In this document: positions 1 through 49,984 of the stretch, in pieces | How positions within the stretch are numbered: position 1 is the first letter of the stretch | How the letters are laid out: every line of letters begins with the position of its first letter | Translations under genes and position numbers: made by a program | The notes under the pieces: model-generated | What the model was told of the DNA's origin: nothing | Seen by the model: only the letters and a program-made list of their open reading frames with translations | The model's database searches: none | Assembly (NCBI GenBank): GCA_964413995.1 | Contig: CAYPUF010000001.1 | Span: forward strand, 37,403 to 87,386 | Reading direction: 5' to 3' | Length of the DNA: 49,984 bases | From: an uncultured Gammaproteobacteria bacterium | GTDB lineage: Bacteria; Patescibacteriota; Patescibacteriia; 2-12-FULL-60-25

Positions 1-1
1 G

Positions 2-373
2 AGCTGCGAATACTGCCGGATGACCAAGGGGCACCAGGCCTGCTGTCCGGAGGGCGACACCGCCTCGATCCAGATCTGGAAGGCAGGCTTCCAGGCCGGC
101 CTGAACGGCCAGCGCAACTCGTGTGCCGGCGATCCGACCTACTCGCTGGGCTTCGCGCTCGGCGAGGAGGAGCGACAGCGCATCAACGCGCACGACAAGA
201 AGCTGCGCCTGTTCCCCGAGGATGCGCCCGACGAGCGGCCGCGCCACTCCTTCCCGAGCGTCGCCGAGCTGACGCTCGCGCTGCAGGAGAAGCAGGACCC
301 GCCGCCCATCCCCGCCGACCCGCTCGCCGCGTTCCAGCGCGAGCTCGCCGCGCGCGAGCGCGACATCTACTGA
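2..373 (+). CDS. hypothetical Cys-rich protein, 5' end cut by window edge
   Basis: The frame is open from base 2 (SCEYCR precedes the first Met at 20), with stop TGA at 371-373. All Lys codons are AAG and all Glu codons are GAG, unlike the rest of the window. No family recognised. Confidence 0.45.
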   Translation, partial: SCEYCRMTKGHQACCPEGDTASIQIWKAGFQAGLNGQRNSCAGDPTYSLGFALGEEERQRINAHDKKLRLFPEDAPDERPRHSFPSVAELTLALQEKQDPPPIPADPLAAFQRELAARERDIY

Positions 374-398
374 TCTGCCTTGGGCAGATTCTTTGTTT
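373..398 (+). terminator. intrinsic terminator-like hairpin
   Basis: ATCTGCC-ttg-GGCAGAT (373-389) followed by the T-rich run tctttgttt. Confidence 0.5.
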
Positions 399-421
399 CC
401 AAGGATTGTCCTTGTGATAAG

Positions 422-442
422 TTACGTGCTACGTGTTACGTG
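422..442. repeat. three tandem heptamers (T/C)TACGTG
   Basis: ttacgtg ctacgtg ttacgtg, ending 8 nt before the methyltransferase ATG at 450. Confidence 0.6.
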
Positions 443-449
443 TTTCGAT

Positions 450-1793
450 ATGAAATTCGGCGACCCGATCAACACCGTCATCCAAGACTTCGACGAAAAA
501 GGCCGCGGATTCTCCCCTCCCTACGCCATCCCCTTTACCGCGCCCGGCGACGAGATCGAAGCGACGCTCGTGAAACGCGACAAAGGCGTGAAAATCGGAC
601 GCCTGTCGAACGTCGTGAAACGCGCTCCGGACCGGATCGACGCGCCCTGTCCGCATGCAGGGGTGTGCGGCGGCTGCCTCTGGCAGCATCTCGCCTACGA
701 CGCGCAGTTGCGTTTCAAGAAACACTTGATCAACCGCGCGTTCGAACGCGCGGGACACGATGAGCGCGTCGGCGACGTGATGCCCTCGCCGGAAACTTTT
801 TATTATCGCAATCGGATGGATTACGTGGTCGGCTGGAAAGGAGAGGTTGGCCTGAAGGAATACGGCTCATGGAACCGCTATCTCGATCTTTCCACGTGCC
901 TCTTGCTCGACAAGGAAACGCCCGCCATCCTCCAAACCGTCCGCGACCTGATGCGCGAACTCAAGATCGAGCCGTGGGACGCGAAAAAGTACACCGGCGA
1001 TCTCCGTTATTGCGTGATCCGCCTCGGCAAGAACACCGGCGAACGCATGATCACGCTCGTTGTGAGCGACTTGGCCCGGCTTGTCGCTCATCGTTCATCG
1101 CTCATCGAACGTCTTTCACCCTTCTGCAGCTCCCTCTACCTCGCGGAGAACCCCGAGATCACCGACCTGTCTCAAGGCAAAACGCTCGAACTCCTTCACG
1201 GAAACGAATTCCTCACCGAGGAAGTCAACGGCATACGCTACGCCGTCCATCCGAATTCGTTTTTCCAAACGAACACCGTCATGGCCGCAAAACTGCAGGA
1301 CGCCGTTCTGAATGCCGTGGGGGCGCCATTCATGGCGCCCGGGCGTGATAAATCATGCCCCTACAAAATCCTGGATTTGTATTGCGGCCTCGGCTTCTTC
1401 GGCATCGCCGCGGCAAAACGCGGCGCGGACGTGTACGGCCACGAGCTCGACGCACCCGCGATCGAACTTGCGAAGAAAAACGCGGACGCGAACGGCGTCG
1501 GTCATCGTTGCCGCTTCGGCGCGGGCCCGACCGAAGCGCTAGACTGGTCCGCGGAACATCCCGACGCCGTCATCGTGGATCCGCCCCGCGCGGGACTCCA
1601 CCCGAAGGCGCTCAAGGCGCTGCTCGAAAACGCGCCGCCCCGCATCGTGTACGTTTCGTGCAATTACCATCGCCTCGTGGATGAACTAAAACAACTCAAG
1701 ACGAAATACCGCGTCGAATCGCTCGAGGCGCTCGATCTCTTCCCTCAAACGCCGCATGTGGAGGTGGTCGCCTCGCTCATCAAACAAGCATGA
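450..1793 (+). CDS. 23S rRNA/tRNA (uracil-5)-methyltransferase, TrmA/RlmD (RumA) family
   Basis: Cys cluster CPHAGVCGGCLWQH, FFQTN, SAM motif ILDLYCGLGFFG, DPPRAGL, YVSCN, DLFPQTPHVE. Start moved to ATG 450 (MKFGDP); the ORF-track start at 393 lies in the terminator/repeat. Confidence 0.9.
   Translation: MKFGDPINTVIQDFDEKGRGFSPPYAIPFTAPGDEIEATLVKRDKGVKIGRLSNVVKRAPDRIDAPCPHAGVCGGCLWQHLAYDAQLRFKKHLINRAFERAGHDERVGDVMPSPETFYYRNRMDYVVGWKGEVGLKEYGSWNRYLDLSTCLLLDKETPAILQTVRDLMRELKIEPWDAKKYTGDLRYCVIRLGKNTGERMITLVVSDLARLVAHRSSLIERLSPFCSSLYLAENPEITDLSQGKTLELLHGNEFLTEEVNGIRYAVHPNSFFQTNTVMAAKLQDAVLNAVGAPFMAPGRDKSCPYKILDLYCGLGFFGIAAAKRGADVYGHELDAPAIELAKKNADANGVGHRCRFGAGPTEALDWSAEHPDAVIVDPPRAGLHPKALKALLENAPPRIVYVSCNYHRLVDELKQLKTKYRVESLEALDLFPQTPHVEVVASLIKQA
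1317..1364 (+). repeat. in-frame double-hairpin palindromic element, copy 1 (48 nt)
   Basis: GGGCGCCA-ttca-TGGCGCCC (1321-1340) plus GGGCGTGA-taaa-TCATGCCC (1341-1360). Translated as VGAPFMAPGRDKSCPY. Homologous to 41702-41755. Confidence 0.8.
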
Positions 1794-1847
1794 GATTGCT
1801 TCGTCTCCTCCAACTGGCGGATCCTCGCAACGACAGGACTCCTACTG

Positions 1848-1875
1848 GTAACTGTCAACTGTTAACTGTAAACTG
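1848..1875. repeat. four tandem heptamers NNAACTG
   Basis: gtaactg tcaactg ttaactg taaactg, ending 5 nt before the era ATG. The last word contains the -10-like hexamer TAAACT. Confidence 0.7.
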
Positions 1876-1880
1876 GTCCC

Positions 1881-2738
1881 ATGAAATCCGGTTTTGTTGT
1901 ACTCGCGGGGCGTTCGAATGTGGGCAAGTCCACGCTCTTGAACGCGCTCGTCGGGACGAAAGTCGCGATCGTGACGCCCAAACCGCAAACGACGCGCCGG
2001 CCGGTGCGCGGCGTGTTGCATGATAAACGTGGGCAAATCGTCTTCGTGGACACGCCCGGCATCTTTCTCGGCAAGAAGGACGCGCTCTCGCAAAAATTGA
2101 ACGCGCTTGTACGCGAGCAGCTGGAAGGCATTGATCTCGTCGTGTACGTCATGGATCCGACACGCGAGCCCGGCGAAGAAGAGGAAGATCTCCGCCGCCT
2201 GCTCCGCAAGCTTCCCGTACCCATCATCGCCGTCATCAACAAAAGCGACCTGCGCGACGAGGAAAAACCGGCGCTGGAAGAGATGCGGACCGCGGACGTG
2301 GGCCAGCGCCTCACGCTCGAAATTTCCGCGCTCAAGCGCCGCGATCTCAACCGCCTCATGGACGCGATGTTCACGCTTCTCCCCGAAGGCGAGCGGTATT
2401 ATCCGGAGCGGCAGCTCACCGATCTCTCGCACCGCGACTGGCTGGCCGAGGTCATCCGCGAAAAATGTTTTCTCCGGTTGGAAAAGGAGCTCCCCTACTC
2501 CGTCATGGTGGAAGTGACGGACGTGGAAGCGCAGAACGGCACACGCCGGATCGAAGCCGTGATCTGGACCACGGATGACCGCTACAAAAAGATGATTATC
2601 GGCGCAAAAGGAATGATGATCCGGCAAATCGGCATGGACGCGCGAAAAGAGATCGAGGCCGCGACCGGCGACAAGGTCTATCTTGATCTGGAAGTGAAGA
2701 CCGACCCGAAGTGGCCGCAGCGTTTCTCCGCCCTATGA
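1881..2738 (+). CDS. era: GTPase Era
   Basis: G1 GRSNVGKSTLLNALVG, TTR, DTPG, NKSD, and a C-terminal KH domain (KMIIGAKGMMIRQIG). Confidence 0.95.
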   Translation: MKSGFVVLAGRSNVGKSTLLNALVGTKVAIVTPKPQTTRRPVRGVLHDKRGQIVFVDTPGIFLGKKDALSQKLNALVREQLEGIDLVVYVMDPTREPGEEEEDLRRLLRKLPVPIIAVINKSDLRDEEKPALEEMRTADVGQRLTLEISALKRRDLNRLMDAMFTLLPEGERYYPERQLTDLSHRDWLAEVIREKCFLRLEKELPYSVMVEVTDVEAQNGTRRIEAVIWTTDDRYKKMIIGAKGMMIRQIGMDARKEIEAATGDKVYLDLEVKTDPKWPQRFSAL

Positions 2739-3499
2739 TGAAAGCCGAGGAGAGACGCGTTTTCCCCGCGCCCGCCGAACAGCCGCCGAAAACCGACGTA
2801 GAGCGTATCGGCGACCAGCATGCGCTCATGATGCGCTACGTGCGCAGCCTCGCGAAACCCGGACGCAAGCCCGGCACGCTCGAACGGCTCGATCCCCGCA
2901 CGTTTGACCCCGAAGACTACGAGGCCATGGCCTTTCGCCCGGATCTCTATGTCATCGAACCGGCGGCGATCGACGACTTGGAACGCGCGAAAGCCGAAGG
3001 CAAGGAGCGGCACGTGGAAATCATGCGTTCGGTGATCCGGGCCATGAGCTGGCCGAGCCATGGCCGCACGGATGACGAGGTGGCCTCCGCGCTCGCCGCC
3101 GGATTTCTGAAACACGCGCAGGAACGTTCCATGGGCCATGCCAAACCGCAGACGGGATTCGAGTTCGCCGATCCGGATCTCGCGGAATGGACGCGCGTCC
3201 TGAATGCGCTCGGCCGCGACGGCAGTTGCAAGGGCGAGGCCATTGAGAAACCGACGCGCTTCGTCGAGGTGCAAATCGTCGGGGCATGGAAGGAGCTGTT
3301 GGGACAGTTTCAAAAGAAACAACGGCGCGACAGCGAGTGGCCCACAAGCTATCCCGTCGCCGTGGATCCGCCAAAGCTCAGCCCGGCCGTCGCGGCCGTC
3401 GCGGACCGGCTCGTCAAGCTCCGGCATATCCGCGACCAGCTCTACTTCTGGCGGCTGTATCCGAAGCATTGCATGTACGCAAAATCGAACATCAAGTAG
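2735..3499 (+). CDS. hypothetical protein, translationally coupled to era
   Basis: ATG at 2735 overlaps the era stop (ATGA). Coherent 254-aa ORF; no motif recognised. Confidence 0.55.
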   Translation: MMKAEERRVFPAPAEQPPKTDVERIGDQHALMMRYVRSLAKPGRKPGTLERLDPRTFDPEDYEAMAFRPDLYVIEPAAIDDLERAKAEGKERHVEIMRSVIRAMSWPSHGRTDDEVASALAAGFLKHAQERSMGHAKPQTGFEFADPDLAEWTRVLNALGRDGSCKGEAIEKPTRFVEVQIVGAWKELLGQFQKKQRRDSEWPTSYPVAVDPPKLSPAVAAVADRLVKLRHIRDQLYFWRLYPKHCMYAKSNIK

Positions 3500-3577
3500 C
3501 GAGGAACGACGATCGTCGAAGGAGGTGCCGTCCGACGATATCCGCTACTCGATACTCGTTTTCTTCGTTCCTCGCTA
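3497..3577. terminator. bidirectional hairpin between convergent genes
   Basis: 13-bp perfect outer stem TAGCGAGGAACGA / TCGTTCCTCGCTA (3497-3509 / 3565-3577) with nested ATCGTCG/CGACGAT. The left arm contains the stop codon of the upstream gene. Confidence 0.6.
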
Positions 3578-3587
3578 TCGCGATGCG

Positions 3588-4538
3588 TCAAGGACGTTTC
3601 AACGTGACGTTATTGACTTCGTAGCCGAAGAGGCGATCCATGACGGATGCGCCGTGTCCGGCCGCGACATCCATGCCGGCAGCAAGCGGGTTTAGCGTCA
3701 CCTTGAGGATCATCGGGTTCTGACGGCTATTGAGGACGATCACCTCGCCGAACCAGTTGCGCGCTCGGATCGCGGAAACGATCTTCTTTTCGCCGTTGAC
3801 CGTCAGCGGCCATTCGATGCGTTCCGCTTCGGCCTCCAGCAAGGTCAGGTCCTTATATGCCTCTTCCTGGGAAGCCTGTTCCCGGAGGACGGCGAGCGCC
3901 TCCTTCAGCTCGGCGACGTTTTTGACCGCCTGGTTCAGCGCGTCGTCGAACACGCCGAGATTCAGGATAGTCTTGTTCGTTTTTGACAGCTCCATGAACG
4001 CGTCGTCCGACAGCCAGATCCCCGTCTTTTCGCCGAGCATGTCATGCGTGCCCTCGGGCCAATACGCCGGAAGGAACGCCGTGTGGGACGTACGCAGGTT
4101 GATCCCCACGAGCCGTCCCTCGGTCGTGACCCGTTCCGTCGCGACCGTCGGCGGCGGAAGCTCCGTATCGGGATCGCGTTGCCGCTCGGCGTCGTATTCC
4201 GCACGCAGCTTTTTGGAAGACTCGGTTTCGCGCGTGGTCTCGAGCGTCCAGTCAAGTTCGGCCACGTGCGTCGGCGCGAATCGCTTGATCGTCACCTTCC
4301 GGACGCCGTCCATGCTCTGAAGCAGATCGGGGATGAAGGCCCCGAAGCCAAGCACGGTCTGGCGGATTTCAAACGTATCGCCTGGGATGAATTGGATCGC
4401 CTCGGCCGCTTCGACGGCGGCGGTCTTTTGCTCGGGGGTGGAGCCTCCGTCCCGGGGCCCGGACCAGGCGCAACCAGCGCCTGCAAGGGCGAGGGCCAAA
4501 CCGAGAATGAGGAGCAGTCGCGTACGGGAAGCGTGCAT
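3588..4538 (-). CDS. putative lipoprotein, function unknown
   Basis: N-terminus MHASRTRLLLILGLALALAGAGC has a signal peptide and lipobox-like Cys. No catalytic motif recognised. Confidence 0.65.
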   Translation of the reverse strand: MHASRTRLLLILGLALALAGAGCAWSGPRDGGSTPEQKTAAVEAAEAIQFIPGDTFEIRQTVLGFGAFIPDLLQSMDGVRKVTIKRFAPTHVAELDWTLETTRETESSKKLRAEYDAERQRDPDTELPPPTVATERVTTEGRLVGINLRTSHTAFLPAYWPEGTHDMLGEKTGIWLSDDAFMELSKTNKTILNLGVFDDALNQAVKNVAELKEALAVLREQASQEEAYKDLTLLEAEAERIEWPLTVNGEKKIVSAIRARNWFGEVIVLNSRQNPMILKVTLNPLAAGMDVAAGHGASVMDRLFGYEVNNVTLKRP

Positions 4539-4647
4539 AGGTTACGTCGCGACATCTTTACGGTCCGCGAGACGAAAGTCAAACCGCCCACATCTTCGCA
4601 TTTACAACGCGTCCGTTTTGCCCTATCGTCAGGGCATTCTCCACGGT

Positions 4648-6027
4648 ATGGCGCCCACGAAGAACGCGCGGCCGGCTCTGCGCATCGCGCTCGTCGTCGG
4701 CATGGCCCTCCTGACGCAAATCGGCTACGGCTGGCTGCTCCAAGCATCCGGAACGGAGGTGTTTTCGCTCCTCGGAGACGGTCCGAGTTACCTGCAAACC
4801 GCCCAAAACGTACTCGAACACGGACTCTGGTCCGCCGACCCGGCAGCGGATGCGCGGCCGGATAATTTCCGTGCACCGATCTACCCGCTTTTGATCGCCG
4901 GCCTGCTCCGGGCCGGCGGGGCGTTTGACATCCTCTTCGCCCTGCAGGCCTTGGCCGTCGCCGCGACGGCGGGCCTGGCCTACGGATACGGCCGCGCGCT
5001 TTGGTCCGAGCGCACCGGCCTCGTCGCGGGCCTGGTCCTTGCGATCGATCCGTTTCTCGCGTCCCGCTTCGTCGCGAAGGCGCTCATGACCGAGGCGTTC
5101 GCGCTTCCGCTCATGCTGGTCGGGTTCGGGAGTCTCGCGCTGTTCGTGCGGCGATCCGACGGAAGGTCATTCCTCCTCGCGACGCTGGCGTTCGGTCTCG
5201 GCGCGAATCTCAAGCCGCAATTCATTTTCTTCCTGCTCCTCTCCTATGCGGCGATCTTCTTCGCGAAACGGATTGCCGCGCGCACCATCATCACCTCGTT
5301 CGTCATCTCGGGCGCGCTCCTGCTGCCATGGCTGTCCTATAACTTTATCGGCCTGCGCGTCTTCCAGTACTCGTCGGTGTCCGATACGAACTTGTTCGAC
5401 GTGGGGTACCGGTTCCAGCATTGGCGGACGAAAGGCGCGGACCCGTTCTTCAATGAAAACTATATCGCGGCCGGCTCCGCGCTGGTCGGAGCCGAAAACA
5501 CCATGCAGCTCTTTGAACCGCACAAGGCGAAACGCTTGGCGGCTAACGGTCGTGGCTGGATCCTGTCGGCACCGGCGGCGTTTCTCTGGTTCCATACGAC
5601 GCGCATCCCGCGCACGTTCTATCATGACACGACGATCGACACGCTCTACGAGGATTTCGGATGGTTCCCGAGCCTGCGCGGAGCCGATCCTACCGCGTTG
5701 GCAAAAGATCTCGTGCTCTTCCGCTGGAATGACGCCATGCGCCAGATCCGCGAGCATCCCGCCGCGCTGCTCGCGTTCGGGTTCCAGCTCCTGGTCCTGC
5801 TGCTCTCGCTTCTCGCGCTGGGGAATGCCTTCATCCGGCGAGCCGTCACGGGCGAATGGTCGTCCGTTCCCTTGCTCTGGACGGGACTCATGCTCGCGTA
5901 CGGTTTTCTCGTTTCACCGATGGGCCTGCACCGCTACCGCGTGCCGATCGAGCCGATGCTGCTCTTGCTCGCCGTTGACAGCGTCATCGTCTTGACGCGT
6001 CCGGCACGCCACCGGAAACGCGTATGA
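4648..6027 (+). CDS. polytopic membrane glycosyltransferase, GT-C fold (GT39/ArnT-like)
   Basis: Multiple TM helices. The N-terminal loop (GDGPSYLQTA...DNFRAPIYPLLIAGL) is typical of the PMT/ArnT family. Start set to ATG 4648; the upstream part of ORF 4333 is antisense to the lipoprotein gene. Confidence 0.65.
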   Translation: MAPTKNARPALRIALVVGMALLTQIGYGWLLQASGTEVFSLLGDGPSYLQTAQNVLEHGLWSADPAADARPDNFRAPIYPLLIAGLLRAGGAFDILFALQALAVAATAGLAYGYGRALWSERTGLVAGLVLAIDPFLASRFVAKALMTEAFALPLMLVGFGSLALFVRRSDGRSFLLATLAFGLGANLKPQFIFFLLLSYAAIFFAKRIAARTIITSFVISGALLLPWLSYNFIGLRVFQYSSVSDTNLFDVGYRFQHWRTKGADPFFNENYIAAGSALVGAENTMQLFEPHKAKRLAANGRGWILSAPAAFLWFHTTRIPRTFYHDTTIDTLYEDFGWFPSLRGADPTALAKDLVLFRWNDAMRQIREHPAALLAFGFQLLVLLLSLLALGNAFIRRAVTGEWSSVPLLWTGLMLAYGFLVSPMGLHRYRVPIEPMLLLLAVDSVIVLTRPARHRKRV

Positions 6028-7568
6028 CCTCCGCTTGGAAAAAACACACGCTCGCGCTCGCGGTGGTCCTGCTGCCGATCGGCACGTATCTCGTTGCCAA
6101 GGCGCAAGACCCGCGCGGATGGGACCAGTGGGGTTTCGGGTCCGCGCAAACCGTGCTCACCGTGCGGCATTGGGCGCGCGACGGCATGATCGCCCACAAA
6201 TTCCTGTTCCTGCCTTCGGGATATCATCCCGCGATCGCGTTTCTCGACCGTCCCGAGTTCCGCTTCCTCGCCGACGGAACCAAGACGGGCGAGATCATCG
6301 GCAACCGGCTGTATTACACGCATTATCCGGCCGGATACCTCATCCCCTACGGCCTGCTCGCCAAACTCGGTGTGATCGAACGTGCGGGGTTGCGCGTCGC
6401 CGCTATCCTCTTCTCGATGATGGGCCTCGCGTTCTTCTACGGCTTTGTCTTCCTGTTCTCGAAACGCAACCACTGGATCGCGGCGATCGCGACCTTCTAT
6501 TACGCGACGACGACCGTGTTTCTGGGATACGCGGACTCGCTCGCGAACCAGCCCATCGACGATCTGTTCCGAAACGCGATCCTGTTCATCAGCCTCTATC
6601 GTTTTTCTGAAGCGAAGGACGAGATCGGGAAAAAGCGCCTCAATATTGCTACGTGGATCTTGTACTTCATCCTGGCGAGCAGTTCGTACGACTCAACATT
6701 CTTCGTCTTTATCTGGCTGTGCGGCTTGGACGTCATCGAACACAGGCGCCTACGGCTCGTCCGGCCTCTCGGCTGGGCACTGGCGCCGATTCTCGCCTTC
6801 GGGGTGCAGATCGCGCAGAACACGTGGTATCTCGGCGTCGCGGACATGATGCGGGATTTCTACGGCGCGTTCGCCTTCCGCTCCTCCGAAGCGCCCGCCG
6901 CGCTCGGCCGGCTCCCTCCGCTCGTGAAAAACGCTTCGGCCGCGCTTTCGCTCACCGGGTATCTCACGGGCCTGCGCGCACGCTTCGCGCTCCCGATCGC
7001 CGCGCTGCTCGTCTTCGCGGCCTGGCGTGCGAAGCTCGTGGACAGGACGCGTACGCGCTTGCTTGCCATCCTCGCCGTTGCCGGTATGACGTATCCGTTC
7101 CTGCTTCCCGTCGTCGGCACCTTCGGATACCAGGGACGCCAGCTCGCGCCGGCGCTCGTGACACTGCTCGCGATCGCGACCTATGTCCTGGCCACGAAAT
7201 GGAAAGGGATGAAATGGTCGGGCGTCCTGCTCGCGGCCCCGCTCGCCCTCCTGTGGGTCGCGCATTTCTGGGCTTTCGCCCGGTTCCTGAACGACGATCC
7301 GCAAAACGCCTTCACGCGCGAGCAGGTCGCGGCCTGGACCTCGATCGGGGCGCGCACATCGTCCACGGACATCCTGGTGTCGCCGTCGCTTGGTTCGGAA
7401 AAATTCTTCATCCAGGCGTACGCCGACCGGCTCATCCTCTCGTTTGACGATCCCGACACGATCGCCGAATACGCGCCGAAGATCCGCGATGCCTCCGGCG
7501 GACGCGTGCTGCTGCTGACGCAAGACGCGTTATCGGGAGATGTATTGATTGAGACTCTTCAGCCATGA
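6024..7568 (+). CDS. polytopic membrane protein, probable GT-C-like partner
   Basis: ATGA overlap with the previous gene. About 12 predicted TM segments; YYTHYPAGYLIPYGLL loop. Family not firmly recognised. Confidence 0.6.
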   Translation: MTSAWKKHTLALAVVLLPIGTYLVAKAQDPRGWDQWGFGSAQTVLTVRHWARDGMIAHKFLFLPSGYHPAIAFLDRPEFRFLADGTKTGEIIGNRLYYTHYPAGYLIPYGLLAKLGVIERAGLRVAAILFSMMGLAFFYGFVFLFSKRNHWIAAIATFYYATTTVFLGYADSLANQPIDDLFRNAILFISLYRFSEAKDEIGKKRLNIATWILYFILASSSYDSTFFVFIWLCGLDVIEHRRLRLVRPLGWALAPILAFGVQIAQNTWYLGVADMMRDFYGAFAFRSSEAPAALGRLPPLVKNASAALSLTGYLTGLRARFALPIAALLVFAAWRAKLVDRTRTRLLAILAVAGMTYPFLLPVVGTFGYQGRQLAPALVTLLAIATYVLATKWKGMKWSGVLLAAPLALLWVAHFWAFARFLNDDPQNAFTREQVAAWTSIGARTSSTDILVSPSLGSEKFFIQAYADRLILSFDDPDTIAEYAPKIRDASGGRVLLLTQDALSGDVLIETLQP

Positions 7569-7736
7569 CGCGCCGTTTTTGGTGGACCAACCGCCGATGA
7601 AAAACGCGAGTCCGATCACGATCAGGAATACCAAGCAGCAGCCGCTGCAGCATGAGAACCACCAGGAACGCCCGTTCCAGGCGCGATCCGGCAGCGGCGT
7701 CGGCGGCACCTGGGAAGCAATGGATGACATGGGCAC
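7530..7736 (-). CDS. possible small Cys-rich membrane protein
   Basis: 68 aa with one clear TM segment (CCSGCCLVFLIVIGLAFFIGGW). Codon usage is plausible. Overlaps the 3' end of the convergent gene by 39 nt. No RBS or promoter seen. Confidence 0.3.
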   Translation of the reverse strand: MPMSSIASQVPPTPLPDRAWNGRSWWFSCCSGCCLVFLIVIGLAFFIGGWSTKNGASWLKSLNQYISR

Positions 7737-7775
7737 ATGAGACCAAAATCATGGGTGAAAGTCAAAGAATCCCGG

Positions 7776-7859
7776 GCGCAGAGTGAGAAACGAAGAGCGA
7801 AGGATCTGACGCTTCACGCTTCGCTCTACATTCTTCACGTTTCTTGATACGCTCGCCGT
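7776..7859. repeat. twelve in-phase heptamer words (imperfect dyad)
   Basis: gcgcaga gtgagaa acgaaga gcgaagg atctgac gcttcac gcttcgc tctacat tcttcac gtttctt gatacgc tcgccgt, followed directly by the ATG at 7860. Confidence 0.7.
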
Positions 7860-8321
7860 ATGAAGAAGACGCTTGGACCCGGGGCGAAGGCGCCCGAGTT
7901 CGAACTCGAGGATGCGCGTGGCATGCGTGTCAGGCTTTCGGAGGCGCTCGCGGTCGGGCCGGTCACGCTGGTCTTTTATCCCGGCGACCGGACGCCCGGT
8001 TGCACCCTGCAGCTGTGCTCGCTGCGCGACGAGTGGGCCGCGTTTTCAAAGCTCGGCATTGCCGTGTTCGGGATCAACCACGCGGACGCCGCTTCGCACC
8101 GCGCCTTCGCGGCGGCGCATCGTTTTCCGTTCCCGCTCCTCGTCGACGGACAGAAGCGCGTGAGCAAACAATACGGGGCGACACGTCCGATCCTGAAACG
8201 CGATCTTATTCGCCGCACGGTGGTCGGCATCTCTCCCGACGGCGTGATCCGTTACTATCGCCACGGCTTCCCGAAAGCCGCGGAAATCCTGAAAGTGCTC
8301 AAGCCCTTTGCCAAAGCCTGA
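7860..8321 (+). CDS. bcp: thiol peroxidase, BCP-type peroxiredoxin
   Basis: FYPGDRTPGCTLQLCSLRD matches the BCP active-site signature PGCTxQxC. Confidence 0.85.
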   Translation: MKKTLGPGAKAPEFELEDARGMRVRLSEALAVGPVTLVFYPGDRTPGCTLQLCSLRDEWAAFSKLGIAVFGINHADAASHRAFAAAHRFPFPLLVDGQKRVSKQYGATRPILKRDLIRRTVVGISPDGVIRYYRHGFPKAAEILKVLKPFAKA

Positions 8322-8377
8322 CGCGTGTCCTATCGTTTTGAAGCCCGAGACGGGCATTGATCATTCATCTTTTCGAT

Positions 8378-8923
8378 ATGGAACAACAACCAATCACCAT
8401 CGCCCAGGTGGGCAAGCCGGCTCCCGAATTCACCCTGGAAGGGTATTCGCCGGAAGGGGCGTTCAAGGATTATGCGCTGAAGGATTATCTCGGCAAGTGG
8501 GTCGTCCTGTTCTTTTATCCGCTTGACTTCACCTTCATCTGCCCGACGGAGATTACGGAATTCACGTCCAGGAACGAGGATTTCGCCAAGCTGAACGCCG
8601 TCATCCTCGGCGCGTCGACGGATTCGTGCCACTCGCACAAAGCGTGGTGCGAAGGCAGCCTTGGCAAACAGGCGTTCCCCCTTCTCTCCGACATGACTCA
8701 CGGCGTGAGCCGCGCGTACCATGTACTCATCGAGGACAAGGGCATCGCGTTGCGCGGCACCTTCATCATCGATCCGGACGGCGTGCTCCGGTACGCGCTC
8801 TATCATGACAACGGCGTCGGCCGCTCCTGCGCCGAGACGCTCCGCGTACTCGAAGGCCTGCAAACCGGCGAGCTCTGTCCGGCGAGCTGGCACAAGGGGG
8901 ACAAAACGCTCGGAAAAGCGTAA
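8378..8923 (+). CDS. ahpC: typical 2-Cys peroxiredoxin (AhpC/Prx1 family)
   Basis: FFYPLDFTFICPTEI peroxidatic motif and C-terminal GELCPASW resolving Cys. Start taken at ATG 8378 (MEQQPITIAQVGKPAPEF). Confidence 0.88.
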   Translation: MEQQPITIAQVGKPAPEFTLEGYSPEGAFKDYALKDYLGKWVVLFFYPLDFTFICPTEITEFTSRNEDFAKLNAVILGASTDSCHSHKAWCEGSLGKQAFPLLSDMTHGVSRAYHVLIEDKGIALRGTFIIDPDGVLRYALYHDNGVGRSCAETLRVLEGLQTGELCPASWHKGDKTLGKA

Positions 8924-9018
8924 TGCGCAACGCGTAATGCATAACGAAAACGGCCAATCGGCCGCTTTTCGTTTTTTACGTTTTTTTTGCGCTTCGCTCT
9001 ATGCGTGACGCTTTACGC
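8918..9018. repeat. heptamer-word dyad with central terminator hairpin
   Basis: Left arm: gcgtaat gcgcaac gcgtaat gcataac. Centre: ACGAAAACGGCC-aatc-GGCCGcTTTTCGT (8944-8972) plus a T-run. Right arm: gcttcgc tctatgc gtgacgc tttacgc. Both convergent genes stop inside the arms. Confidence 0.75.
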
Positions 9019-9264
9019 CATGGCCTTTTTCTTTGATCCTGCCAGCGCTTCTTCAAGCAGGTTCTTGTTCCATCCGACGATCACATGGCCGTCGACGTCG
9101 ATGACGGGCACGCCCATCTGGCCGGAGAGTTTCACCATCTCCTGCGCGGCCTGCGAATCCGCGGACACGTCGATGTCTTCAAACTCGACCCCTTTTTCCT
9201 TCAGGTAGTCTTTGGTGAGCTTGCAGTACGGACACGTCGGCGTTGAATACACTTTCACATTCAT
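9013..9264 (-). CDS. glutaredoxin-like protein (NrdH/YruB type)
   Basis: MNVKVYSTPTCPYCKLTKDYLKEKGVEFEDIDV carries the CPYC thioredoxin-fold motif. 83 aa. The longer ORF-track version (to 9654) is antisense to pepA. Confidence 0.8.
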   Translation of the reverse strand: MNVKVYSTPTCPYCKLTKDYLKEKGVEFEDIDVSADSQAAQEMVKLSGQMGVPVIDVDGHVIVGWNKNLLEEALAGSKKKAMA

Positions 9265-9290
9265 ACGTGAACCAGTGTACCACATCGCCA

Positions 9291-10823
9291 TCAAAGACCC
9301 TGTAGATATCTTGCCAGGAGACGCACGCCGAAGCCGGACGCACCGGGCGGTTGGTCGGGGCGCGTCTCCCGTTCGGTGTACGACGGCCCCGCGATGTCGA
9401 GATGCGCCCAAGGGATTTCCGCCGGGACGAAGTGTTTCAGGAACATGGCGCCCGCGATCGCGCCGGCCTGCCCCTTTGCACCGACGTTTTTCACATCCGC
9501 GATCTTGGATTTGACGTGATCTTCGTAGGACGGATGCATCGGCAATTCCCAAAGCGGCTCTCCCGTCGCTTCCGCGGCGAGCTTGAGACGATCGAGCAGC
9601 TTGCGATCGGTACCCATGAGTCCCGCGATCTCCTCGCCGAGCGCGACGACGCACGCGCCGGTCAGCGTCGCGAGATCCACGATCGCGTCGGGCTTGAGCG
9701 TCGCGGCATACGAAAGCGCGTCCGCGAGCACGACGCGGCCCTCCGCGTCCGTATTCAGGATTTCGATGGTGGTGCCGTTCATCGCGCGCACCACGTCGCC
9801 GGGGCGGTACGCCTTTCCGGACGGCATGTTCTCGACGGCGAGGAAGATACCGTGCACCTCGACGTTCGGCGCGAGCTCCGGCAATGCCTTGAACAAGCCA
9901 AGCACGCTCGCGGCGCCCGCCATGTCGATCTTCATCGTCGTCATCCCGTCGGCCGGCTTGAGAGACAATCCCCCGGAATCAAATGTCACGGCCTTCCCTA
10001 CGATCACGATGCGTTTCTGCTTTCCCTGCTCCTTCAGGCTTTTTCCTTCAGGCTTATAGATCAAGTGCACGCCAACCGGTTCGTATTCCGAGCCGCGGCC
10101 AACCGCGAGCGCCGCGTGCATCTTCATCCGTTCCAGGCGCGCGCGGTCGAGGACCTTGACCGATACGCGCTTCGACAACGCGGCGAGCTCCCTGGCGACG
10201 TCGGCCATGGCCGCGGGCGTCATGTCCTGCGAAGGCGTGTTCACAAGATCGCGCGCGAGGCACGTCGCCCCGGCAAGTGCGGCCGCTTCGAGGAAGCCGC
10301 GTTCGATCGCCGCCACGGACGTCGCGGACGGCTCATAGACGGTGAGCGTCTTGAGTTTCGTTTTCGTGTGACGATCCGCGTTCCGCTTGTGATACGCATG
10401 AAACCCGTACGCGGCGAGATGCGCGCCCTCCGCGAACGCGGCGCCCGCCTCGCGCGCGGACAACGAGGACGACGGAAGCGCCGACCACGTGGTCGCGACG
10501 TTTTTCGCTTTCAACTCGCGCGCCTTCTTGACCGTGATCGCGCCGAGGCGGCGATACGTGTCGGCCGTGATCGTGTCGCGTCCTCCCGCGCCGATGAACG
10601 CCACGAACTTCGCTTTCAGCGTGCCGTACGTCGGCAAGATCAGGATATCGCCCAGCCCGCCCTCGAATCCGCGGCTTTCAGCATGCGCGACCAGATCCTC
10701 GTCCAGCCGTTTCTTGAACGTGGCCGTCAAACCGGAAAACAGCGTTTTTCCTTTGGTGACGGGCAAAACAACCATGTCCGAAGCCTGGTCGAACGGACTG
10801 CCCCCTAAAACACGTATTTCCAT
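9291..10823 (-). CDS. pepA: leucyl aminopeptidase (M17)
   Basis: VGKAVTFDSGGLSLKP, NTDAEGR and GACVVALG motifs. Start set to MEIRVLGG (10823). Confidence 0.9.
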   Translation of the reverse strand: MEIRVLGGSPFDQASDMVVLPVTKGKTLFSGLTATFKKRLDEDLVAHAESRGFEGGLGDILILPTYGTLKAKFVAFIGAGGRDTITADTYRRLGAITVKKARELKAKNVATTWSALPSSSLSAREAGAAFAEGAHLAAYGFHAYHKRNADRHTKTKLKTLTVYEPSATSVAAIERGFLEAAALAGATCLARDLVNTPSQDMTPAAMADVARELAALSKRVSVKVLDRARLERMKMHAALAVGRGSEYEPVGVHLIYKPEGKSLKEQGKQKRIVIVGKAVTFDSGGLSLKPADGMTTMKIDMAGAASVLGLFKALPELAPNVEVHGIFLAVENMPSGKAYRPGDVVRAMNGTTIEILNTDAEGRVVLADALSYAATLKPDAIVDLATLTGACVVALGEEIAGLMGTDRKLLDRLKLAAEATGEPLWELPMHPSYEDHVKSKIADVKNVGAKGQAGAIAGAMFLKHFVPAEIPWAHLDIAGPSYTERETRPDQPPGASGFGVRLLARYLQGL

Positions 10824-10885
10824 AGAACCCGACCTTATCCACATGTCAGGGATGATGCAACCCGACAAAAAAAGACCCGGAGGGG

Positions 10886-11701
10886 TCAGAGGAACCGCTC
10901 ACGAACGTTTCGCGCCTTCATCCGTCGGCGATGCGACTCGCATACGTCAGCCGAGAGAAACCGCGATTCGCCCAGATTGCAGTAGTACACCACACGACGC
11001 TCGATGACGAGCCAGGCGCGTCGCTGCGAGCGAGGCTTGTGGTCGAAGTGGTCGAGGAGGGCGGCGTCCGGATTGAAGAGGATCGGATGCTCGACCGCTT
11101 CCAACATCGAGGCGTCGCTCATGGCGTCGCCGACCGCGATCGAACCCTCGAACGTCAGGCCTTCGCGCCGAGCGATCTCTTCCCGCAAGACCTCTCCCTT
11201 TCTCGCGGCATGCACGACGACACGATCCGGCGTTCCATACAGCTTGCCGTCCGGGTCGAGATCGTACTCCGTACCGAGCACCACATCGAACCCCCACTCC
11301 CGCGCAAACGGCTCGGCCACTCCGTGGAACGACCCGCTGATCGCGACGGTGAAGTATCCGCGCTCCCGGACCGCATGAAGCAGCTCACGGGTGAACAGGT
11401 ACGTCCGGTCGCGTTCGCGACGCGCGATCTCCTCCGCGATCGCATGCACCGCCGCGGCGTCAAGGCCGGCAAAGAAGCCGCGATCGAGCACTTGGCAGAA
11501 CTCGGTGCCGTACTCGCCGTACGGCACAAGCCGCCGGTCATAGGCGTCCCGGAGACCGTCCGCCTTTTCAAAGGCGTCCGCGGGAGCGAGTCCGCGACGC
11601 ACGCATTCGCGCGCCACGCATTCGCCCAGCGACTCCCCGGAACGGGTACCGCGATGCAGCGTCGCGTCGATATCGAAACAGGCAACTCTTCGCTTATTCA
11701 C
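10886..11701 (-). CDS. HAD-IB family hydrolase (phosphoserine phosphatase-like)
   Basis: DxD motif CFDIDATL, ISGS, and GDAMSDASML motif IV. GTG start at 11701 is preceded by GGAGGTG (11706-11712). Confidence 0.75.
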   Translation of the reverse strand: MNKRRVACFDIDATLHRGTRSGESLGECVARECVRRGLAPADAFEKADGLRDAYDRRLVPYGEYGTEFCQVLDRGFFAGLDAAAVHAIAEEIARRERDRTYLFTRELLHAVRERGYFTVAISGSFHGVAEPFAREWGFDVVLGTEYDLDPDGKLYGTPDRVVVHAARKGEVLREEIARREGLTFEGSIAVGDAMSDASMLEAVEHPILFNPDAALLDHFDHKPRSQRRAWLVIERRVVYYCNLGESRFLSADVCESHRRRMKARNVRERFL

Positions 11702-11763
11702 GCGGCACCTCCTTGCTTGTCCCGTCGGATGACGGGGTCGATGTGCGCGGTGAGCCTTCCAGA

Positions 11764-12312
11764 TTAGTTCAGCCTGGTCAAGACGAGAAACAGGAACGCC
11801 GCAAGCGGCGCGTAGGCAATGAACATGAGCAGGTACCAGCGCAGCTCGCGGAAGGCGGACATGGATCGATGCTCCTCTTTGACATCGTAGATGGCCATGC
11901 CCGCGATCACGAACGTCATGGCCGAAACGGTGAGGCACCACACGCAATACGCCTTGATCACGACCGCTTGCAGCAGGATCAGATACACGGATTCCAGCGC
12001 CCCGATCGCGGCCAGCACCTTTGTCAGCTGGCGCAAACGATCAGCGTATTTGTCCGTCGCGGCACGGATGCACAAGAGCGCGAAGAACGGCGCGAAGAAC
12101 GCGAGACCGAGCGCGGGGCGCGGGATCGCGCCGAAGACATACGCCCACTCCGAGGCGCGCACCGCGTCACAGCCGCCGGGACCGTCGAGACCGCACACGA
12201 TAGGCGCGTTCCGTACGTACACGTCGAGCAGGTACGCCGAGGCAAACGCCCCGACGAGCGCGGCGCCTGCCATGAGGAGTCTTGCCTGCGGCGGCTTGAT
12301 CAGTCTTCGCAT
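11764..12312 (-). CDS. vitamin K epoxide reductase (VKOR) family membrane protein
   Basis: Loop Cys pair CGLDGPGGC and active-site CVWC in a TM helix; 4-5 TM segments. The start is ambiguous (12312, 12327 or 12273). Confidence 0.72.
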   Translation of the reverse strand: MRRLIKPPQARLLMAGAALVGAFASAYLLDVYVRNAPIVCGLDGPGGCDAVRASEWAYVFGAIPRPALGLAFFAPFFALLCIRAATDKYADRLRQLTKVLAAIGALESVYLILLQAVVIKAYCVWCLTVSAMTFVIAGMAIYDVKEEHRSMSAFRELRWYLLMFIAYAPLAAFLFLVLTRLN

Positions 12313-12896
12313 ACTCCATCGGCCCACAGCCCGCGCTTCTGCGCGCGCGCCTCTTCCTCCAATCTCATCAATTCGGCTTTCCGCGTTTTGTCCTGCGGGA
12401 ACCCGACGTACGCATACGCATATCCTTCCCCGACGAGCACCGCATTTACATCGGTGCCGTCCTCGAGAAAAACATTACGCAACAAACGGCCGTATTTGTC
12501 CACCTCGTCGGCCTGCGGATCCGCCTCGAGCCGGACGCGCTTTCCGTCCGTCATCGCTTTCGTGAAGGCGGATGCCTCCTTGCCGAAACACTCGACCGGA
12601 CGGCGTGGATCGACCGTTTCCGGCGTGTTCACGCCGAGGAGCCGCACGCTCGCCTCGGTCCCGCCGTCCAACGCGACATTCAGCGTATCCCCGTCCACCG
12701 CGCGGAGAACAAGCGCGTTGGTAACGGTGATGGCGGCATCACCTCCCCTCTCCCCTCCTCCCAGAGGAGGAGCGGTGGTGCGCGGTAGATCGATCCCGCC
12801 CGGCGCCGCGCTCACGCGCGAAAGCACGATCAAAAACACGGCCGCGACCACGACGGCGATCAGACGTTCCCAACGCTTTTTCGACATCCGCGCCAT
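12300..12896 (-). CDS. membrane-anchored staphylococcal-type nuclease (SNase/thermonuclease)
   Basis: N-terminal anchor followed by VDGDTLNV...VRLLGVNTPE...KYGRLL...ARAQKRGLW, a typical SNase fold signature. Confidence 0.85.
   Translation of the reverse strand: MARMSKKRWERLIAVVVAAVFLIVLSRVSAAPGGIDLPRTTAPPLGGGERGGDAAITVTNALVLRAVDGDTLNVALDGGTEASVRLLGVNTPETVDPRRPVECFGKEASAFTKAMTDGKRVRLEADPQADEVDKYGRLLRNVFLEDGTDVNAVLVGEGYAYAYVGFPQDKTRKAELMRLEEEARAQKRGLWADGVCED
12740..12780. repeat. CTCCTCC-caga-GGAGGAG palindrome inside the nuclease gene
   Basis: Stem at 12755-12761 / 12766-12772, plus outer CACC/GGTG. Translated on the minus strand as PPLGGGERGG. A sister copy lies at 37472-37497. Confidence 0.7.
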
Positions 12897-12966
12897 GGTA
12901 GCACGACACGCGCGCCTTGACAGGATGAATAAGAATATGTACCCCTAAGAGACGAAAGGAGACCCC

Positions 12967-13272
12967 ATGCGAGGCAGAGGAAAATCCATCCGCACGGGAG
13001 ACTTCTTCTCCCGACCGCGCGCATCACATCTCAACGACGCGATCCCGTTCGTCGACCTACACGGGTTGCGCCACCACATCGGCGAAGCCCGGGTGAAGCA
13101 TTTCATGCGGGAGCAGCTCGTGAAGGGAACGCCGGCCGTGAAGATCATCCACGGCAACGGCCAGGGCGTGATGCGCCAGGTCGCCTACGACTGGATCAGG
13201 ACGAACCGCGCGCGTGTGTGGAAAACCGAAGACGTCGGGCCGGCCGTCATCGTCTATCTCACGCGTACCTGA
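12967..13272 (+). CDS. Smr domain protein
   Basis: VDLHGLR...VKIIHGNGQGVMRQ is a typical Smr/MutS2 C-terminal domain signature. SD-like GGAGA lies 4 nt upstream of the ATG. Confidence 0.8.
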   Translation: MRGRGKSIRTGDFFSRPRASHLNDAIPFVDLHGLRHHIGEARVKHFMREQLVKGTPAVKIIHGNGQGVMRQVAYDWIRTNRARVWKTEDVGPAVIVYLTRT

Positions 13273-13358
13273 ATCAGACCCCCTGTCCGCCAACGTCGCG
13301 CGAAGCGAGACGGGGCGGATTTTTCTTTTCCGTCGCGCGTGACGTATGCTGACGACGT

Positions 13359-14291
13359 ATGAAACGACTGCTTCTGTCCTCCGCCCTTCTCGGGCTCCTC
13401 GGTACCGGATGCGCCAAGCCCGCCGACCTGCCCGGCACCGACGACGCGCCGCCCATGGACGCGACCCCGAGCGTCTCGGCTCCCGAACGCCCGCATGCCT
13501 CCCTCGGCATGCGTACGGTGTTCCGCGCCTGGAATGACGGCGGGAGCGACCGGTGCGTATTCCGGATCGTGTATCCGCAATTCCAGGCCCGCGTACGCGG
13601 CGAGGCCGAACCCGACCGCCGGTGGGATGCCGCGAACCGGGAACTGGAGCGCGCGGCGCTCACCGGCTACGTCCCGACCTCCACCGACGGGTCATTCGAC
13701 CTCGAACGCGGCGCCGACGCCTACATCGAACAATGCCGCGCGGAGCTTGAGGAACTGTCCGCCGCGCTCGGTAACGACGAAACGGGATACATGCAGTACG
13801 TGCAGTCCGTCGGCTACGATGTCGAGCTGCTCCAGGACGGCCTCGCGAGCCTCGTCATCCAAAGCTACTCCTACAGCGGCGGCGCGCACGGCCTGCCGTG
13901 GCTCCACGGCGTGACGCTGACGGTTCCCGAGGGGCGCCGGTTGAGGCTCGGCGATCTCGTCAAGCCGGATCGGCTCAAGCCGCTCCTGCAGATGGTGCGA
14001 CGGCAGCTCGTCGACGAATGGGACGAAGCGCTGATCCCGGAAGCAGCCGCGGCCTTCTCCGCGTACGTGGGGGACGCGAACCCCGCGACGGACGAGGAGC
14101 TCCGCGAACTTGCCGCCTACGAGGATTTTTATCTCACGCCGAACGGGTTCGTGTTTTATTGGAACGTCTATGACGTCGCGCCGTACGCCGCCGGCCAGCT
14201 GACCGTGACGGTTCCGTTCCGCACGGTGGCCGACTGGCTCGAATCCGGCGCGCCCGTCACCGCGCTTTTCCGTTCTTCATCTTCTCGGTGA
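13359..14291 (+). CDS. lipoprotein with DUF3298/DUF4163-like (RsiV/PdaC C-terminal type) domain
   Basis: Signal peptide plus lipobox (LLGTGC). SYSYSGGAHGLPW is typical of DUF3298. Confidence 0.65.
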   Translation: MKRLLLSSALLGLLGTGCAKPADLPGTDDAPPMDATPSVSAPERPHASLGMRTVFRAWNDGGSDRCVFRIVYPQFQARVRGEAEPDRRWDAANRELERAALTGYVPTSTDGSFDLERGADAYIEQCRAELEELSAALGNDETGYMQYVQSVGYDVELLQDGLASLVIQSYSYSGGAHGLPWLHGVTLTVPEGRRLRLGDLVKPDRLKPLLQMVRRQLVDEWDEALIPEAAAAFSAYVGDANPATDEELRELAAYEDFYLTPNGFVFYWNVYDVAPYAAGQLTVTVPFRTVADWLESGAPVTALFRSSSSR

Positions 14292-15318
14292 GGATGGGAT
14301 GCTCCTTCAGCACGAGAATGCGATAGATGTCGAGCAGGGCGAACAGCAGACTGATCGTGAGCGGACCGAGTAAAAATCCGAGCGGTCCGTACAGGACAAG
14401 CCCGCCGAGTACCGCGAACAGGATGAACAGCGGGTGGATCTTCGCGCCCTTGCCGATCAGCATCGGGCCGAGGAGATTGTCGATCAGCCCGACGGCCAGC
14501 GCGCCCCATACGAGCAGGCCCGCCCCTTGCCAAAGCTGGCCCGTCGCAAAGAGATAGATAATCCCCGGCACGAGCACGAGGCTGGTCCCGACGCCGGGGA
14601 TCAGCGCGCTGACCGCCGCGATGCTTCCCCACAGGGCCGGGTTGGGGATGCCGAACATCCAGAAGCCGAGACCGGTGAGCAGTCCCTGGATGAGGGCGAC
14701 GAGCAGCTGGCCGCGTACCATCGAATTGATCGACAGCGCCATGCGGTCGAGCACGTCCTGGTCGTAGCGATCGGATAACGGGCTCAAAGCCACGAAGGAA
14801 TGCACGAAACGCGGTCCGTCTTTCAGCAAATAATAGAAAGCGATGGTAAACAGGAAGATCCCGGCCACGACCTCCACGGTGCCGGAAAAGATGCGGCCCA
14901 GATTCGATGTGAGCACCGAGAGCCCTTGGCGGACATACGTCTCGGTTTCGATCTGGAAGCCCGGGACCGCCTCGCGCAGCGGACCGAAGAAGATGCGCTC
15001 GAGCGTATCGAGATACACGTCGCGTTGCGCGGAGATCGCGGCGAGCAGGTCCGCGGATTCGGTGAACACCTGGTACCCGAGGAAGGCGACCGGGATGAAG
15101 ATCAGCATCCCCGCGAGCAGCACGGTCAGGAACGAAGACAGGCCGTCATTCAGGCGCGTCGCGTATTTCACGCGCTCCTTAAGCGGATGCGCGACCACCG
15201 CCGCCATGGCCGCGACCGCCAGCACGCCAAGAAAGGGACGGAACAGCACGAACCCGACGAACAGCGCGAGCGCGAGCATCGCGAGAAGAAACGAATACTG
15301 CAGACGTTTCGTGCGCAT
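14257..15318 (-). CDS. AI-2E family transporter (PerM/UPF0118)
   Basis: 8 TM topology; conserved C-terminal block IDNLLGPMLIGKGAKIHPLFILFAVLGG. Confidence 0.85.
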   Translation of the reverse strand: MRTKRLQYSFLLAMLALALFVGFVLFRPFLGVLAVAAMAAVVAHPLKERVKYATRLNDGLSSFLTVLLAGMLIFIPVAFLGYQVFTESADLLAAISAQRDVYLDTLERIFFGPLREAVPGFQIETETYVRQGLSVLTSNLGRIFSGTVEVVAGIFLFTIAFYYLLKDGPRFVHSFVALSPLSDRYDQDVLDRMALSINSMVRGQLLVALIQGLLTGLGFWMFGIPNPALWGSIAAVSALIPGVGTSLVLVPGIIYLFATGQLWQGAGLLVWGALAVGLIDNLLGPMLIGKGAKIHPLFILFAVLGGLVLYGPLGFLLGPLTISLLFALLDIYRILVLKEHPILTEKMKNGKAR

Positions 15319-15330
15319 GCGGCAAGTATA

Positions 15331-15798
15331 TCATGTTCGCAGATCGCGCCCGTCCAAGGGGTGCATGCGCGCGACAAATCCGAGCGCGAGCGAAATGATC
15401 ACCAGGTTCTTGATGATGTACTGGCCTTCGAACGTCGGAACGAACCAGCCGCGCCACGCCAGTTCCGGAAGGAAGATCAGCGGCAGGAATGTGGCCGCCA
15501 TGTGGAAGAGCAGCAGCGGCATCACGACGCGCACGGCCTTCGGGAACAGGAAAAGGATGCCGATCCCCATTTCCAGACCGGCAAAGAATACGTAAAACGG
15601 ATCGAACGGCATCATCTGGACCAGCGTCTGTTCGAACAACGCCTGCACGAGACCGGTCGCGGGACTCAAGCCGAGAACCTTCAGGATGCCGAACCAGAAG
15701 AACACGATGAACAGGGATGCGCGGGAAAGCGGATCAATCACGCGACGGACGAAGGCGATGGCGGTTCGGTCAAACGCGATCAGCGGCTTCTTGAGCAT
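15331..15798 (-). CDS. small membrane protein (DoxX/DUF417-like)
   Basis: 155 aa with 4 TM segments; FWFGILKVLG is reminiscent of DoxX/DUF417. Tentative. Confidence 0.55.
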   Translation of the reverse strand: MLKKPLIAFDRTAIAFVRRVIDPLSRASLFIVFFWFGILKVLGLSPATGLVQALFEQTLVQMMPFDPFYVFFAGLEMGIGILFLFPKAVRVVMPLLLFHMAATFLPLIFLPELAWRGWFVPTFEGQYIIKNLVIISLALGFVARMHPLDGRDLRT

Positions 15799-15834
15799 AG
15801 GCGGATGAACGCATCATGACCGTTCGTCAACGGA

Positions 15835-15863
15835 TTGACAACGGATCCCATTTAATATAGTAT
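15835..15863 (+). promoter_or_regulatory. sigma70-type promoter for the helicase gene
   Basis: TTGACA (15835-15840), 17-nt spacer, TAGTAT (15858-15863). This leaves a leader of about 100 nt. Confidence 0.5.
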
Positions 15864-15965
15864 GTAATCCTAATTACGTTAGCCGATCCGCCAAGGGCGG
15901 ACGGATGACTCGTGACCGGCATGCGGAGGACCGCACTGGCTGTCAGGGAACGGGTCTGCAACCAC

Positions 15966-17312
15966 ATGCCAACCAACAACCAACCTTCGGATTTTTACGG
16001 ACTCGGAATCGCGCCCAAATTGCTTGAGGCGCTCGACAAGAATACCTTCACCAATCCCACGCCGATCCAGGCGCAATCCATTCCCGTCGCGCTCAAAGGC
16101 GAGGACGTGATCGGCATCGCGCAAACCGGCACGGGAAAAACGCTCGCCTTCGGCGTGCCGATGATCCAGCGTCTCGCCGCCGTCAAGGGACGCGGCCTGG
16201 TCATTTTGCCGACGCGCGAACTCGCGCTCCAGGTCGACGAAACGTTCCAGAAGATCGGCCGCCACATCAACCTACGCACGGCCATCCTGATCGGCGGCGC
16301 GTCCATGCACCGCCAGAAGCAGGATCTCGCCAAGAAGCCGCATATCATCGTCGCGACGCCCGGTCGTCTCATCGACCATCTCGAACAAAAGACGGTGGAT
16401 CTGTCGAATGTCCGCGTGCTCGTGCTGGACGAAGCGGACCGCATGCTCGATATGGGCTTCGAGCCGCAGATCCGCCGCATCCTCCAGGCCGTGCCGAAGG
16501 AGCGCCAGACCATGCTGTTTTCCGCCACCATGCCGGTAGAGATCGTGAACATCGCGAACCGGTACATGAAACAACCGACGCGCGTGGAAATCGCGCGCGC
16601 CGGCACGGCCGCGGAAAAAGTGACGCAGGAAGTCTATTTCCTCTCGCGCGACGAAAAGCCGATGCTGCTCGAGCAGCTCCTCGGTAAATACGAAGGCACG
16701 GTGCTCGTCTTTACACGTACCAAGCACGGCGCGAGCAAGCTGACGCGCATCCTGAAGCGTTCCGGCCACCGCGCCGCGGAAATCCACTCCGACCGTTCGC
16801 TTTCGCAGCGCCGCCGCGCTCTCGAGGGATTCAAGACCGGCGAGTTCCGTATTCTCGTCGCGACCGATATCGCCGCGCGCGGCATCGATGTGAAGGATAT
16901 CGAGCTCGTCGTGAATTACGACCTGCCGGACAACCCGGACGATTACGTGCATCGCATCGGCCGCACGGGCCGCGCGGGCAAGGCCGGGCACGCCATCTCC
17001 TTTGCCACACCGGACCAGAAAATGGACGTCAAGACGATCGAAAAGCTCATCCGCGCCCAAATCCCGGTGTCCGTGCCGAAGGGATTGCCGCGTCCGACGT
17101 TCAAACCGCCGGAACGCTTCACGCCGGGCGGCGTCCCCGGCGGTCCGAAGCGCTTTGACGAACGCCTCGTGCAGGACCGTTCGGACAAGAAACGCCGCTT
17201 CCAGCCCAAAGGCGGATACAGCCGCGGCAAGGGCCGCGCGAATGACCGCCGCTGGAACGAACCGCCGAAGGACATGCCGAAAGGCGGCCGCCGCGTGAAA
17301 ATCCACGCCTAA
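15966..17312 (+). CDS. DEAD-box ATP-dependent RNA helicase
   Basis: Q motif, AQTGTGKT, PTRELA, VLDEADRMLDMGF, SAT, HRIGRTGRAG, and a basic RG/K-rich C-terminal tail. Start set to MPTNNQ (15966). Confidence 0.92.
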   Translation: MPTNNQPSDFYGLGIAPKLLEALDKNTFTNPTPIQAQSIPVALKGEDVIGIAQTGTGKTLAFGVPMIQRLAAVKGRGLVILPTRELALQVDETFQKIGRHINLRTAILIGGASMHRQKQDLAKKPHIIVATPGRLIDHLEQKTVDLSNVRVLVLDEADRMLDMGFEPQIRRILQAVPKERQTMLFSATMPVEIVNIANRYMKQPTRVEIARAGTAAEKVTQEVYFLSRDEKPMLLEQLLGKYEGTVLVFTRTKHGASKLTRILKRSGHRAAEIHSDRSLSQRRRALEGFKTGEFRILVATDIAARGIDVKDIELVVNYDLPDNPDDYVHRIGRTGRAGKAGHAISFATPDQKMDVKTIEKLIRAQIPVSVPKGLPRPTFKPPERFTPGGVPGGPKRFDERLVQDRSDKKRRFQPKGGYSRGKGRANDRRWNEPPKDMPKGGRRVKIHA

Positions 17313-17845
17313 AGCGGGTCTTCCGTCTCCGACCCGTATCGACGCAATTTCGAACGCCGTTCTCGCCAGTCGGGAACGGTTTTTGATACGAGCGACCAGT
17401 ATCGCGCCGAATGGTTCATCTCTTTGAGATGGCACAGCTCGTGCACGATGACGTAATCCGCAAGCGCGGGCGGAAGCAGCGCGATTTTGTAATTGAAATT
17501 GAGATTCCCGTGCCGCGAACAACTTCCCCACTGACTGCGCTGATCCTTGATGGAAATACGGTTCCAGTGAAAGCCGTAGGCTTGGTTGAAGTATTCGAGA
17601 CGCGACCGCGCCAGCTCGCGCGCTTCTTCTTTTTTCGCCAGATACTCCGCGCGATCGCGGCGCGCGAGCAGGCCCGGTTTCAGCTTTGCCATGCGCGCCT
17701 GCGCGCGATCGATCCAGGCGGCTTGTTCCCGTACGAACGCCTCGATCTCACGCGACGGAACCGAAAGGCACGCGCTCACGGTCACACGCCCATCCGCGTG
17801 GACGCACAGGCGGATGTTGCGCTGGCCACGGCGACGGATCTCCAT
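17309..17845 (-). CDS. M48-family metallohydrolase, YgjP-like (DUF45)
   Basis: WGSCS...HELCHLKEMNHS zinc-binding HExxH motif. Confidence 0.8.
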   Translation of the reverse strand: MEIRRRGQRNIRLCVHADGRVTVSACLSVPSREIEAFVREQAAWIDRAQARMAKLKPGLLARRDRAEYLAKKEEARELARSRLEYFNQAYGFHWNRISIKDQRSQWGSCSRHGNLNFNYKIALLPPALADYVIVHELCHLKEMNHSARYWSLVSKTVPDWRERRSKLRRYGSETEDPL

Positions 17846-17846
17846 G

Positions 17847-18611
17847 CTATCCCTTCAGATGCTTGCGCGTGATCCACTGCATCGGAAGGAATACGACGAT
17901 CGCCAGAGCGATCAGGACCACGAGCGACACCATCGGGTTTGAGTCGGCAAATCCGGCGATGGAGTACCGCATGAGGTTCACGGCGTGGTGCATCGGATTG
18001 AACAGCGAGACCGTGTGCCAGATGCCGGGCAATTCCGAGATCGGATAGAACGTGCCGGCAAGAAAGATCATCGGCTGGATAACGAACGTCATCACAAAGG
18101 TCAGCGCCTCGAAATTCTTGGCGTACATCCCGAAGATGACGCCGAACATGCCGAACGCGAGGCCGATGAGCAGCGCAGCCGCGATGGCGAGCAACGGATG
18201 CGCGATGCCGGAAACGGGCACGAACCAGATCGTCGCAAGCGCGGCGATGAGCGCGGTGAGAAGCGCGCGGATCGTCGCAGCGGCTGCGTAGGCGAGTCCG
18301 ACGCCCCACGCCGGCACGGGCGTGATCTGCAAGTCAAGGAACGTGCCGACGTTCTTCGAGATCACGAGCGCAAACGCCGGATTCGAAAAGCTCGCGTTCA
18401 CCATCGTCATGGTGAGAAGACCCGTGTACACGAACGCAAGATACGCGATGCCCTCGATCTGCCGGCCGGCCGTCACGAGTCCGAATACGGCGAGAAAGAG
18501 CACCATCGACATGATGGGGCTCATGACGGTATCGAGCCAGATTTTCTGGAAACGCTTCACTTCGCGCGCGACCAGCGCGATCACCGGCGTCAAATTCGTT
18601 GCCATATTCAT
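17847..18611 (-). CDS. ABC-2 type transporter permease
   Basis: 6 TM segments, ABC-2 architecture, immediately downstream of the ATPase gene. Confidence 0.8.
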   Translation of the reverse strand: MNMATNLTPVIALVAREVKRFQKIWLDTVMSPIMSMVLFLAVFGLVTAGRQIEGIAYLAFVYTGLLTMTMVNASFSNPAFALVISKNVGTFLDLQITPVPAWGVGLAYAAAATIRALLTALIAALATIWFVPVSGIAHPLLAIAAALLIGLAFGMFGVIFGMYAKNFEALTFVMTFVIQPMIFLAGTFYPISELPGIWHTVSLFNPMHHAVNLMRYSIAGFADSNPMVSLVVLIALAIVVFLPMQWITRKHLKG

Positions 18612-18637
18612 GATTCGAGATTCGTGATTCTTCTTGT

Positions 18638-19543
18638 TTAGTCTTTCGTGAGCGTCAGGAAAATTTGTTCAAGCGAGGCGGCCTCGGTCTTCAAGGCTTT
18701 CAGATTTCCGTTGTAATGCCGCGCGATCGCATGCACGTCGGATTCAAGTTCGCGCATCGGAAGATGGAATTCGGATCCTTCGGCGACCACGCCGGGCAGA
18801 TGCTCCACATGCCGATCGAACAGCTCGAAACTGATGATGTTCTTCGAGAATTCCTTCTGGATATCCTTCAGGACGCCCTCTTTCACGATCCGGCCATGAT
18901 TGATCACCGTAATGCGGTCGCATAACTGTTCCGCTTCCTCAAGATAGTGCGTCGTAAAGAGAACGGTCGTCCCTTCGTCGCGCAGACGTCGTACGAGCTC
19001 CCAGATTTTTTGCCGAAGCGCGACGTCCACGCCCGCCGTCGGCTCGTCGAGGATGAGAAGCTTCGGTTGGTGGATCAAAGCCTTGGCGATCATGAGGCGG
19101 CGCTTCATTCCGCCCGAGAGGCCGCGCGCACGTTCATCGGCCTTGTCCGACAACGCGAGATCCTCGAGCACCTTCTCGATACGCGGATGGCGCTCGGCCA
19201 TCGGTACGCCGTACATGCCCGAAAAATAATATAAGACCTCGCGGACGGTGAACGCCATCTCGTAGACACCTTCCTGCGGGACGACGCCCTCGAGCAGCTT
19301 TGCCTGCTCGGTGTCCTTGGCGACATCCGTGCCGAACACCTCGATGACGCCCTCGTCGGCACGACTGATCCCGGCGATCAGGCTGATCAAGGTGGATTTT
19401 CCTGCGCCGTTCGGTCCGAGCAGTCCGTGGATTTCGCCCGGCTTCACCGTGAGGCTCACCCGCTGCAGGGCTTGGACGGCCGGCGCGCCTTTTTTGTTTG
19501 GTTGATAGGTTTTGGAAACATGTTGAACCGAAAGCGCATGCAT
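18638..19543 (-). CDS. ABC transporter ATP-binding protein (DrrA/CcmA-like exporter)
   Basis: Walker A GLLGPNGAGKSTL, signature LSGGMKRRL, Walker B LILDEPTAGVD. Confidence 0.9.
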   Translation of the reverse strand: MHALSVQHVSKTYQPNKKGAPAVQALQRVSLTVKPGEIHGLLGPNGAGKSTLISLIAGISRADEGVIEVFGTDVAKDTEQAKLLEGVVPQEGVYEMAFTVREVLYYFSGMYGVPMAERHPRIEKVLEDLALSDKADERARGLSGGMKRRLMIAKALIHQPKLLILDEPTAGVDVALRQKIWELVRRLRDEGTTVLFTTHYLEEAEQLCDRITVINHGRIVKEGVLKDIQKEFSKNIISFELFDRHVEHLPGVVAEGSEFHLPMRELESDVHAIARHYNGNLKALKTEAASLEQIFLTLTKD

Positions 19544-19632
19544 AGGGACTTCAGCCTAGCGATCCGGAGAAAAAGAATCAAGCGTGCGTATCACTTTTCG
19601 CCGATCTTCGGTATGATATTCATATCCATCCT

Positions 19633-21369
19633 ATGAAACCCCTCTTTCTTCGCGTCGCCGCGATCGTCTCCCCTCTCTTCGCCGCGATGCTCTTGACGGC
19701 TCCGGCCCAGGCCGCGCCCTTCGCGGTCGCTCCGCCCGAGCCGACCCAAACCTTCGTCAATCAAGACACGACGTTTCACTCCGACTTGACGGACGGCGGT
19801 GCCGTGATCGACCACTGCAACCTTTCCGTGGACGGCGTCTCGCACGGAGCCATGACCGTCTTCACCGGTCCGGGGGGCAAGTCGGCCTTCCTTGAGACCA
19901 GCATCTCCGCGGCCGGGACACGGACGGTGCGCGTCACGTGCTATGACGCGAGCGAAAGCAATAGCAGTTATAACGAAACCGCCGTCACCGTATTCAACGA
20001 CACCGCCGCGCCGGGCGTTGGCGCCTTCACCCTCACGCCGGGCTCGCCCGTGGCCGGGACATCAGTGACCATCCAAACCAACTACGACGATACGGACTTC
20101 GGCTCGGGCATCGACAACTGCTCGCTGTACGTCGACGGGGCGTTCATCAGCCTGATGGGCCTCTCCGGCGGCTCCGGCTCGACGGCTGGCAGCGCGACTC
20201 GCGATTACACATTCGGCACAGCCGGCTCCTACGCCGTCGAAGTCAAATGCATGGACTTCTCCGGCAACGTCGGCACGCGTTCAGAGACCGTCTCCGTGAC
20301 GGCACCGCCGGACACGGCCGACCCCGTGGTGAGCGCGATCACGCCGTCGTCCGCGACCGCGGGCGTAGCAGTGAATGTCCAGGCAACGGTTTCGGATAAC
20401 ATCGGCGTCACGTCCTGCGATCTCGAAGTGAACGGCGTGAACCAGGGCGGCATGACCGTGGCGTCGGGACTCGCGACGAAAGCCTTGAGCTTTACGATTA
20501 TCGGCGACAACGCGGTCAAGGTGACGTGTTTCGACGCGGCCGGCAACGCCGGCACGCGGTCGGCGCTTATCAATGTCTCCGATGCCGCCGCCTCCGATAC
20601 GGCCGCGCCGGTGATCGGCACGGTCCTTCCTGCATCGGCGACGCAGAGCGTGGCGACGAACATCGTGGCGGAGGTGACAGACAATGTCGGCGTCTCCTCC
20701 TGCACGCTGACGGTGAATGGCGTGCTCGCAGGCGCCATGAGCGTTGCGGGCATCCCTTCGGGCTCGACGGCGGAGCGCCTGCACAGCTTCACGGTAAGCG
20801 GCAACAATACGATCCGCATCGACTGCCAGGACGCGGCAGGGAACGTGGGAAGCCGCACGACGACGGTCAACGTCTCTGGCTCTGTTTCTCCGACGCCATA
20901 CGCCAACCGCCTCGTGAAACTCGCCTGCCCGGCCGGATTCGTCGATGTCAATCATCCGTGCAAGGCCGTGTACTATGTCGGCTCCGACGGCAAGCGCCAC
21001 GCCTTCCCGAACGAGCGCGTCTACTTCACGTGGTACGCGAACTTCGACGGGATTCTCGAACTGGACGGCGGGACCATGGCCACGATCGTCCTCGGCAGCA
21101 ACGTGAATTACCGCCCGGGAATGCGCATGGTGAAATTCACCACCGTGAACAAGGTGTACGCCGTCGGACGCTACGGACAGCTGCGCTGGGTGACGAGCGA
21201 AGACGTCGCGCGCACGCTGTACGGCACGGACTGGAACCGCAAAATCGACGATATCAACGACGCGTTCTTCACGGACTACACCTTCGGGGCGGACATCACC
21301 TCGGCTTCTTCCTATAACCCGACCGTCGAGGCCGCGACGGCGACGAATATCGACGCGAACCTCCGCTGA
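19633..21369 (+). CDS. secreted surface protein with four HYR/Ig-like repeats and a conserved C-terminal domain
   Basis: Signal peptide (...LTAPAQA). Four repeats of about 95 aa, each with D-N-x-G-V-x-x-C-x-L-x-V-(N/D)-G and V-x-C-x-D-x-(A/S)-G-N-x-G. The C-terminal domain of about 190 aa has a Cys pair. Confidence 0.8.
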   Translation: MKPLFLRVAAIVSPLFAAMLLTAPAQAAPFAVAPPEPTQTFVNQDTTFHSDLTDGGAVIDHCNLSVDGVSHGAMTVFTGPGGKSAFLETSISAAGTRTVRVTCYDASESNSSYNETAVTVFNDTAAPGVGAFTLTPGSPVAGTSVTIQTNYDDTDFGSGIDNCSLYVDGAFISLMGLSGGSGSTAGSATRDYTFGTAGSYAVEVKCMDFSGNVGTRSETVSVTAPPDTADPVVSAITPSSATAGVAVNVQATVSDNIGVTSCDLEVNGVNQGGMTVASGLATKALSFTIIGDNAVKVTCFDAAGNAGTRSALINVSDAAASDTAAPVIGTVLPASATQSVATNIVAEVTDNVGVSSCTLTVNGVLAGAMSVAGIPSGSTAERLHSFTVSGNNTIRIDCQDAAGNVGSRTTTVNVSGSVSPTPYANRLVKLACPAGFVDVNHPCKAVYYVGSDGKRHAFPNERVYFTWYANFDGILELDGGTMATIVLGSNVNYRPGMRMVKFTTVNKVYAVGRYGQLRWVTSEDVARTLYGTDWNRKIDDINDAFFTDYTFGADITSASSYNPTVEAATATNIDANLR

Positions 21370-21370
21370 T

Positions 21371-21814
21371 ATGCGGCTCACCTCTCCCGCGTTCGTCGCC
21401 GACAACTCCATTCCGAGCAAATATACGTGCGACGGCGACGATCTTGTCCCACCGCTGACCATCGATGACGCCCCGGCGGAAGCCGCGAGCTTCGTCATGG
21501 TCATGGACGATCCGGACTCCCCGTCCGGCGACTGGCTCCATTGGCTCGCATATGACATCCCCGGCGGCACGCGGCAGATCCTCGAAGGGCAGGAGGTGGG
21601 CACGCAAGGACTGAATTCCTGGAACCGCACGGGCTACGGCGGCCCCTGCCCCGGTCAAGGCGAACATCGGTACGTCTTCCGCCTCTACGCGCTCGACAAA
21701 ACGCTCGGCCTCCCTCCGGGCGCCCGCCGTCCCGACGTCGAGCGCGCCATGACCGGCGCCGTCCTCGCGGAAACGACGCTGATGGGGAAGTATATCAAAA
21801 TGGGGAATAGGTAA
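21371..21814 (+). CDS. YbhB/YbcL family PEBP (Raf kinase inhibitor-like) protein
   Basis: PSKYTCDGDDLVPPL, DDPDSPSG and GYGGPCPGQGEHRYVFRLYALD are typical of bacterial PEBP. Confidence 0.85.
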   Translation: MRLTSPAFVADNSIPSKYTCDGDDLVPPLTIDDAPAEAASFVMVMDDPDSPSGDWLHWLAYDIPGGTRQILEGQEVGTQGLNSWNRTGYGGPCPGQGEHRYVFRLYALDKTLGLPPGARRPDVERAMTGAVLAETTLMGKYIKMGNR

Positions 21815-21820
21815 CCGTTT

Positions 21821-22150
21821 TCAATACTTGTCTTTCATAAGATTTTTTCGATCGTTATACATCGCGAGACCTAGAGCAAGAAAAACGGAATACAGTATCG
21901 CAGCCATCCAAGGAACGAGTTGCCAAAATCCGGCAAAGGGGAAGAAAAGCCAAGCGGTCAGCATAAACAAAGGCCATAATAAGATAAAACCAATGCCTAC
22001 AAAAAAGCTTGCCGTCGGTATATGACCCATGATGGATTCATACGGGGTCTCGTCAAAACGGAACATAAAAACCGCAAACGAAGTCACCACAAGCACAAAA
22101 AGAAAAAATAGCACGATGATCGCCCAATCTTTTTTAGAGAGAGATTTCAT
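21821..22150 (-). CDS. small polytopic membrane protein in a low-GC islet
   Basis: 109 aa with 3-4 TM segments. Markedly AT-rich compared with its neighbours. Start chosen at MKSLSKK (22150) because the upstream Met at 22180 lies inside the -35 box. Confidence 0.55.
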   Translation of the reverse strand: MKSLSKKDWAIIVLFFLFVLVVTSFAVFMFRFDETPYESIMGHIPTASFFVGIGFILLWPLFMLTAWLFFPFAGFWQLVPWMAAILYSVFLALGLAMYNDRKNLMKDKY

Positions 22151-22156
22151 GCATGA

Positions 22157-22185
22157 AGTATAGTTTCGTCGCATCGACATGACAA
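22157..22185 (-). promoter_or_regulatory. sigma70-type promoter placing the TSS at or near the ATG
   Basis: Minus strand: TTGTCA (22185-22180), 17 nt, TATACT (22162-22157), 6 nt, ATG (22150). Confidence 0.5.
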
Positions 22186-22213
22186 AAACGCTCGCCGATC
22201 GGCGAGCGTTTTT
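22184..22213. terminator. perfect bidirectional terminator hairpin
   Basis: AAAAACGCTCGCC-gatc-GGCGAGCGTTTTT, lying 4 nt after the stop of the CxxC gene. Confidence 0.75.
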
Positions 22214-22217
22214 GCGT

Positions 22218-22562
22218 TTATACGTCCAACGAACGCATGATTGCGTCCAGCTTGCCGTTGATTTCCTTCAATTGATCGTGCAAGCCGCTCGAATCTCCGA
22301 AATGATTGCCCCGCGGACGGTCGTAACGCTTTTGACCAGACCCGCTCTCGTTCCCAAAACAGTTACTGCAAAGCACCGGCTTGCGGCCGTTGGGGCGAAA
22401 CGGCACCTGGCAATCGCTGCCGCAAGAGGCGCAAGTGGCGTCGTGCATCGGCTTCCAGTCCGAACCGCCGCCAAAACGCTTGCTGCCTTTAAAGCCACCG
22501 ATTTTTCCGCCGAAGGCCGATCCGCCTTTGGCGGACTTCCCGCGAAAAGATTTGTTGTACAT
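22218..22562 (-). CDS. CxxC-x17-CxxC domain protein
   Basis: CASC-17 residues-CSNC with Gly/Lys-rich flanks. Start set to MYNKSF (22562). Confidence 0.8.
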   Translation of the reverse strand: MYNKSFRGKSAKGGSAFGGKIGGFKGSKRFGGGSDWKPMHDATCASCGSDCQVPFRPNGRKPVLCSNCFGNESGSGQKRYDRPRGNHFGDSSGLHDQLKEINGKLDAIMRSLDV

Positions 22563-22655
22563 AGGGGTAAATCCGGCGTAGCATACACCAAATCGAAATA
22601 TATTACAAGTTGCCGACCCGCCAACCAAAACCCCGCCCTTTCGGACGGGTTTTGT

Positions 22656-22729
22656 TGGCTCGGGGACCAGGGCTCGAACCTGGATTCACGGCTCCAAAGG
22701 CCGCTGTCCTACCATTAGACGATCCCCGA
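22656..22729 (-). tRNA. tRNA-Gln (UUG), CCA encoded
   Basis: The reverse complement folds as a cloverleaf: acceptor TCGGGGA/TCCCCGA, anticodon loop CTTTGGA, T-arm CCAGG-TTCGAGC-CCTGG, G-CCA end. Followed by hairpin 22627-22655. Confidence 0.9.
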
Positions 22730-22787
22730 ATGCGGGCCGAGCATACGCGAAAAATAGCCCTCCGTCAACCAAGAATCCCCTGTGCGA

Positions 22788-23297
22788 TCACCAATCCCGC
22801 GACTCGGCGGCGCCGATGATGAGCCAATGGTCACCGATCTTGTCCACCGTGAACTCGACACGGCTCCGTCCCGCCTCCCCTCCCTGGGTCTCCTCGACGC
22901 CGGTCATTTGCACGATCTCACCGAACACGGCGTACCGCGTCGGCGTTCCCATGATCACGCGCGTGATCTCGATGCGCTCCGGCCATGGGCTCGAAACGTA
23001 GCGCCCGATGGCGAGATGGGGTTGCGCCGCCCATTCCTCGAGCAGCTCCGGCGAAAGGAAATCCGCGTACTCCCTGCGGATGGCTTCGATCGAGGCCTCG
23101 CGCGACTCGTTCAACGAAACTTTTTGCAAAGCGTCACCGAACTTCGTGACAACCTCGCGGACGGCGGCTTCATCCACGGACATCGCCGGCGCGGACGGTC
23201 CGGCCGGCATCATGCCGCCGCGCAAGAACACGAACCATCCGGCGGCAAACAACACGAGAACGGCCAACCCGGCCCAAAATACCGTCTGTTTTTTCAT
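22788..23297 (-). CDS. hypothetical N-terminally anchored protein
   Basis: MKKQTVFWAGLAVLVLFAAGWFVF anchor. Lies 13 nt downstream of atpC. No family recognised. Confidence 0.6.
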   Translation of the reverse strand: MKKQTVFWAGLAVLVLFAAGWFVFLRGGMMPAGPSAPAMSVDEAAVREVVTKFGDALQKVSLNESREASIEAIRREYADFLSPELLEEWAAQPHLAIGRYVSSPWPERIEITRVIMGTPTRYAVFGEIVQMTGVEETQGGEAGRSRVEFTVDKIGDHWLIIGAAESRDW

Positions 23298-23310
23298 AGG
23301 AATGAAAAGC

Positions 23311-23712
23311 TTACGTTTCCAACTGCTTCTCGAGCGCGATCTTCTGCCCTTCGAGGAACGTGAGCTGGTACTTGTTCAATTCCTCCGGCTTGTCGAGTTT
23401 CGCGAGAATGAATTCAAGATACTCCTTCGCCGAAACCTCATCCAGCTCTTCCGTTTTCTGGATCGTCATGCCAAGCACCCGCACGTCATTCGTTTCCTGC
23501 TCGACGAACAGGAATCCCTGCCGCAGGACGTAATCCTCGTGGTGATCCTTGTTTTGCAGCCGTACGGCGCTATACGTGATCGACCCGAGCATCGACACGT
23601 GTCCCGGCAACACCTGCATCTCTCCCGTGTCCGTGGACAATGTCAAGAGATCCGCGGGACCTTGGTAGATCTCGCGATCGGGGGTCTGGATGAGAAGATT
23701 GAATGCGGACAT
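23311..23712 (-). CDS. atpC: F1 ATP synthase epsilon subunit
   Basis: Position last in the atp operon; N-terminal beta-sandwich signature (LIQTPDREIY...GEMQVLPGHVSML). Start set to 23712 because the Met at 23724 lies in the palindrome arm. Confidence 0.85.
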   Translation of the reverse strand: MSAFNLLIQTPDREIYQGPADLLTLSTDTGEMQVLPGHVSMLGSITYSAVRLQNKDHHEDYVLRQGFLFVEQETNDVRVLGMTIQKTEELDEVSAKEYLEFILAKLDKPEELNKYQLTFLEGQKIALEKQLET

Positions 23713-23719
23713 ACGGTTT

Positions 23720-23800
23720 GTCATTGCGAGGAACGAAGTGACGAAGCAATCTCACTCGAACGAAAGAGGGTCCAGATTGCTTCGCTTCGCTCGCAATGAC
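23720..23800. repeat. 81-nt palindrome in the atpD-atpC spacer
   Basis: GTCATTGCGAG (23720-23730) pairs with CTCGCAATGAC (23790-23800). Inner CGAAGCAATCT (23742-23752) pairs with AGATTGCTTCG (23774-23784). Confidence 0.8.
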
Positions 23801-23806
23801 ACGCTT

Positions 23807-25298
<1,492 letters not shown>

Positions 25299-25318
<20 letters not shown>

Positions 25319-26192
25319 TGGCGGCACCGGCGCCCGCGAGTTCGGCGAGCTGCTGGGTAATCGCCGCCTGGCGCGCTTTGTTGTAGTCGCGCGTCAATGC
25401 CTTGATCATGTCGCCGGCCGCTTCGGTCGCATTCTTCATCGCCACCATGCGGCTGGAATATTCCGATGCCTTCAGTTCGTAAAACGCGTGGGAGAACAGC
25501 GATTCGAGCAATTGATGCGAGAGCTTCTCGACGAGCGTATCGCGATCCGGCTCGATCACCGACGCCGGTGCGCGATCAATCGGGGCTTCGCCTTCGCCGA
25601 TATGCGACGCGACCATCGCGTCGCCGAACGGCAGATACGTCTTGACGCGCACGTGCGTGGTGAAGGCATTCACGTATTCCGGCGCGACGAATCGTACCTC
25701 GCGGATCTCGCCGCGTTCCCACCGCTCGGCAATTTCGTTGACGACGACCAGCGCATCGAGCGGCGCCAGGTCTTCTTTCAAGCCGTCATACCGTTTTTCG
25801 ATCGGGACGCCCCTGGCGTGCAACGCGTCAAAGCTCTTGCGGCCGATCGTGAACAAAAGTTTTTTATCGGAAGAAAGCGCGTTCCATGTCTCATCTCGCA
25901 ACAACGCACGAATGAGCTGCTGGTTCAGCGATCCGCACAGACCCTTGTCCGACGTGACGATCACGAACAACGTCTTTCCCTCTTCGCGCACGGCCGCGAA
26001 CGGAAGTTCGCCCCACTCCGCCTTGGCCTGGCGCAACCCGCCGACAAGAGAACGCGCATAGCCACGCGAAGCCAGCGCCTTGCGCTGGAAGGCCTTCATA
26101 CGGCTCGCCGCCACCAGTTCCATGGCCTGCGTGATCTTGCGCGTGCCCTGGACCGACTGGATCTTCTTCTTGATGTCGATGAGAAACGCCAT
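25299..26192 (-). CDS. atpG: F1 ATP synthase gamma subunit
   Basis: IKKKIQSVQGTRKITQAMELVAASRMK N-terminus and C-terminal ITQQLAELAG helix. Confidence 0.93.
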
Positions 26193-26198
26193 GGGGAA

Positions 26199-26226
26199 AG
26201 TGAGTAGAAGGTAGGAAGTAGTGAGT
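26199..26226. repeat. four tandem heptamers in the atpA-atpG spacer
   Basis: agtgagt agaaggt aggaagt agtgagt. These fill most of the 37-nt spacer. No inverted partner. Confidence 0.65.
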
Positions 26227-26229
26227 AGC

Positions 26230-27732
26230 CTAGCGTTTCAGAAGCGTTTTACAGGCTTTGTCCAACTCGGATTTGACGTCATCCTTCAATTCCTTGTCTT
26301 TCTCGATGGTTTCGATGAGCGACGGGAACCGCGCTTCGAACGCCGAAAGATAGTTCTCGATCACCTTCACGGCGTCGGCTTTCGGCACTTCGTCGAGATA
26401 ACCCTTGGTCGCCGCCCACAGCACTGCGACTTCCTGCCACAATGCGAACGGGTGGTTCGCCTTCTGCTTGAGCGCTTCCACGACACGTTCGCCGCGCACG
26501 AGCTGTTTCTTGGTCGCCGCGTCGAGCTCGGACGCGAATTGCGAGAACGCCGCGAGCTCATAGTACTGCGCCAAATCGAGCTTGGCCGTCCCGGACGCTT
26601 TTTTCATGATATGCGTCTGCGCCGCGCCGCCGACGCGCGACACGGAAATGCCGACGTTGATGGCCGGACGGATACCTCGGTAGAACAGCGAAGATTCGAG
26701 GAAGATCTGCCCGTCGGTGATGGAGATCACGTTCGTCGGGATGTACGCGGAGATGTCGCCGGCCTGCGTTTCGACGATCGGAAGCGCCGTTAGCGAGCCG
26801 CCGCCGTTTTCCGGCGACAATTTCGCGGCACGTTCAAGCAAACGCGAGTGGAGATAGAACACGTCGCCCGGATACGCTTCACGGCCCGGCGGCTTGCGCA
26901 GAAGCAACGAAACTTCGCGATACGCCACGGCATGCTTGGACAAATCGTCGTACACGACAAGCGCGTGCTTTCCCTTATTCATGAAATACTCGCCGATCGC
27001 GGCTCCGGCATACGGCGCAAGATACTGCATGACGGCCGGCGACGACGCCGACGCATCCACGACGATCGTGTAATCGAGCGCGCCGCGATCCTTGAGCGTC
27101 TGGACGACCTGTGCCGTGCGAGCCTCGCGCTGGCCGATCGCCACATACACACAGATCATGTCCTTCCCCTCCTGGTTCAGGATCGTGTCGAGTGCGACGG
27201 TCGTCTTGCCGGTCTGGCGGTCGCCGATGATGAGTTCGCGCTGGCCGCGGCCGATCGGGATGAGCGCATCGATCGCCACGATACCCGTCTGGAGCGGTTC
27301 GGAGACGGGCGCGCGCGCCATCACGTCAGGCGCAGGCGACTCGAGCGGCACGTCGGTCATTTTCTTGAGCGCGCCAAGCCCGTCCACCGGCGCACCAAGC
27401 GGGTTCACAACGCGGCCGACGAGCGAGTCGCCGACGCCGATCGTCAGAAAGCGTCCGTCCGACGATGCGGCCAAGCCTTCGCGCACGCGCTCCGACGGCT
27501 GCAACACAACCGCGAGCGCACCGTCGCGGTCCACTTCCATGACGAGCGCATCCGCATCGGCGTCCTCGATGCGCAGAACTTCGCCCATGCGCAGGCCGGG
27601 CAGTCCGGACACGCGGATCACGCCGTCACGGACGCTCTCGACCAGGCCCACGCGGTCTCGACCGGCTTCTTCCGGAACGGATTTTAGCGCCTCATCCAGC
27701 GCCGACAAAAACGATTTCAATGATTCGGACAT
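26230..27732 (-). CDS. atpA: F1 ATP synthase alpha subunit
   Basis: GDRQTGKT Walker A and typical alpha motifs throughout. Confidence 0.97.
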
Positions 27733-27737
27733 AAGGG

Positions 27738-27772
27738 CAGTTACCAGTAATCAGTTGACAGTTGACAGTTTC
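27738..27772. repeat. five tandem heptamers CAGTNNN (reverse complement of the NNAACTG family)
   Basis: cagttac cagtaat cagttga cagttga cagtttc. Spans the atpH stop and ends 5 nt before the atpA ATG. Confidence 0.7.
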
Positions 27773-28143
27773 TGGAGCACGCCTCGCACCTTTGAGCGCC
27801 AGCTCGCGTCTTGCAGCGTCCCGTCGCGGAATAACCGCAGGCCGCCGAGAAGGCCGCGCTCGACGCGAACGCGCACGAGCGTATCCGGTTCGGACGAAAC
27901 GGCCTTGGCGATCGCGGCGGCGGTCTTCGCGTCGGGCTCGGCCGCGACCTGCACGGTCACGGCATCGGCGCCGCCGGAGCGCGAGAGAAAATCGCGTGCG
28001 AGAGGCATATCCTCCGGCGAAGTCCGGCGCACGACCTCGGCGCGCAGGGCTTTGAGAAACGCGCCGGGTTTTGAAACCGACTCGCCGCGGCGGACGCGGG
28101 CGATCTGGCGAAGATCCTCCTTCGACGGAACCGGGAGCTTCAT
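27751..28143 (-). CDS. atpH: F1 ATP synthase delta (OSCP) subunit, short form
   Basis: Operon position; C-terminal OSCP-like block (VRVERGLLGGLRLFRDGTLQDASW). Only 130 aa. Confidence 0.7.
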   Translation of the reverse strand: MKLPVPSKEDLRQIARVRRGESVSKPGAFLKALRAEVVRRTSPEDMPLARDFLSRSGGADAVTVQVAAEPDAKTAAAIAKAVSSEPDTLVRVRVERGLLGGLRLFRDGTLQDASWRSKVRGVLQKLSTVN

Positions 28144-28144
28144 A

Positions 28145-28645
28145 CTACGCTTCGGAGACGGCGTCCCACGATTCCTTGACGCTGTTGCGCACCACCTCGG
28201 CCGGGACCTTGTCTCGCAGGACGGTCATCGCGACCGCCTCGACGCGCGCGAGCAGCTCCCGTTCGGCCTCGGCAATCATGGTGCGCTTGCGCCGCGAGAT
28301 CTCCTCAACCGTCTCGGCCAGCATCTGCTCGCGTTTCTTCTCCGCATGGGCAAGCACCTCGCGCGCCTTCGCCTCGGCATCGGCGCGGGCGCATGCGAGC
28401 TGCTTTGCCGCATCGGCGGCGATGAGCCGCGCCTCGGCCTCGCGCTTTTCGCGCTCTTCGGCCAGCGTCTTGCGCAGCTCCTCCGCTTCATCAAGGTGCT
28501 TCTTCACCGTCTCGCGGCGCTTGTCCAACGTCGCGAGCAACGGCTTGTAGAGAAACTTCGTCAAAACGGCGGCCAGGAGGCCGAAGTTGACGAGATAGAG
28601 GACGAGGCTCCAGCCGTCGATGCCGAGATTCTGAAGCGCGTTCAT
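28145..28645 (-). CDS. atpF: Fo ATP synthase subunit b
   Basis: N-terminal TM segment followed by a long charged helix (KRRETVKKHLDEAEELRK...). Operon position. Confidence 0.82.
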   Translation of the reverse strand: MNALQNLGIDGWSLVLYLVNFGLLAAVLTKFLYKPLLATLDKRRETVKKHLDEAEELRKTLAEEREKREAEARLIAADAAKQLACARADAEAKAREVLAHAEKKREQMLAETVEEISRRKRTMIAEAERELLARVEAVAMTVLRDKVPAEVVRNSVKESWDAVSEA

Positions 28646-28666
28646 AGCCTGCCGGTCGGAGGGGCG

Positions 28667-28897
28667 CTAGATGACGAACAAAATGATCAGCGCGAGCACA
28701 AGCGAGTAGATGGCCGTCGACTCGCAGATGGCCATGGACACGAGCATGTTCGTGAAAATCTTGTTGGCCACGGCCGGATTGCGGCCCATGGCTTCAAGAC
28801 CCTTCGAGGCGGCGATGCCTTCGCCGATGCCCGGACCGATGGCGCCAAGGCCCATGCAGATGCCGGCGGCCAACACTTTTGCTGCTTCAAGCTCCAT
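28667..28897 (-). CDS. atpE: Fo ATP synthase subunit c
   Basis: GLGAIGPGIGEG loop and the conserved carboxylate helix (MAICESTAIYSLV). Start set to MELEAAK (28897). Confidence 0.9.
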   Translation of the reverse strand: MELEAAKVLAAGICMGLGAIGPGIGEGIAASKGLEAMGRNPAVANKIFTNMLVSMAICESTAIYSLVLALIILFVI

Positions 28898-28930
28898 AAA
28901 GATGATGAAAAAGTGAAAAAATGTCCCAAG

Positions 28931-28960
28931 AGTATAAGGTGAAAACGGGAAAAGAATCAA
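28931..28960 (-). promoter_or_regulatory. possible internal promoter ahead of atpE
   Basis: Minus strand: TTGATT (28960-28955), 18 nt, TATACT (28936-28931), then a U-rich 33-nt leader to the ATG at 28897. Confidence 0.35.
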
Positions 28961-28983
28961 GAAATGAAGAAAATCTTCGATTT

Positions 28984-29784
28984 CTAGGCGGCTTCCGCCG
29001 GTTTTGTCCGCGCTTCCCTCGCCTCCAGCGCCGAATTGACCGACCCGGCGATAAACTGTGTGGACAACAGCACGAAGACGAATGCCTGGATCAGCCCCGA
29101 GAACATCGAGAGGAAGATGAACGGGATCGGCGCGAGAAACTGCGTGTACGCGGAGAGACCGGCGATGACCGCCACCATGACCTCGCCCGCGAAGATGTTG
29201 CCGAAAAGGCGGCCGGACAGCGACAGGATTTTGGCGAACTCCGAGATGATGTCGAGCAGTCCGAGCAGAAAATCGAAGATGGCGCGACCAAGCTGCGCGA
29301 ACGACCGCGCCTTCAGGATCGGCACGATCCGGATAAAGCTTCCGATGTGATGCAGCGGCGCGATCGAAAGCGCGAGGACGTTGGCCAGCACGACGACGAA
29401 CAGCGCCAGCGCGAGCGTCATCGCAAGATCGGACGTCGGCGTGCGCAGGGCGGGCACGTCGCCCGCGACGATGCTCGAGACGAGCGGGATCAGCGAAAAC
29501 TGGTTGGCGATGAGGATGAACAACAGCGCCGTCATCATCAAGGGGAAAAACTTCTTCGCCCGCTCGCGGTCCTGGAACGCGTTTTCCAGCTGATCCATCA
29601 GGAACTCGGTGATGAACTCAAGCGCGGTCTGGATCCGTCCCGGCACGAGCTTGATCCGTCCCGAAAACCAGAGGGCGAAGAGCGAGAACGCGAGCGTGAT
29701 CAGGAATGCCGCAAGATGCCCGTTGCGCACGGGTACGGGCCCGATCGTAAAGAGGATGTCTGCGGGCAATCGAATATCGATCAT
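28984..29784 (-). CDS. atpB: Fo ATP synthase subunit a
   Basis: 5-6 TM segments; the conserved LSLSGRLFGNIFAGE motif contains the essential Arg. Confidence 0.9.
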   Translation of the reverse strand: MIDIRLPADILFTIGPVPVRNGHLAAFLITLAFSLFALWFSGRIKLVPGRIQTALEFITEFLMDQLENAFQDRERAKKFFPLMMTALLFILIANQFSLIPLVSSIVAGDVPALRTPTSDLAMTLALALFVVVLANVLALSIAPLHHIGSFIRIVPILKARSFAQLGRAIFDFLLGLLDIISEFAKILSLSGRLFGNIFAGEVMVAVIAGLSAYTQFLAPIPFIFLSMFSGLIQAFVFVLLSTQFIAGSVNSALEAREARTKPAEAA

Positions 29785-29792
29785 AGGGATAA

Positions 29793-29862
29793 GCGTAGAG
29801 TGAAGAGCGTAGGGTGTAGAGTCGGAATCTTCGCTCTATGCTCTATGCTCTATGCTCTTCAT
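29793..29862. repeat. ten in-phase heptamers forming a dyad (atpZ-atpB spacer)
   Basis: gcgtaga gtgaaga gcgtagg gtgtaga gtcggaa | tcttcgc tctatgc tctatgc tctatgc tcttcat. The right arm encodes the last 8 residues and stop of atpZ. Confidence 0.8.
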
Positions 29863-30051
29863 ATCGGCTTTCAACCATCGCACCATCGCAAACTGCGCGA
29901 CCGGGAACGAAACGAAAAACAAGATGATCAGCGCGACCGGCGACGAATCGAAGAGCCGATCGATCCCCCATCCGATCGCGACGAACACGGCGATCGAAAC
30001 AAGCGTCACGCCGACGACGATCCCCGCTCTCCGCCACGTAAACAGCTTCAT
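29836..30051 (-). CDS. AtpZ/AtpI-like small membrane protein
   Basis: 71 aa with two TM segments; GWGIDRLFDSSP loop is typical of the ATPase_gene1 family. First gene of the atp operon. Confidence 0.65.
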   Translation of the reverse strand: MKLFTWRRAGIVVGVTLVSIAVFVAIGWGIDRLFDSSPVALIILFFVSFPVAQFAMVRWLKADMKSIEHRA

Positions 30052-30092
30052 AAGCGGCGAAAGTCTGCCATTTTTTCACGAAAAAGTCAAAA

Positions 30093-30617
30093 TTACGGCG
30101 CGAACGGCTGGGCGAGGTGTTTGCCCATGCGCGATTTGATCTTCTCCAGCGCGACACGCGTCTTCTCGCGCTCGCGGTGCCATGCGTGCTCGGCCTCGTC
30201 GAGACAGGACTTCCACTCGGCGAGCGTCTCCGGAGGCGAAAGGCGGATCGCAAGGAGGATGGCAAAGCGCTCGGAACGCGACAACGGCAGCCGCGCGAGC
30301 GACTCCCACAGCGACAGGAGCCGGTCCGGGACCTCCACGGGACAATACCCGCGTTGCATGGCCCATGCATCCAGGGCCTTTTGGAACGCGACGTCGCGCG
30401 GCTGGACGTACTGGAAATAGGTCGCGATCTCGCGCGAGCCGTCGGGCTTCACCGTTTCGATCGAATGCGTGACGGGAATGCCGCGCGTCTGCCAATGCGA
30501 TACGTGCGGGCCGACGGCGCGCTCCCCCGCCGCCGTCAGCACGACCTGGCGCAGCGCGCCGTCGCGGACGCCGACCTCGGCCAGGAGCGTGCGCTCCGCG
30601 TCAAACAGGAAGATCAT
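30093..30617 (-). CDS. hypothetical protein (174 aa)
   Basis: ATGA overlap with the upstream orphan. Coherent ORF; no motif recognised. The upstream extension of the ORF track to 30746 was rejected. Confidence 0.55.
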   Translation of the reverse strand: MIFLFDAERTLLAEVGVRDGALRQVVLTAAGERAVGPHVSHWQTRGIPVTHSIETVKPDGSREIATYFQYVQPRDVAFQKALDAWAMQRGYCPVEVPDRLLSLWESLARLPLSRSERFAILLAIRLSPPETLAEWKSCLDEAEHAWHREREKTRVALEKIKSRMGKHLAQPFAP

Positions 30618-31252
30618 ACCGTTTCCATGCGTTCGCGATGTAGTGTGATGAGATCGTTCACGATCAAGCCTGCGCGGCGCACGGCCTCCGCCGGACCCAG
30701 CGAGGGCTCGGCCGCAAGCAGCGCTTCGGCGGCGCGCCAGAGCCACTCCTTGGGTTGGCGATGGTGGTGATGCGCGACCAGCGCCGCCTGTTCGGGCGAA
30801 ACGCCCTGCGCCTGCCAGTTCCGCATGACGGATAGGCCGTGCAGCATCGCGGCGCGCAAGTCCTCTTTTTCCGGATACGCGCCATGCCCGTCCGGGCGCA
30901 CAACCGCCCGATCACGGACGCGTTCCGTGACAACATACTCCAGCGAACCGATGCGGCGCGTCTCCGTGCGGAATGCCGGATCGCCCACGATCGCGTCAAC
31001 ATTGAACCCCTCGACCGCTTTGGCCGGCACGCGCGCGGCCTCGGCTTCCAGCCCGAGCCCGATCTCGCCGTCTTCCTCTTCCAGCCCGATCCCGGTCCCC
31101 TTGAGCAGGCGGTTCGCGCGCTTCCGGAGCTCCGCGCGCAGCCGTTCGCGCTCCTTGGATTCACGCGCCTCGGCCACAGCACGAATGTCGCGCTCTGACC
31201 CGTTTGTCTCGCTCTTCGCTCTTCGCTCTGCACTCTGCGCTTCTCTCATCAT
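30614..31252 (-). CDS. hypothetical charged protein (up to 212 aa)
   Basis: Starts 2 nt after the ftsX stop. The first 16 codons or so are six in-phase heptamer words (31204-31245), so the true start may be downstream (for example the GTG giving VAEARE). Contains an HHHH run. Confidence 0.45.
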   Translation of the reverse strand: MMREAQSAERRAKSETNGSERDIRAVAEARESKERERLRAELRKRANRLLKGTGIGLEEEDGEIGLGLEAEAARVPAKAVEGFNVDAIVGDPAFRTETRRIGSLEYVVTERVRDRAVVRPDGHGAYPEKEDLRAAMLHGLSVMRNWQAQGVSPEQAALVAHHHHRQPKEWLWRAAEALLAAEPSLGPAEAVRRAGLIVNDLITLHRERMETV

Positions 31253-31254
31253 AC

Positions 31255-32169
31255 TTACCTTTTAATATAGCGGCCGACCGCGATCCAGGAAACCAGCGCG
31301 GACAGGACGGCCATGATGCCAAATTGCGCGAGGACGAGCATCGGCCAATTTGCGGCGTAAAACGCGCGTATGCCGGGGTCGGAACCCGCGAACATGGCCT
31401 GCAGCCGCGGCTCGCCGAACACGATACCCGTCCAGACAATCGCGGCCGCCGCGGCACAGGCCAGCGCGGCGAGCCACACGCCCTCGAGCACGAACGGAAG
31501 GCGGATGAACGCGCTCGAGGCGCCGACGAGGCGCATGATGGCGATTTCCTCGCGCTGCGTGTAGATCGCGACGCGGATCGCGTTGAACGCCGCGAGCAGG
31601 CCGAACAGCGCGAAGACGGCGACGAGCCCCGAACCGAAGAGACGCACCGACCGCGCCGCGTCCTGGATCGAGGAAATCGCCTCGCGGTGGTCATCATACG
31701 ACGAGGACCGGATGAAGGGCTCGAATTGCGGATTGCGCACGGCCGAAAGCAGGAACGGGTAGTCCTTGGTCTCCTTGGCCTTGATCACGAGCTGCGCGCC
31801 GAGCGGGTTCGTCGAAAGTTCGGAAATCGCCTCGAGGATTTTCGGATTGGCTTTGTACCGTTCTTTGAACGCGTCGTACGCCTCCTGCGGCGTGACAAGG
31901 CGGACGGACTCGGTCTGCGGGAAGGATTGCACGTAAAACCGCGCCTGCGTGAGCAATGCCTCCGGCGTGGCGGGCTGGAACGTCACGGTTACGTCGATCT
32001 TCTCCTCGAAATAGGCGACCGTGTGCTCGAGCATGACATTCGTGGCGACGAGCACGTTCACGGAAAGCAAGGCAACCGTGAAGACGAATACGGTCGCGAG
32101 CCCGATCCAGAGGTTGCGGGCAAAGTGTTTCCACGATGCCGCGAAGATGCGCCACGCGGTCGTCATCAT
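31255..32169 (-). CDS. ftsX: cell division permease FtsX
   Basis: 4 TM topology with a large extracytoplasmic loop. Overlaps ftsE. C-terminal motif typical of FtsX. Confidence 0.88.
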   Translation of the reverse strand: MMTTAWRIFAASWKHFARNLWIGLATVFVFTVALLSVNVLVATNVMLEHTVAYFEEKIDVTVTFQPATPEALLTQARFYVQSFPQTESVRLVTPQEAYDAFKERYKANPKILEAISELSTNPLGAQLVIKAKETKDYPFLLSAVRNPQFEPFIRSSSYDDHREAISSIQDAARSVRLFGSGLVAVFALFGLLAAFNAIRVAIYTQREEIAIMRLVGASSAFIRLPFVLEGVWLAALACAAAAAIVWTGIVFGEPRLQAMFAGSDPGIRAFYAANWPMLVLAQFGIMAVLSALVSWIAVGRYIKR

Positions 32170-32852
32170 ACCGTGAGCATGTATTTCCCGTGCGCGACGT
32201 CGGAGACGACCTTTCCGTCCTTGAGCGTGATGACGCGGCGTTTGAGCGCGTTCACGACTTCGCGGTTATGGGTGACGAGTACGACGGTGGTGCCGAACGC
32301 GTTGATCTTCACGAGCAGGTCCATGATGTCCTGCGTGTTCATCGTATCGAGGTTGCCGGTCGGTTCATCCGCGAGAAGGACTTTCGGGCGATGCACGAGC
32401 GAACGCGCGATCACGACGCGCTGCTGCTCCCCGCCGGACAGTTGCGGCGGAAACCGATGCGCACGGTCGTCCAATCCCACGATCTTGAGCACCTGTGGGA
32501 CAACCTCGCGGATGTGTTTCGTGTGCGCGCCCGCGACTTCCAGCGCAAACGACACGTTTTCAAAGACGGTTTTCTTTGGCAGGAGCTTGTAGTCTTGAAA
32601 GATGACGCCGAGTTGGCGGCGCAGCTCCGGGATTTCCCGCGCACGGATGCGCGTGATGTCCCAGCCGCCAATTTCGATCCGCCCGGCGGACGGCGGTTCC
32701 TCGGCCATGAGCAGCTTCGCGAGCGTGGTCTTGCCCGCGCCGCTTTGGCCGACGATGGACACGAATTCCCCCGCCTTGATGCGCAACGACACGTCGTCCA
32801 AGCCGACCGAATTCGGGTGATACGTCTTTGAGACGCGTTCGAGGACGATCAT
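32166..32852 (-). CDS. ftsE: cell division ATP-binding protein FtsE
   Basis: GQSGAGKTTL, LSGGEQQRV, LLADEPTGNLD. Confidence 0.93.
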   Translation of the reverse strand: MIVLERVSKTYHPNSVGLDDVSLRIKAGEFVSIVGQSGAGKTTLAKLLMAEEPPSAGRIEIGGWDITRIRAREIPELRRQLGVIFQDYKLLPKKTVFENVSFALEVAGAHTKHIREVVPQVLKIVGLDDRAHRFPPQLSGGEQQRVVIARSLVHRPKVLLADEPTGNLDTMNTQDIMDLLVKINAFGTTVVLVTHNREVVNALKRRVITLKDGKVVSDVAHGKYMLTV

Positions 32853-32858
32853 AAGGGA

Positions 32859-32864
32859 AGTATA
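32859..32864 (-). promoter_or_regulatory. -10 box TATACT, 6 nt upstream of the ftsE ATG
   Basis: Minus strand: gcatgc TATACT tccctt ATG (32852). No SD in the gap. Confidence 0.4.
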
Positions 32865-32926
32865 GCATGCGTCACGCAGAGAACGGAACGCGTAACGTCG
32901 GACGTTGATGCTCTACGCATGACGCT

Positions 32927-34063
32927 TTATGCAACGCTCTTCGCGACCAGCTCATGTAAACCCGCATCGAAAATCGATGGGATAATCTTTTCCGGCGACG
33001 GCGAAGGAACCGCGGCCGCGATGGCGCGCGCGGCCCGCAGCTTGATCTCGTCCGTGACGCGCCTGACATCCGAGTCGAGCATGCCTCGGAAGAGGCCCGG
33101 ATAGCACAGCGCGTTGTTCACCTGATTCGGAAAATCGCTTCGCCCGGTCGCAAGCACGGCCACGCCGGCCGCCTGCGCGGCGTCGGGCAGGATCTCGGGC
33201 ACGGGGTTCGCAAGCGCAAAGACGATCGGGTCCTTCGCCATGGAGGCGATGATCTCCGGCGTGAACGCGCCGGCCGCCGATACGCCGATGAGCACGTCCG
33301 CGCCGGCGGCCATCTCCGCAAGGGAACCTGGTTGCTTTTCGCGATTCGTGAATCCCGCGACAAGCGCTTTCTCCCCGTTCAGTCCCTCGCGCCCTTCGTA
33401 GATCGCGCCTTGGCGGTCGCACATGACGAGATCCTTTACGCCGGCCGTCGTCAGAAGCTTCGCGGCCGCGATGCCCGCCGCGCCCGCGCCGTTCATCACG
33501 ACACGGATCTCCCCGATCTCCTTGCCGACGACGTTGAGCGCGTTGACCAACCCCGCGAGGATGACGATAGCCGTGCCGTGCTGGTCGTCATGCATCACCG
33601 GCATCCCGAGGCGCTCCATGAGCCGCCGTTCGATCTCGAAACAGCGCGGCGCGGAAATATCCTCGAGCTGGATCGCGCCGAAGCTCGGCGCGATATTCAC
33701 GATCGTCTCGACGATGGCGTCGACATCCTTCGTGTCGAGCACGAGCGGCACGGCGTCGATATCCGAGAAACGCTTGAAGATCGCGCACTTGCCCTCGAGC
33801 ACGGGCATCGCGGCGAGCGGTCCGATGTCGCCGAGTCCAAGCACGGCCGATCCGTCGGAGAAAATCGCGACCGCATTCTTGCGCCAGGTGAGATCGTCCG
33901 CGCGCGACGGATCGCGGGCGATCTCTTCCGACACCGCGCCGACGCCGGGCGAATAGACGAGCGCGAGGTCTTGCGCCGTTTCGATCTTGCAGGTCGTCCC
34001 GATACGGATCTTGCCCCGGAGCTTGGCATGGAGGTCCAGCGAGGCGCGCTTGATATCTGTCAT
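32927..34063 (-). CDS. NAD(P)-dependent malic enzyme (short prokaryotic form)
   Basis: VYSPGV, MHDDQHGTAIV and GAGAAGIA Rossmann motifs. Start at MTDIKRAS (34063). The 613-aa ORF-track version is an antisense read-through. Confidence 0.9.
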   Translation of the reverse strand: MTDIKRASLDLHAKLRGKIRIGTTCKIETAQDLALVYSPGVGAVSEEIARDPSRADDLTWRKNAVAIFSDGSAVLGLGDIGPLAAMPVLEGKCAIFKRFSDIDAVPLVLDTKDVDAIVETIVNIAPSFGAIQLEDISAPRCFEIERRLMERLGMPVMHDDQHGTAIVILAGLVNALNVVGKEIGEIRVVMNGAGAAGIAAAKLLTTAGVKDLVMCDRQGAIYEGREGLNGEKALVAGFTNREKQPGSLAEMAAGADVLIGVSAAGAFTPEIIASMAKDPIVFALANPVPEILPDAAQAAGVAVLATGRSDFPNQVNNALCYPGLFRGMLDSDVRRVTDEIKLRAARAIAAAVPSPSPEKIIPSIFDAGLHELVAKSVA

Positions 34064-34096
34064 AGAAGGCTCTAAAGTAGCGTTAAGCATGAACCT

Positions 34097-34741
34097 ATGA
34101 CCAACGAACTGCAAGCATTCGTGAAGGAAGGGCTGGCAAAGGGGTTGGGCCGGGACAAGATGAAGGCCGCCCTGCTTGAAGCCGGCTGGCAGGAAGACGA
34201 GGTCCGCAACGCCCTTGCCTCGTATGCGGAGGTCGCGTTTCCCATCCCGGTGCCCAAGCGCAAGCCGTATCTTTCGGCGCGCGAGGCCTTCATGTATCTC
34301 GTGATGTTCCTCACGCTGTACGTGACGGCGTTCAGCGTCGGCACGATCCTCTTCCAGCTCGTCAACCTGTGGCTGCCGGATCCGGCCCAGATCGCCTACG
34401 GCTACGCGTCGGATTATTCGACGAGCCTGATCCGTTCCTCGACCGCCGCCATCATCATCACGTTCCCGCTGTTCCTCTTCATGGCCCGCCTCCTGCAACG
34501 CGCCATCAAGCGGGATCCGTCCAAACGTTCGAGCCTGATCCGCAAGTGGCTCACCTATATCACGCTGTACTTCGCGACCGGCATCATCGTAGGCGACCTG
34601 ATCACGCTCGTGACCTACGTCCTGAACGGCGACCTGACCCTGCGCTTTGTCCTGAAGGTACTCGTGGTGCTCGTCATCGCGGGCAGCATCTTCGGCTATT
34701 ATCTCTGGGATCTGCGCACCGAAGAAAAAGAAACCGTATGA
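34097..34741 (+). CDS. DUF5671-like membrane protein
   Basis: Soluble N-terminal helix bundle (LKEGLAKG...EVRNAL-type) followed by 4 TM segments, an architecture common in CPR genomes. Confidence 0.65.
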   Translation: MTNELQAFVKEGLAKGLGRDKMKAALLEAGWQEDEVRNALASYAEVAFPIPVPKRKPYLSAREAFMYLVMFLTLYVTAFSVGTILFQLVNLWLPDPAQIAYGYASDYSTSLIRSSTAAIIITFPLFLFMARLLQRAIKRDPSKRSSLIRKWLTYITLYFATGIIVGDLITLVTYVLNGDLTLRFVLKVLVVLVIAGSIFGYYLWDLRTEEKETV

Positions 34742-35226
34742 AGAAAAAAGAACCGGGAGCGGAACCAACCAAATACGACACGCTCGGATTCCGCGTGTTC
34801 GTCGGCGCGGTCATCGCGGCCGTCCTTGCCGTGCTGGTCGCGGGCCTGTGGCTCGGCGGCTCGCCGGCGCAGGAACGCGCGCGGCGGCTCGATGCGGCGC
34901 GCGTCTCGGATTTGCAGAACATCTCCAACGCGATCGACCAGTACTACAACGCGAACAACGCACTGCCGCCTGATCTCGCCATGCTCACCCGCTCCCGAGA
35001 GACATACTTCGTCGGCAACATCAACGACCCGGAAACCGGCAGGCCCTACGAATACATGACCCGCACCGCGAACACGTACGATCTCTGCGCGACGTTCGCG
35101 ACGGACAACCGGGAGGAACAGGCGCCACGCCCGCGCGAGCCGTACCCGGCCTGGGAAAGCCGTTTCTGGGAACACGGGCCGGAACACACCTGCTTCACCA
35201 TCACCGCCCGGACGTTCCCGAAATAA
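34738..35226 (+). CDS. membrane-anchored pilin-like protein
   Basis: ATGA overlap with the previous gene. A TM anchor is followed by RRLDAARVSDLQNISNAIDQYYNANNALP, which resembles the alpha1-C region of type IV pilins. No G/FTLIE prepilin cleavage motif. Confidence 0.55.
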   Translation: MKKKEPGAEPTKYDTLGFRVFVGAVIAAVLAVLVAGLWLGGSPAQERARRLDAARVSDLQNISNAIDQYYNANNALPPDLAMLTRSRETYFVGNINDPETGRPYEYMTRTANTYDLCATFATDNREEQAPRPREPYPAWESRFWEHGPEHTCFTITARTFPK

Positions 35227-35228
35227 TT

Positions 35229-35675
35229 ATGAATGTCGATTACGCTTCCATCACCCTGCCGAAAACGGATTTGGCGGAATTGTATCGCGGCTTGGTGCTG
35301 CGCCACCTGGTGGAAAACGAAATCCGGCGTGAAGAAGGACTGGAGGAGGCGGGGGAACCGAAGGTGCTGATCGCGCTCGAATCCGCGCTGAATCTCACGG
35401 ACACCGAGGCCGACGCGCTGTATCACCGCGCCGAGGACGAGCTGTGGGATTACGCGTGGTATGCGTACACGGACGAATGGGCGTGGTTCCGGGCGCGACA
35501 GGAGGTGCTCGAGGAGCTGGGCACCAAACGGACGGGGTTGACGCAGGAGGCGCTGGACCGCAAGACGGAAGACCGCTATCGCGAAAAGTTCGACGCGTAT
35601 GTCGCGGAGATCGACATGCGCGAACCGGCGGCAAGCACAAAAAAGAAAAAGGAGAAGAAACGGGCACAAAAGTGA
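35229..35675 (+). CDS. hypothetical acidic Trp-rich protein with Lys-rich tail
   Basis: Starts 2 nt after the previous stop. Contains DELWDYAWYAYTDEWAWF. No family recognised. Confidence 0.55.
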   Translation: MNVDYASITLPKTDLAELYRGLVLRHLVENEIRREEGLEEAGEPKVLIALESALNLTDTEADALYHRAEDELWDYAWYAYTDEWAWFRARQEVLEELGTKRTGLTQEALDRKTEDRYREKFDAYVAEIDMREPAASTKKKKEKKRAQK

Positions 35676-35740
35676 AACGTGAAGGTGAAGAGTGAAACGC
35701 CTGACGCTACGCTCTACGCGTTACGCTCTACGCTTTTTTT
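35672..35740. repeat. two tandem heptamer arrays plus T7
   Basis: gtgaaac gtgaagg (g)tgaaga gtgaaac, then gctacgc tctacgc gttacgc tctacgc, then ttttttt. The arms are not complementary. Confidence 0.65.
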
Positions 35741-35748
35741 GTTATACT
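35740..35748 (+). promoter_or_regulatory. extended -10 (TGtTATACT), 8 nt upstream of the ATG
   Basis: TGT TATACT ttttcccg ATG (35757). No SD. Confidence 0.45.
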
Positions 35749-35756
35749 TTTTCCCG

Positions 35757-37097
35757 ATGGACTCGCACCGCCACCAAAACGCGTGGGTCGTTTCGGTCAA
35801 CATGGGTTATGGCCATGCGCGCGCCGCGTACGGGTTGGAGGACCTTGCACACGGCGGCATCATCACGGCAAACGACTATCCCGGCATCCCGGCCCGCGAC
35901 CGCGAGCTCTGGCGCAAATCGCGCGACGCCTACGAATTTATCTCGCGCCTGCAACCGCTACCCGGCATCGGCAAGATCGCCTTCGGCGTGCTCGATTATC
36001 TCCAGAGCATTCCCGACTTCTATCCCCGCCGCGATTTGAGCCGGCCCACGCTCCAGCTCAAATACGTTTACTATCTCATCCGCCGCAGGAATCTCGGCAA
36101 GCATCTCATCGAAAAACTCGCCAAAAAGCCGCTGCCGCTCGTCTCCACGTTCTTCAACGTCGGCTTTGCGGCCGAGGAACACGGCTACCCGGGAGACATC
36201 TACCTCGTGACGACCGACGCGGACGTCAGTCGCGCCTGGGTGCCGCTGGATCCGAAGCGCAGCCGCATCAAGTATTTCGCGTCCAACGGCCGCGTCGTGG
36301 AACGGCTCAAATTGTACGGGGTCCGTGACGAAAACATCTTCCTGACCGGATTCCCGTTGCCGAAAAAACTGGTCGGCGGTCCGGAGGCGACGATCGTCAA
36401 ACGCGATCTGGCGGCCCGTATTTGCAATCTCGATCCCAATGCGATCTTCATCAGAAAGTACGAGAAGATTTTACTCGATGAACTCGGTCCGGAATTGTGC
36501 GAATTCAAAAAGAAACATCCGCTGACCCTGACGTTTGCGGTCGGCGGCGCGGGCGCGCAGCGCGAACTCGGCATCGAGATCGTCAAGGGATTGCGGTACC
36601 GCGTCATGCAGGGCGCGATCCGGGTCAATCTCGAGGCGGGCATCCGTCCGGAGGTCGCCGCGTATTTCGAACGCGAGATCCGCAAGCTGCGTCTCGGACG
36701 GATGTTGGGGAAAAGCCTCCAGGTCCACGCCTATCCCGACCGCGCGACCTATTTCCGCGCCCTGAACGACACGCTGCGCAAAACCGACATTCTCTGGACC
36801 AAGCCGAGCGAGATGTCTTTTTATTGCGGCCTCGGGCTGCCGATCATCATGGCGCCGACGATCGGTTCGCAGGAGGATTTTAATAAATTATGGCTCGAAT
36901 CGGCCGTGAACGCGGGCACGTCGCAGCTTGATCCCGCGTACTGCGGCGAATGGTTGTTTGACTGGATCAATTCCGGCGGGCTGGCGAAATACGCGTGGAA
37001 CGGCTACATCGAGGCGCCCACGCACGGCACGTATCGCATCGAAAGCGTCCTCACCGGTGAAAAGATGCCGGTCGCGGAATTGCCGTTGATTGTTTAG
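35757..37097 (+). CDS. putative GT-B glycosyltransferase (GT28, MGDG synthase/UgtP-like)
   Basis: N-terminal SVNMGYGHARAA (the G-x-GH motif of the MGDG synthase family) and C-terminal LWTKPSE...GLPIIMAPTIGSQEDFN (compare TKPGG...PIPGQE). The function is tentative. Confidence 0.5.
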   Translation: MDSHRHQNAWVVSVNMGYGHARAAYGLEDLAHGGIITANDYPGIPARDRELWRKSRDAYEFISRLQPLPGIGKIAFGVLDYLQSIPDFYPRRDLSRPTLQLKYVYYLIRRRNLGKHLIEKLAKKPLPLVSTFFNVGFAAEEHGYPGDIYLVTTDADVSRAWVPLDPKRSRIKYFASNGRVVERLKLYGVRDENIFLTGFPLPKKLVGGPEATIVKRDLAARICNLDPNAIFIRKYEKILLDELGPELCEFKKKHPLTLTFAVGGAGAQRELGIEIVKGLRYRVMQGAIRVNLEAGIRPEVAAYFEREIRKLRLGRMLGKSLQVHAYPDRATYFRALNDTLRKTDILWTKPSEMSFYCGLGLPIIMAPTIGSQEDFNKLWLESAVNAGTSQLDPAYCGEWLFDWINSGGLAKYAWNGYIEAPTHGTYRIESVLTGEKMPVAELPLIV

Positions 37098-37131
37098 TAA
37101 CCATGAACCGTTAACCTTTCTAGGTTAGCGG

Positions 37132-37401
37132 TTACTTCCCGTACAGCGGAAGTTCTGATTCCGCAGAGGCGGCCGTTGCGCCGTTATTGACCCAGGCGCT
37201 CACGAGCCCGCCGATATCGGAGGCGCCCGTCAAATCCGGCATGAGCCAGCCGAGCAAAAAGGCGGACGCGATGAACAGCACGATAAATCCGCCGACGATA
37301 CCGAAAAACACATCGTCCGCTTCGGCGACTTCAAACACCAGCGTGTGGATGAGGACCGCAATCACAAGAATCGCGACGGCGATAATCAATGCCAAAATCA
37401 T
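37132..37401 (-). CDS. small two-TM membrane protein
   Basis: 89 aa with two hydrophobic helices. No family recognised. Confidence 0.45.
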   Translation of the reverse strand: MILALIIAVAILVIAVLIHTLVFEVAEADDVFFGIVGGFIVLFIASAFLLGWLMPDLTGASDIGGLVSAWVNNGATAASAESELPLYGK

Positions 37402-37450
37402 ATCTCGCGTCGAATGTCTTTCGACGGTACAAAGAAAAATAATTGATTGT

Positions 37451-37532
37451 CAAGCGGTAGACCACCCCCTGCCCCCTCCTCAGAGGAGGAGTGGGTGCCG
37501 AGCGAGAGCGAGGCGGGGCGGTCTACCGCTTG
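37451..37532. repeat. 82-nt nested hairpin
   Basis: 13-bp perfect outer stem CAAGCGGTAGACC / GGTCTACCGCTTG. Inner CTCCTC-agag-GAGGAG core (37472-37497), related to 12740-12780. The right arm contains the stop of the upstream gene. Confidence 0.8.
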
Positions 37533-38530
37533 AACGCTCCGTTTTCAAACACCACCCTTTCATCCGCAACGATGCGGTCCACGGCCGGAAAGACGTCGAT
37601 ATGATACTTGGTGTGATGCGGGATGAACCCCGGTTTTTTGTACACGCCATGCTTTTCGCCGAGCGAAAGGTGCAGACCGTACACGCGTTCAAACGCGGTG
37701 ATGTCGTCGAGCGGATGTTCGCGTGAAATCGCGCGGTTGAGACCGAGACCGAATTCGCGCACGAGCGGTCGTTCATCGGCTTTGATCTTTTCGAGAACCG
37801 CGACAAAACCCGTGGGCGCATCCGGACCCGCCTCTATGAGACCGTCGCGCACGATGGCGGTAAACGGCGGGTCGTAAAAACGGACGAGAAAATCGTCGTC
37901 GGCAAAGGCGTAGATTTTCAGCTCGCCGTTCACCTTCGACAAATCACGCGCCTCGGTAAACACCTCGCCGATCGGAAACGTGCCGCCGACATGTTCCATG
38001 CCCGTATAGTCGCCGATATTGAGCTTGGCCGGCTCCATCCCGCCTTCCCACGTGAGGACGGAATCGCCGCATTCGACGCGCACCGTCGAAACTTCATCAA
38101 GCATCCGTTTCAATATGCGGCCCGTCTCTCCGTCCGCGTCCGGATCGAAGGCGAGCGCGTCGATCCAGGTCGCCCATTGCGCTTCCGGCATCCGCGCGAG
38201 ATGCACGTGTTCGATCGTCTTAAGCTTGCGCGCGAACAGTTCGAGGCGGATGCGAAACTCGTTCAGACGAAAGCTGGTCGATTGGACAAGCGCGACCACG
38301 TCGCCGGGCTTGAGCGCGTCGATATGCGCCAGGATGGAGGACTGATCGGATGCATCGAAGTCGATGAATACCGCGTCTGGCGCGGCTTCGCGATACGCGT
38401 CCGCCATGACCGACGCGAGGCCGGACTGCCGGTCATACACGACCAACACGCGCGCGTCCGGCACACGCTTGATGGAATTCGTGAGGATGCGGCGGATGTG
38501 TCCGGCCGCGATGGAAACCAATGGATTCAC
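37523..38530 (-). CDS. aminopeptidase-like protein (M29/AmpS-like, tentative)
   Basis: EFGLGLNRAI...LHLSLGEKH resembles the M29 C-terminal block. Start moved to GTG 38530 because 38553-38579 looks like the pyrF terminator. Confidence 0.5.
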   Translation of the reverse strand: MNPLVSIAAGHIRRILTNSIKRVPDARVLVVYDRQSGLASVMADAYREAAPDAVFIDFDASDQSSILAHIDALKPGDVVALVQSTSFRLNEFRIRLELFARKLKTIEHVHLARMPEAQWATWIDALAFDPDADGETGRILKRMLDEVSTVRVECGDSVLTWEGGMEPAKLNIGDYTGMEHVGGTFPIGEVFTEARDLSKVNGELKIYAFADDDFLVRFYDPPFTAIVRDGLIEAGPDAPTGFVAVLEKIKADERPLVREFGLGLNRAISREHPLDDITAFERVYGLHLSLGEKHGVYKKPGFIPHHTKYHIDVFPAVDRIVADERVVFENGAFKR

Positions 38531-38552
38531 GGCCGCAAGATCGCATAATTTG

Positions 38553-38579
38553 GGGAAAAAGAAAAGACCCAAATGGGTC
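38553..38579 (-). terminator. terminator-like hairpin after pyrF
   Basis: Minus strand: GACCC-attt-GGGTC followed by TTTTCTTTTT. The stem is short (5 bp). Confidence 0.4.
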
Positions 38580-39492
38580 AGGCCTTCAGGCACGCCGTGA
38601 TCTGGTCGTGCAGCTTCCGCGTCTCGCGGCGGGCGGCCTCGGCGAAGTCCTCGCCGCTCGAGGCGTAGAGGATACCGCGCGAGGAATTGATGATCATGCC
38701 GCGCCCGCGCGTGTCGCGACCGGCCTTCACGGCCGCCTCGAGATCGCCGCCCTGCGCCCCGATGCCGGGGATCAGGATCGGCATGTCGCCGACAATCCGG
38801 CGAACCTCAGCGAGCTCGGACGGGTAGGTCGCACCGACCACGACCGCGCAGTTGCCGTTGGCGTTCCACCTGGTCGCCACGCTGTGTGCAACGTACTGAT
38901 ACAGCGGCAGGGTGTCGATGATCTCGCGATCGCGTCGCCCCCCGATCATCTCCCGCAAGCCCTGCGAAAGATGCAACTCCAGGTCTTGAAGCTCCTTCGC
39001 GCCCTTGTTCGACGTGCGGCAGAGCACGATCACGCCCTTGTCGGCGCGGTCGAGGAACGGCTGCATTGCCTCGGCACCGAGGTACGGATGCACGGTGATC
39101 GCGTCGGCCTGCAGGTCGTCGAAGGCGCTCTTCGCGTAGCCCGCGTTGGTGTTCCCGATGTCCGCGCGCTTCGCGTCGTAGATCACGGGCACGTCCGGCG
39201 CGTACTGGCGGATGTGGTGCAGCGTCCACGCGAGCGCCTCCAGGCCCGCCGCGCCGTACGCCTCGTAGAATGCGGCGTTCGGCTTGTATGCGCAGACGAG
39301 GTCCCTGGTCATGTCCACGATCGCGATGTTGAACGCGGCGATCGTGGCGGTCCTCTCGTCGATGTCCCTCGAACGCAGGTGCGTCGGGATCGTCACGGAC
39401 TTCGGGAGCTTCTCCAGCACCGGATCGAGCCCCACGCACACGAACTTGCCCTTGGCCCACTTGGCCTCGAGCATCTGCATGAAATGTCTCAA
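38578..39492 (-). CDS. pyrF: orotidine 5'-phosphate decarboxylase, type 2
   Basis: FVCVGLDP, IYDAKRADIGNT and the long type-2 architecture. TTG start at 39492 lies 6 nt after GGAGG (39497-39503); the alternative ATG is at 39480. Confidence 0.85.
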   Translation of the reverse strand: MRHFMQMLEAKWAKGKFVCVGLDPVLEKLPKSVTIPTHLRSRDIDERTATIAAFNIAIVDMTRDLVCAYKPNAAFYEAYGAAGLEALAWTLHHIRQYAPDVPVIYDAKRADIGNTNAGYAKSAFDDLQADAITVHPYLGAEAMQPFLDRADKGVIVLCRTSNKGAKELQDLELHLSQGLREMIGGRRDREIIDTLPLYQYVAHSVATRWNANGNCAVVVGATYPSELAEVRRIVGDMPILIPGIGAQGGDLEAAVKAGRDTRGRGMIINSSRGILYASSGEDFAEAARRETRKLHDQITACLKA

Positions 39493-39543
39493 AGAGCACC
39501 TCCTTATGTGCGGAGGCAACTTTTACAGAAAACGCCTTTTTTA

Positions 39544-40806
39544 TCAAGGCGCCGGAGGCGTAATGCGATACACCAGCCCCGTCTTGTCATCCGTGACGTA
39601 CAGCGTTCCATCGGAACCGAACGTCAGGTCCGCCGGACGTCCGAGCACGCCCTGGTCAGACAGCCAGCCGGAGGCAAAATCCTCGTCGCGCACGACGTTT
39701 CCGTTCTCGTCCAATACGAAACGGCGGATGGCATAGCCCGTCGGCACGGACCTGTTCCACGAACCGTGATACGCGACAAGCAGGTTTCCCACGTATTCCT
39801 CCGGCCATCCCCCATCTTTCGGAACGAACGCGAGTCCGAGCGGTGCGCTATGCGCCGGCACGTCGATATGGCTCGGCGTCTCAAACGGCTCCATGCACGG
39901 ATTGCGGATATACGTATTCTTGTCGAAGACCGTATCGTGGACGTTCTTGCCGTAACAAATCGGCCATCCGTAATTTTTTCCCTCTTCGATAAGATTAATC
40001 TCGTCCGGCGGCAGATCGTCGCCGAGAAAATCGCGCCCCATCTCGGTCGCCCAGATCGCCCCGTTCGGCCCGGCTTCCATGAATACGGAATTGCGCAATC
40101 CGACGGCGTACGGCTTCAGATCGCTTCCGTCCAACCGCACGGACTGGATCGTGCCGCGGCGCTCGTCCTCTTCATGGCACACGTCGCAAGCGGAACCGAT
40201 GCTGATTAGCAAACGCTCTTCGCCCTTGCCGGTGGGTGCGAATTCAAGGCTCCGCGTCCAGTGCCGTCCCCCGGTCGGTAGCGGAGCAAGCACGCGATGC
40301 GCTTCGGCGCGTGTCAGCCCGTCGTTCAGGCGCATGAGACTCAACGCGCCGGTTTCCGCGACGTACAAATCATATCCGCCGTCACGTAGGTAGAACAGGA
40401 AATCGTGCGGCCGGTTCAGGTTTGCCGCGACCGTGACGCGCCCTTCGGATACGCCGTCGCCGTCCGCATCGGGCAATAGCGAGATCCGGCCCGCATTCGG
40501 TTCCGCGACGAATACCGAGCCGTTCGGCGCGATCCGGATCGAACGCGGCGACTCCAGGCTCTTCGCATACAGGTTGATCGAGAAGCCGCGCGGCAGCACG
40601 AGCGGCAACCCCGTCTCGTTTTTGCCAAGCGGCACCTCCCCATCCCCCGCGGACGTCGCCGGCTGTTCCGGGATGGCTTTGGAGAGATCGATCGGGGGCT
40701 GCGTAAGGATGGGGATAAAGCCCCGATATGGCCAGGCGATGATGAGAAGTCCGAGGATAATCGCCAGGACGATCCCGGCGATGATCCCATAGCGGCGGTT
40801 GTTCAT
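39544..40806 (-). CDS. membrane-anchored PQQ-dependent sugar dehydrogenase (glucose/sorbosone dehydrogenase family)
   Basis: N-terminal TM segment and beta-propeller motifs (GWPICYG, HSAPLGLAF, GRPADLTFGSDGTLYVTDD). Start at MNNRRYG (40806). The ORF-track extension crosses the tRNA. Confidence 0.78.
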   Translation of the reverse strand: MNNRRYGIIAGIVLAIILGLLIIAWPYRGFIPILTQPPIDLSKAIPEQPATSAGDGEVPLGKNETGLPLVLPRGFSINLYAKSLESPRSIRIAPNGSVFVAEPNAGRISLLPDADGDGVSEGRVTVAANLNRPHDFLFYLRDGGYDLYVAETGALSLMRLNDGLTRAEAHRVLAPLPTGGRHWTRSLEFAPTGKGEERLLISIGSACDVCHEEDERRGTIQSVRLDGSDLKPYAVGLRNSVFMEAGPNGAIWATEMGRDFLGDDLPPDEINLIEEGKNYGWPICYGKNVHDTVFDKNTYIRNPCMEPFETPSHIDVPAHSAPLGLAFVPKDGGWPEEYVGNLLVAYHGSWNRSVPTGYAIRRFVLDENGNVVRDEDFASGWLSDQGVLGRPADLTFGSDGTLYVTDDKTGLVYRITPPAP

Positions 40807-40831
40807 ACGGATACATCGTAGCAACGCAAAA

Positions 40832-40850
40832 CCCCGCCGGAAAGGCGGGG
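40832..40850 (-). terminator. tRNA-Val trailer hairpin
   Basis: Minus strand: CCCCGCC-tttcc-GGCGGGG followed by TTTTG. Confidence 0.6.
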
Positions 40851-40857
40851 TCTTGTA

Positions 40858-40934
40858 TGGTGGACGTTGCAGGATTCGAACCTGCGACCTCACCGATGTG
40901 AACGGTGCGCTCTAACCAACTGAGCTAAACGTCC
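40858..40934 (-). tRNA. tRNA-Val (CAC), CCA encoded
   Basis: Reverse complement: GGACGTT..GCTCAGTTGGTTAGAGC..CACCG-TTCACAT-CGGTG..GCAGG-TTCGAAT-CCTGC-AACGTCC-A-CCA. Confidence 0.92.
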
Positions 40935-40978
40935 AAAGTGGTCTGATCATAGGGAATGACCTACAATTTGGCAAGACT

Positions 40979-41899
40979 ATGGACAAAACCCTCGGCATGT
41001 GGATTTCCGGCGCCGCGCAGGCGCTGGAAGCGATCGCGGAAGACCGCGAGCAGGCCTGGATCGAGGCAAGAAGGCTCGCGGCATTCGGTTTGAAAAAACC
41101 GGAATCCTGGCTCGTGGCGCATACGGACAAGACGCTGACAAAAAGACAGACGGACGCGCTCGCCCCGTTACGGAAACGTAGGCTCAAACGCGAGCCCATG
41201 GAATATCTCCTCGGTTCGGCCGTTTTCTTCGGCCGGGAATTCGCCGTCGACAAGCACGTCCTGATTCCGCGCCCGGAGACCGAGGATCTTGTCGTCGAAG
41301 CGTTGAAGGAGATCCGGCCGGGCGATCTCGTCGTAGAGATCGGGACCGGGTCGGGCGCGATCGCCATCACCGTCGCGGCCGAACGCCCCGGCGTGACGGT
41401 GTTCACAAGCGATACCGACGCGGCCGCGCTCTCGGTCGCAAGAAAAAACGCGCGGCGACTCGCGCCGGGGCGCATCCGCTTCTTCCACGGATCGCTGTTC
41501 CATCCCGCACTGATCCGTGCGATTCGCACCGCAGGAGCAAGGCGCGCCTTGCCCCTACGCATCCACACGCTCGCCAATCTCCCCTATCTTCCGTTCTCCG
41601 ACCGGAAAACCATGCCCGTCTCGGTCGTGAAATACGAACCCGCCAAGGCGCTCTTCGCGAAAGATGATGGGATGGAATTGAACAAAAAATTGATGGAACA
41701 GGTAGGGGCGCAATTCATTGCGCCCCCGAGCGGGCGTGATAAATCACGCCCCTACATGGCCATTCTCCTCGAACTCGACCCGCCGCAATCAAAAAAACTC
41801 TCCGCCTTTGCGAAGAGCCTCTTTCCCGATGCCGATGTTTCCATCATCCGCGACCGATGCGGGAGAGAAAGAATTTTACGCGTAACGCGTAGAGCATGA
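40979..41899 (+). CDS. prmC: peptide chain release factor N5-glutamine methyltransferase (PrmC/HemK)
   Basis: EPMEYLLGSAVFFGREF, LIPRPETE, EIGTGSGAI, and a catalytic tetrad present as NLPY. Carries palindromic insert(s). Confidence 0.85.
   Translation: MDKTLGMWISGAAQALEAIAEDREQAWIEARRLAAFGLKKPESWLVAHTDKTLTKRQTDALAPLRKRRLKREPMEYLLGSAVFFGREFAVDKHVLIPRPETEDLVVEALKEIRPGDLVVEIGTGSGAIAITVAAERPGVTVFTSDTDAAALSVARKNARRLAPGRIRFFHGSLFHPALIRAIRTAGARRALPLRIHTLANLPYLPFSDRKTMPVSVVKYEPAKALFAKDDGMELNKKLMEQVGAQFIAPPSGRDKSRPYMAILLELDPPQSKKLSAFAKSLFPDADVSIIRDRCGRERILRVTRRA
41702..41755 (+). repeat. in-frame double-hairpin palindromic element, copy 2 (54 nt)
   Basis: GTAGGGGCG...CGCCCCTAC 9-bp terminal inverted repeats. 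GGGGCGCAA-ttca-TTGCGCCCC and GGGCGTGA-taaa-TCACGCCC hairpins. Translated as VGAQFIAPPSGRDKSRPY. Confidence 0.85.
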
Positions 41900-41945
41900 C
41901 GCGCAACGCCGACGCTACGCCTTTACGCTCTATGCTCTGCGCTTC
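41875..41945. repeat. heptamer-word imperfect dyad between convergent genes
   Basis: gcgtaac gcgtaga gcatgac gcgcaac ... gctacgc ctttacg ctctatg ctctgcg. The prmC stop lies inside the left arm. Confidence 0.6.
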
Positions 41946-43039
41946 TACCCCTCAAACCCTCCGAACACGAGATCGTTCGTCGTGACGTGGATCCACGTCC
42001 GGCCGCGCGTGAACAGGAATTCGGACCCGTCGCCGGCTTCGAATTTCATCGGTTTGCCCGGCGCGCGGCTCCAGCGCAGGATGAACTTCTTGCCGTCGCG
42101 ATAGGCCACGGCCTCGCCGCTGCCGGTCGTGCGGATGCGCAGCCGGCCGATCTCGTCGAGTACCTGCTCTTCCGTTTTGATCACGATGACGTTTTCGGAC
42201 TCGACCGGCGTTCCGTCGCGGTCGACCTGCGGACGGCCGGCCTGGCTACGCACGTACACGTTCCGCTCGCGATCGTATTCCCAGGAGACGCTGAACGAAC
42301 CACCGTACGGCACGCGGATCGTATCCCCGTTGCCGCGGTCCGTGGATGATGCCGCATCGATAAAATGCCACGCCTCGACCGCGCGCGTCGAAGTCGCGTT
42401 TTTGCGTTCGAGCACCGCGTCCATTCGTTCACGGTCCGTGTAGGTGTTATGCGGGGCCGCACGGCGGCGGTCGCGCCAGAACGATGTGCCGTACGCGAAT
42501 TCGTTCACATCCACAAACCCGTCGAGCGACTTGATCAGGTCGAGCGCTTCCGGACTGCCGCCGACATGGAACAGTGACGCGTTCCAGCCACGCGCCCACT
42601 CAACGTAATACGGACGCGCGCTGCGCACGGGGCCGACCTCGTCGAGCGTCGTCGTCGCGTCGTAGAACGCGAGAAAGCGCGTGATCCCGCCCTCCACGGG
42701 CGCCTCGATTACGAGCTGGGCCGCCGCGAGTCCGGACACCGGGCGCGCATCCGGATGGTTCTCGACGATCACGGCACGCGGCGCGTATGCCTCCTCGCCG
42801 GCGGACACGAGCACGCCGTCGAGGTAGCGCGGCACAAGGCCGCTTTCCGCGGCCGTCCGCTCCTCCTCGGCCGGCCCGTTCGCAACGGCCGGCGCGGAGC
42901 GCAATCCGCCCGCGATCACGTACCAAAACAGGCCGATCGAAACGGCGAGCAACAAAACAGCCCCGCCGGCGAGCGGCCAGCGGAACCGTTTGGCGTGGGA
43001 CATGACGGTCGCCTGCGCCTTGGCAAGCCACGTATCCAT
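41945..43039 (-). CDS. DUF3048 domain protein (anchored)
   Basis: VENHPDARPVSGLAAA...EGGITRFLAF is typical of the DUF3048 N-terminal domain. Has a TM anchor. Start at 43039 or 43078. Confidence 0.72.
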   Translation of the reverse strand: MDTWLAKAQATVMSHAKRFRWPLAGGAVLLLAVSIGLFWYVIAGGLRSAPAVANGPAEEERTAAESGLVPRYLDGVLVSAGEEAYAPRAVIVENHPDARPVSGLAAAQLVIEAPVEGGITRFLAFYDATTTLDEVGPVRSARPYYVEWARGWNASLFHVGGSPEALDLIKSLDGFVDVNEFAYGTSFWRDRRRAAPHNTYTDRERMDAVLERKNATSTRAVEAWHFIDAASSTDRGNGDTIRVPYGGSFSVSWEYDRERNVYVRSQAGRPQVDRDGTPVESENVIVIKTEEQVLDEIGRLRIRTTGSGEAVAYRDGKKFILRWSRAPGKPMKFEAGDGSEFLFTRGRTWIHVTTNDLVFGGFEG

Positions 43040-43055
43040 GACTCCAAGTGTACTC

Positions 43056-43754
43056 TTAGGCGGCTTCCTTCGCACCACCCTCCGCTTCTCCCTCGGCGGC
43101 GGCTTCGGCGGCTTCCGCCTCCTTCTTCTCTTCCGCCTCGGTCTTGATCGCGCTGACGTCGCCGACCTGGCTCTCCTCGAGCGCCTTCAGCTCTTCCTCC
43201 GTCAGCGGACGCGCCACGGTCGCAATCGTAAGCTCCGGCTCGTCCACGAACTCGACACCCTCGGGCGCGACGAGCGAACCGATCGTGATCGCGTCGTCGA
43301 ATGTCGCGAGCGCGGCAAGATCGACCTGCATCTCGTGCGGCAAATCGCCCGGCAGACAACGCACGGTGACTTCGTCCATCGACTTCACGAGCGTGCCGCC
43401 CTCGTTCTTCACCGCGGACGATTCGCCGACGAATACGAGCGGGATGTCGGCTTCAATCTCTTTATCCATGCGTACCTGGTAGAAATCCACGTGCACGGGG
43501 TGCATCGTGATCGGATCGACCTGAAGCTCCTTGATCAGCACTTTGACGGGGGATTCGGAACCCACGGATACGTCGATCAGCGCCGATTGGCCGGCGGTGT
43601 CGTAAATCTTGATGAACTCGCTGCGACCGACGGAAATCGGCTTCGGTTCAACGCCCGCACCGTACATCACGGCCGGAATGCGCATCTCCTTGAGCTCGTC
43701 TTTGGCGCGCTTGCCCAACTTGGTGCGCGGCTGCGCGGTAATGGCGTATGGCAT
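43056..43754 (-). CDS. rplY: 50S ribosomal protein bL25 (Ctc form) with acidic Ala/Glu tail
   Basis: RTKLGKRAKDELKEMRIPAVMYG...HPVHVDF are typical L25/Ctc motifs. Confidence 0.9.
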   Translation of the reverse strand: MPYAITAQPRTKLGKRAKDELKEMRIPAVMYGAGVEPKPISVGRSEFIKIYDTAGQSALIDVSVGSESPVKVLIKELQVDPITMHPVHVDFYQVRMDKEIEADIPLVFVGESSAVKNEGGTLVKSMDEVTVRCLPGDLPHEMQVDLAALATFDDAITIGSLVAPEGVEFVDEPELTIATVARPLTEEELKALEESQVGDVSAIKTEAEEKKEAEAAEAAAEGEAEGGAKEAA

Positions 43755-43777
43755 ACGAAAATCGAAAAAGTGCTGAT

Positions 43778-43806
43778 ACGTTACACGAAAATCTTTCTAG
43801 GGTCAA
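43778..43806 (-). promoter_or_regulatory. candidate promoter for rplY
   Basis: Minus strand: TTGACC (43806-43801), 17 nt, TAACGT (43783-43778). Confidence 0.35.
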
Positions 43807-43884
43807 GAGAGCGGATCCAAACTCTGGAGGCTTGAAGGCGAGCACGAAAAATGCCGAAAATTAGCCTAATATAAATACCGGATT

Positions 43885-44214
43885 CTAGCTTTTCGCTTCT
43901 CCCAGAAGCCTCTTCACCAAATCCCGGCTCTCCTCTTCCAGCAGCACATGGGCGCCGATGCACTCGTCGGCCGAGATCGGGGCGCGTTCCGTCAGGCGGA
44001 CGGCATCCGCCACCGTCTGGTCGGTCACGAGCCCGATCGTGCTCACATACCCCGTATTCTCGCGCATCAGGGCCATCATGGACCGGCCGCAAGCGCCGCA
44101 GGAACAGTGGAACAGCTTGCCAGCCGCCGTTTCACCGAGCGGTTTCACCGCATCTTCCGGATACGCGGCATGGCACAGCGGGCATTCGACGATCAAACGC
44201 GACGGCAAACTCAT
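43885..44214 (-). CDS. hypothetical zinc-ribbon protein
   Basis: CPLC...18 aa...HCSCGAC suggests a Cys4-type ribbon. TATACT (44228-44223) lies 8 nt upstream of the ATG. Confidence 0.55.
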   Translation of the reverse strand: MSLPSRLIVECPLCHAAYPEDAVKPLGETAAGKLFHCSCGACGRSMMALMRENTGYVSTIGLVTDQTVADAVRLTERAPISADECIGAHVLLEEESRDLVKRLLGEAKS

Positions 44215-44228
44215 ACAAACCTAGTATA

Positions 44229-44288
44229 CAGATAACAGAAAACGGTTAACAGTGCCCTTGCTCTCAACTGTCATCCGTCAACCGTGCA

Positions 44289-44290
<2 letters not shown>
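44229..44290. repeat. CAGNNNN / NNAACTG-type heptamer words, imperfect dyad
   Basis: cagataa cagaaaa cggttaa cagtgcc ... tcaactg tcatccg tcaaccg, between the gyrB stop and the downstream gene. Confidence 0.55.
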
Positions 44291-46358
<2,068 letters not shown>

Positions 46359-46500
46359 TTAGCAGAAAACACGTCAAAATCCAACCCTAAGTCAAGACCT
46401 CTCTGTCGTCTTGCACAACGCAAGGGATCTCCAACGAAGGGAGACGCCTCCTTCCGTGCTGAATGACAAAAGCTTCATGTTCAATGTTTCCTGTTCAAGG

Positions 46501-46506
46501 TAAAAT
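46501..46506 (+). promoter_or_regulatory. -10 box TAAAAT, 6 nt upstream of the ATG
   Basis: TAAAAT gtctcc ATG (46513). No SD. Confidence 0.4.
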
Positions 46507-46512
46507 GTCTCC

Positions 46513-47391
46513 ATGGCAGAGAACCATGTCATCGGCTCCGGCCTGACCGAGCAGGAAATGAAGGTCGCGTCGTTTTGGGTACGAAATCGTCTCCTGCTGC
46601 GACGGATCGGCTACGGGAGCCTCATCGCCTTCGCGGGCGGAATGTGGGCGTACGTGCTTTGGTCGCTTCTCGACGCGTATGCGATTTCGTACCCGCGCGA
46701 GTCGCGCATCCATCGCGTCATCGTGCAAAACCAGCTCGCGATCGACGGCTTGCGCGCCTCCGCGCCGCGCCCCATCGAACCGAGCCAGGCATCCGTGTTC
46801 GATGCAACGGATAACCGGCAGGACCTGCTCGTGGAAATCCTGAATCCGAACGCAACGTGGTGGGCGGAATTCGACTATCAATTCGATCTTTCCGGCGAAC
46901 GCACACCGTTGCGCAAGGGGTACGTCCTGCCCAGCAGCCGCCGCTACCTGACCGAGCTCGGCTTTACGCCGGAAACCCGGGGGCGCACCGCGCGGCTCGT
47001 CGTGGAAAACATCCGGTGGATGCGCATCGATCCGGCGGCGGTTGGCGGGAATTACGAAGCGTTCGCCGATGCGCGCCTCCAATTCCGCGCCGAAAACCCC
47101 ACCTACACCCGCGATCTCACTATCGGCACGCAAACCGTCGGCCAAAGCGCGTTCCAACTCGTAAACGACAGCGCGTTCGGTTTTTGGAACCCGAGCGTCA
47201 CGGTCGTGCTGTATCGCGGCACGAATCCGGTCGGTGTGACAACGATCCAGCCGCCGCTGATCCGAGCCGGAGAAACGCTTCCTATCACGATCAACTGGTT
47301 CGAAAACCTTGCGGGAGTCAGCCGCACGGACGTGCAGGTGAACGTGAACATCCTGGATCGTGGCGCCTATTTGCCGACAAGCGGGATTTAA
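46513..47391 (+). CDS. hypothetical membrane-anchored protein upstream of rodA/ftsW
   Basis: One TM segment (GYGSLIAFAGGMWAYVLWSLL) followed by a beta-rich domain of about 230 aa. No family recognised. Confidence 0.65.
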   Translation: MAENHVIGSGLTEQEMKVASFWVRNRLLLRRIGYGSLIAFAGGMWAYVLWSLLDAYAISYPRESRIHRVIVQNQLAIDGLRASAPRPIEPSQASVFDATDNRQDLLVEILNPNATWWAEFDYQFDLSGERTPLRKGYVLPSSRRYLTELGFTPETRGRTARLVVENIRWMRIDPAAVGGNYEAFADARLQFRAENPTYTRDLTIGTQTVGQSAFQLVNDSAFGFWNPSVTVVLYRGTNPVGVTTIQPPLIRAGETLPITINWFENLAGVSRTDVQVNVNILDRGAYLPTSGI

Positions 47392-47394
47392 AAA

Positions 47395-47456
47395 AGAAAT
47401 TAGAAGTTAGAATCTAGGCTAATTGGCTCGCTTCTAGATTCTAGCTTCTAACTTCT
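47395..47456. repeat. TAGAAG-word hairpin, homologous to 25208-25318
   Basis: agaaatt agaagtt agaatct agg ... loop ... cttctag attctag cttctaa cttctcc. About 22 bp of stem with 2 mismatches. Confidence 0.8.
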
Positions 47457-47461
47457 CCCCC

Positions 47462-47470
47462 TGCTAAGGT
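47462..47470 (+). promoter_or_regulatory. extended -10-like TGcTAAGGT, 6 nt upstream of the ATG
   Basis: TGc TAAGGT cgctcc ATG (47477). Confidence 0.35.
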
Positions 47471-47476
47471 CGCTCC

Positions 47477-48622
47477 ATGACCCGCATCCTCGAACTCTTC
47501 CAGCGCATCGACTGGATGATGCTGACGGTCGCGCTGACGCTCACCTCGATCGGGCTCGTAGCCATATACGGCATCGGTGTCTCGCAGGAACCGGCGGACC
47601 TCTTCCTGTTCCAAAAGCAATTCGTCACCGCCCTGATCGGCGTCGGACTGGTGGTACTGTTGGCGCTGTTCGATTACCGCCATCTGCGCGCCTACGGATT
47701 TGTCCTCTACCTCGCCGGCGCGCTCCTGCTCGTCGCCGTACTTTTCTTCGGCGTAGAAGTCAACGGCACGCAGGGCTGGTTTCGCGTCGGCGCGCTTTCC
47801 TTCCAGCCGATCGAGGTCGCGAAAGTGACGCTCGCGATCTATCTCGCCGCGTTCTACGCCAAGCGCGGACGCGGCCGGCTCGCATGGACGACCTTTCTCA
47901 TGGGCGGCATCGCCACGGGCATCTACACCGCGCTCGCCTTCCTGCAGCCGGACTTCGGCTCCGGCATGGTCCTCGTGCTGATCTGGGGCGGCATCTCCGC
48001 CTTCGCGGGCCTGCCGAAGCGCGCCTGGATCATCCTCCCGCTGCTCCTCGTTACGACCGGCGCGGTCGCGTGGAGCTATGCGCTCAAGCCGTACCAGCGC
48101 GCGCGCATCGAATCGTTCCTCGATCCGACAACGGATCCGCGCGGCTCCGGCTATAACGCGATCCAGGCGCGTATCGCCATCGGATCCGGCGGAATCTTCG
48201 GCAAAGGCATCGGCGAGGGCTCGCAGGCGCGCCTACGCTTCCTGCCCGCCGCATCGACGGACTTCATTTTCGCGGTGGTCGGCGAAGAAATGGGCTTGGT
48301 CGGCGTCATCTTCGTCTTTTTCATGTTTTTCCTGCTTCTCTCGCGTTTTCTTCGGCTCGGGGACGAATCGGAAGACGATTTTGCCGCCTATCTCCTCGTC
48401 GGCATCGGATCAATGTATCTCATCCACCTCTGCGTGAACGCGGGCATGAATCTGGGACTCCTGCCCATCACCGGCATTCCGATGCCGTTTCTCTCGGCCG
48501 CCGCATCGAACCTGCTCGTGATCTACGCCTGCATCGGTCTCGCGCAATCCGTGGCCGTCCGCCGCCGGGGCACCCTCGAACGCGGTACCGGCGTCATGCT
48601 GTTTGAGGAAGCAAACAGTTAA
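47477..48622 (+). CDS. SEDS-family peptidoglycan polymerase (FtsW/RodA)
   Basis: 10 TM segments; QPIEVAKV, PDFGSGMV, GSGYNAIQARIAIGSGGIFGKG and TDFIFAVVGEE motifs. Confidence 0.88.
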   Translation: MTRILELFQRIDWMMLTVALTLTSIGLVAIYGIGVSQEPADLFLFQKQFVTALIGVGLVVLLALFDYRHLRAYGFVLYLAGALLLVAVLFFGVEVNGTQGWFRVGALSFQPIEVAKVTLAIYLAAFYAKRGRGRLAWTTFLMGGIATGIYTALAFLQPDFGSGMVLVLIWGGISAFAGLPKRAWIILPLLLVTTGAVAWSYALKPYQRARIESFLDPTTDPRGSGYNAIQARIAIGSGGIFGKGIGEGSQARLRFLPAASTDFIFAVVGEEMGLVGVIFVFFMFFLLLSRFLRLGDESEDDFAAYLLVGIGSMYLIHLCVNAGMNLGLLPITGIPMPFLSAAASNLLVIYACIGLAQSVAVRRRGTLERGTGVMLFEEANS

Positions 48623-48669
48623 CAGATAACAGTGATCCGTCTGGAAACTGGTAACTGTTTACTGTTAAC
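48612..48669. terminator. NNAACTG-word imperfect hairpin between convergent genes
   Basis: aaacagttaacagataacagtg ... gaaactggtaactgtttactgttaac. AAACAGTTA pairs with TAACTGTTT. The register is ambiguous because of the 7-nt periodicity. Confidence 0.5.
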
Positions 48670-49984
48670 TTTGCAGCCTCACATCCACCCCTTCCGTTTT
48701 TCGGAAGCCGATGCGGTCCGGCGCCTCATCGCCCAACGTTAGCATCTTGCCGAGCACGAGCGAATCCAACCCATACCGGTCACGGACGGCATCCATCGCT
48801 TTGGACACGGCCTGCCGACGCTCGGGCGCCATTTCCTCGCGTAAGCCGTTCACCTTGAGATGGAAGCGGCGCTGATGCGTCGGGATGGTGAGATCGAACA
48901 GCGTCACGGCGAGAAAATTGACGCGTTGACCGCTCCACAGCTCGCGCAGAAGGTCCAACGCCGTACCGACAACCGTGAACGAATCGTCCGACGGTTCGGC
49001 GAACCACGCATGAACGGAACCGCCCGGCCCGTCGGATCCCGGCGTCCAGAACGGTCCTTGGGGTCGCGGGCCGTTCGGCGTCTTCAGGCCGACGGACACG
49101 GAGATCCCGTTCGCAAGCAATCCGAGCCCGCGCATGCGCCGGCCCGCGCGCTCGGTGAGCCGCATGAGCGTCGCTTCGACTTTCTTTTCGCGGTTCACGC
49201 GATCCGGCACGCAATACGAATGCCCGACGGACTTCGGCGGCGCTTCGGTCGTTTCGCCATCCGCGGCCACACCCTCGATGTCCGCGCCCTGCAATCGCGC
49301 CTGGAGATAAAAACCATTCACACCGAACGCGCGGATGAGATTTTCGGTCGAACCGTATTTGATCTGTAACAAAGTGTCGTACCCGAGCCGCTCGAGCCGC
49401 CGGCGCATGCGCGGTCCGATCCCGCACACGTCCTCAAGATCGAGCCGTGAAAGCACGTCGTCGATCGTTTCATGCGTGATGATGGTGAGTCCGTCGGGCT
49501 TTTGGAGATCGGACGCGGTCTTGGCGAGAAACCGCGTCGGCGCGATCCCGACCGAACAGCGCAGCCACTCGCCGACCTCCTCCGTGATACGACGCTTGAC
49601 GGTGGAAAGCGCGAACGCCGCCTCGGCCGCGTCGCGATACCAGCCCGTGAGATCGAGGAACGCCTCGTCAATGGAATAATGCTCCATGCGGTCGGTCAGC
49701 TCGTGCAGGATCGAGAAGATACGCGAAGTCACCGCGCGGTACTTGGGCGGATCATTTTGGACGAAGACCGCGTTCGGCACGGCTTGCTTGGCCTCGTTCA
49801 TCGTCATGCCGACCTTGATGCCGAGCTTTTTCGCTTCGACGGAAGCCGCGATCACGCAACCATGCGGATGCAAATACGCGCAGACGCCCAGCGGCTTGCC
49901 GCGCAACGTGGGGTTCGCCTGCTGCTCCACGGACGCGAAATACGAGTTCATGTCCACATGCGCAATCAGCTTTTCCGAACGCGG
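48665..49984 (-). CDS. dinB: DNA polymerase IV (DinB), N-terminus cut by window end
   Basis: The frame stays open to base 49984 (..EKLIAHVDMNSYFASVEQ). Typical Y-family motifs (DMNSYFASVE, SIDEAFLD). Confidence 0.9.
   Translation of the reverse strand, partial: PRSEKLIAHVDMNSYFASVEQQANPTLRGKPLGVCAYLHPHGCVIAASVEAKKLGIKVGMTMNEAKQAVPNAVFVQNDPPKYRAVTSRIFSILHELTDRMEHYSIDEAFLDLTGWYRDAAEAAFALSTVKRRITEEVGEWLRCSVGIAPTRFLAKTASDLQKPDGLTIITHETIDDVLSRLDLEDVCGIGPRMRRRLERLGYDTLLQIKYGSTENLIRAFGVNGFYLQARLQGADIEGVAADGETTEAPPKSVGHSYCVPDRVNREKKVEATLMRLTERAGRRMRGLGLLANGISVSVGLKTPNGPRPQGPFWTPGSDGPGGSVHAWFAEPSDDSFTVVGTALDLLRELWSGQRVNFLAVTLFDLTIPTHQRRFHLKVNGLREEMAPERRQAVSKAMDAVRDRYGLDSLVLGKMLTLGDEAPDRIGFRKTEGVDVRLQS

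Follow-up and report, generated by a model that had tools for sequence, protein, structure and literature searches.

GTAG-tagged REP units in frame in two methyltransferase genes of Candidatus Uhrbacteria: probable REPIN-like dimers in surface loops

The window, meaning the whole stretch of 49,984 nucleotides analysed here, belongs to a Candidatus Uhrbacteria organism of the Candidate Phyla Radiation (CPR). It contains five REP units at three sites, all of them intragenic, one in an rlmD-type gene and two (sites A and B) in prmC. The genes and units are as follows.

450 to 1793, + strand: RumA/RlmD-type RNA (uracil-C5) methyltransferase, 447 aa (P0001; Pfam PF05958; PDB 2jjq, E = 1.5e-75)
1317 to 1340, + strand: copy 1, REP unit 1, with a mutated GTGG tag and hairpin GGGCGCCA/ttca/TGGCGCCC; peptide VGAPFMAP
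1341 to 1364, - strand: copy 1, REP unit 2, inverted, with GTAG at 1364-1361 and a hairpin with one G:T pair; + strand peptide GRDKSCPY
40979 to 41899, + strand: PrmC/HemK release-factor glutamine methyltransferase, 306 aa (P0121; Pfam PF17827 and PF05175; PDB HemK matches)
41531 to 41558, - strand: single REP unit in prmC, site A, GCAGGAGCAAGGCGCGCCTTGCCCCTAC; peptide AGARRALPL
41702 to 41725, + strand: copy 2 (site B), REP unit 1, with GTAG and hairpin GGGCGCAA/ttca/TTGCGCCC; peptide VGAQFIAP
41726 to 41731, no strand: copy 2, 6-nt spacer between the units, CCGAGC (the spacer of copy 1 is 0)
41732 to 41755, - strand: copy 2, REP unit 2, inverted, with GTAG at 41755-41752 and hairpin GGGCGTGA/taaa/TCACGCCC; + strand peptide GRDKSRPY

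Copy 1, GTGGGGGCGCCATTCATGGCGCCCGGGCGTGATAAATCATGCCCCTAC (1317-1364, + strand, within the open reading frame 450-1793), translates to VGAPFMAPGRDKSCPY directly N-terminal of ILDLYCG, while copy 2 (41702-41755, within prmC) translates to VGAQFIAPPSGRDKSRPY. Both are built on a common plan, GT(A/G)G-GGGCG..ATTCAT..CGCCC followed by the inverted GGGCGTGATAAATCA(C/T)GCCC-CTAC, in units of 24 nt with an 8-9 bp stem and a 4-nt loop. The tags face outward, with GTAG/CTAC at the outer ends of each copy (GTAG-GGGCG..ATTCAT..CGCCC ... CCCCTAC), and because each hairpin has its outward GTAG tag the element is assigned as a head-to-head (HH) heterodimer of GTAG-type REPs. The copies differ by a compensatory pair next to loop 1 (C:G versus A:T), and the sole non-Watson-Crick pair is a sense-strand G:T in stem 2 of copy 1. 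At site A, the GTAG at the + strand 3' end is intact and the opposite tag has decayed to GCAG.

Compared with shuffled sequences, the two copies fold with z = -4.9 and -6.6 as RNA and z = -5.0 and -7.3 as DNA. Sense RNA and DNA form two separate hairpins, the arms being only partly complementary; the antisense RNA of copy 2 alone forms one long hairpin, aided by G:U pairs. Each half-element has only two matches in the window at ≤3 mismatches, where none is expected (100 shuffles). The flanks carry no direct repeat (copy 1 AATGCC...AAAATC; copy 2 GAACAG...ATGGCC), and the Rfam search matched only two tRNAs, giving no family for the element; no intron-like features were found. The original prediction had described an in-frame double hairpin ahead of ILDLYCG, a second copy in prmC, a 6-nt spacer difference, the C:G to A:T exchange and the single G:T pair, and sequence, translation and folds bear out each of these points.

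The same prediction had given weight to the shared strand and codon phase of the two copies. For copy 2 and the consensus doublet only one of the six strand/phase combinations is free of stop codons, and it is the one observed, so that the agreement is a matter of survivorship and would follow from stop codons by themselves. At 48 and 54 nt both copies span a whole number of codons, which together with the single stop-free frame is a signature of selection on translation. Translation of the inserts into loop extensions that are neutral, or nearly so, is most likely, and they would be harmless to the host proteins. The outer GTAG/CTAC tags, the third unit at 41531-41558 and the stop-codon cause of the shared strand and phase had gone unnoticed in the earlier description.

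A protein identical to the 447-aa P0001 is present in the database. P0001 is nearer to the archaeal/RumA-like U54/U747 methyltransferases (2jjq, 8z62) than to E. coli RlmD, which leaves the insertion argument unaffected. In the AlphaFold model of RlmD (mean pLDDT 93) the insert, residues 290-305, links helix 276-290 to strand 306-310 and belongs to the block of lowest pLDDT (68). For PrmC the mean pLDDT is 96, and site B (copy 2) is where the model has its lowest blocks (84 and 79). Both doublets are thus modelled in the least confident loops of folds that are predicted with confidence elsewhere.

Comparison with orthologues supports the proposal that the RlmD residues are a lineage-specific insertion. 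The solved Pyrococcus homologue (2jjq) has 12 residues fewer than P0001 at the insert point, and most close orthologues are empty there, with 31-34 residues between FFQTN and LDLYCG versus 43 in P0001. The insert adds ∼12 residues over empty orthologues though the element encodes 16, and comparison of filled with empty sites indicates that inserts replace a varying number of native loop codons, with no consistent target sequence or duplication. The uninserted native loop reads x-[LVI]-G-x-P (e.g. YVGAPKT in L026 and LVGAPAH in L024). Some RlmD orthologues (L001, L002, L004 and L025) hold GTAG REPs with unrelated stems at this position, and others hold CGTC REPs, the class of the Rickettsia palindromic elements (RPEs), in the same loop. 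Both prmC sites follow the same pattern, being empty or occupied by different GTAG or CGTC REPs among orthologues, and truB and gyrB of relatives also carry in-frame REPs. In the closest relative (L205), an intact double-tagged GTAGGGGCAAGGCGCGCCTTGCCCCTAC lies at the site A position and again at 6468-6495 of that locus, giving an identical 28-mer twice within 21 kb; a REP terminus in L205 also supplies a TAG stop codon.

The units belong to a larger dispersed family. The pattern GTAGGGGCGNNATTYATNNCGCCC occurs in at least 120 metagenome stretches with GC contents of 35-74%. Among 86 distinct occurrences from 80 listed metagenome loci, the inner free stem pair is Watson-Crick in 84 (40% expected), as G:C, A:T or C:G, so that the stem covaries across the family. 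The fetched metagenome loci include 27 HH dimers with spacers of 1-28 nt. In these loci 36 of 141 sites (26%) lie in open frames of ≥200 aa, versus 74% of random positions (p = 4e-31), and the REP type is mostly extragenic across the family, a norm from which the three intragenic sites of the window depart. An unrestricted scan for GTAG followed by any hairpin gave 30 per 1000 tags versus ∼21 for control tetranucleotides, and is informative only once limited to strong stems. The locus L162, with seven regularly spaced copies, was considered as a CRISPR array and rejected: its "spacers" are identical, and it is therefore a tandem array.

Patescibacteria loci taken at face value show 13 of 18 sites intragenic, which differs from the 36 of 141 above (p = 1.5e-4). 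A preference of CPR REPs for genes was nevertheless rejected, because the loci had been fetched around those very sites; after dropping the sites that guided sampling, ∼2-3 of 10 are intragenic. The remaining sites include a REP just upstream of the lepA start (L025) and one in an open reading frame without family support (L033). A genome-wide copy number typical of REPs would, for the host, be an extrapolation from three sites (five units).

The GTAG REP superfamily was defined by Di Nocera, De Gregorio & Rocco (2013, BMC Genomics 14:522; PMC3733652) by a GTAG tag, a 6-13 bp stem, a short loop and a 20-40 bp unit. Their account allows the tag variants GYAG, GTRG and GTGG (GTGG being documented for O. 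terrae GTAG-20), and describes HH dimers with tags outside, some with partners separated by just 1-5 bp, and heterodimers whose units differ in stem or loop (PMC3733652). The window element agrees in tag, stem, loop and unit size, in its membership of a dispersed family with compensatory stem variants, and in its HH layout with outer tags, here with spacers of 0 and 6 nt. The assignment rests on these superfamily features as given in that paper, and is not made at the level of the families GTAG-1 to GTAG-24.

The same 2013 study already lists GTAG REP dimers lying in frame within genes of Opitutus terrae, Geobacter uraniireducens, Thioalkalivibrio and others; a minority of GTAG REPs lay wholly inside ORFs, more than half of those being dimers that encode 20-30 residues, and REP termini were noted to supply TAG stop codons (PMC3733652). 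Peptides from G. uraniireducens such as VGAGCPRPGRGDRAP closely resemble those of the window, and hosts of intragenic copies likewise include RNA-modification enzymes such as TruB. The window element differs in several respects: its host phylum, Patescibacteria/CPR, is absent from the 8 phyla reported by Di Nocera et al.; the GGGCG-NN-ATTYAT-NN-CGCCC type spans contigs of very different GC, versus one genus; the spacer measures 0-6 nt; and the same loops are reused here by the GTAG and CGTC superfamilies. In-gene REPs are thus already known, and the extension is to Patescibacteria/CPR, for which the literature search found no report of GTAG REPs or in-gene REPs; searches with the DNA and peptide strings of the element returned nothing relevant. 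The earlier statement that no equivalent had been described for this type of genome holds for Patescibacteria/CPR in that search, but not for the dimers themselves, catalogued since 2013.

The analogy originally drawn with Rickettsia palindromic elements is apt. As cited in PMC3733652, these (Ogata et al. 2000, 2002; Claverie & Ogata 2003) are palindromes lying in frame in conserved genes, surface-exposed and compatible with function, and the short RPE-4 and RPE-6 are classified there as CGTC-tagged REPs; CGTC REPs occupy the corresponding RlmD and PrmC loops in other Uhrbacteria. Differences are the tag (CGTC in RPE-4/RPE-6 versus GTAG in the window) and the host, an alphaproteobacterium in the case of RPEs. 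RPE-1 is also longer (roughly 100-150 bp). The window contains no CGTC-type element, and the peptides of its GTAG element differ from the characteristic RPE/CGTC peptides VIPAKAGI, SFPRKRES and WIPAFAGMT.

Bacterial MITEs (Correia/NEMIS, ERIC, RUP, Nezha) are likewise short, non-autonomous and built on inverted repeats, with occasional copies inside ORFs, and target-site duplications are usual for them. According to PMC3733652, MITEs are IS-derived and measure 70-300 bp, with terminal inverted repeats of 15-30 bp. The window element, at 48-54 bp with GTAG tags and no flanking direct repeat, falls outside this class.

We consider it very probable that the element is a REPIN-like, non-autonomous HH heterodimer of two GTAG-tagged REP units, inserted in frame in surface loops of essential genes. 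In the literature on REPINs and RAYTs (Bertels & Rainey 2011, PMC3116915; Nunvar et al. 2010, PMC2817692; Messing et al. 2012, PMC3479197; Corneloup et al. 2021, PMC8266576) the mobile unit is described as two inverted REPs, and an HUH/Y1 transposase is proposed to recognise the hairpin and GTAG in single-stranded DNA. The arms of a REPIN form one long hairpin, whereas the element of the window forms two as DNA. For the E. coli TnpA-REP system, the folded hairpin and every GTAG base are needed for binding and cleavage (PMC3479197). By analogy with such characterised systems, the window units would be bound by a RAYT (HUH/Y1) as folded single-stranded DNA hairpins with their 5' GTAG, and cleavage with strand transfer is thought to disperse REP units. 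Cleavage and transfer of a cognate REP in single-stranded DNA by a RAYT is reported only for E. coli, S. maltophilia and Marinomonas in PMC8266576 and PMC3479197, and REP transposition in vivo is described as undemonstrated even in model systems (PMC8266576).

In a small, gene-dense Uhrbacteria genome, the three window sites would be those able to survive inside essential genes: in frame, in the sole stop-free strand and phase, and at the surface of Rossmann-fold methyltransferases, in loops leading from helix to strand that may tolerate 9-18 extra residues. Copy 2 is intact; copy 1, with its GTGG tag and one G:T pair, and the unit at site A, with its GCAG, have the appearance of relics that are decaying and no longer mobile.

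No RAYT gene was found in the 50-kb window, and RAYT-like genes were found in other loci. In the Patescibacteria locus L038, a RAYT-like ORF adjoins rlmD, with the HUH motif PNHVHMIV and a GTAG REP within it. Its family is annotated RayT/PF01797; the ORF, incomplete at the contig end, has REP_Tyr_transpos as its best NCBIfam match (30.7 bits versus a curated cut-off of 80), and a second RAYT-like ORF, in L083, reaches 41.3 bits against the same cut-off. REP-type peptides occur in at least 46 of 117 homologues, and the DNA of L038, L083 and L206 confirms that the REP lies in frame, with the HUH motif on one side and the tyrosine region on the other. One member of the RAYT-like family (P0350) encodes VGAPFMAPD, which contains the VGAPFMAP of copy 1 unit 1. 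A further likeness to REPIN/RAYT systems is that a related genome has a RAYT-like gene whose REP looks cognate; the carriage of the REP within the ORF, not merely flanking it, is a difference. A RAYT may have mobilised the window copies, and the host genome may encode one.

A different account is that the hairpins, possibly after arrival as REPs, have been exapted as cis-acting structures in mRNA or DNA; roles proposed are slowing of the ribosome at a domain boundary, protection of mRNA or its targeting for RNases, and binding of gyrase or nucleoid proteins as with E. coli REPs. The folds are very stable, every insert directly precedes a beta strand of the Rossmann fold, and the lone non-Watson-Crick pair is a sense-strand G:T, frequent G:T pairs having been read by Di Nocera et al. 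as a sign of function at the RNA level (PMC3733652). At prmC site B, moreover, the REP units of the window and of the distant relative L204 are identical at 45 of 48 nt, far more conserved than the surrounding gene (53% identical; flanks 54-65% nt identity), and hairpin constraint could be the cause of this conservation in place of recent mobility. Most close orthologues, however, lack the insert and are presumably functional, unrelated palindromes fill the same loops in other lineages, tags and stems have decayed in copy 1 and at site A, and the family is mostly extragenic elsewhere. Exaptation is on this balance unlikely.

Removal or bypass of the double hairpin at the RNA level, leaving a protein without the 16 residues, is very improbable. 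CPR rRNA genes are known for insertions missing from the mature rRNA, and the element is compact and stable as RNA. Its length in multiples of three and its stop-free frame in both copies speak against removal, as does the Rfam and intron-feature result, and exact excision would delete 16 residues, exceeding the ∼12-residue excess. Rickettsia proteins bearing RPEs are moreover reported to be expressed with their inserts (PMC3733652).

An old, vertically inherited loop whose palindromy arose in place or by chance, with no mobile element, would account for the resemblance of the native x-[LVI]-G-x-P to the VGAP start of the insert. The 24-nt units recur, however, in two unrelated window genes, in relatives both between genes and within further genes, and in the metagenome stretches counted above, with zero chance matches expected and a patchy distribution among orthologues; judged by these repeat matches the idea is effectively refuted, and we give it scarcely any credence. 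An assembly or sequencing artefact, conceivable for a MAG since palindromes can cause misassembly, is negligible in view of the intact reading frames and of the comparable inserts that separate studies, each with its own assembly, show at these sites (L001, L002, L004, L204 and L205).

The REPIN-like dimer reading extends GTAG-type REPs and protein-coding palindromes to the Candidate Phyla Radiation. Across lineages, unrelated palindrome families fill the same loops between helix and strand in RlmD and PrmC, which is a natural experiment on loop tolerance. For annotation, the reading accounts for many odd peptides (such as VGA...RPY, GAMNxAPT and VIPAKAGI) in metagenomic proteins and spurious ORFs, and it cautions that, where only one frame is free of stop codons, agreement in strand and phase is no evidence for a special mechanism. 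The REP inside the RAYT-like ORF could bear on the co-evolution of REPs and their transposases. More tentatively, and with considerable doubt, the data may reflect a cosmopolitan REP-RAYT system in which the cognate GTAG hairpin is built in frame into the transposase gene itself, which has spread among phyla that differ widely in GC, CPR among them, and which together with CGTC REPs repeatedly seeds and replaces short peptide loops at the same permissive positions of essential genes. If so, reduced genomes would owe part of the variation in their protein loops, time and again, to REPs, beyond the role of these as intergenic passengers.

The 48-nt double hairpin in the methyltransferase gene and its second copy in prmC are borne out by sequence matching and folding. 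Across the whole window, each half-element (allowing up to 3 mismatches) matches at the two copies alone, with 0 matches expected from shuffles, and both copies fold, as RNA or DNA, into two hairpins of 8-9 bp, each with a 4-nt loop (z -4.9 to -7.3). The first description also holds for the 6-nt indel between the copies, the compensatory pair (C:G in copy 1, A:T in copy 2) and the single G:T pair. The source names attached to the nearest homologues assign the genome to Candidatus Uhrbacteria (Patescibacteria/CPR), with a GC content of 61%, and the top solved relatives of the host methyltransferase are Pyrococcus 2jjq (E = 1.5e-75) and 8z62.

Units in the window and their host genes
450-1793: ORF of the RumA/RlmD-type RNA uracil-C5 methyltransferase (Pfam PF05958), host gene of copy 1
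1317-1364, + strand: copy 1, 48 nt, inside ORF 450-1793
41702-41755: copy 2, inside prmC (40979-41899)
41531-41558: third unit (prmC site A), inside prmC, encoding AGARRALPL

Both copies end in CCC-CTAC at the 3' side and start with GTAG-GGG (copy 2) or GTGG-GGG (copy 1), and each hairpin is therefore a 24-nt GTAG unit, 'GTAG + GGGCG NN ATT(C/T)AT NN CGCCC', with two units inverted and the tags outermost. The original prediction correctly saw a doublet in two genes, but overlooked the GTAG/CTAC tags and the third unit, which came from a scan for strong hairpins preceded by GTAG. The same scan finds many Patescibacteria loci with GTAG-GGGC-stem-loop-stem-GCCC, as singletons and outward-tagged dimers. 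The window also contains short tandem repeats whose period is 7 nt (421-444, 1844-1877, 25208-25235, 29833-29858, 31209-31241, 35707-35734 and 47430-47456), mostly intergenic and with site-specific units (GTTACGT, AGAAGCT, GCTCTAT and others).

GTAG-tagged REPs are defined by a terminal GTAG (variants include GTGG), a 6-13 bp stem and a short loop (Di Nocera, De Gregorio and Rocco 2013, PMC3733652), and the window element has every one of these structural features (tag, stem and loop). It is a heterodimer of GTAG REPs in the arrangement named HH, with the tags outside. The same source describes heterodimers as well as HH partners separated by just 1-5 bp (1-2 bp in Opitutus terrae), and catalogues REPs wholly within ORFs, more than half of them dimers or groups encoding 20-30 residues, with truB among the host genes and VGAGCPRPGRGDRAP among the tabulated peptides. 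The original prediction knew of no described equivalent in this type of genome, but intragenic in-frame GTAG REP dimers have been in print since 2013 (PMC3733652); the feature is real and non-random, yet belongs to an already described class.

A metagenome scan with the pattern GTAGGGGCGNNATTYATNNCGCCC, in which the four N positions are unconstrained, returns at least 120 stretches, and GC content ranges from 35% to 74% among the 80 contigs listed. In these 80 listed loci, both free stem pairs are Watson-Crick in 75 of 86 distinct occurrences, and the inner free pair in 84 of 86 (40% expected), as G:C (45), A:T (23) or C:G (16). The stem pairs therefore covary across copies, as had been proposed for checking, and the C:G versus A:T difference between the window copies is one case of this family-wide covariation. 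In the fetched loci there are 27 dimers with outward tags and spacers of 1-28 nt, several of which join an ATTYAT-loop unit to GGGCGTGATAAATCACGCCCCTAC, like the window element. Of 141 family sites in the fetched metagenome loci, 36 fall within open frames of 200 aa or more, versus 74% of random positions (p = 4e-31), and in these loci the family acts like classical REPs. REPs in Patescibacteria at first looked enriched within genes (raw count 13/18), but the excess was lost after correcting for the choice of loci, with ~2-3 of 10 other sites truly intragenic. Two loci carry tandem arrays of 60-61-nt units with one GTAG REP per unit (L162 12115-12501 and L133 3333-3857); a CRISPR assignment was rejected because the inter-REP sequence is identical, indicating tandem duplications.

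In RlmD, the stretch from FFQTN to LDLYCG has 43 residues in the window protein versus 31-34 in most Patescibacteria orthologues. The comparison agrees with a lineage-specific insertion, as predicted: most orthologues are shorter, and the filled ones hold other palindromes.

Elements in the RlmD loop of relatives, read from the DNA
L001 and L002: GTAG REP dimers, stems wholly different yet paired
L004: single REP, tagged at both ends
L025: REP with a large loop
L038: decayed REP
L020 (about 10700-10760), L027 and L023: CGTC-type REPs
L003 (closest relative; about 10870-10900): 11-bp-stem hairpin TCCCTCTCCTT-acg-AAGGAGAGGGA, peptide SLSLRRRGT, unrelated to the window doublet
L040: palindrome of heptamers, (GAGCGAG)n/(CTCGCTC)n

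Between the window and L003, the element at this site has turned over within ~18% protein divergence.

At prmC site A, single GTAG REPs are present in three relatives. The closest relative (L205) has the unit intact, as GTAGGGGCAAGGCGCGCCTTGCCCCTAC, and a second exact copy of this 28-mer lies 4 kb off (6468-6495), at the 3' end of gene 6492-7502 (- strand), with its GTAG tag providing the TAG stop; REP tags providing stop codons are described in other species by Di Nocera et al. (PMC3733652). At site B, the place of copy 2, the same dimer occurs in L204, whose PrmC is just 53% identical to that of the window; the REP units are identical at 45 of 48 nt, versus 54-65% nucleotide identity in the flanks. 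In further relatives, site B holds CGTC REPs or different palindromes, and in most it is empty. Two tRNA genes lie in the window (40861-40934 and 22659-22729, the latter on the - strand), one directly upstream of prmC.

In-frame GTAG REPs in other essential genes of related Uhrbacteria
L020 1333-1398: dimer in truB, peptide GRGEPMRSPSDRPEGRHMGLPLR
L204 13344-13367: single unit in gyrB, in the variable GyrB linker, peptide VGAHGDAS; missing from gyrB of the window and of L205 on gene comparison

The CGTC REPs, assigned to classes by peptide match to the table in PMC3733652 (CGTC-1: VIPAKAGI, WIPAFAGMT, CHSRESGNP; CGTC-4: VIPRLDRGI), occupy the same loops in other Uhrbacteria. Their peptides in the RlmD and PrmC loops include VIPAKAGI, WIPAFAGMT and VIPRLDRGN, and PrmC site B holds CGTC-1/CGTC-4 REPs in P0124, P0133, P0136, P0143 and P0155. 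CPR genes therefore contain in-frame REPs of both published superfamilies. According to the text of PMC3733652, the short RPE-4/RPE-6 are the CGTC repeats found inside genes of R. conorii, and thus belong to the same class.

AlphaFold models, the structural check first suggested, place the two doublets in predicted loops. In RlmD (mean pLDDT 93, pTM 0.91), residues 290-305 fall in the lowest-confidence block (68), modeled as a loop that links helix 276-290 to strand β1 306-310, the start of the SAM-binding motif; in PrmC (mean pLDDT 96), the lowest blocks (84 and 79) fall at site B, with helix 233-246 before it and strand 259-265 after it, and site A likewise precedes a strand. The two copies do share strand and codon phase, as claimed, but this needs no special mechanism. 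Stops close five of the six strand/phase translations of copy 2, the sole open one being that observed, and selection weeding out truncation of essential proteins would therefore leave just this shared strand and phase. In copy 1, the GTAG-to-GTGG change in the tag is the only reason that another frame is open as well. For the use of the same loops by several unrelated palindromic families, and for the site B dimer being conserved far beyond its host gene, possible explanations are a permissive-loop filter, resident hairpins that attract new insertions, gene conversion and selection on the structure.

A search with E. coli RayT and an iterated local profile turns up RAYT-like ORFs in the fetched loci, four in all, but not in the window. 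One lies directly downstream of rlmD in a Patescibacteria locus (L038) and reads YFVTICTKGRE...VIMPNHVHMIV, followed by a GTAG REP (VGAHCVRP) and the contig end. Its top NCBIfam match is 'REP-associated tyrosine transposase', with a score under the curated cut-off, and it has 319 database relatives in many phyla, often annotated RayT or PF01797. REP-type peptides stand right behind the HUH motif in at least 46 of 117 database homologues, and P0350 has VGAPFMAPD, containing VGAPFMAP of window unit 1. A true GTAG hairpin is present in the DNA at this position in three loci; E. coli RayT has a gap there.

RAYT-like (HUH/Y1) genes with an in-frame REP
L038 6113-6508: REP 6419-6441
L083 2800-3342: REP 3020-3043
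L206 3001-3534: REP 3280-3308

The folded hairpin together with GTAG is what E. coli TnpA-REP binds, and neither binding nor cleavage survives mutation of any single GTAG base (PMC3479197); a second enzyme group is described as recognizing perfect palindromes (PMC8266576). By analogy with this, the window's GTGG and GCAG units are probably immobile relics. The literature searched (open-access papers and preprints) yielded no paper linking REPs with Patescibacteria, and no description of a GTAG REP inside a RAYT-like gene was found. Patescibacteria thus appear to be a new REP host group. Further points that seem new are the occupation of the same loops by REPs of both superfamilies (GTAG and CGTC), the broad distribution of this GGGCG/CGCCC type of GTAG REP and the embedding of a REP within RAYT-like genes.

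Follow-up and report, generated by a model that had tools for sequence, protein, structure and literature searches.

The stretch of DNA analyzed here (to be referred to as the window) is 49,984 nucleotides long and comes from an uncultured groundwater bacterium, a relative of Candidatus Uhrbacteria (Patescibacteria/CPR). An atp operon is read from its minus strand, and a dyad of heptamer units (29793-29862) is located in the spacer between atpZ (PF09527) and atpB. Tandem heptamer repeats have been noted in bacteria since 1990. We know of no account of why the unit has 7 bases or of what the repeats do, and of no description of heptamer arrays in Patescibacteria (CPR) genomes.

The sequence of the atpZ/atpB dyad is exactly as given in the original prediction, and its lag-7 identity is 0.62 (p 0.0005). 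The right arm spans the last codons of atpZ, and the left end is positioned 8 nt from the atpB ATG (29784, minus strand). On the mRNA strand, a purine-rich 5' arm (three GCATAGA units and GCGAAGA) is followed by the loop TTCCGAC and a pyrimidine-rich 3' arm (TCTACAC, CCTACGC, TCTTCAC and TCTACGC), which stops those 8 nt 5' of the ATG. The folding energy is –38.9 kcal/mol on the plus strand and –21.8 kcal/mol on the sense strand. The dyad is missing in a sister species (~85% nucleotide identity), where the gap between atpZ and atpB is 6 nt.

Thirteen regions of the window show at least 16 of 21 lag-7 self-matches, compared to 0.3 expected from Markov-1 shuffles. No region reaches this threshold at lags 2, 4, 5, 8, 10, 11 or 13 in the window, and the lag-7 excess is unique among the lags that are not multiples of 3. 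At lags 7, 14 and 21, the autocorrelation of non-coding DNA is 0.335, 0.304 and 0.308, respectively, compared to about 0.26 elsewhere. Coding DNA has a lag-7 identity of 0.256, and its sole periodicity is that of 3. The period-7 construction of spacers described in the original prediction is real.

The arrays are essentially non-coding, apart from ends that extend over ORF termini and an array that lies in frame within the gyrB linker. They consist of 3-5 degenerate units, and about half of them are purine-first inverted pairs. The predicted mixture of dyads and tandem-only arrays is present, and many of these do reach into ORF ends and stop a few bases 5' of an ATG. The word families include GCGTAGA, GTGAAGA, AGAAGCT and NNAACTG, with at least five unrelated families in one 50-kb window, and no sequence motif is common to all of them. 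The pattern "YAG every 7 nt" was considered as a shared motif and rejected, as only 5 of the 21 arrays in the window and 39 of the 197 in the PF05635 loci described below follow it. No Rfam family matches any array; the window yields two tRNAs only and no rRNA.

By our own count from the lists of spacers and arrays, an array is present in about 13 of the 29 spacers that are 35 nt or longer; the assignment of arrays to most spacers longer than 35 nt was somewhat generous. Arrays are present in 13 of 24 co-directional or convergent spacers of this length and in 0 of 5 divergent ones (one-sided hypergeometric p ~0.04, computed by hand with only five divergent spacers).

Sixteen of the 18 examples originally listed have a period of 7 (composition shuffle, p ≤ 0.002), and the other two are plain palindromes. 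The first (23720-23800, between atpD and atpC; lag-7 identity 0.19, p 0.90) is MITE/REP-like, of the form GTCATTGCGAGGAACGAAG...CTCGCAATGAC. Similar MITE-like palindromes are found in four spacers of the sister species. The second (37451-37532; lag-7 identity 0.31, p 0.39) consists of 82 nt that form a near-perfect palindrome around a GGAGG/CCTCC core, with a folding energy of –58 kcal/mol. In the three metatranscriptomes of the source study, only fragments are found, either of the conserved genes of other organisms or of the MITE-like palindrome.

The arrays are also observed in other samples and in a related genome. The exemplar and the AGAAGCT array have 0 differences in Logan contigs from other samples and studies (X2 and X4). 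In a 40-kb syntenic stretch of the sister species there are 7 lag-7 regions, compared to 0.05 expected, and the arrays of this species are seen in two NCBI assemblies. Among 80 loci around atpB, lag-7 arrays are seen only in the nearest relative, which has a GC content of 61%, and at a small number of unrelated loci; the Uhrbacteria in this set with AtpB identities of 73-75% and GC contents of 46-49% have none. Among near-identical strains there is no sign of hypervariability through slippage. Strains that are at least 99% identical show no 7-nt indels, and four other samples with contigs of 99-100% identity show no heptamer copy-number polymorphism, which is weak evidence against slippage as contigs drop rare variants.

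There are 11 period-7 dyads in the window, and the left half is the purine-richer one in all 11. Their loops are 5-57 nt long. Their folding z scores are between –2.1 and –7.4, except for the dyad at 32865-32945, which reaches only –0.8 on the plus strand and –2.1 on the minus strand. A second dyad of the atp operon is located between atpG and atpD (25208-25318, minus strand; z = –4.5). Its four perfect AGAAGCT units are separated by a 57-nt loop from an imperfect complement, which runs over the atpG stop; the arms are 88% complementary, and the end is 6 nt 5' of the atpD ATG. A MITE-like palindrome takes its place in the sister species. The dyad between h292 and ftsW (47395-47456, plus strand; z = –7.1) has an AGAANNT arm followed by an ANNTTCT arm, with 91% complementarity, and its right arm is 89% identical to that of the atpG/atpD dyad (25290-25317; repeat family D8). 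The sister species has here a MITE-like palindrome and a CTGTTAA-type tandem array before the ftsW ATG. In the dyad before bcp (7776-7859, plus strand; lag-7 identity 0.47, p 0.0005), a GNGNAGA-type arm is followed by a TCTTCAC/GCTTCAC-type arm that reaches the ATG. Only the pyrimidine-rich arm is found in the sister species, as a solo tandem array of five TCTTCAC units.

Three of the dyads are followed by TATACT and an ATG. The dyad before the DUF6938 gene (35672-35740, plus strand) is followed by T7, TATACT and a probable true ATG at 35757, and it looks like a terminator directly ahead of a leaderless promoter. It is kept in the sister species, with all the units of one arm being different (GTGWAGA in the sister species and GCGTAGA in the window), which points to a concerted change of the units. 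The dyad between the malic-enzyme gene and ftsE (32865-32945, minus strand; lag-7 identity 0.46, p 0.001) is followed by TATACT-N6-ATG, and a MITE-like palindrome is found instead in the sister species. The dyad between gyrB and h109 (44229-44290, minus strand) has a CAGTTGA-type arm and then an NNAACTG-type arm, followed by TATACT-N8-ATG. Its folding energy is –18.8 kcal/mol on the sense strand (z = –4.6), and in another sample it has one substitution and no indel.

Of the four remaining dyads, three are located between convergent genes and one downstream of an ahpC-like gene. In the one at 3497-3577 (convergent genes; lag-7 identity 0.49), comparison with the sister species shows variable outer heptamer arms around a conserved central hairpin. 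Downstream of the ahpC-like gene (8918-9018; z = –6.0), GCGTAAT/GCGCAAC units with periods of 14 and 7 are arranged with a T-rich centre, and a plain perfect palindrome is found at this site in the sister species. Besides this centre and the T7 after the 35672-35740 stem, most dyads are free of T-tracts. The dyad between the convergent prmC and DUF3048 genes (41875-41945) extends into both ORF ends; in the sister species these ORFs overlap and the dyad is missing. The dyad between the convergent ftsW and dinB (48612-48669) has an AACAG arm and then a CTGTT arm, and is likewise missing in the sister species. Between its right arm and the era array (family D2; see below), the identity is 92%.

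Overall, six dyads are absent or replaced in the sister species (atpZ/atpB, atpG/atpD, malic-enzyme gene/ftsE, prmC/DUF3048, h292/ftsW and ftsW/dinB). As most dyads are missing at the same site there, they are dispensable and insertion-like. A G·U advantage on the sense strand was considered as a sign of selection at the RNA level and rejected, since three dyads fold better on the sense strand and two on the antisense strand. The weaker folding of the exemplar on the sense strand, together with this lack of a consistent sense advantage, argues against strong selection for a stem in the mRNA.

The tandem-only arrays are a separate case. Five of them end 0-8 nt before an ATG (era, atpA, atpG, h254 and trmA), and all five are kept in place in the sister species. 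Four NNAACTG units (1848-1875, plus strand; lag-7 identity 0.81) end 5 nt before the era ATG; this array is unstructured (z = 0.3) and 100% identical in the sister species. Five NNAACTG units on the mRNA strand (27738-27772, minus strand) overlap the C-terminus of atpH and end 5 nt before the atpA ATG. The 101 nt of the atpH-atpA junction (27700-27800) are 100% identical to the sister species, compared to 86% overall, which could in part be due to coding constraint or a recombination tract. A CTACTCA-type array on the mRNA strand (26199-26226, minus strand) fills the spacer between atpA and atpG up to the atpG ATG, and this spacer is 95% identical in the sister species. Three GAATCNC units (18612-18637, minus strand; lag-7 identity 0.68), absent from the original list, abut the ATG of h254 and are kept in the sister species with 2-3 substitutions (34136-34170). 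Three TTACGTG units (422-442, plus strand; lag-7 identity 0.86) precede the probable ATG of trmA, a tRNA-methyltransferase gene, by 7 nt, and five units of a related word, ACGTTTC, are found at this site in the sister species. One more array, of GAAGAGC type on the mRNA strand (31204-31245, minus strand), directly follows the stop of ftsX, within what is annotated as the 5' end of h212, and is poorly conserved in the sister species.

The tandem-only arrays fold no better than shuffles, and no distant partner arms were found for them within 2.5 kb. Shine-Dalgarno-like 4-mers are present before 1 of the 34 ATG starts in the window, compared to 4.2 expected, and position –1 is a pyrimidine at 32 of the 34. 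Tandem –10 boxes (TAnnnT) of leaderless promoters were considered as the identity of the arrays; by eye they fit era, bcp, atpB and atpD but not atpA, atpG, h254 and trmA. The prediction had described a single layer of sequence beyond genes and terminators. The layer exists, but it comprises two things that evolve in opposite ways, with the dyads being turned over and the start-proximal arrays being kept.

The STRR words of heterocystous cyanobacteria are CCCCAGT and similar heptamers. The arrays of the window are indeed STRR-like, being intergenic tandem heptamers of several word families, but they differ from STRRs in the strict sense in that they contain none of the STRR words known to us and their host is not a cyanobacterium. 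More generally, they share with LSSR/STRR repeats tandem 7-nt units that are strongly over-represented, nearly all intergenic and lineage-specific; they differ from them in being short and degenerate, in the presence of several families side by side, in the purine-first pairing of about half of them, and in the CPR host. Equivalents are known far outside the heterocystous cyanobacteria named in the original prediction; heptanucleotide simple-sequence repeats are reported from many prokaryotes (Mrazek, Guo and Shah 2007, as cited in PMC4679880 and PMC4692102). In Xanthomonas and Nostoc, arrays of GGGAATC and GGGGA(C/T)T heptamers (Rehm et al. 2015, PMC4692102) are likewise intergenic, near the 3' end of the upstream ORF and under-represented between divergent genes. 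Their length and sequence vary among related species with the position often kept, and some form inverted pairs, as in the window. However, a single G-rich word capable of forming G-quadruplexes is used there, whereas the words of the window are many and do not form G4 structures.

For the start-proximal arrays, the closest comparison is with the TAACTGA repeats located a few nucleotides from start codons that have no RBS in Beggiatoaceae, cyanobacteria and Bacteroidetes (MacGregor 2015, PMC4679880). The NNAACTG family of the window has the same forward orientation and ends 5 nt before the era and atpA ATGs; the overlap with the end of the upstream ORF, the lack of a Shine-Dalgarno motif and the range of 2-6 units are also shared. 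On the other hand, the exact word is absent from these arrays, in which the units are GTAACTG, TCAACTG, TTAACTG and TAAACTG, and the best match in another phase, TAACTGT, is 6/7. Moreover, NNAACTG is only one of several families, it also forms dyad arms (44229-44290 and 48612-48669), and the host belongs to another phylum.

The dyads resemble REP/BIME and MITE-like elements in being small, dispersed, hairpin-forming, located after genes, and gained or lost between relatives. They differ in having periodic arms, variable loops, no common termini and no identified transposase. The GTAG of REP/RAYT systems is present in the GCGTAGA words, but the arms are periodic, unlike the usual REP stem.

PF05635 is the 23S rRNA intervening-sequence protein, a four-helix bundle, and intervening-sequence stems are known substrates of RNase III. 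In the sister species, a PF05635 gene (E 6.5e-39) is located between atpD and atpC, inside the atp operon, at the site of the 23720-23800 palindrome. The arms of this cassette are made of heptamers (GTTTCAG, GTGACAG, GTGTCAG and GTTCCAG on one side, CTGACAC, CTGAAAC, CTGGCAC and CTGACAC on the other), and the joined arms fold with –51 kcal/mol. The association was examined at 80 metagenome loci that were picked solely by PF05635 similarity. A lag-7 array is present in 92 of 150 windows flanking the PF05635 gene, compared to 53 of 1564 background windows. In a control limited to intergenic DNA, 46 of 80 gaps adjacent to PF05635 (58%) carry an array, compared to 12 of 97 other gaps (12%), with an odds ratio of 9.6 (p 1.4e-10). 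GC skew is higher in the upstream arm at 33 of 37 PF05635 loci (mean +0.48 upstream and –0.50 downstream), the same polarity as in the window. ORF-less dyads are also found in these loci. At L101 they have words in common with the cassette arms of that locus, and at L098 they share the GTGAAGA/TCTTCAC words with the window. As tblastn finds no PF05635 homolog in the window itself, the link for the window dyads rests on shared architecture and on one cassette in the sister species.

The intervening sequences of Coxiella and Leptospira (S23p/PF05635) also have a long stem of terminal inverted repeats, with tandem heptamers (two or three GACAGAT units) on its 5' side (PMC4990558). The number of heptamer copies in the Coxiella 23S intervening sequence differs between strains, and the first repeat is the site of RNase III cleavage (PMC4990558). 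As in the window, the purine-rich arm is the first of the two, and the arm stops just before a start codon. The window dyads differ in having no PF05635 ORF and in being located in mRNA spacers between protein-coding genes rather than in 23S rRNA.

Drawing on the observed periodicity, polarity, placement, turnover versus conservation and PF05635 association, we favor a reading in which the dyads represent stems of the intervening-sequence type that have no ORF, and the start-proximal arrays represent leader elements comparable to the TAACTGA repeats; we put its chances at about even. The dyads, as inverted pairs of 3-5 degenerate heptamers, would be the ORF-less form of the stem that brackets PF05635 genes. 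They would arise and lengthen in steps of 7 bases by slippage or duplication, with the units changing in concert; growth by slippage is inferred from the periodicity and the concerted unit changes only. Whole dyad blocks would be gained or lost between species and tolerated only downstream of genes. Their transcripts would form stems of ~20-35 bp; as the analogy to genuine intervening sequences suggests, these are probably RNase III substrates or serve as 3' hairpins. As they are dispensable, the dyads would be mostly selfish or neutral. Of the roles originally proposed for them, RNA processing or stabilizing sites and selfish DNA remain the best candidates. The tandem-only arrays near start codons most likely belong to the translation-initiation region, a role also put forward for the TAACTGA repeats of Beggiatoaceae.

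It is also conceivable, though we consider it improbable, that the arrays are neutral simple-sequence repeats produced by slippage that favors 7-nt units, with no function and no relation to PF05635 cassettes. Heptamers are, according to PMC4679880 and PMC4692102, the commonest class of long simple-sequence repeats in many prokaryotes, for which slippage has been proposed. The absence of the dyads at orthologous sites, which makes them dispensable, the diversity of words with no common motif and the lack of a folding advantage on the sense strand are all as expected for such repeats. However, neutrality leaves unexplained the purine-first polarity (11/11 dyads in the window and 33/37 PF05635 loci by GC skew), the roughly 10-fold enrichment beside PF05635 genes, the 95-100% conservation of start-proximal arrays where other spacers are unalignable, and the 89-92% identity between arrays at separate loci.

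The dyads could instead be selected terminators or insulators (bidirectional hairpins, most of them lacking a U-tract) or REP-like 3' stabilizers of mRNA, with an incidental periodicity, which we likewise hold to be unlikely. Their locations agree with this explanation, as the dyads are found only 3' of genes and never in the five divergent spacers. The strong stems (z down to –7), the TATACT –10 box and ATG directly after the dyads at 32865-32945, 35672-35740 and 44229-44290, and the T7 at the end of the second of these also agree with it. Against it, the orthologous sites of the sister species are often free of hairpins (the 6-nt gap and the overlapping ORFs), and the hairpin is therefore not required. 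Two dyads are located within the atp operon, where termination would be harmful, and on the sense strand the exemplar folds weakly. The window shows no enrichment of terminator-like sites (28 compared to 21.9 ± 5 expected). In line with the original prediction, simple U-tract terminators do not appear to account for the arrays.

A further explanation, to which we give little credence, is that the arrays are binding sites, with one unit every 7 nt, for an oligomeric nucleic-acid-binding protein (a cold-shock-domain protein, ribosomal protein S1 or the PF05635 pentamer) and define a regulon. The start-proximal arrays are unstructured and conserved, and binding of S1, Csp or CsrA was proposed by MacGregor for the TAACTGA repeats (PMC4679880). 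But the presence of at least five unrelated word families in the 50-kb window makes a single sequence-specific reader unlikely, no candidate protein was identified, and the ftsW start is preceded by different words in the window and in the sister species. An assembly or binning artefact confined to the window has practically no chance of being correct, because identical sequence is found in contigs of independent samples and studies and the sister species shows the same phenomenon in two NCBI assemblies.

In the window, two behaviors that are usually lumped can be told apart, those of disposable hairpins and of conserved arrays before start codons. The PF05635 association, seen in the sister atp operon and at 80 unrelated metagenome loci, ties the dyads to intervening sequences. 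The window extends heptamer repeats to the Candidate Phyla Radiation, with its tiny genomes and very little spare DNA. An unexplained pattern is turned into testable hypotheses, namely RNase III cleavage, translational leaders that function with no Shine-Dalgarno sequence, and a selfish cassette.

A broader proposal, which we regard as speculative and rather unlikely to hold, is that heptamer arrays of bacteria in general derive, as stems, solo arms or footprints, from a single widespread class of selfish cassettes built around a PF05635 gene. It would take in STRRs, TAACTGA repeats, heptanucleotide simple-sequence repeats and the arrays of the window, and these would be the same entity as the ORF-bearing intervening sequences of 23S rRNA. 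In an SD-less CPR genome, arms near start codons would have been recruited either as translation-initiation leaders or as RNase III processing sites that release mRNAs with short leaders. The elements would insert on either strand, 3' of genes. With purine-first arms that repeat every 7 nt, each of the three frames of the 5' arm would contain a stop codon, so that insertion at gene ends would do little harm. In the window, 9 of 22 5' arms have stops in every frame, compared to 3% of shuffles.

The heptamer arrays of the window are a real, well-organised case of a repeat class that is known and still lacks an explanation. The region has a G+C content of 61% and a coding share of 94%, and the gene map, based on GC3 frames and Pfam, shows densely packed housekeeping genes (era, two peroxiredoxins, pepA, ftsEX, the atpZBEFHAGDC operon, pyrF, prmC, rplY, gyrB, ftsW and dinB). 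The closest match of AtpB is from 'Candidatus Uhrbacteria bacterium UHB N2_1' (95% protein identity), followed by other Uhrbacteria and CPR bacteria. Sequencing runs containing it come from metagenomes of the subsurface, groundwater and rock. A sister species, represented by the mutually identical JAPKGP010000002.1 and RHKK01000005.1, is syntenic with most of the window and about 85% identical to its coding DNA.

The dyad (an inverted pair of heptamer arms) between atpZ and atpB at 29793-29862 was described in the original prediction as consecutive in-phase heptamers, and its sequence agrees with this on re-reading. Regions in which at least 16 of 21 bases equal the base 7 positions further on (lag-7 regions) number 13 in the window, as compared to 0.3 in Markov-1 shuffles. 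With the same criterion, no regions are found in the window at lags 2, 4, 5, 8, 10, 11 and 13, and the only other lags with regions are 14 and the multiples of 3 (coding periodicity). The self-identity of non-coding DNA is 0.335, 0.304 and 0.308 at lags 7, 14 and 21, respectively, and about 0.26 elsewhere, while coding DNA has period 3 only. The proposed period-7 excess is therefore present in the window, in its non-coding DNA.

Among the 18 spacers originally listed as built from heptamers, 16 are significant (p <= 0.002), and one array, at 18612-18637, was absent from that list. The remaining two (23720-23800 and 37451-37532) are non-significant in the lag-7 test and are ordinary palindromes. 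The first belongs to a MITE/REP-like family, GTCATYSCGAGSRAMG ... GCTCGGGATGAC, found in this one spacer of the window and in several spacers of the sister species (9177-9317 and 16800-16917 of its locus L082; rel 4558-4698 and 34909-35017), with fragments also in metatranscriptome contigs of other organisms. Inside gyrB (44557-44599), an in-frame period-7/14 array, AGCGCAA AGCGTAA AGCGCAG AGCGTGA, encodes part of the acidic/basic GyrB linker, with about 90% conservation in the sister species.

An assembly artefact confined to the window can be dismissed, as the arrays are unchanged in independent samples and recur in the sister species. Contigs of X2 and X4, sequencing runs of other samples and studies, cover the 29793-29862 dyad and the AGAAGCT array (25208-25318, between atpG and atpD) with no differences, and a Logan contig from another run matches 45002-48963 at 100% identity. 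In 40 kb of the sister species there are 7 lag-7 regions, with 0.05 expected. No lag-7 arrays were found around atpB in remoter Uhrbacteria (AtpB identity 73-75%, 46-49% GC).

Folding, expressed as z relative to shuffles, splits the arrays cleanly into two classes. The dyads, including 29793-29862, 25208-25318, 47395-47456 and 8918-9018, form strong hairpins (z down to -7.4), with 32865-32945 being weaker (z of -0.8 on the plus and -2.1 on the minus strand). In comparison, the tandem-only arrays at 1848-1875, 27738-27772, 26199-26226, 18612-18637 and 422-442, which have no partner arm within 2.5 kb, fold no better than shuffles. The purine-rich arm comes first in all 11 period-7 dyads. Because such a dyad is its own reverse complement, this rule is valid on both strands and thus characterises the element itself, not the direction of transcription. 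Stop codons are abundant in the 5' arms, 9 of 22 having all three frames closed (3% in shuffles), and the 3' arms are not stop-rich (4 of 22). At -21.8 kcal/mol, the 29793-29862 dyad is less stable on the sense strand than on the antisense strand (-38.9), and the dyad hairpins have no systematic folding advantage on the mRNA strand.

Among spacers of 35 nt or more, about 13 of the 24 between co-directional or convergent genes contain arrays and none of the 5 divergent ones does, a comparison that rests on these 5 spacers (hand-computed one-sided p of about 0.04). U-tract terminators are not enriched in the window, in agreement with the earlier suggestion of a layer beyond simple terminators. 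The transcripts of dyads are probably RNase III substrates or carry 3' hairpins, and the possibility that dyads are selected terminators retains substantial weight.

Alignments (BLAST) between the window and the sister species break exactly at spacers, and six window dyads are absent or swapped for another element there. The atpZ/atpB dyad is replaced by a 6-nt gap, the ORFs overlap at the prmC/DUF3048 and ftsW/dinB dyads, and the MITE-like palindrome GTCATCCCGAGCGAA... occupies the positions of the atpG/atpD, malic/ftsE and h292/ftsW dyads. A plain palindrome is found instead of the dyad 3' of the ahpC-like gene. The dyad at 35672-35740 is kept, and all four units of one arm have changed alike (GTGWAGA in the sister species, GCGTAGA in the window). 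The dyads thus behave like dispensable, insertion-like elements.

The era array and the atpH/atpA junction (27700-27800) are 100% identical in the sister species (86% overall for the latter comparison), and the atpA/atpG spacer is 95% identical. The array of gene h254 is retained with 2-3 substitutions, that of trmA has more units of a related word in the same place, and ftsW has an array upstream of its start in both species, with different words. At bcp, the pyrimidine-rich arm persists as a solo array of five TCTTCAC units. These start-proximal tandem arrays, conserved and unstructured in a window without Shine-Dalgarno sites (the motif precedes 1 of 34 ATG starts, with 4.2 expected), probably belong to the region of translation initiation, a role that has been put forward for TAACTGA. 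Those direct repeats, of 2-6 mostly forward units, lie a few nucleotides from start codons without RBS, and some run into the end of the upstream ORF (MacGregor, PMC4679880). Of the 34 starts, 32 have a T or C directly before the ATG, and positions -3 and -2 are C-rich. Protein binding by the arrays is an alternative of substantial weight.

Arrays of the same family at separate loci are 89-92% identical, 'variable' positions included, which suggests copying between loci. The arrays may grow by 7-nt slippage with concerted homogenisation, which would fit both the periodicity and the changes shared by all units. Purely neutral slippage as their origin also has substantial weight. Gain or loss of whole heptamers, for which a comparison of strains had been proposed, was not seen: rock-metagenome strains at least 99% identical have substitutions and no 7-nt indels.

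The association of heptamer arms with PF05635 genes, which was replicated, offers a lead to where the dyads come from. Between atpD and atpC, the sister species has a 116-aa gene (L088:8368-8718, JAPKGP010000002.1) with a match to PF05635 ('23S rRNA-intervening sequence protein'; E 6.5e-39) and a weaker one to bAvd. Its upstream arm is GTTTCAG GTGACAG GTGTCAG GTTCCAG, and its downstream arm, CTGACAC CTGAAAC CTGGCAC CTGACAC, stops 3 nt short of the atpC ATG; joined, the arms fold at -51 kcal/mol. The orthologous window spacer (23725-23806) contains a MITE-like palindrome in place of this cassette, and the window has no PF05635 homolog.

Among 80 metagenome loci (L090-L169), picked solely by similarity to this protein, lag-7 arrays are present in 92 of 150 gene-flank windows, compared to 53 of 1564 background windows, and in 46 of 80 PF05635-adjacent gaps, compared to 12 of 97 non-ORF gaps elsewhere in these loci (odds ratio 9.6, p 1.4e-10). 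Lags 5, 10 and 11 are near zero at these flanks, and a minor second class has lag 8, with period-8 in place of period-7 arrays at about 13-16% of flanks (19 of 150 windows; 13 of 80 gaps). By GC skew, G predominates in the upstream arm (+0.48) and C in the downstream one (-0.50), the former having the higher skew in 33 of 37 loci, which is the polarity of the window dyads. Moreover, ORF-less dyads and cassette arms use identical words in L101, and the ORF-less dyads of L098 use the window words GTGAAGA/TCTTCAC.

With their 7-nt periodic, purine-first arms that abut stop and start codons, the window dyads resemble the stems found in PF05635 cassettes and in a true intervening sequence. Because the architecture matches, the dyads can be read as putative ORF-less relatives of such stems. 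Our literature searches found no paper stating a general association of PF05635 genes with heptamer arms and none on heptamer arrays in Patescibacteria, and we know of no earlier description in the host phylum. In many prokaryotes, the long simple-sequence repeats most often have heptamer units (Mrazek, as summarised in PMC4679880). GGGAATC arrays of Xanthomonas are intergenic, lie near the point where the upstream ORF ends and vary among related species, and divergent spacers are rarer among those with arrays than among controls (Rehm et al., PMC4692102). Heptamers of the Coxiella 23S intervening sequence vary in copy number among strains, and RNase III cleaves at the first of them (Warrier et al., PMC4990558).

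In many window genes, a TAnnnT box, such as TATACT, lies 6-8 nt upstream of the ATG, suggesting that their mRNAs are leaderless. TATACT-N6-8-ATG directly follows a dyad at ftsE, h109 and the DUF6938 gene, the last probably starting at ATG 35757 (TATACT-N8 before it) and not at GTG 35679. Nearby, a 148-aa plus-strand ORF that ends at 35675 is in competition with a minus-strand ORF (35046-35669); the sister species is annotated with two genes (148 and 162 aa) on the strand of the former. A double-hairpin element, GGGGCGCAATTCATTGCGCCC ... GGGCGTGATAAATCACGCCCC, has two copies within coding DNA, in prmC (41699-41758) and a tRNA methyltransferase gene (1317-1364). In the sister species, and not in the window, several CACGTAAAAAC...GTTTTTACGTG palindromes and GCCACGT words flank tRNA-Val and tRNA-Gln (L082:1132-1410 and 19637-19986).

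Follow-up and report, generated by a model that had tools for sequence, protein, structure and literature searches.

An inverted pair of palindromes in prmC

The window analysed here is the whole 49,984-nucleotide stretch of a contig from an uncultured member of the Patescibacteria, a relative of Candidatus Uhrbacteria. At 40979-41899 on the plus strand it carries an intact prmC gene for a release-factor glutamine methyltransferase of 306 amino acids, identified by a TIGR03534 score of 191.8 bits and by its PrmC_N and MTS domains; the motifs GTGSG and NLPY are invariant across the 32 PrmC orthologues that we aligned. Inside this gene, at 41702-41755 (+), lies a 54-nt element, GTAGGGGCGCAATTCATTGCGCCCCCGAGCGGGCGTGATAAATCACGCCCCTAC, with the layout of a GTAG-type REP dimer of the HH heterodimer kind: two inverted REP units whose GTAG ends are outermost, together covering PrmC residues 242-259, VGAQFIAPPSGRDKSRPY. 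Unit A (41702-41725, plus strand, GTAGGGGCGCAATTCATTGCGCCC) consists of a GTAG head followed by a hairpin. After a 6-nt spacer, CCGAGC (41726-41731, plus strand), comes unit B (41732-41755, minus strand), which reads GTAGGGGCGTGATTTATCACGCCC on its own strand.

The two ends are exact 9-bp inverted copies of GTAGGGGCG, at 41702 (+) and 41747-41755 (-), and GTAG is found at both outer ends, at 41702 (+) and 41755 (-). Two perfect hairpins, at 41705-41726 (10-bp stem) and 41732-41751 (9-bp stem), have 2-nt loops, TC and AA (TT on the strand of unit B). The first-pass annotation of this DNA had described the same sequence, inverted ends and hairpins, and that description is accurate. On the strand of each head, unit A reads GTAG-GGGCG-CA-ATTCAT-TG-CGCCC and unit B GTAG-GGGCG-TG-ATTTAT-CA-CGCCC; their common 24-nt design is GTAG plus GGGCG-NN-ATTYAT-N'N'-CGCCC. 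They differ at five of 24 positions, four of which make up a two-base-pair swap that keeps both stems, and they fold as separate hairpins rather than as one long one. The element has a folding energy of -21.4 kcal/mol as single-stranded DNA, compared with -8.0 ± 1.8 for shuffled sequences (z = -7.3), and none of 200 shuffles folded as well. When the window was shuffled 100 times, neither hairpin sequence appeared, even at a tolerance of 3 mismatches.

Frame +0 of the element is open and reads VGAQFIAPPSGRDKSRPY, and each of the other five frames contains a stop, as the first-pass annotation had noted for this copy. The 6-nt spacer makes the length a multiple of three and places both units in open phases. 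Judging by the intact frame, the 54 nt would be translated as an 18-residue extension.

A second member of the same dimer family, copy 1, lies at 1317-1364 (+) in an RlmD-type gene, directly before the motif-I strand ILDLYCG. It is 48 nt long, has a 0-nt spacer and is read as VGAPFMAPGRDKSCPY. Its stem carries another swap, CC...GG, plus one G-T pair, and its head on one side is GTGG, a listed variant of the GTAG head (PMC3733652). Having GTG instead of GTA in the head gives this copy a second open frame (+0 and +1), so the single-frame constraint that had been proposed for both copies does not apply to it.

Other repeats occur in the window. Low-complexity motifs of the GCTCTACGC/TCTATGC type recur at 8991-9028, 29828-29865, 31213-31250, 35706-35743, 41922-41959 and 44564-44601; the one just downstream of prmC, the only one checked, is intergenic. 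The motif ACTGTTAACTGT is found at 1844, 27738 and 48647, and TTCTAGATTCTAG at 25202, 25290, 43876 and 47432. At 22183-22214 a perfect 32-nt palindrome, CAAAAACGCTCGCCGATCGGCGAGCGTTTTTG, is flanked by runs of A and T and looks like a two-way terminator.

Position of the insert in the protein

The insert sits between a helix and the strand preceding ILLELD. Alignments with solved HemK/PrmC structures stop at residue 239-241, directly before it; 4dzr gives the sole PDB alignment across the region, and it requires 9 gap positions. In an AlphaFold2 model of the protein (mean pLDDT 95), helix 233-247 runs through VGAQFI and is followed by a low-confidence loop (248-258) and a strand (259-265). Mean pLDDT is lowest, at 83 and 73, in the two ten-residue blocks over the insert (residues 241-260). 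In the model the insert lengthens the helix by about six residues and then forms a loop of about 11. The alignments and the model bear out the placement in a loop before the strand ILLELD that the first-pass annotation had given.

In Rossmann-type folds the ligand-binding face is the one formed by the C-terminal strand ends, which puts the N-terminal ends of β5 in PrmC and of β1 in RlmD on the opposite face. From what is general to this fold, the PrmC and RlmD inserts would both lie on the face opposite the ligand, and the PrmC insert would occupy a surface loop between helix αD and strand β5, away from the SAM pocket.

The same gene contains a second GTAG palindrome at 41529-41558 (-), GTAGGGGCAAGGCGCGCCTTGCTCC, which is single, partly decayed on one arm and read as TAGARRALPLR. 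Its intact 28-nt form, GTAGGGGCAAGGCGCGCCTTGCCCCTAC, occupies the same site in a related Uhrbacteria locus, L003 (10553-10580), and is found in that locus also beside the end of another gene (6468-6495). This site too varies among PrmC orthologues, others of which have inserts of the VGA.HAVPLQ type there.

Repeated occupation of the same loops in PrmC and RlmD

Across the 32 aligned orthologues, PrmC varies most in the segment that separates "LLxQ" from "LLEFDPPQ". A short loop is found at the insert site in most of them, and the insert peptide is absent from 30 of the 32. Besides the window, only P0012 (locus L001), a PrmC of 53% identity, has a peptide of the same type, RAQFIAPRAGRDKSLPY. 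Since the gene order prmC-DUF3048-L25-gyrB is conserved in L001, as it is in L003, P0012 is a true orthologue. The L001 and window elements are identical at 45 of 54 DNA positions (83%), compared with 56% for the rest of the gene, and the L001 gene has a GC content of 47-48%, against 60% for prmC of the window. By sequence, this pattern would reflect either an independent arrival of the L001 element or a constraint unrelated to the protein.

These comparisons bear on whether the peptide could be native to PrmC and functional there, as an ancestral loop with a chance palindrome. Its frame is intact and the protein models well, as that reading expects, but the peptide is missing from nearly all orthologues, its DNA is found again in another, unrelated window gene and between genes in many phyla, and the identity of the element far exceeds that of the gene around it. 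We give a native loop scarcely any credence. The earlier proposal that the element is an inserted repeat is upheld by the many orthologues without the peptide and by the hypervariability of the site.

We also looked for an empty prmC site in close relatives, which had been suggested as a check, and found no clean one among the orthologues compared. The closest relative, P0002 (L003, 82% identical), has a different and longer insert at the site; its 96-nt insert region folds at -24.6 kcal/mol, which 8 of 200 shuffles equalled or bettered (z = -1.9, not significant). When the insert of the window is removed on paper, an unusually short loop is left, implying that original loop residues were lost at insertion or that one element replaced another. 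The right junction is CTAC^AT in both the window and L001 (^ marks the junction), and the unrelated insert of L003 terminates at the same codon position. Still other peptides, such as WIPAFAGMT, are found at this site in other lineages and, on a reading of the peptides alone, seem to be other repeats in translation. A metagenome scan for alleles with and without the insert, made with the exact left flank of this site, gave no match.

The RlmD loop has a comparable history. Its orthologues mostly have an empty site, LPP-G^KILDLYCG, and at least five different GTAG-type inserts occur before ILDLYCG across Uhrbacteria lineages (orthologues P0122-P0162, loci L128-L131): VGAPFMAPGRDKSCPY in the window, VGADQRVGPGADTLVRPY in P0127, VGAGLAPAPGDHKGRPY in P0145, VGAQHAVPLQ in P0123 and VGAHGHAPTNPARPY in P0162. 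The right junction RPY^K-ILDLY is identical in the four lineages whose insert peptides end in RPY, and the three right junctions examined as DNA, those of the window, L129 and L131, all read CTAC^AA(A/G)AT; in L128, where the site is empty, the sequence is GGA^AAAATC. This repeated use of the same loops may reflect selection of permissive spots, a target preference or the replacement of one REP by another.

Neither the prmC copy, copy 1 nor any other junction examined has a visible target-site duplication, in agreement with the first-pass annotation for the prmC copy. A classical MITE derived from a DDE transposon, considered as a candidate for the element, was rejected: inverted ends are present, but the duplication is missing.

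The family outside the window

To follow the family beyond these genes we scanned one genome per species with the pattern GGGCGTGATAAATCANNCCC, in which two stem positions were left free and CTAC was not required. At least 120 stretches contained it, with 124 matches among those listed. The free positions were CG, which closes the stem, in 105 of these 124, and 88 of the 124 ended in CTAC even though it lies outside the pattern; where the free positions held other bases, a few matches inside ordinary genes (L006, L008, L081) look like chance. Judged by record title, the host MAGs belong to at least 10 phyla, and the 24-nt unit is usually exact. The titles include Chloroflexota, "Deltaproteobacteria"/Desulfobacterota, Myxococcota, Gamma-, Beta- and Alphaproteobacteria and Nitrospirota, and further Planctomycetia, Armatimonadota, Vampirovibrionales, Patescibacteria, WOR-3 and others. 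One Chloroflexia MAG contributes 17 tiles among the matches listed, and genomes of other phyla hold several copies, mostly intergenic.

Dimers were defined by a partner of the unit A type no more than 60 nt upstream, with 3 mismatches allowed. By this definition 33 of the 124 matches listed are dimers and 91 have no partner; the L001 copy and the two copies in the window likewise form dimers, inverted pairs of the kind that characterizes REPINs. Of the 33 dimers listed, 28 have the unit A 24-mer itself, with loop TC or TT, as their upstream partner. All but one of the 33 partner units have complementary bases at the free stem positions, in the variants CA/TG, CG/CG and TC/GA; the family also shows TG/CA and, in copy 1, CC/GG. 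Complementary changes of this kind separate GTAG sub-families. Spacers elsewhere are mostly 4 or 8 nt, giving elements of 52 or 56 nt, not multiples of three, and 29 of the 33 dimers listed lie outside long ORFs, with only four inside. A deltaproteobacterial his operon (L036) illustrates this arrangement: dimers at 2114-2162 and 2911-2959, in opposite orientations, occupy the short gaps that flank hisA, one between hisH and hisA and the other between hisA and hisF. Elsewhere, then, the element is mainly intergenic and found in both orientations, as one of the checks put forward for it had anticipated for intergenic copies.

Where units elsewhere are read within ORFs, a check against Pfam showed the ORFs to be genuine genes, encoding MnmG, Lgt, an amine-oxidase/HemY-like enzyme, a ComEA-like protein, a glycosyltransferase and an MmeI-type enzyme. 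The units are read in three phases, as VGAQFIAP and GRDKSRPY in the phase of the window, as RGAIHCA and GVINHAPT in the other sense phase, and as GVIYHAPT in antisense. The claim that the element is tolerated in only one orientation and phase thus holds for the prmC copy, with its 6-nt spacer, and fails for the family, in which a second sense phase and antisense readings occur in genes; a single open frame is not a family rule, and the open frames of a dimer vary with spacer length. The corresponding expectation that genic copies are confined to one orientation proved wrong. That both hosts in the window are methyltransferases had been remarked on as well, and we considered whether methyltransferase genes might be targeted; this was rejected on the unrelated enzymes that host the units elsewhere. 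The shared host type is probably a coincidence or a matter of permissive loops at N-terminal strand ends.

In the approximately 165 kb of Uhrbacteria DNA examined, we found three dimers of the family, all genic, and a few other GTAG palindromes. The units had no match in isolate plasmids and phages, and IMG/VR returned two stretches with identical sequence around the match; these searches lend no support to phages or plasmids as carriers.

Nearly all matches are in MAGs and none came from isolate plasmids or phages, as might be expected of an assembly or binning artefact, but the copies differ in sequence and flanks, their frames are intact, the L001 insert is present in independent assemblies of its gene (ENA and Logan), and copies are embedded in long contigs, among them a chromosome of 3.4 Mb and several-hundred-kb contigs. 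We regard the chance of an artefact as negligible.

The very high conservation of the unit across phyla could suggest a selected cis-acting signal in the nucleic acid, such as an mRNA stabilizer or RNase site, a transcription pause, or a gyrase or IHF site, with coding secondary. REPs have been reported as RNA or DNA signals (PMC3733652), and the G-T pair in the stem of copy 1 would be acceptable in RNA. Yet most PrmC and RlmD orthologues do without the element, different elements occupy the same loop, and a search of the region 41500-41960 against Rfam (E ≤ 10) returned chance matches only. Recognition by a transposase explains the conservation equally well, and we consider a cis-acting signal improbable.

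In the Chloroflexia MAG LS1_sbin.36 (L031, L064, L067, L068), tandem GAGGTTT repeats, with the variant GAGTTTT in L064, adjoin GTAG units within real genes, such as those for MnmG and a glycosyltransferase, and are translated as TSNLKPQTSNL. One loop can thus house several kinds of repeat.

Relation to known repeat classes

GTAG-tagged REPs were defined by Di Nocera, De Gregorio & Rocco (2013, BMC Genomics 14:522; PMC3733652), who described 24 families of GTAG repeats and, taking GTAG and CGTC repeats together, recorded tagged REPs from 8 phyla and upwards of 80 species. The GTAG repeats have an unpaired GTAG at one end, a body of 20-40 bp, a GC-rich stem of 6-13 bp and a loop that is often TY; sub-families differ by complementary stem changes, and copies are repeated many times per genome, mostly outside genes (PMC3733652). 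HH dimers, in which GTAG lies outside, are sometimes only 1-5 bp apart and are often heterodimers (PMC3733652). The same study reported REPs wholly within ORFs, over half being dimers or groups that encode 20-30 residues; these are most numerous in Opitutus terrae and in Rickettsia conorii (RPE-4, RPE-6), and in recB two Xanthomonas species carry different REPs at one site (PMC3733652).

The window element agrees with this description in its head, its stem, its TY loop, its closely spaced HH heterodimer and the presence of such dimers within ORFs; its 24-nt units, 9-10 bp stems and 2-nt loops correspond to the GTAG-REP body. As far as its sequence goes, it has every structural feature by which the class is recognized. 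The different inserts at the same PrmC and RlmD sites resemble the recB case, and peptides starting with VGA are listed in the supplement of that paper (PMC3733652). We therefore favor, as the probable explanation, that the element is a palindromic, non-autonomous repeat belonging to the GTAG-tagged REP super-family, one that has survived in frame in a loop of PrmC. As an intragenic GTAG-type REP dimer, a class to which the first-pass annotation had not assigned it, it is a new example of a phenomenon already published (PMC3733652). What differs is the hosts, here Patescibacteria and many uncultured phyla, and the genic location, which is the rule in our small Uhrbacteria sample and the exception in that study. 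GTAGGGGC and the unit peptides are absent from its main text and from those supplements that are in text form, a search that did not extend to the figure of family consensus sequences (PMC3733652). Literature searches with the literal hairpin sequences and the encoded peptides returned nothing, and those with the 9-mer ends primer lists only; as far as we found, such dimers have not been mentioned before in this lineage.

Three other systems invite comparison. In REPINs, two inverted REPs behave as a single non-autonomous unit whose mobilization, proposed to occur via a single-copy Y1 transposase, leaves no target duplication (Bertels & Rainey 2011, PMC3116915; Nunvar 2010, PMC2817692). The present element resembles them as an inverted pair of units that likewise has no target duplication, but its spacer is merely 0-8 nt, its units differ at five of 24 positions and fold separately, and no RAYT was found in the DNA searched. 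The Rickettsia RPEs are palindromic repeats that lie in frame in unrelated housekeeping genes and are tolerated as extra peptide; RPE-1, about 150 bp long, is described from Rickettsia only (Ogata 2000, as reviewed in PMC10969869). RPE-4 and RPE-6 are short and belong to the CGTC class, not to GTAG (PMC3733652). The element is like the RPEs in behavior without being one of them, being 54 nt long, against about 100-150 bp for the Rickettsia-specific families with their conserved peptides, of other sequence and in other phyla.

Double-hairpin elements of Allomyces mitochondria, described by Paquin, Laforest & Lang in 2000, are reportedly short, mobile and also found in frame in protein genes. 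Unlike the window element they are mitochondrial, of unrelated sequence and without a GTAG tag.

Candidate transposases

GTAG REPs are thought to be mobilized as single-stranded hairpins by REP-associated Y1 transposases. We found no Y1_Tnp in the window or in approximately 115 kb of related Uhrbacteria loci. All-against-all clustering of the ORFs of 120 loci revealed no gene family that travels with the element, and a search for genes bracketed by inverted REPs gave a single clean case, hisA of the his operon, which is not a transposase. Querying all ORFs with E. coli RayT gave one weak match, in a Planctomycetia locus (L104), which was confirmed as a Y1_Tnp and is the only one that we saw near a copy of the element. 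As a candidate for the cognate enzyme this protein (family P0241) was rejected, since its family is flanked by hairpins of the CCACCTCGTAGGTGG type and not by the present units. Its homologues are single-copy genes that stand between housekeeping genes in several phyla.

The genes of this Y1 family encode 220 amino acids and are 53-63% identical across Planctomycetia, Omnitrophota, Patescibacteria and others. On both sides of the genes (L132 at 3900-4760, L133, L139 and L140) there is a conserved hairpin CCACC(T/C)CG(T/G)(A/G)GGTGG, followed by GGTT. The family resembles an IS200-like unit that has been domesticated or become immobile and that carries its own ends.

The element might instead be a minimal derivative of the IS200/IS605 type, a palindrome-associated transposable element with LE and RE (left-end and right-end) hairpins, moved by an ordinary IS200 TnpA in place of a REP-associated transposase. 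Such a derivative would have two unlike hairpins and would lack a target duplication, as the element does, and Y1_Tnp genes exist in Patescibacteria (P0329). Its ends, on the other hand, are inverted copies of one GTAG-headed unit, in contrast to the asymmetric ends of IS200/IS605; single units are common, as the 91 of 124 listed matches without a partner attest; and the Y1 family examined has other flanking hairpins. An origin of this type strikes us as quite improbable.

A model for the prmC insertion

Returning to a GTAG-tagged REP as the preferred reading, the comparisons suggest that the element would have arrived in a surface loop of PrmC, between αD and β5. By analogy with its class, the units would be mobile as single-stranded DNA hairpins, cut and copied in trans by an HUH/Y1 transposase (RAYT/TnpA-REP); the missing target duplication fits this route, because the HUH/Y1 mechanism leaves none. 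The insert may then have persisted since its length is a multiple of three and it is open in the frame of its host, which would make it an 18-residue translated extension. The single open frame of the prmC copy would be a matter of survivorship, with copies that break an essential gene being lost, and a benefit to the host need not be assumed.

A more far-reaching reading is that one REP family, or an unseen transposase, has spread recently between the phyla, at least 10, in which the units occur, and that REPs home to or overwrite existing REPs. If true, a recent spread would follow from the usually identical 24-nt units in these phyla, including the reduced Patescibacteria, and homing or overwriting, as opposed to random landing and selection, from the different GTAG dimers that share the same loops and the same right junction. 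We think this rather unlikely.

Implications

The finding leaves the understanding of how REPs work unchanged. It extends the in-frame decoration of housekeeping enzymes by REPs to the Patescibacteria, and its less ordinary aspects are the width of the distribution of the family and the repeated occupation of the same loops. There are consequences for annotation, because REP inserts lower family scores, as with the 191.8 bits of this PrmC, just below the TIGR03534 cut-off of 199.1, and show up as spurious "variable regions" when CPR proteins are aligned. The finding also points to a single REP family whose phylogenetic range is unusually wide, and the reused loops offer a natural experiment on insertion-tolerant sites in Rossmann-fold enzymes and on REP-to-REP targeting.
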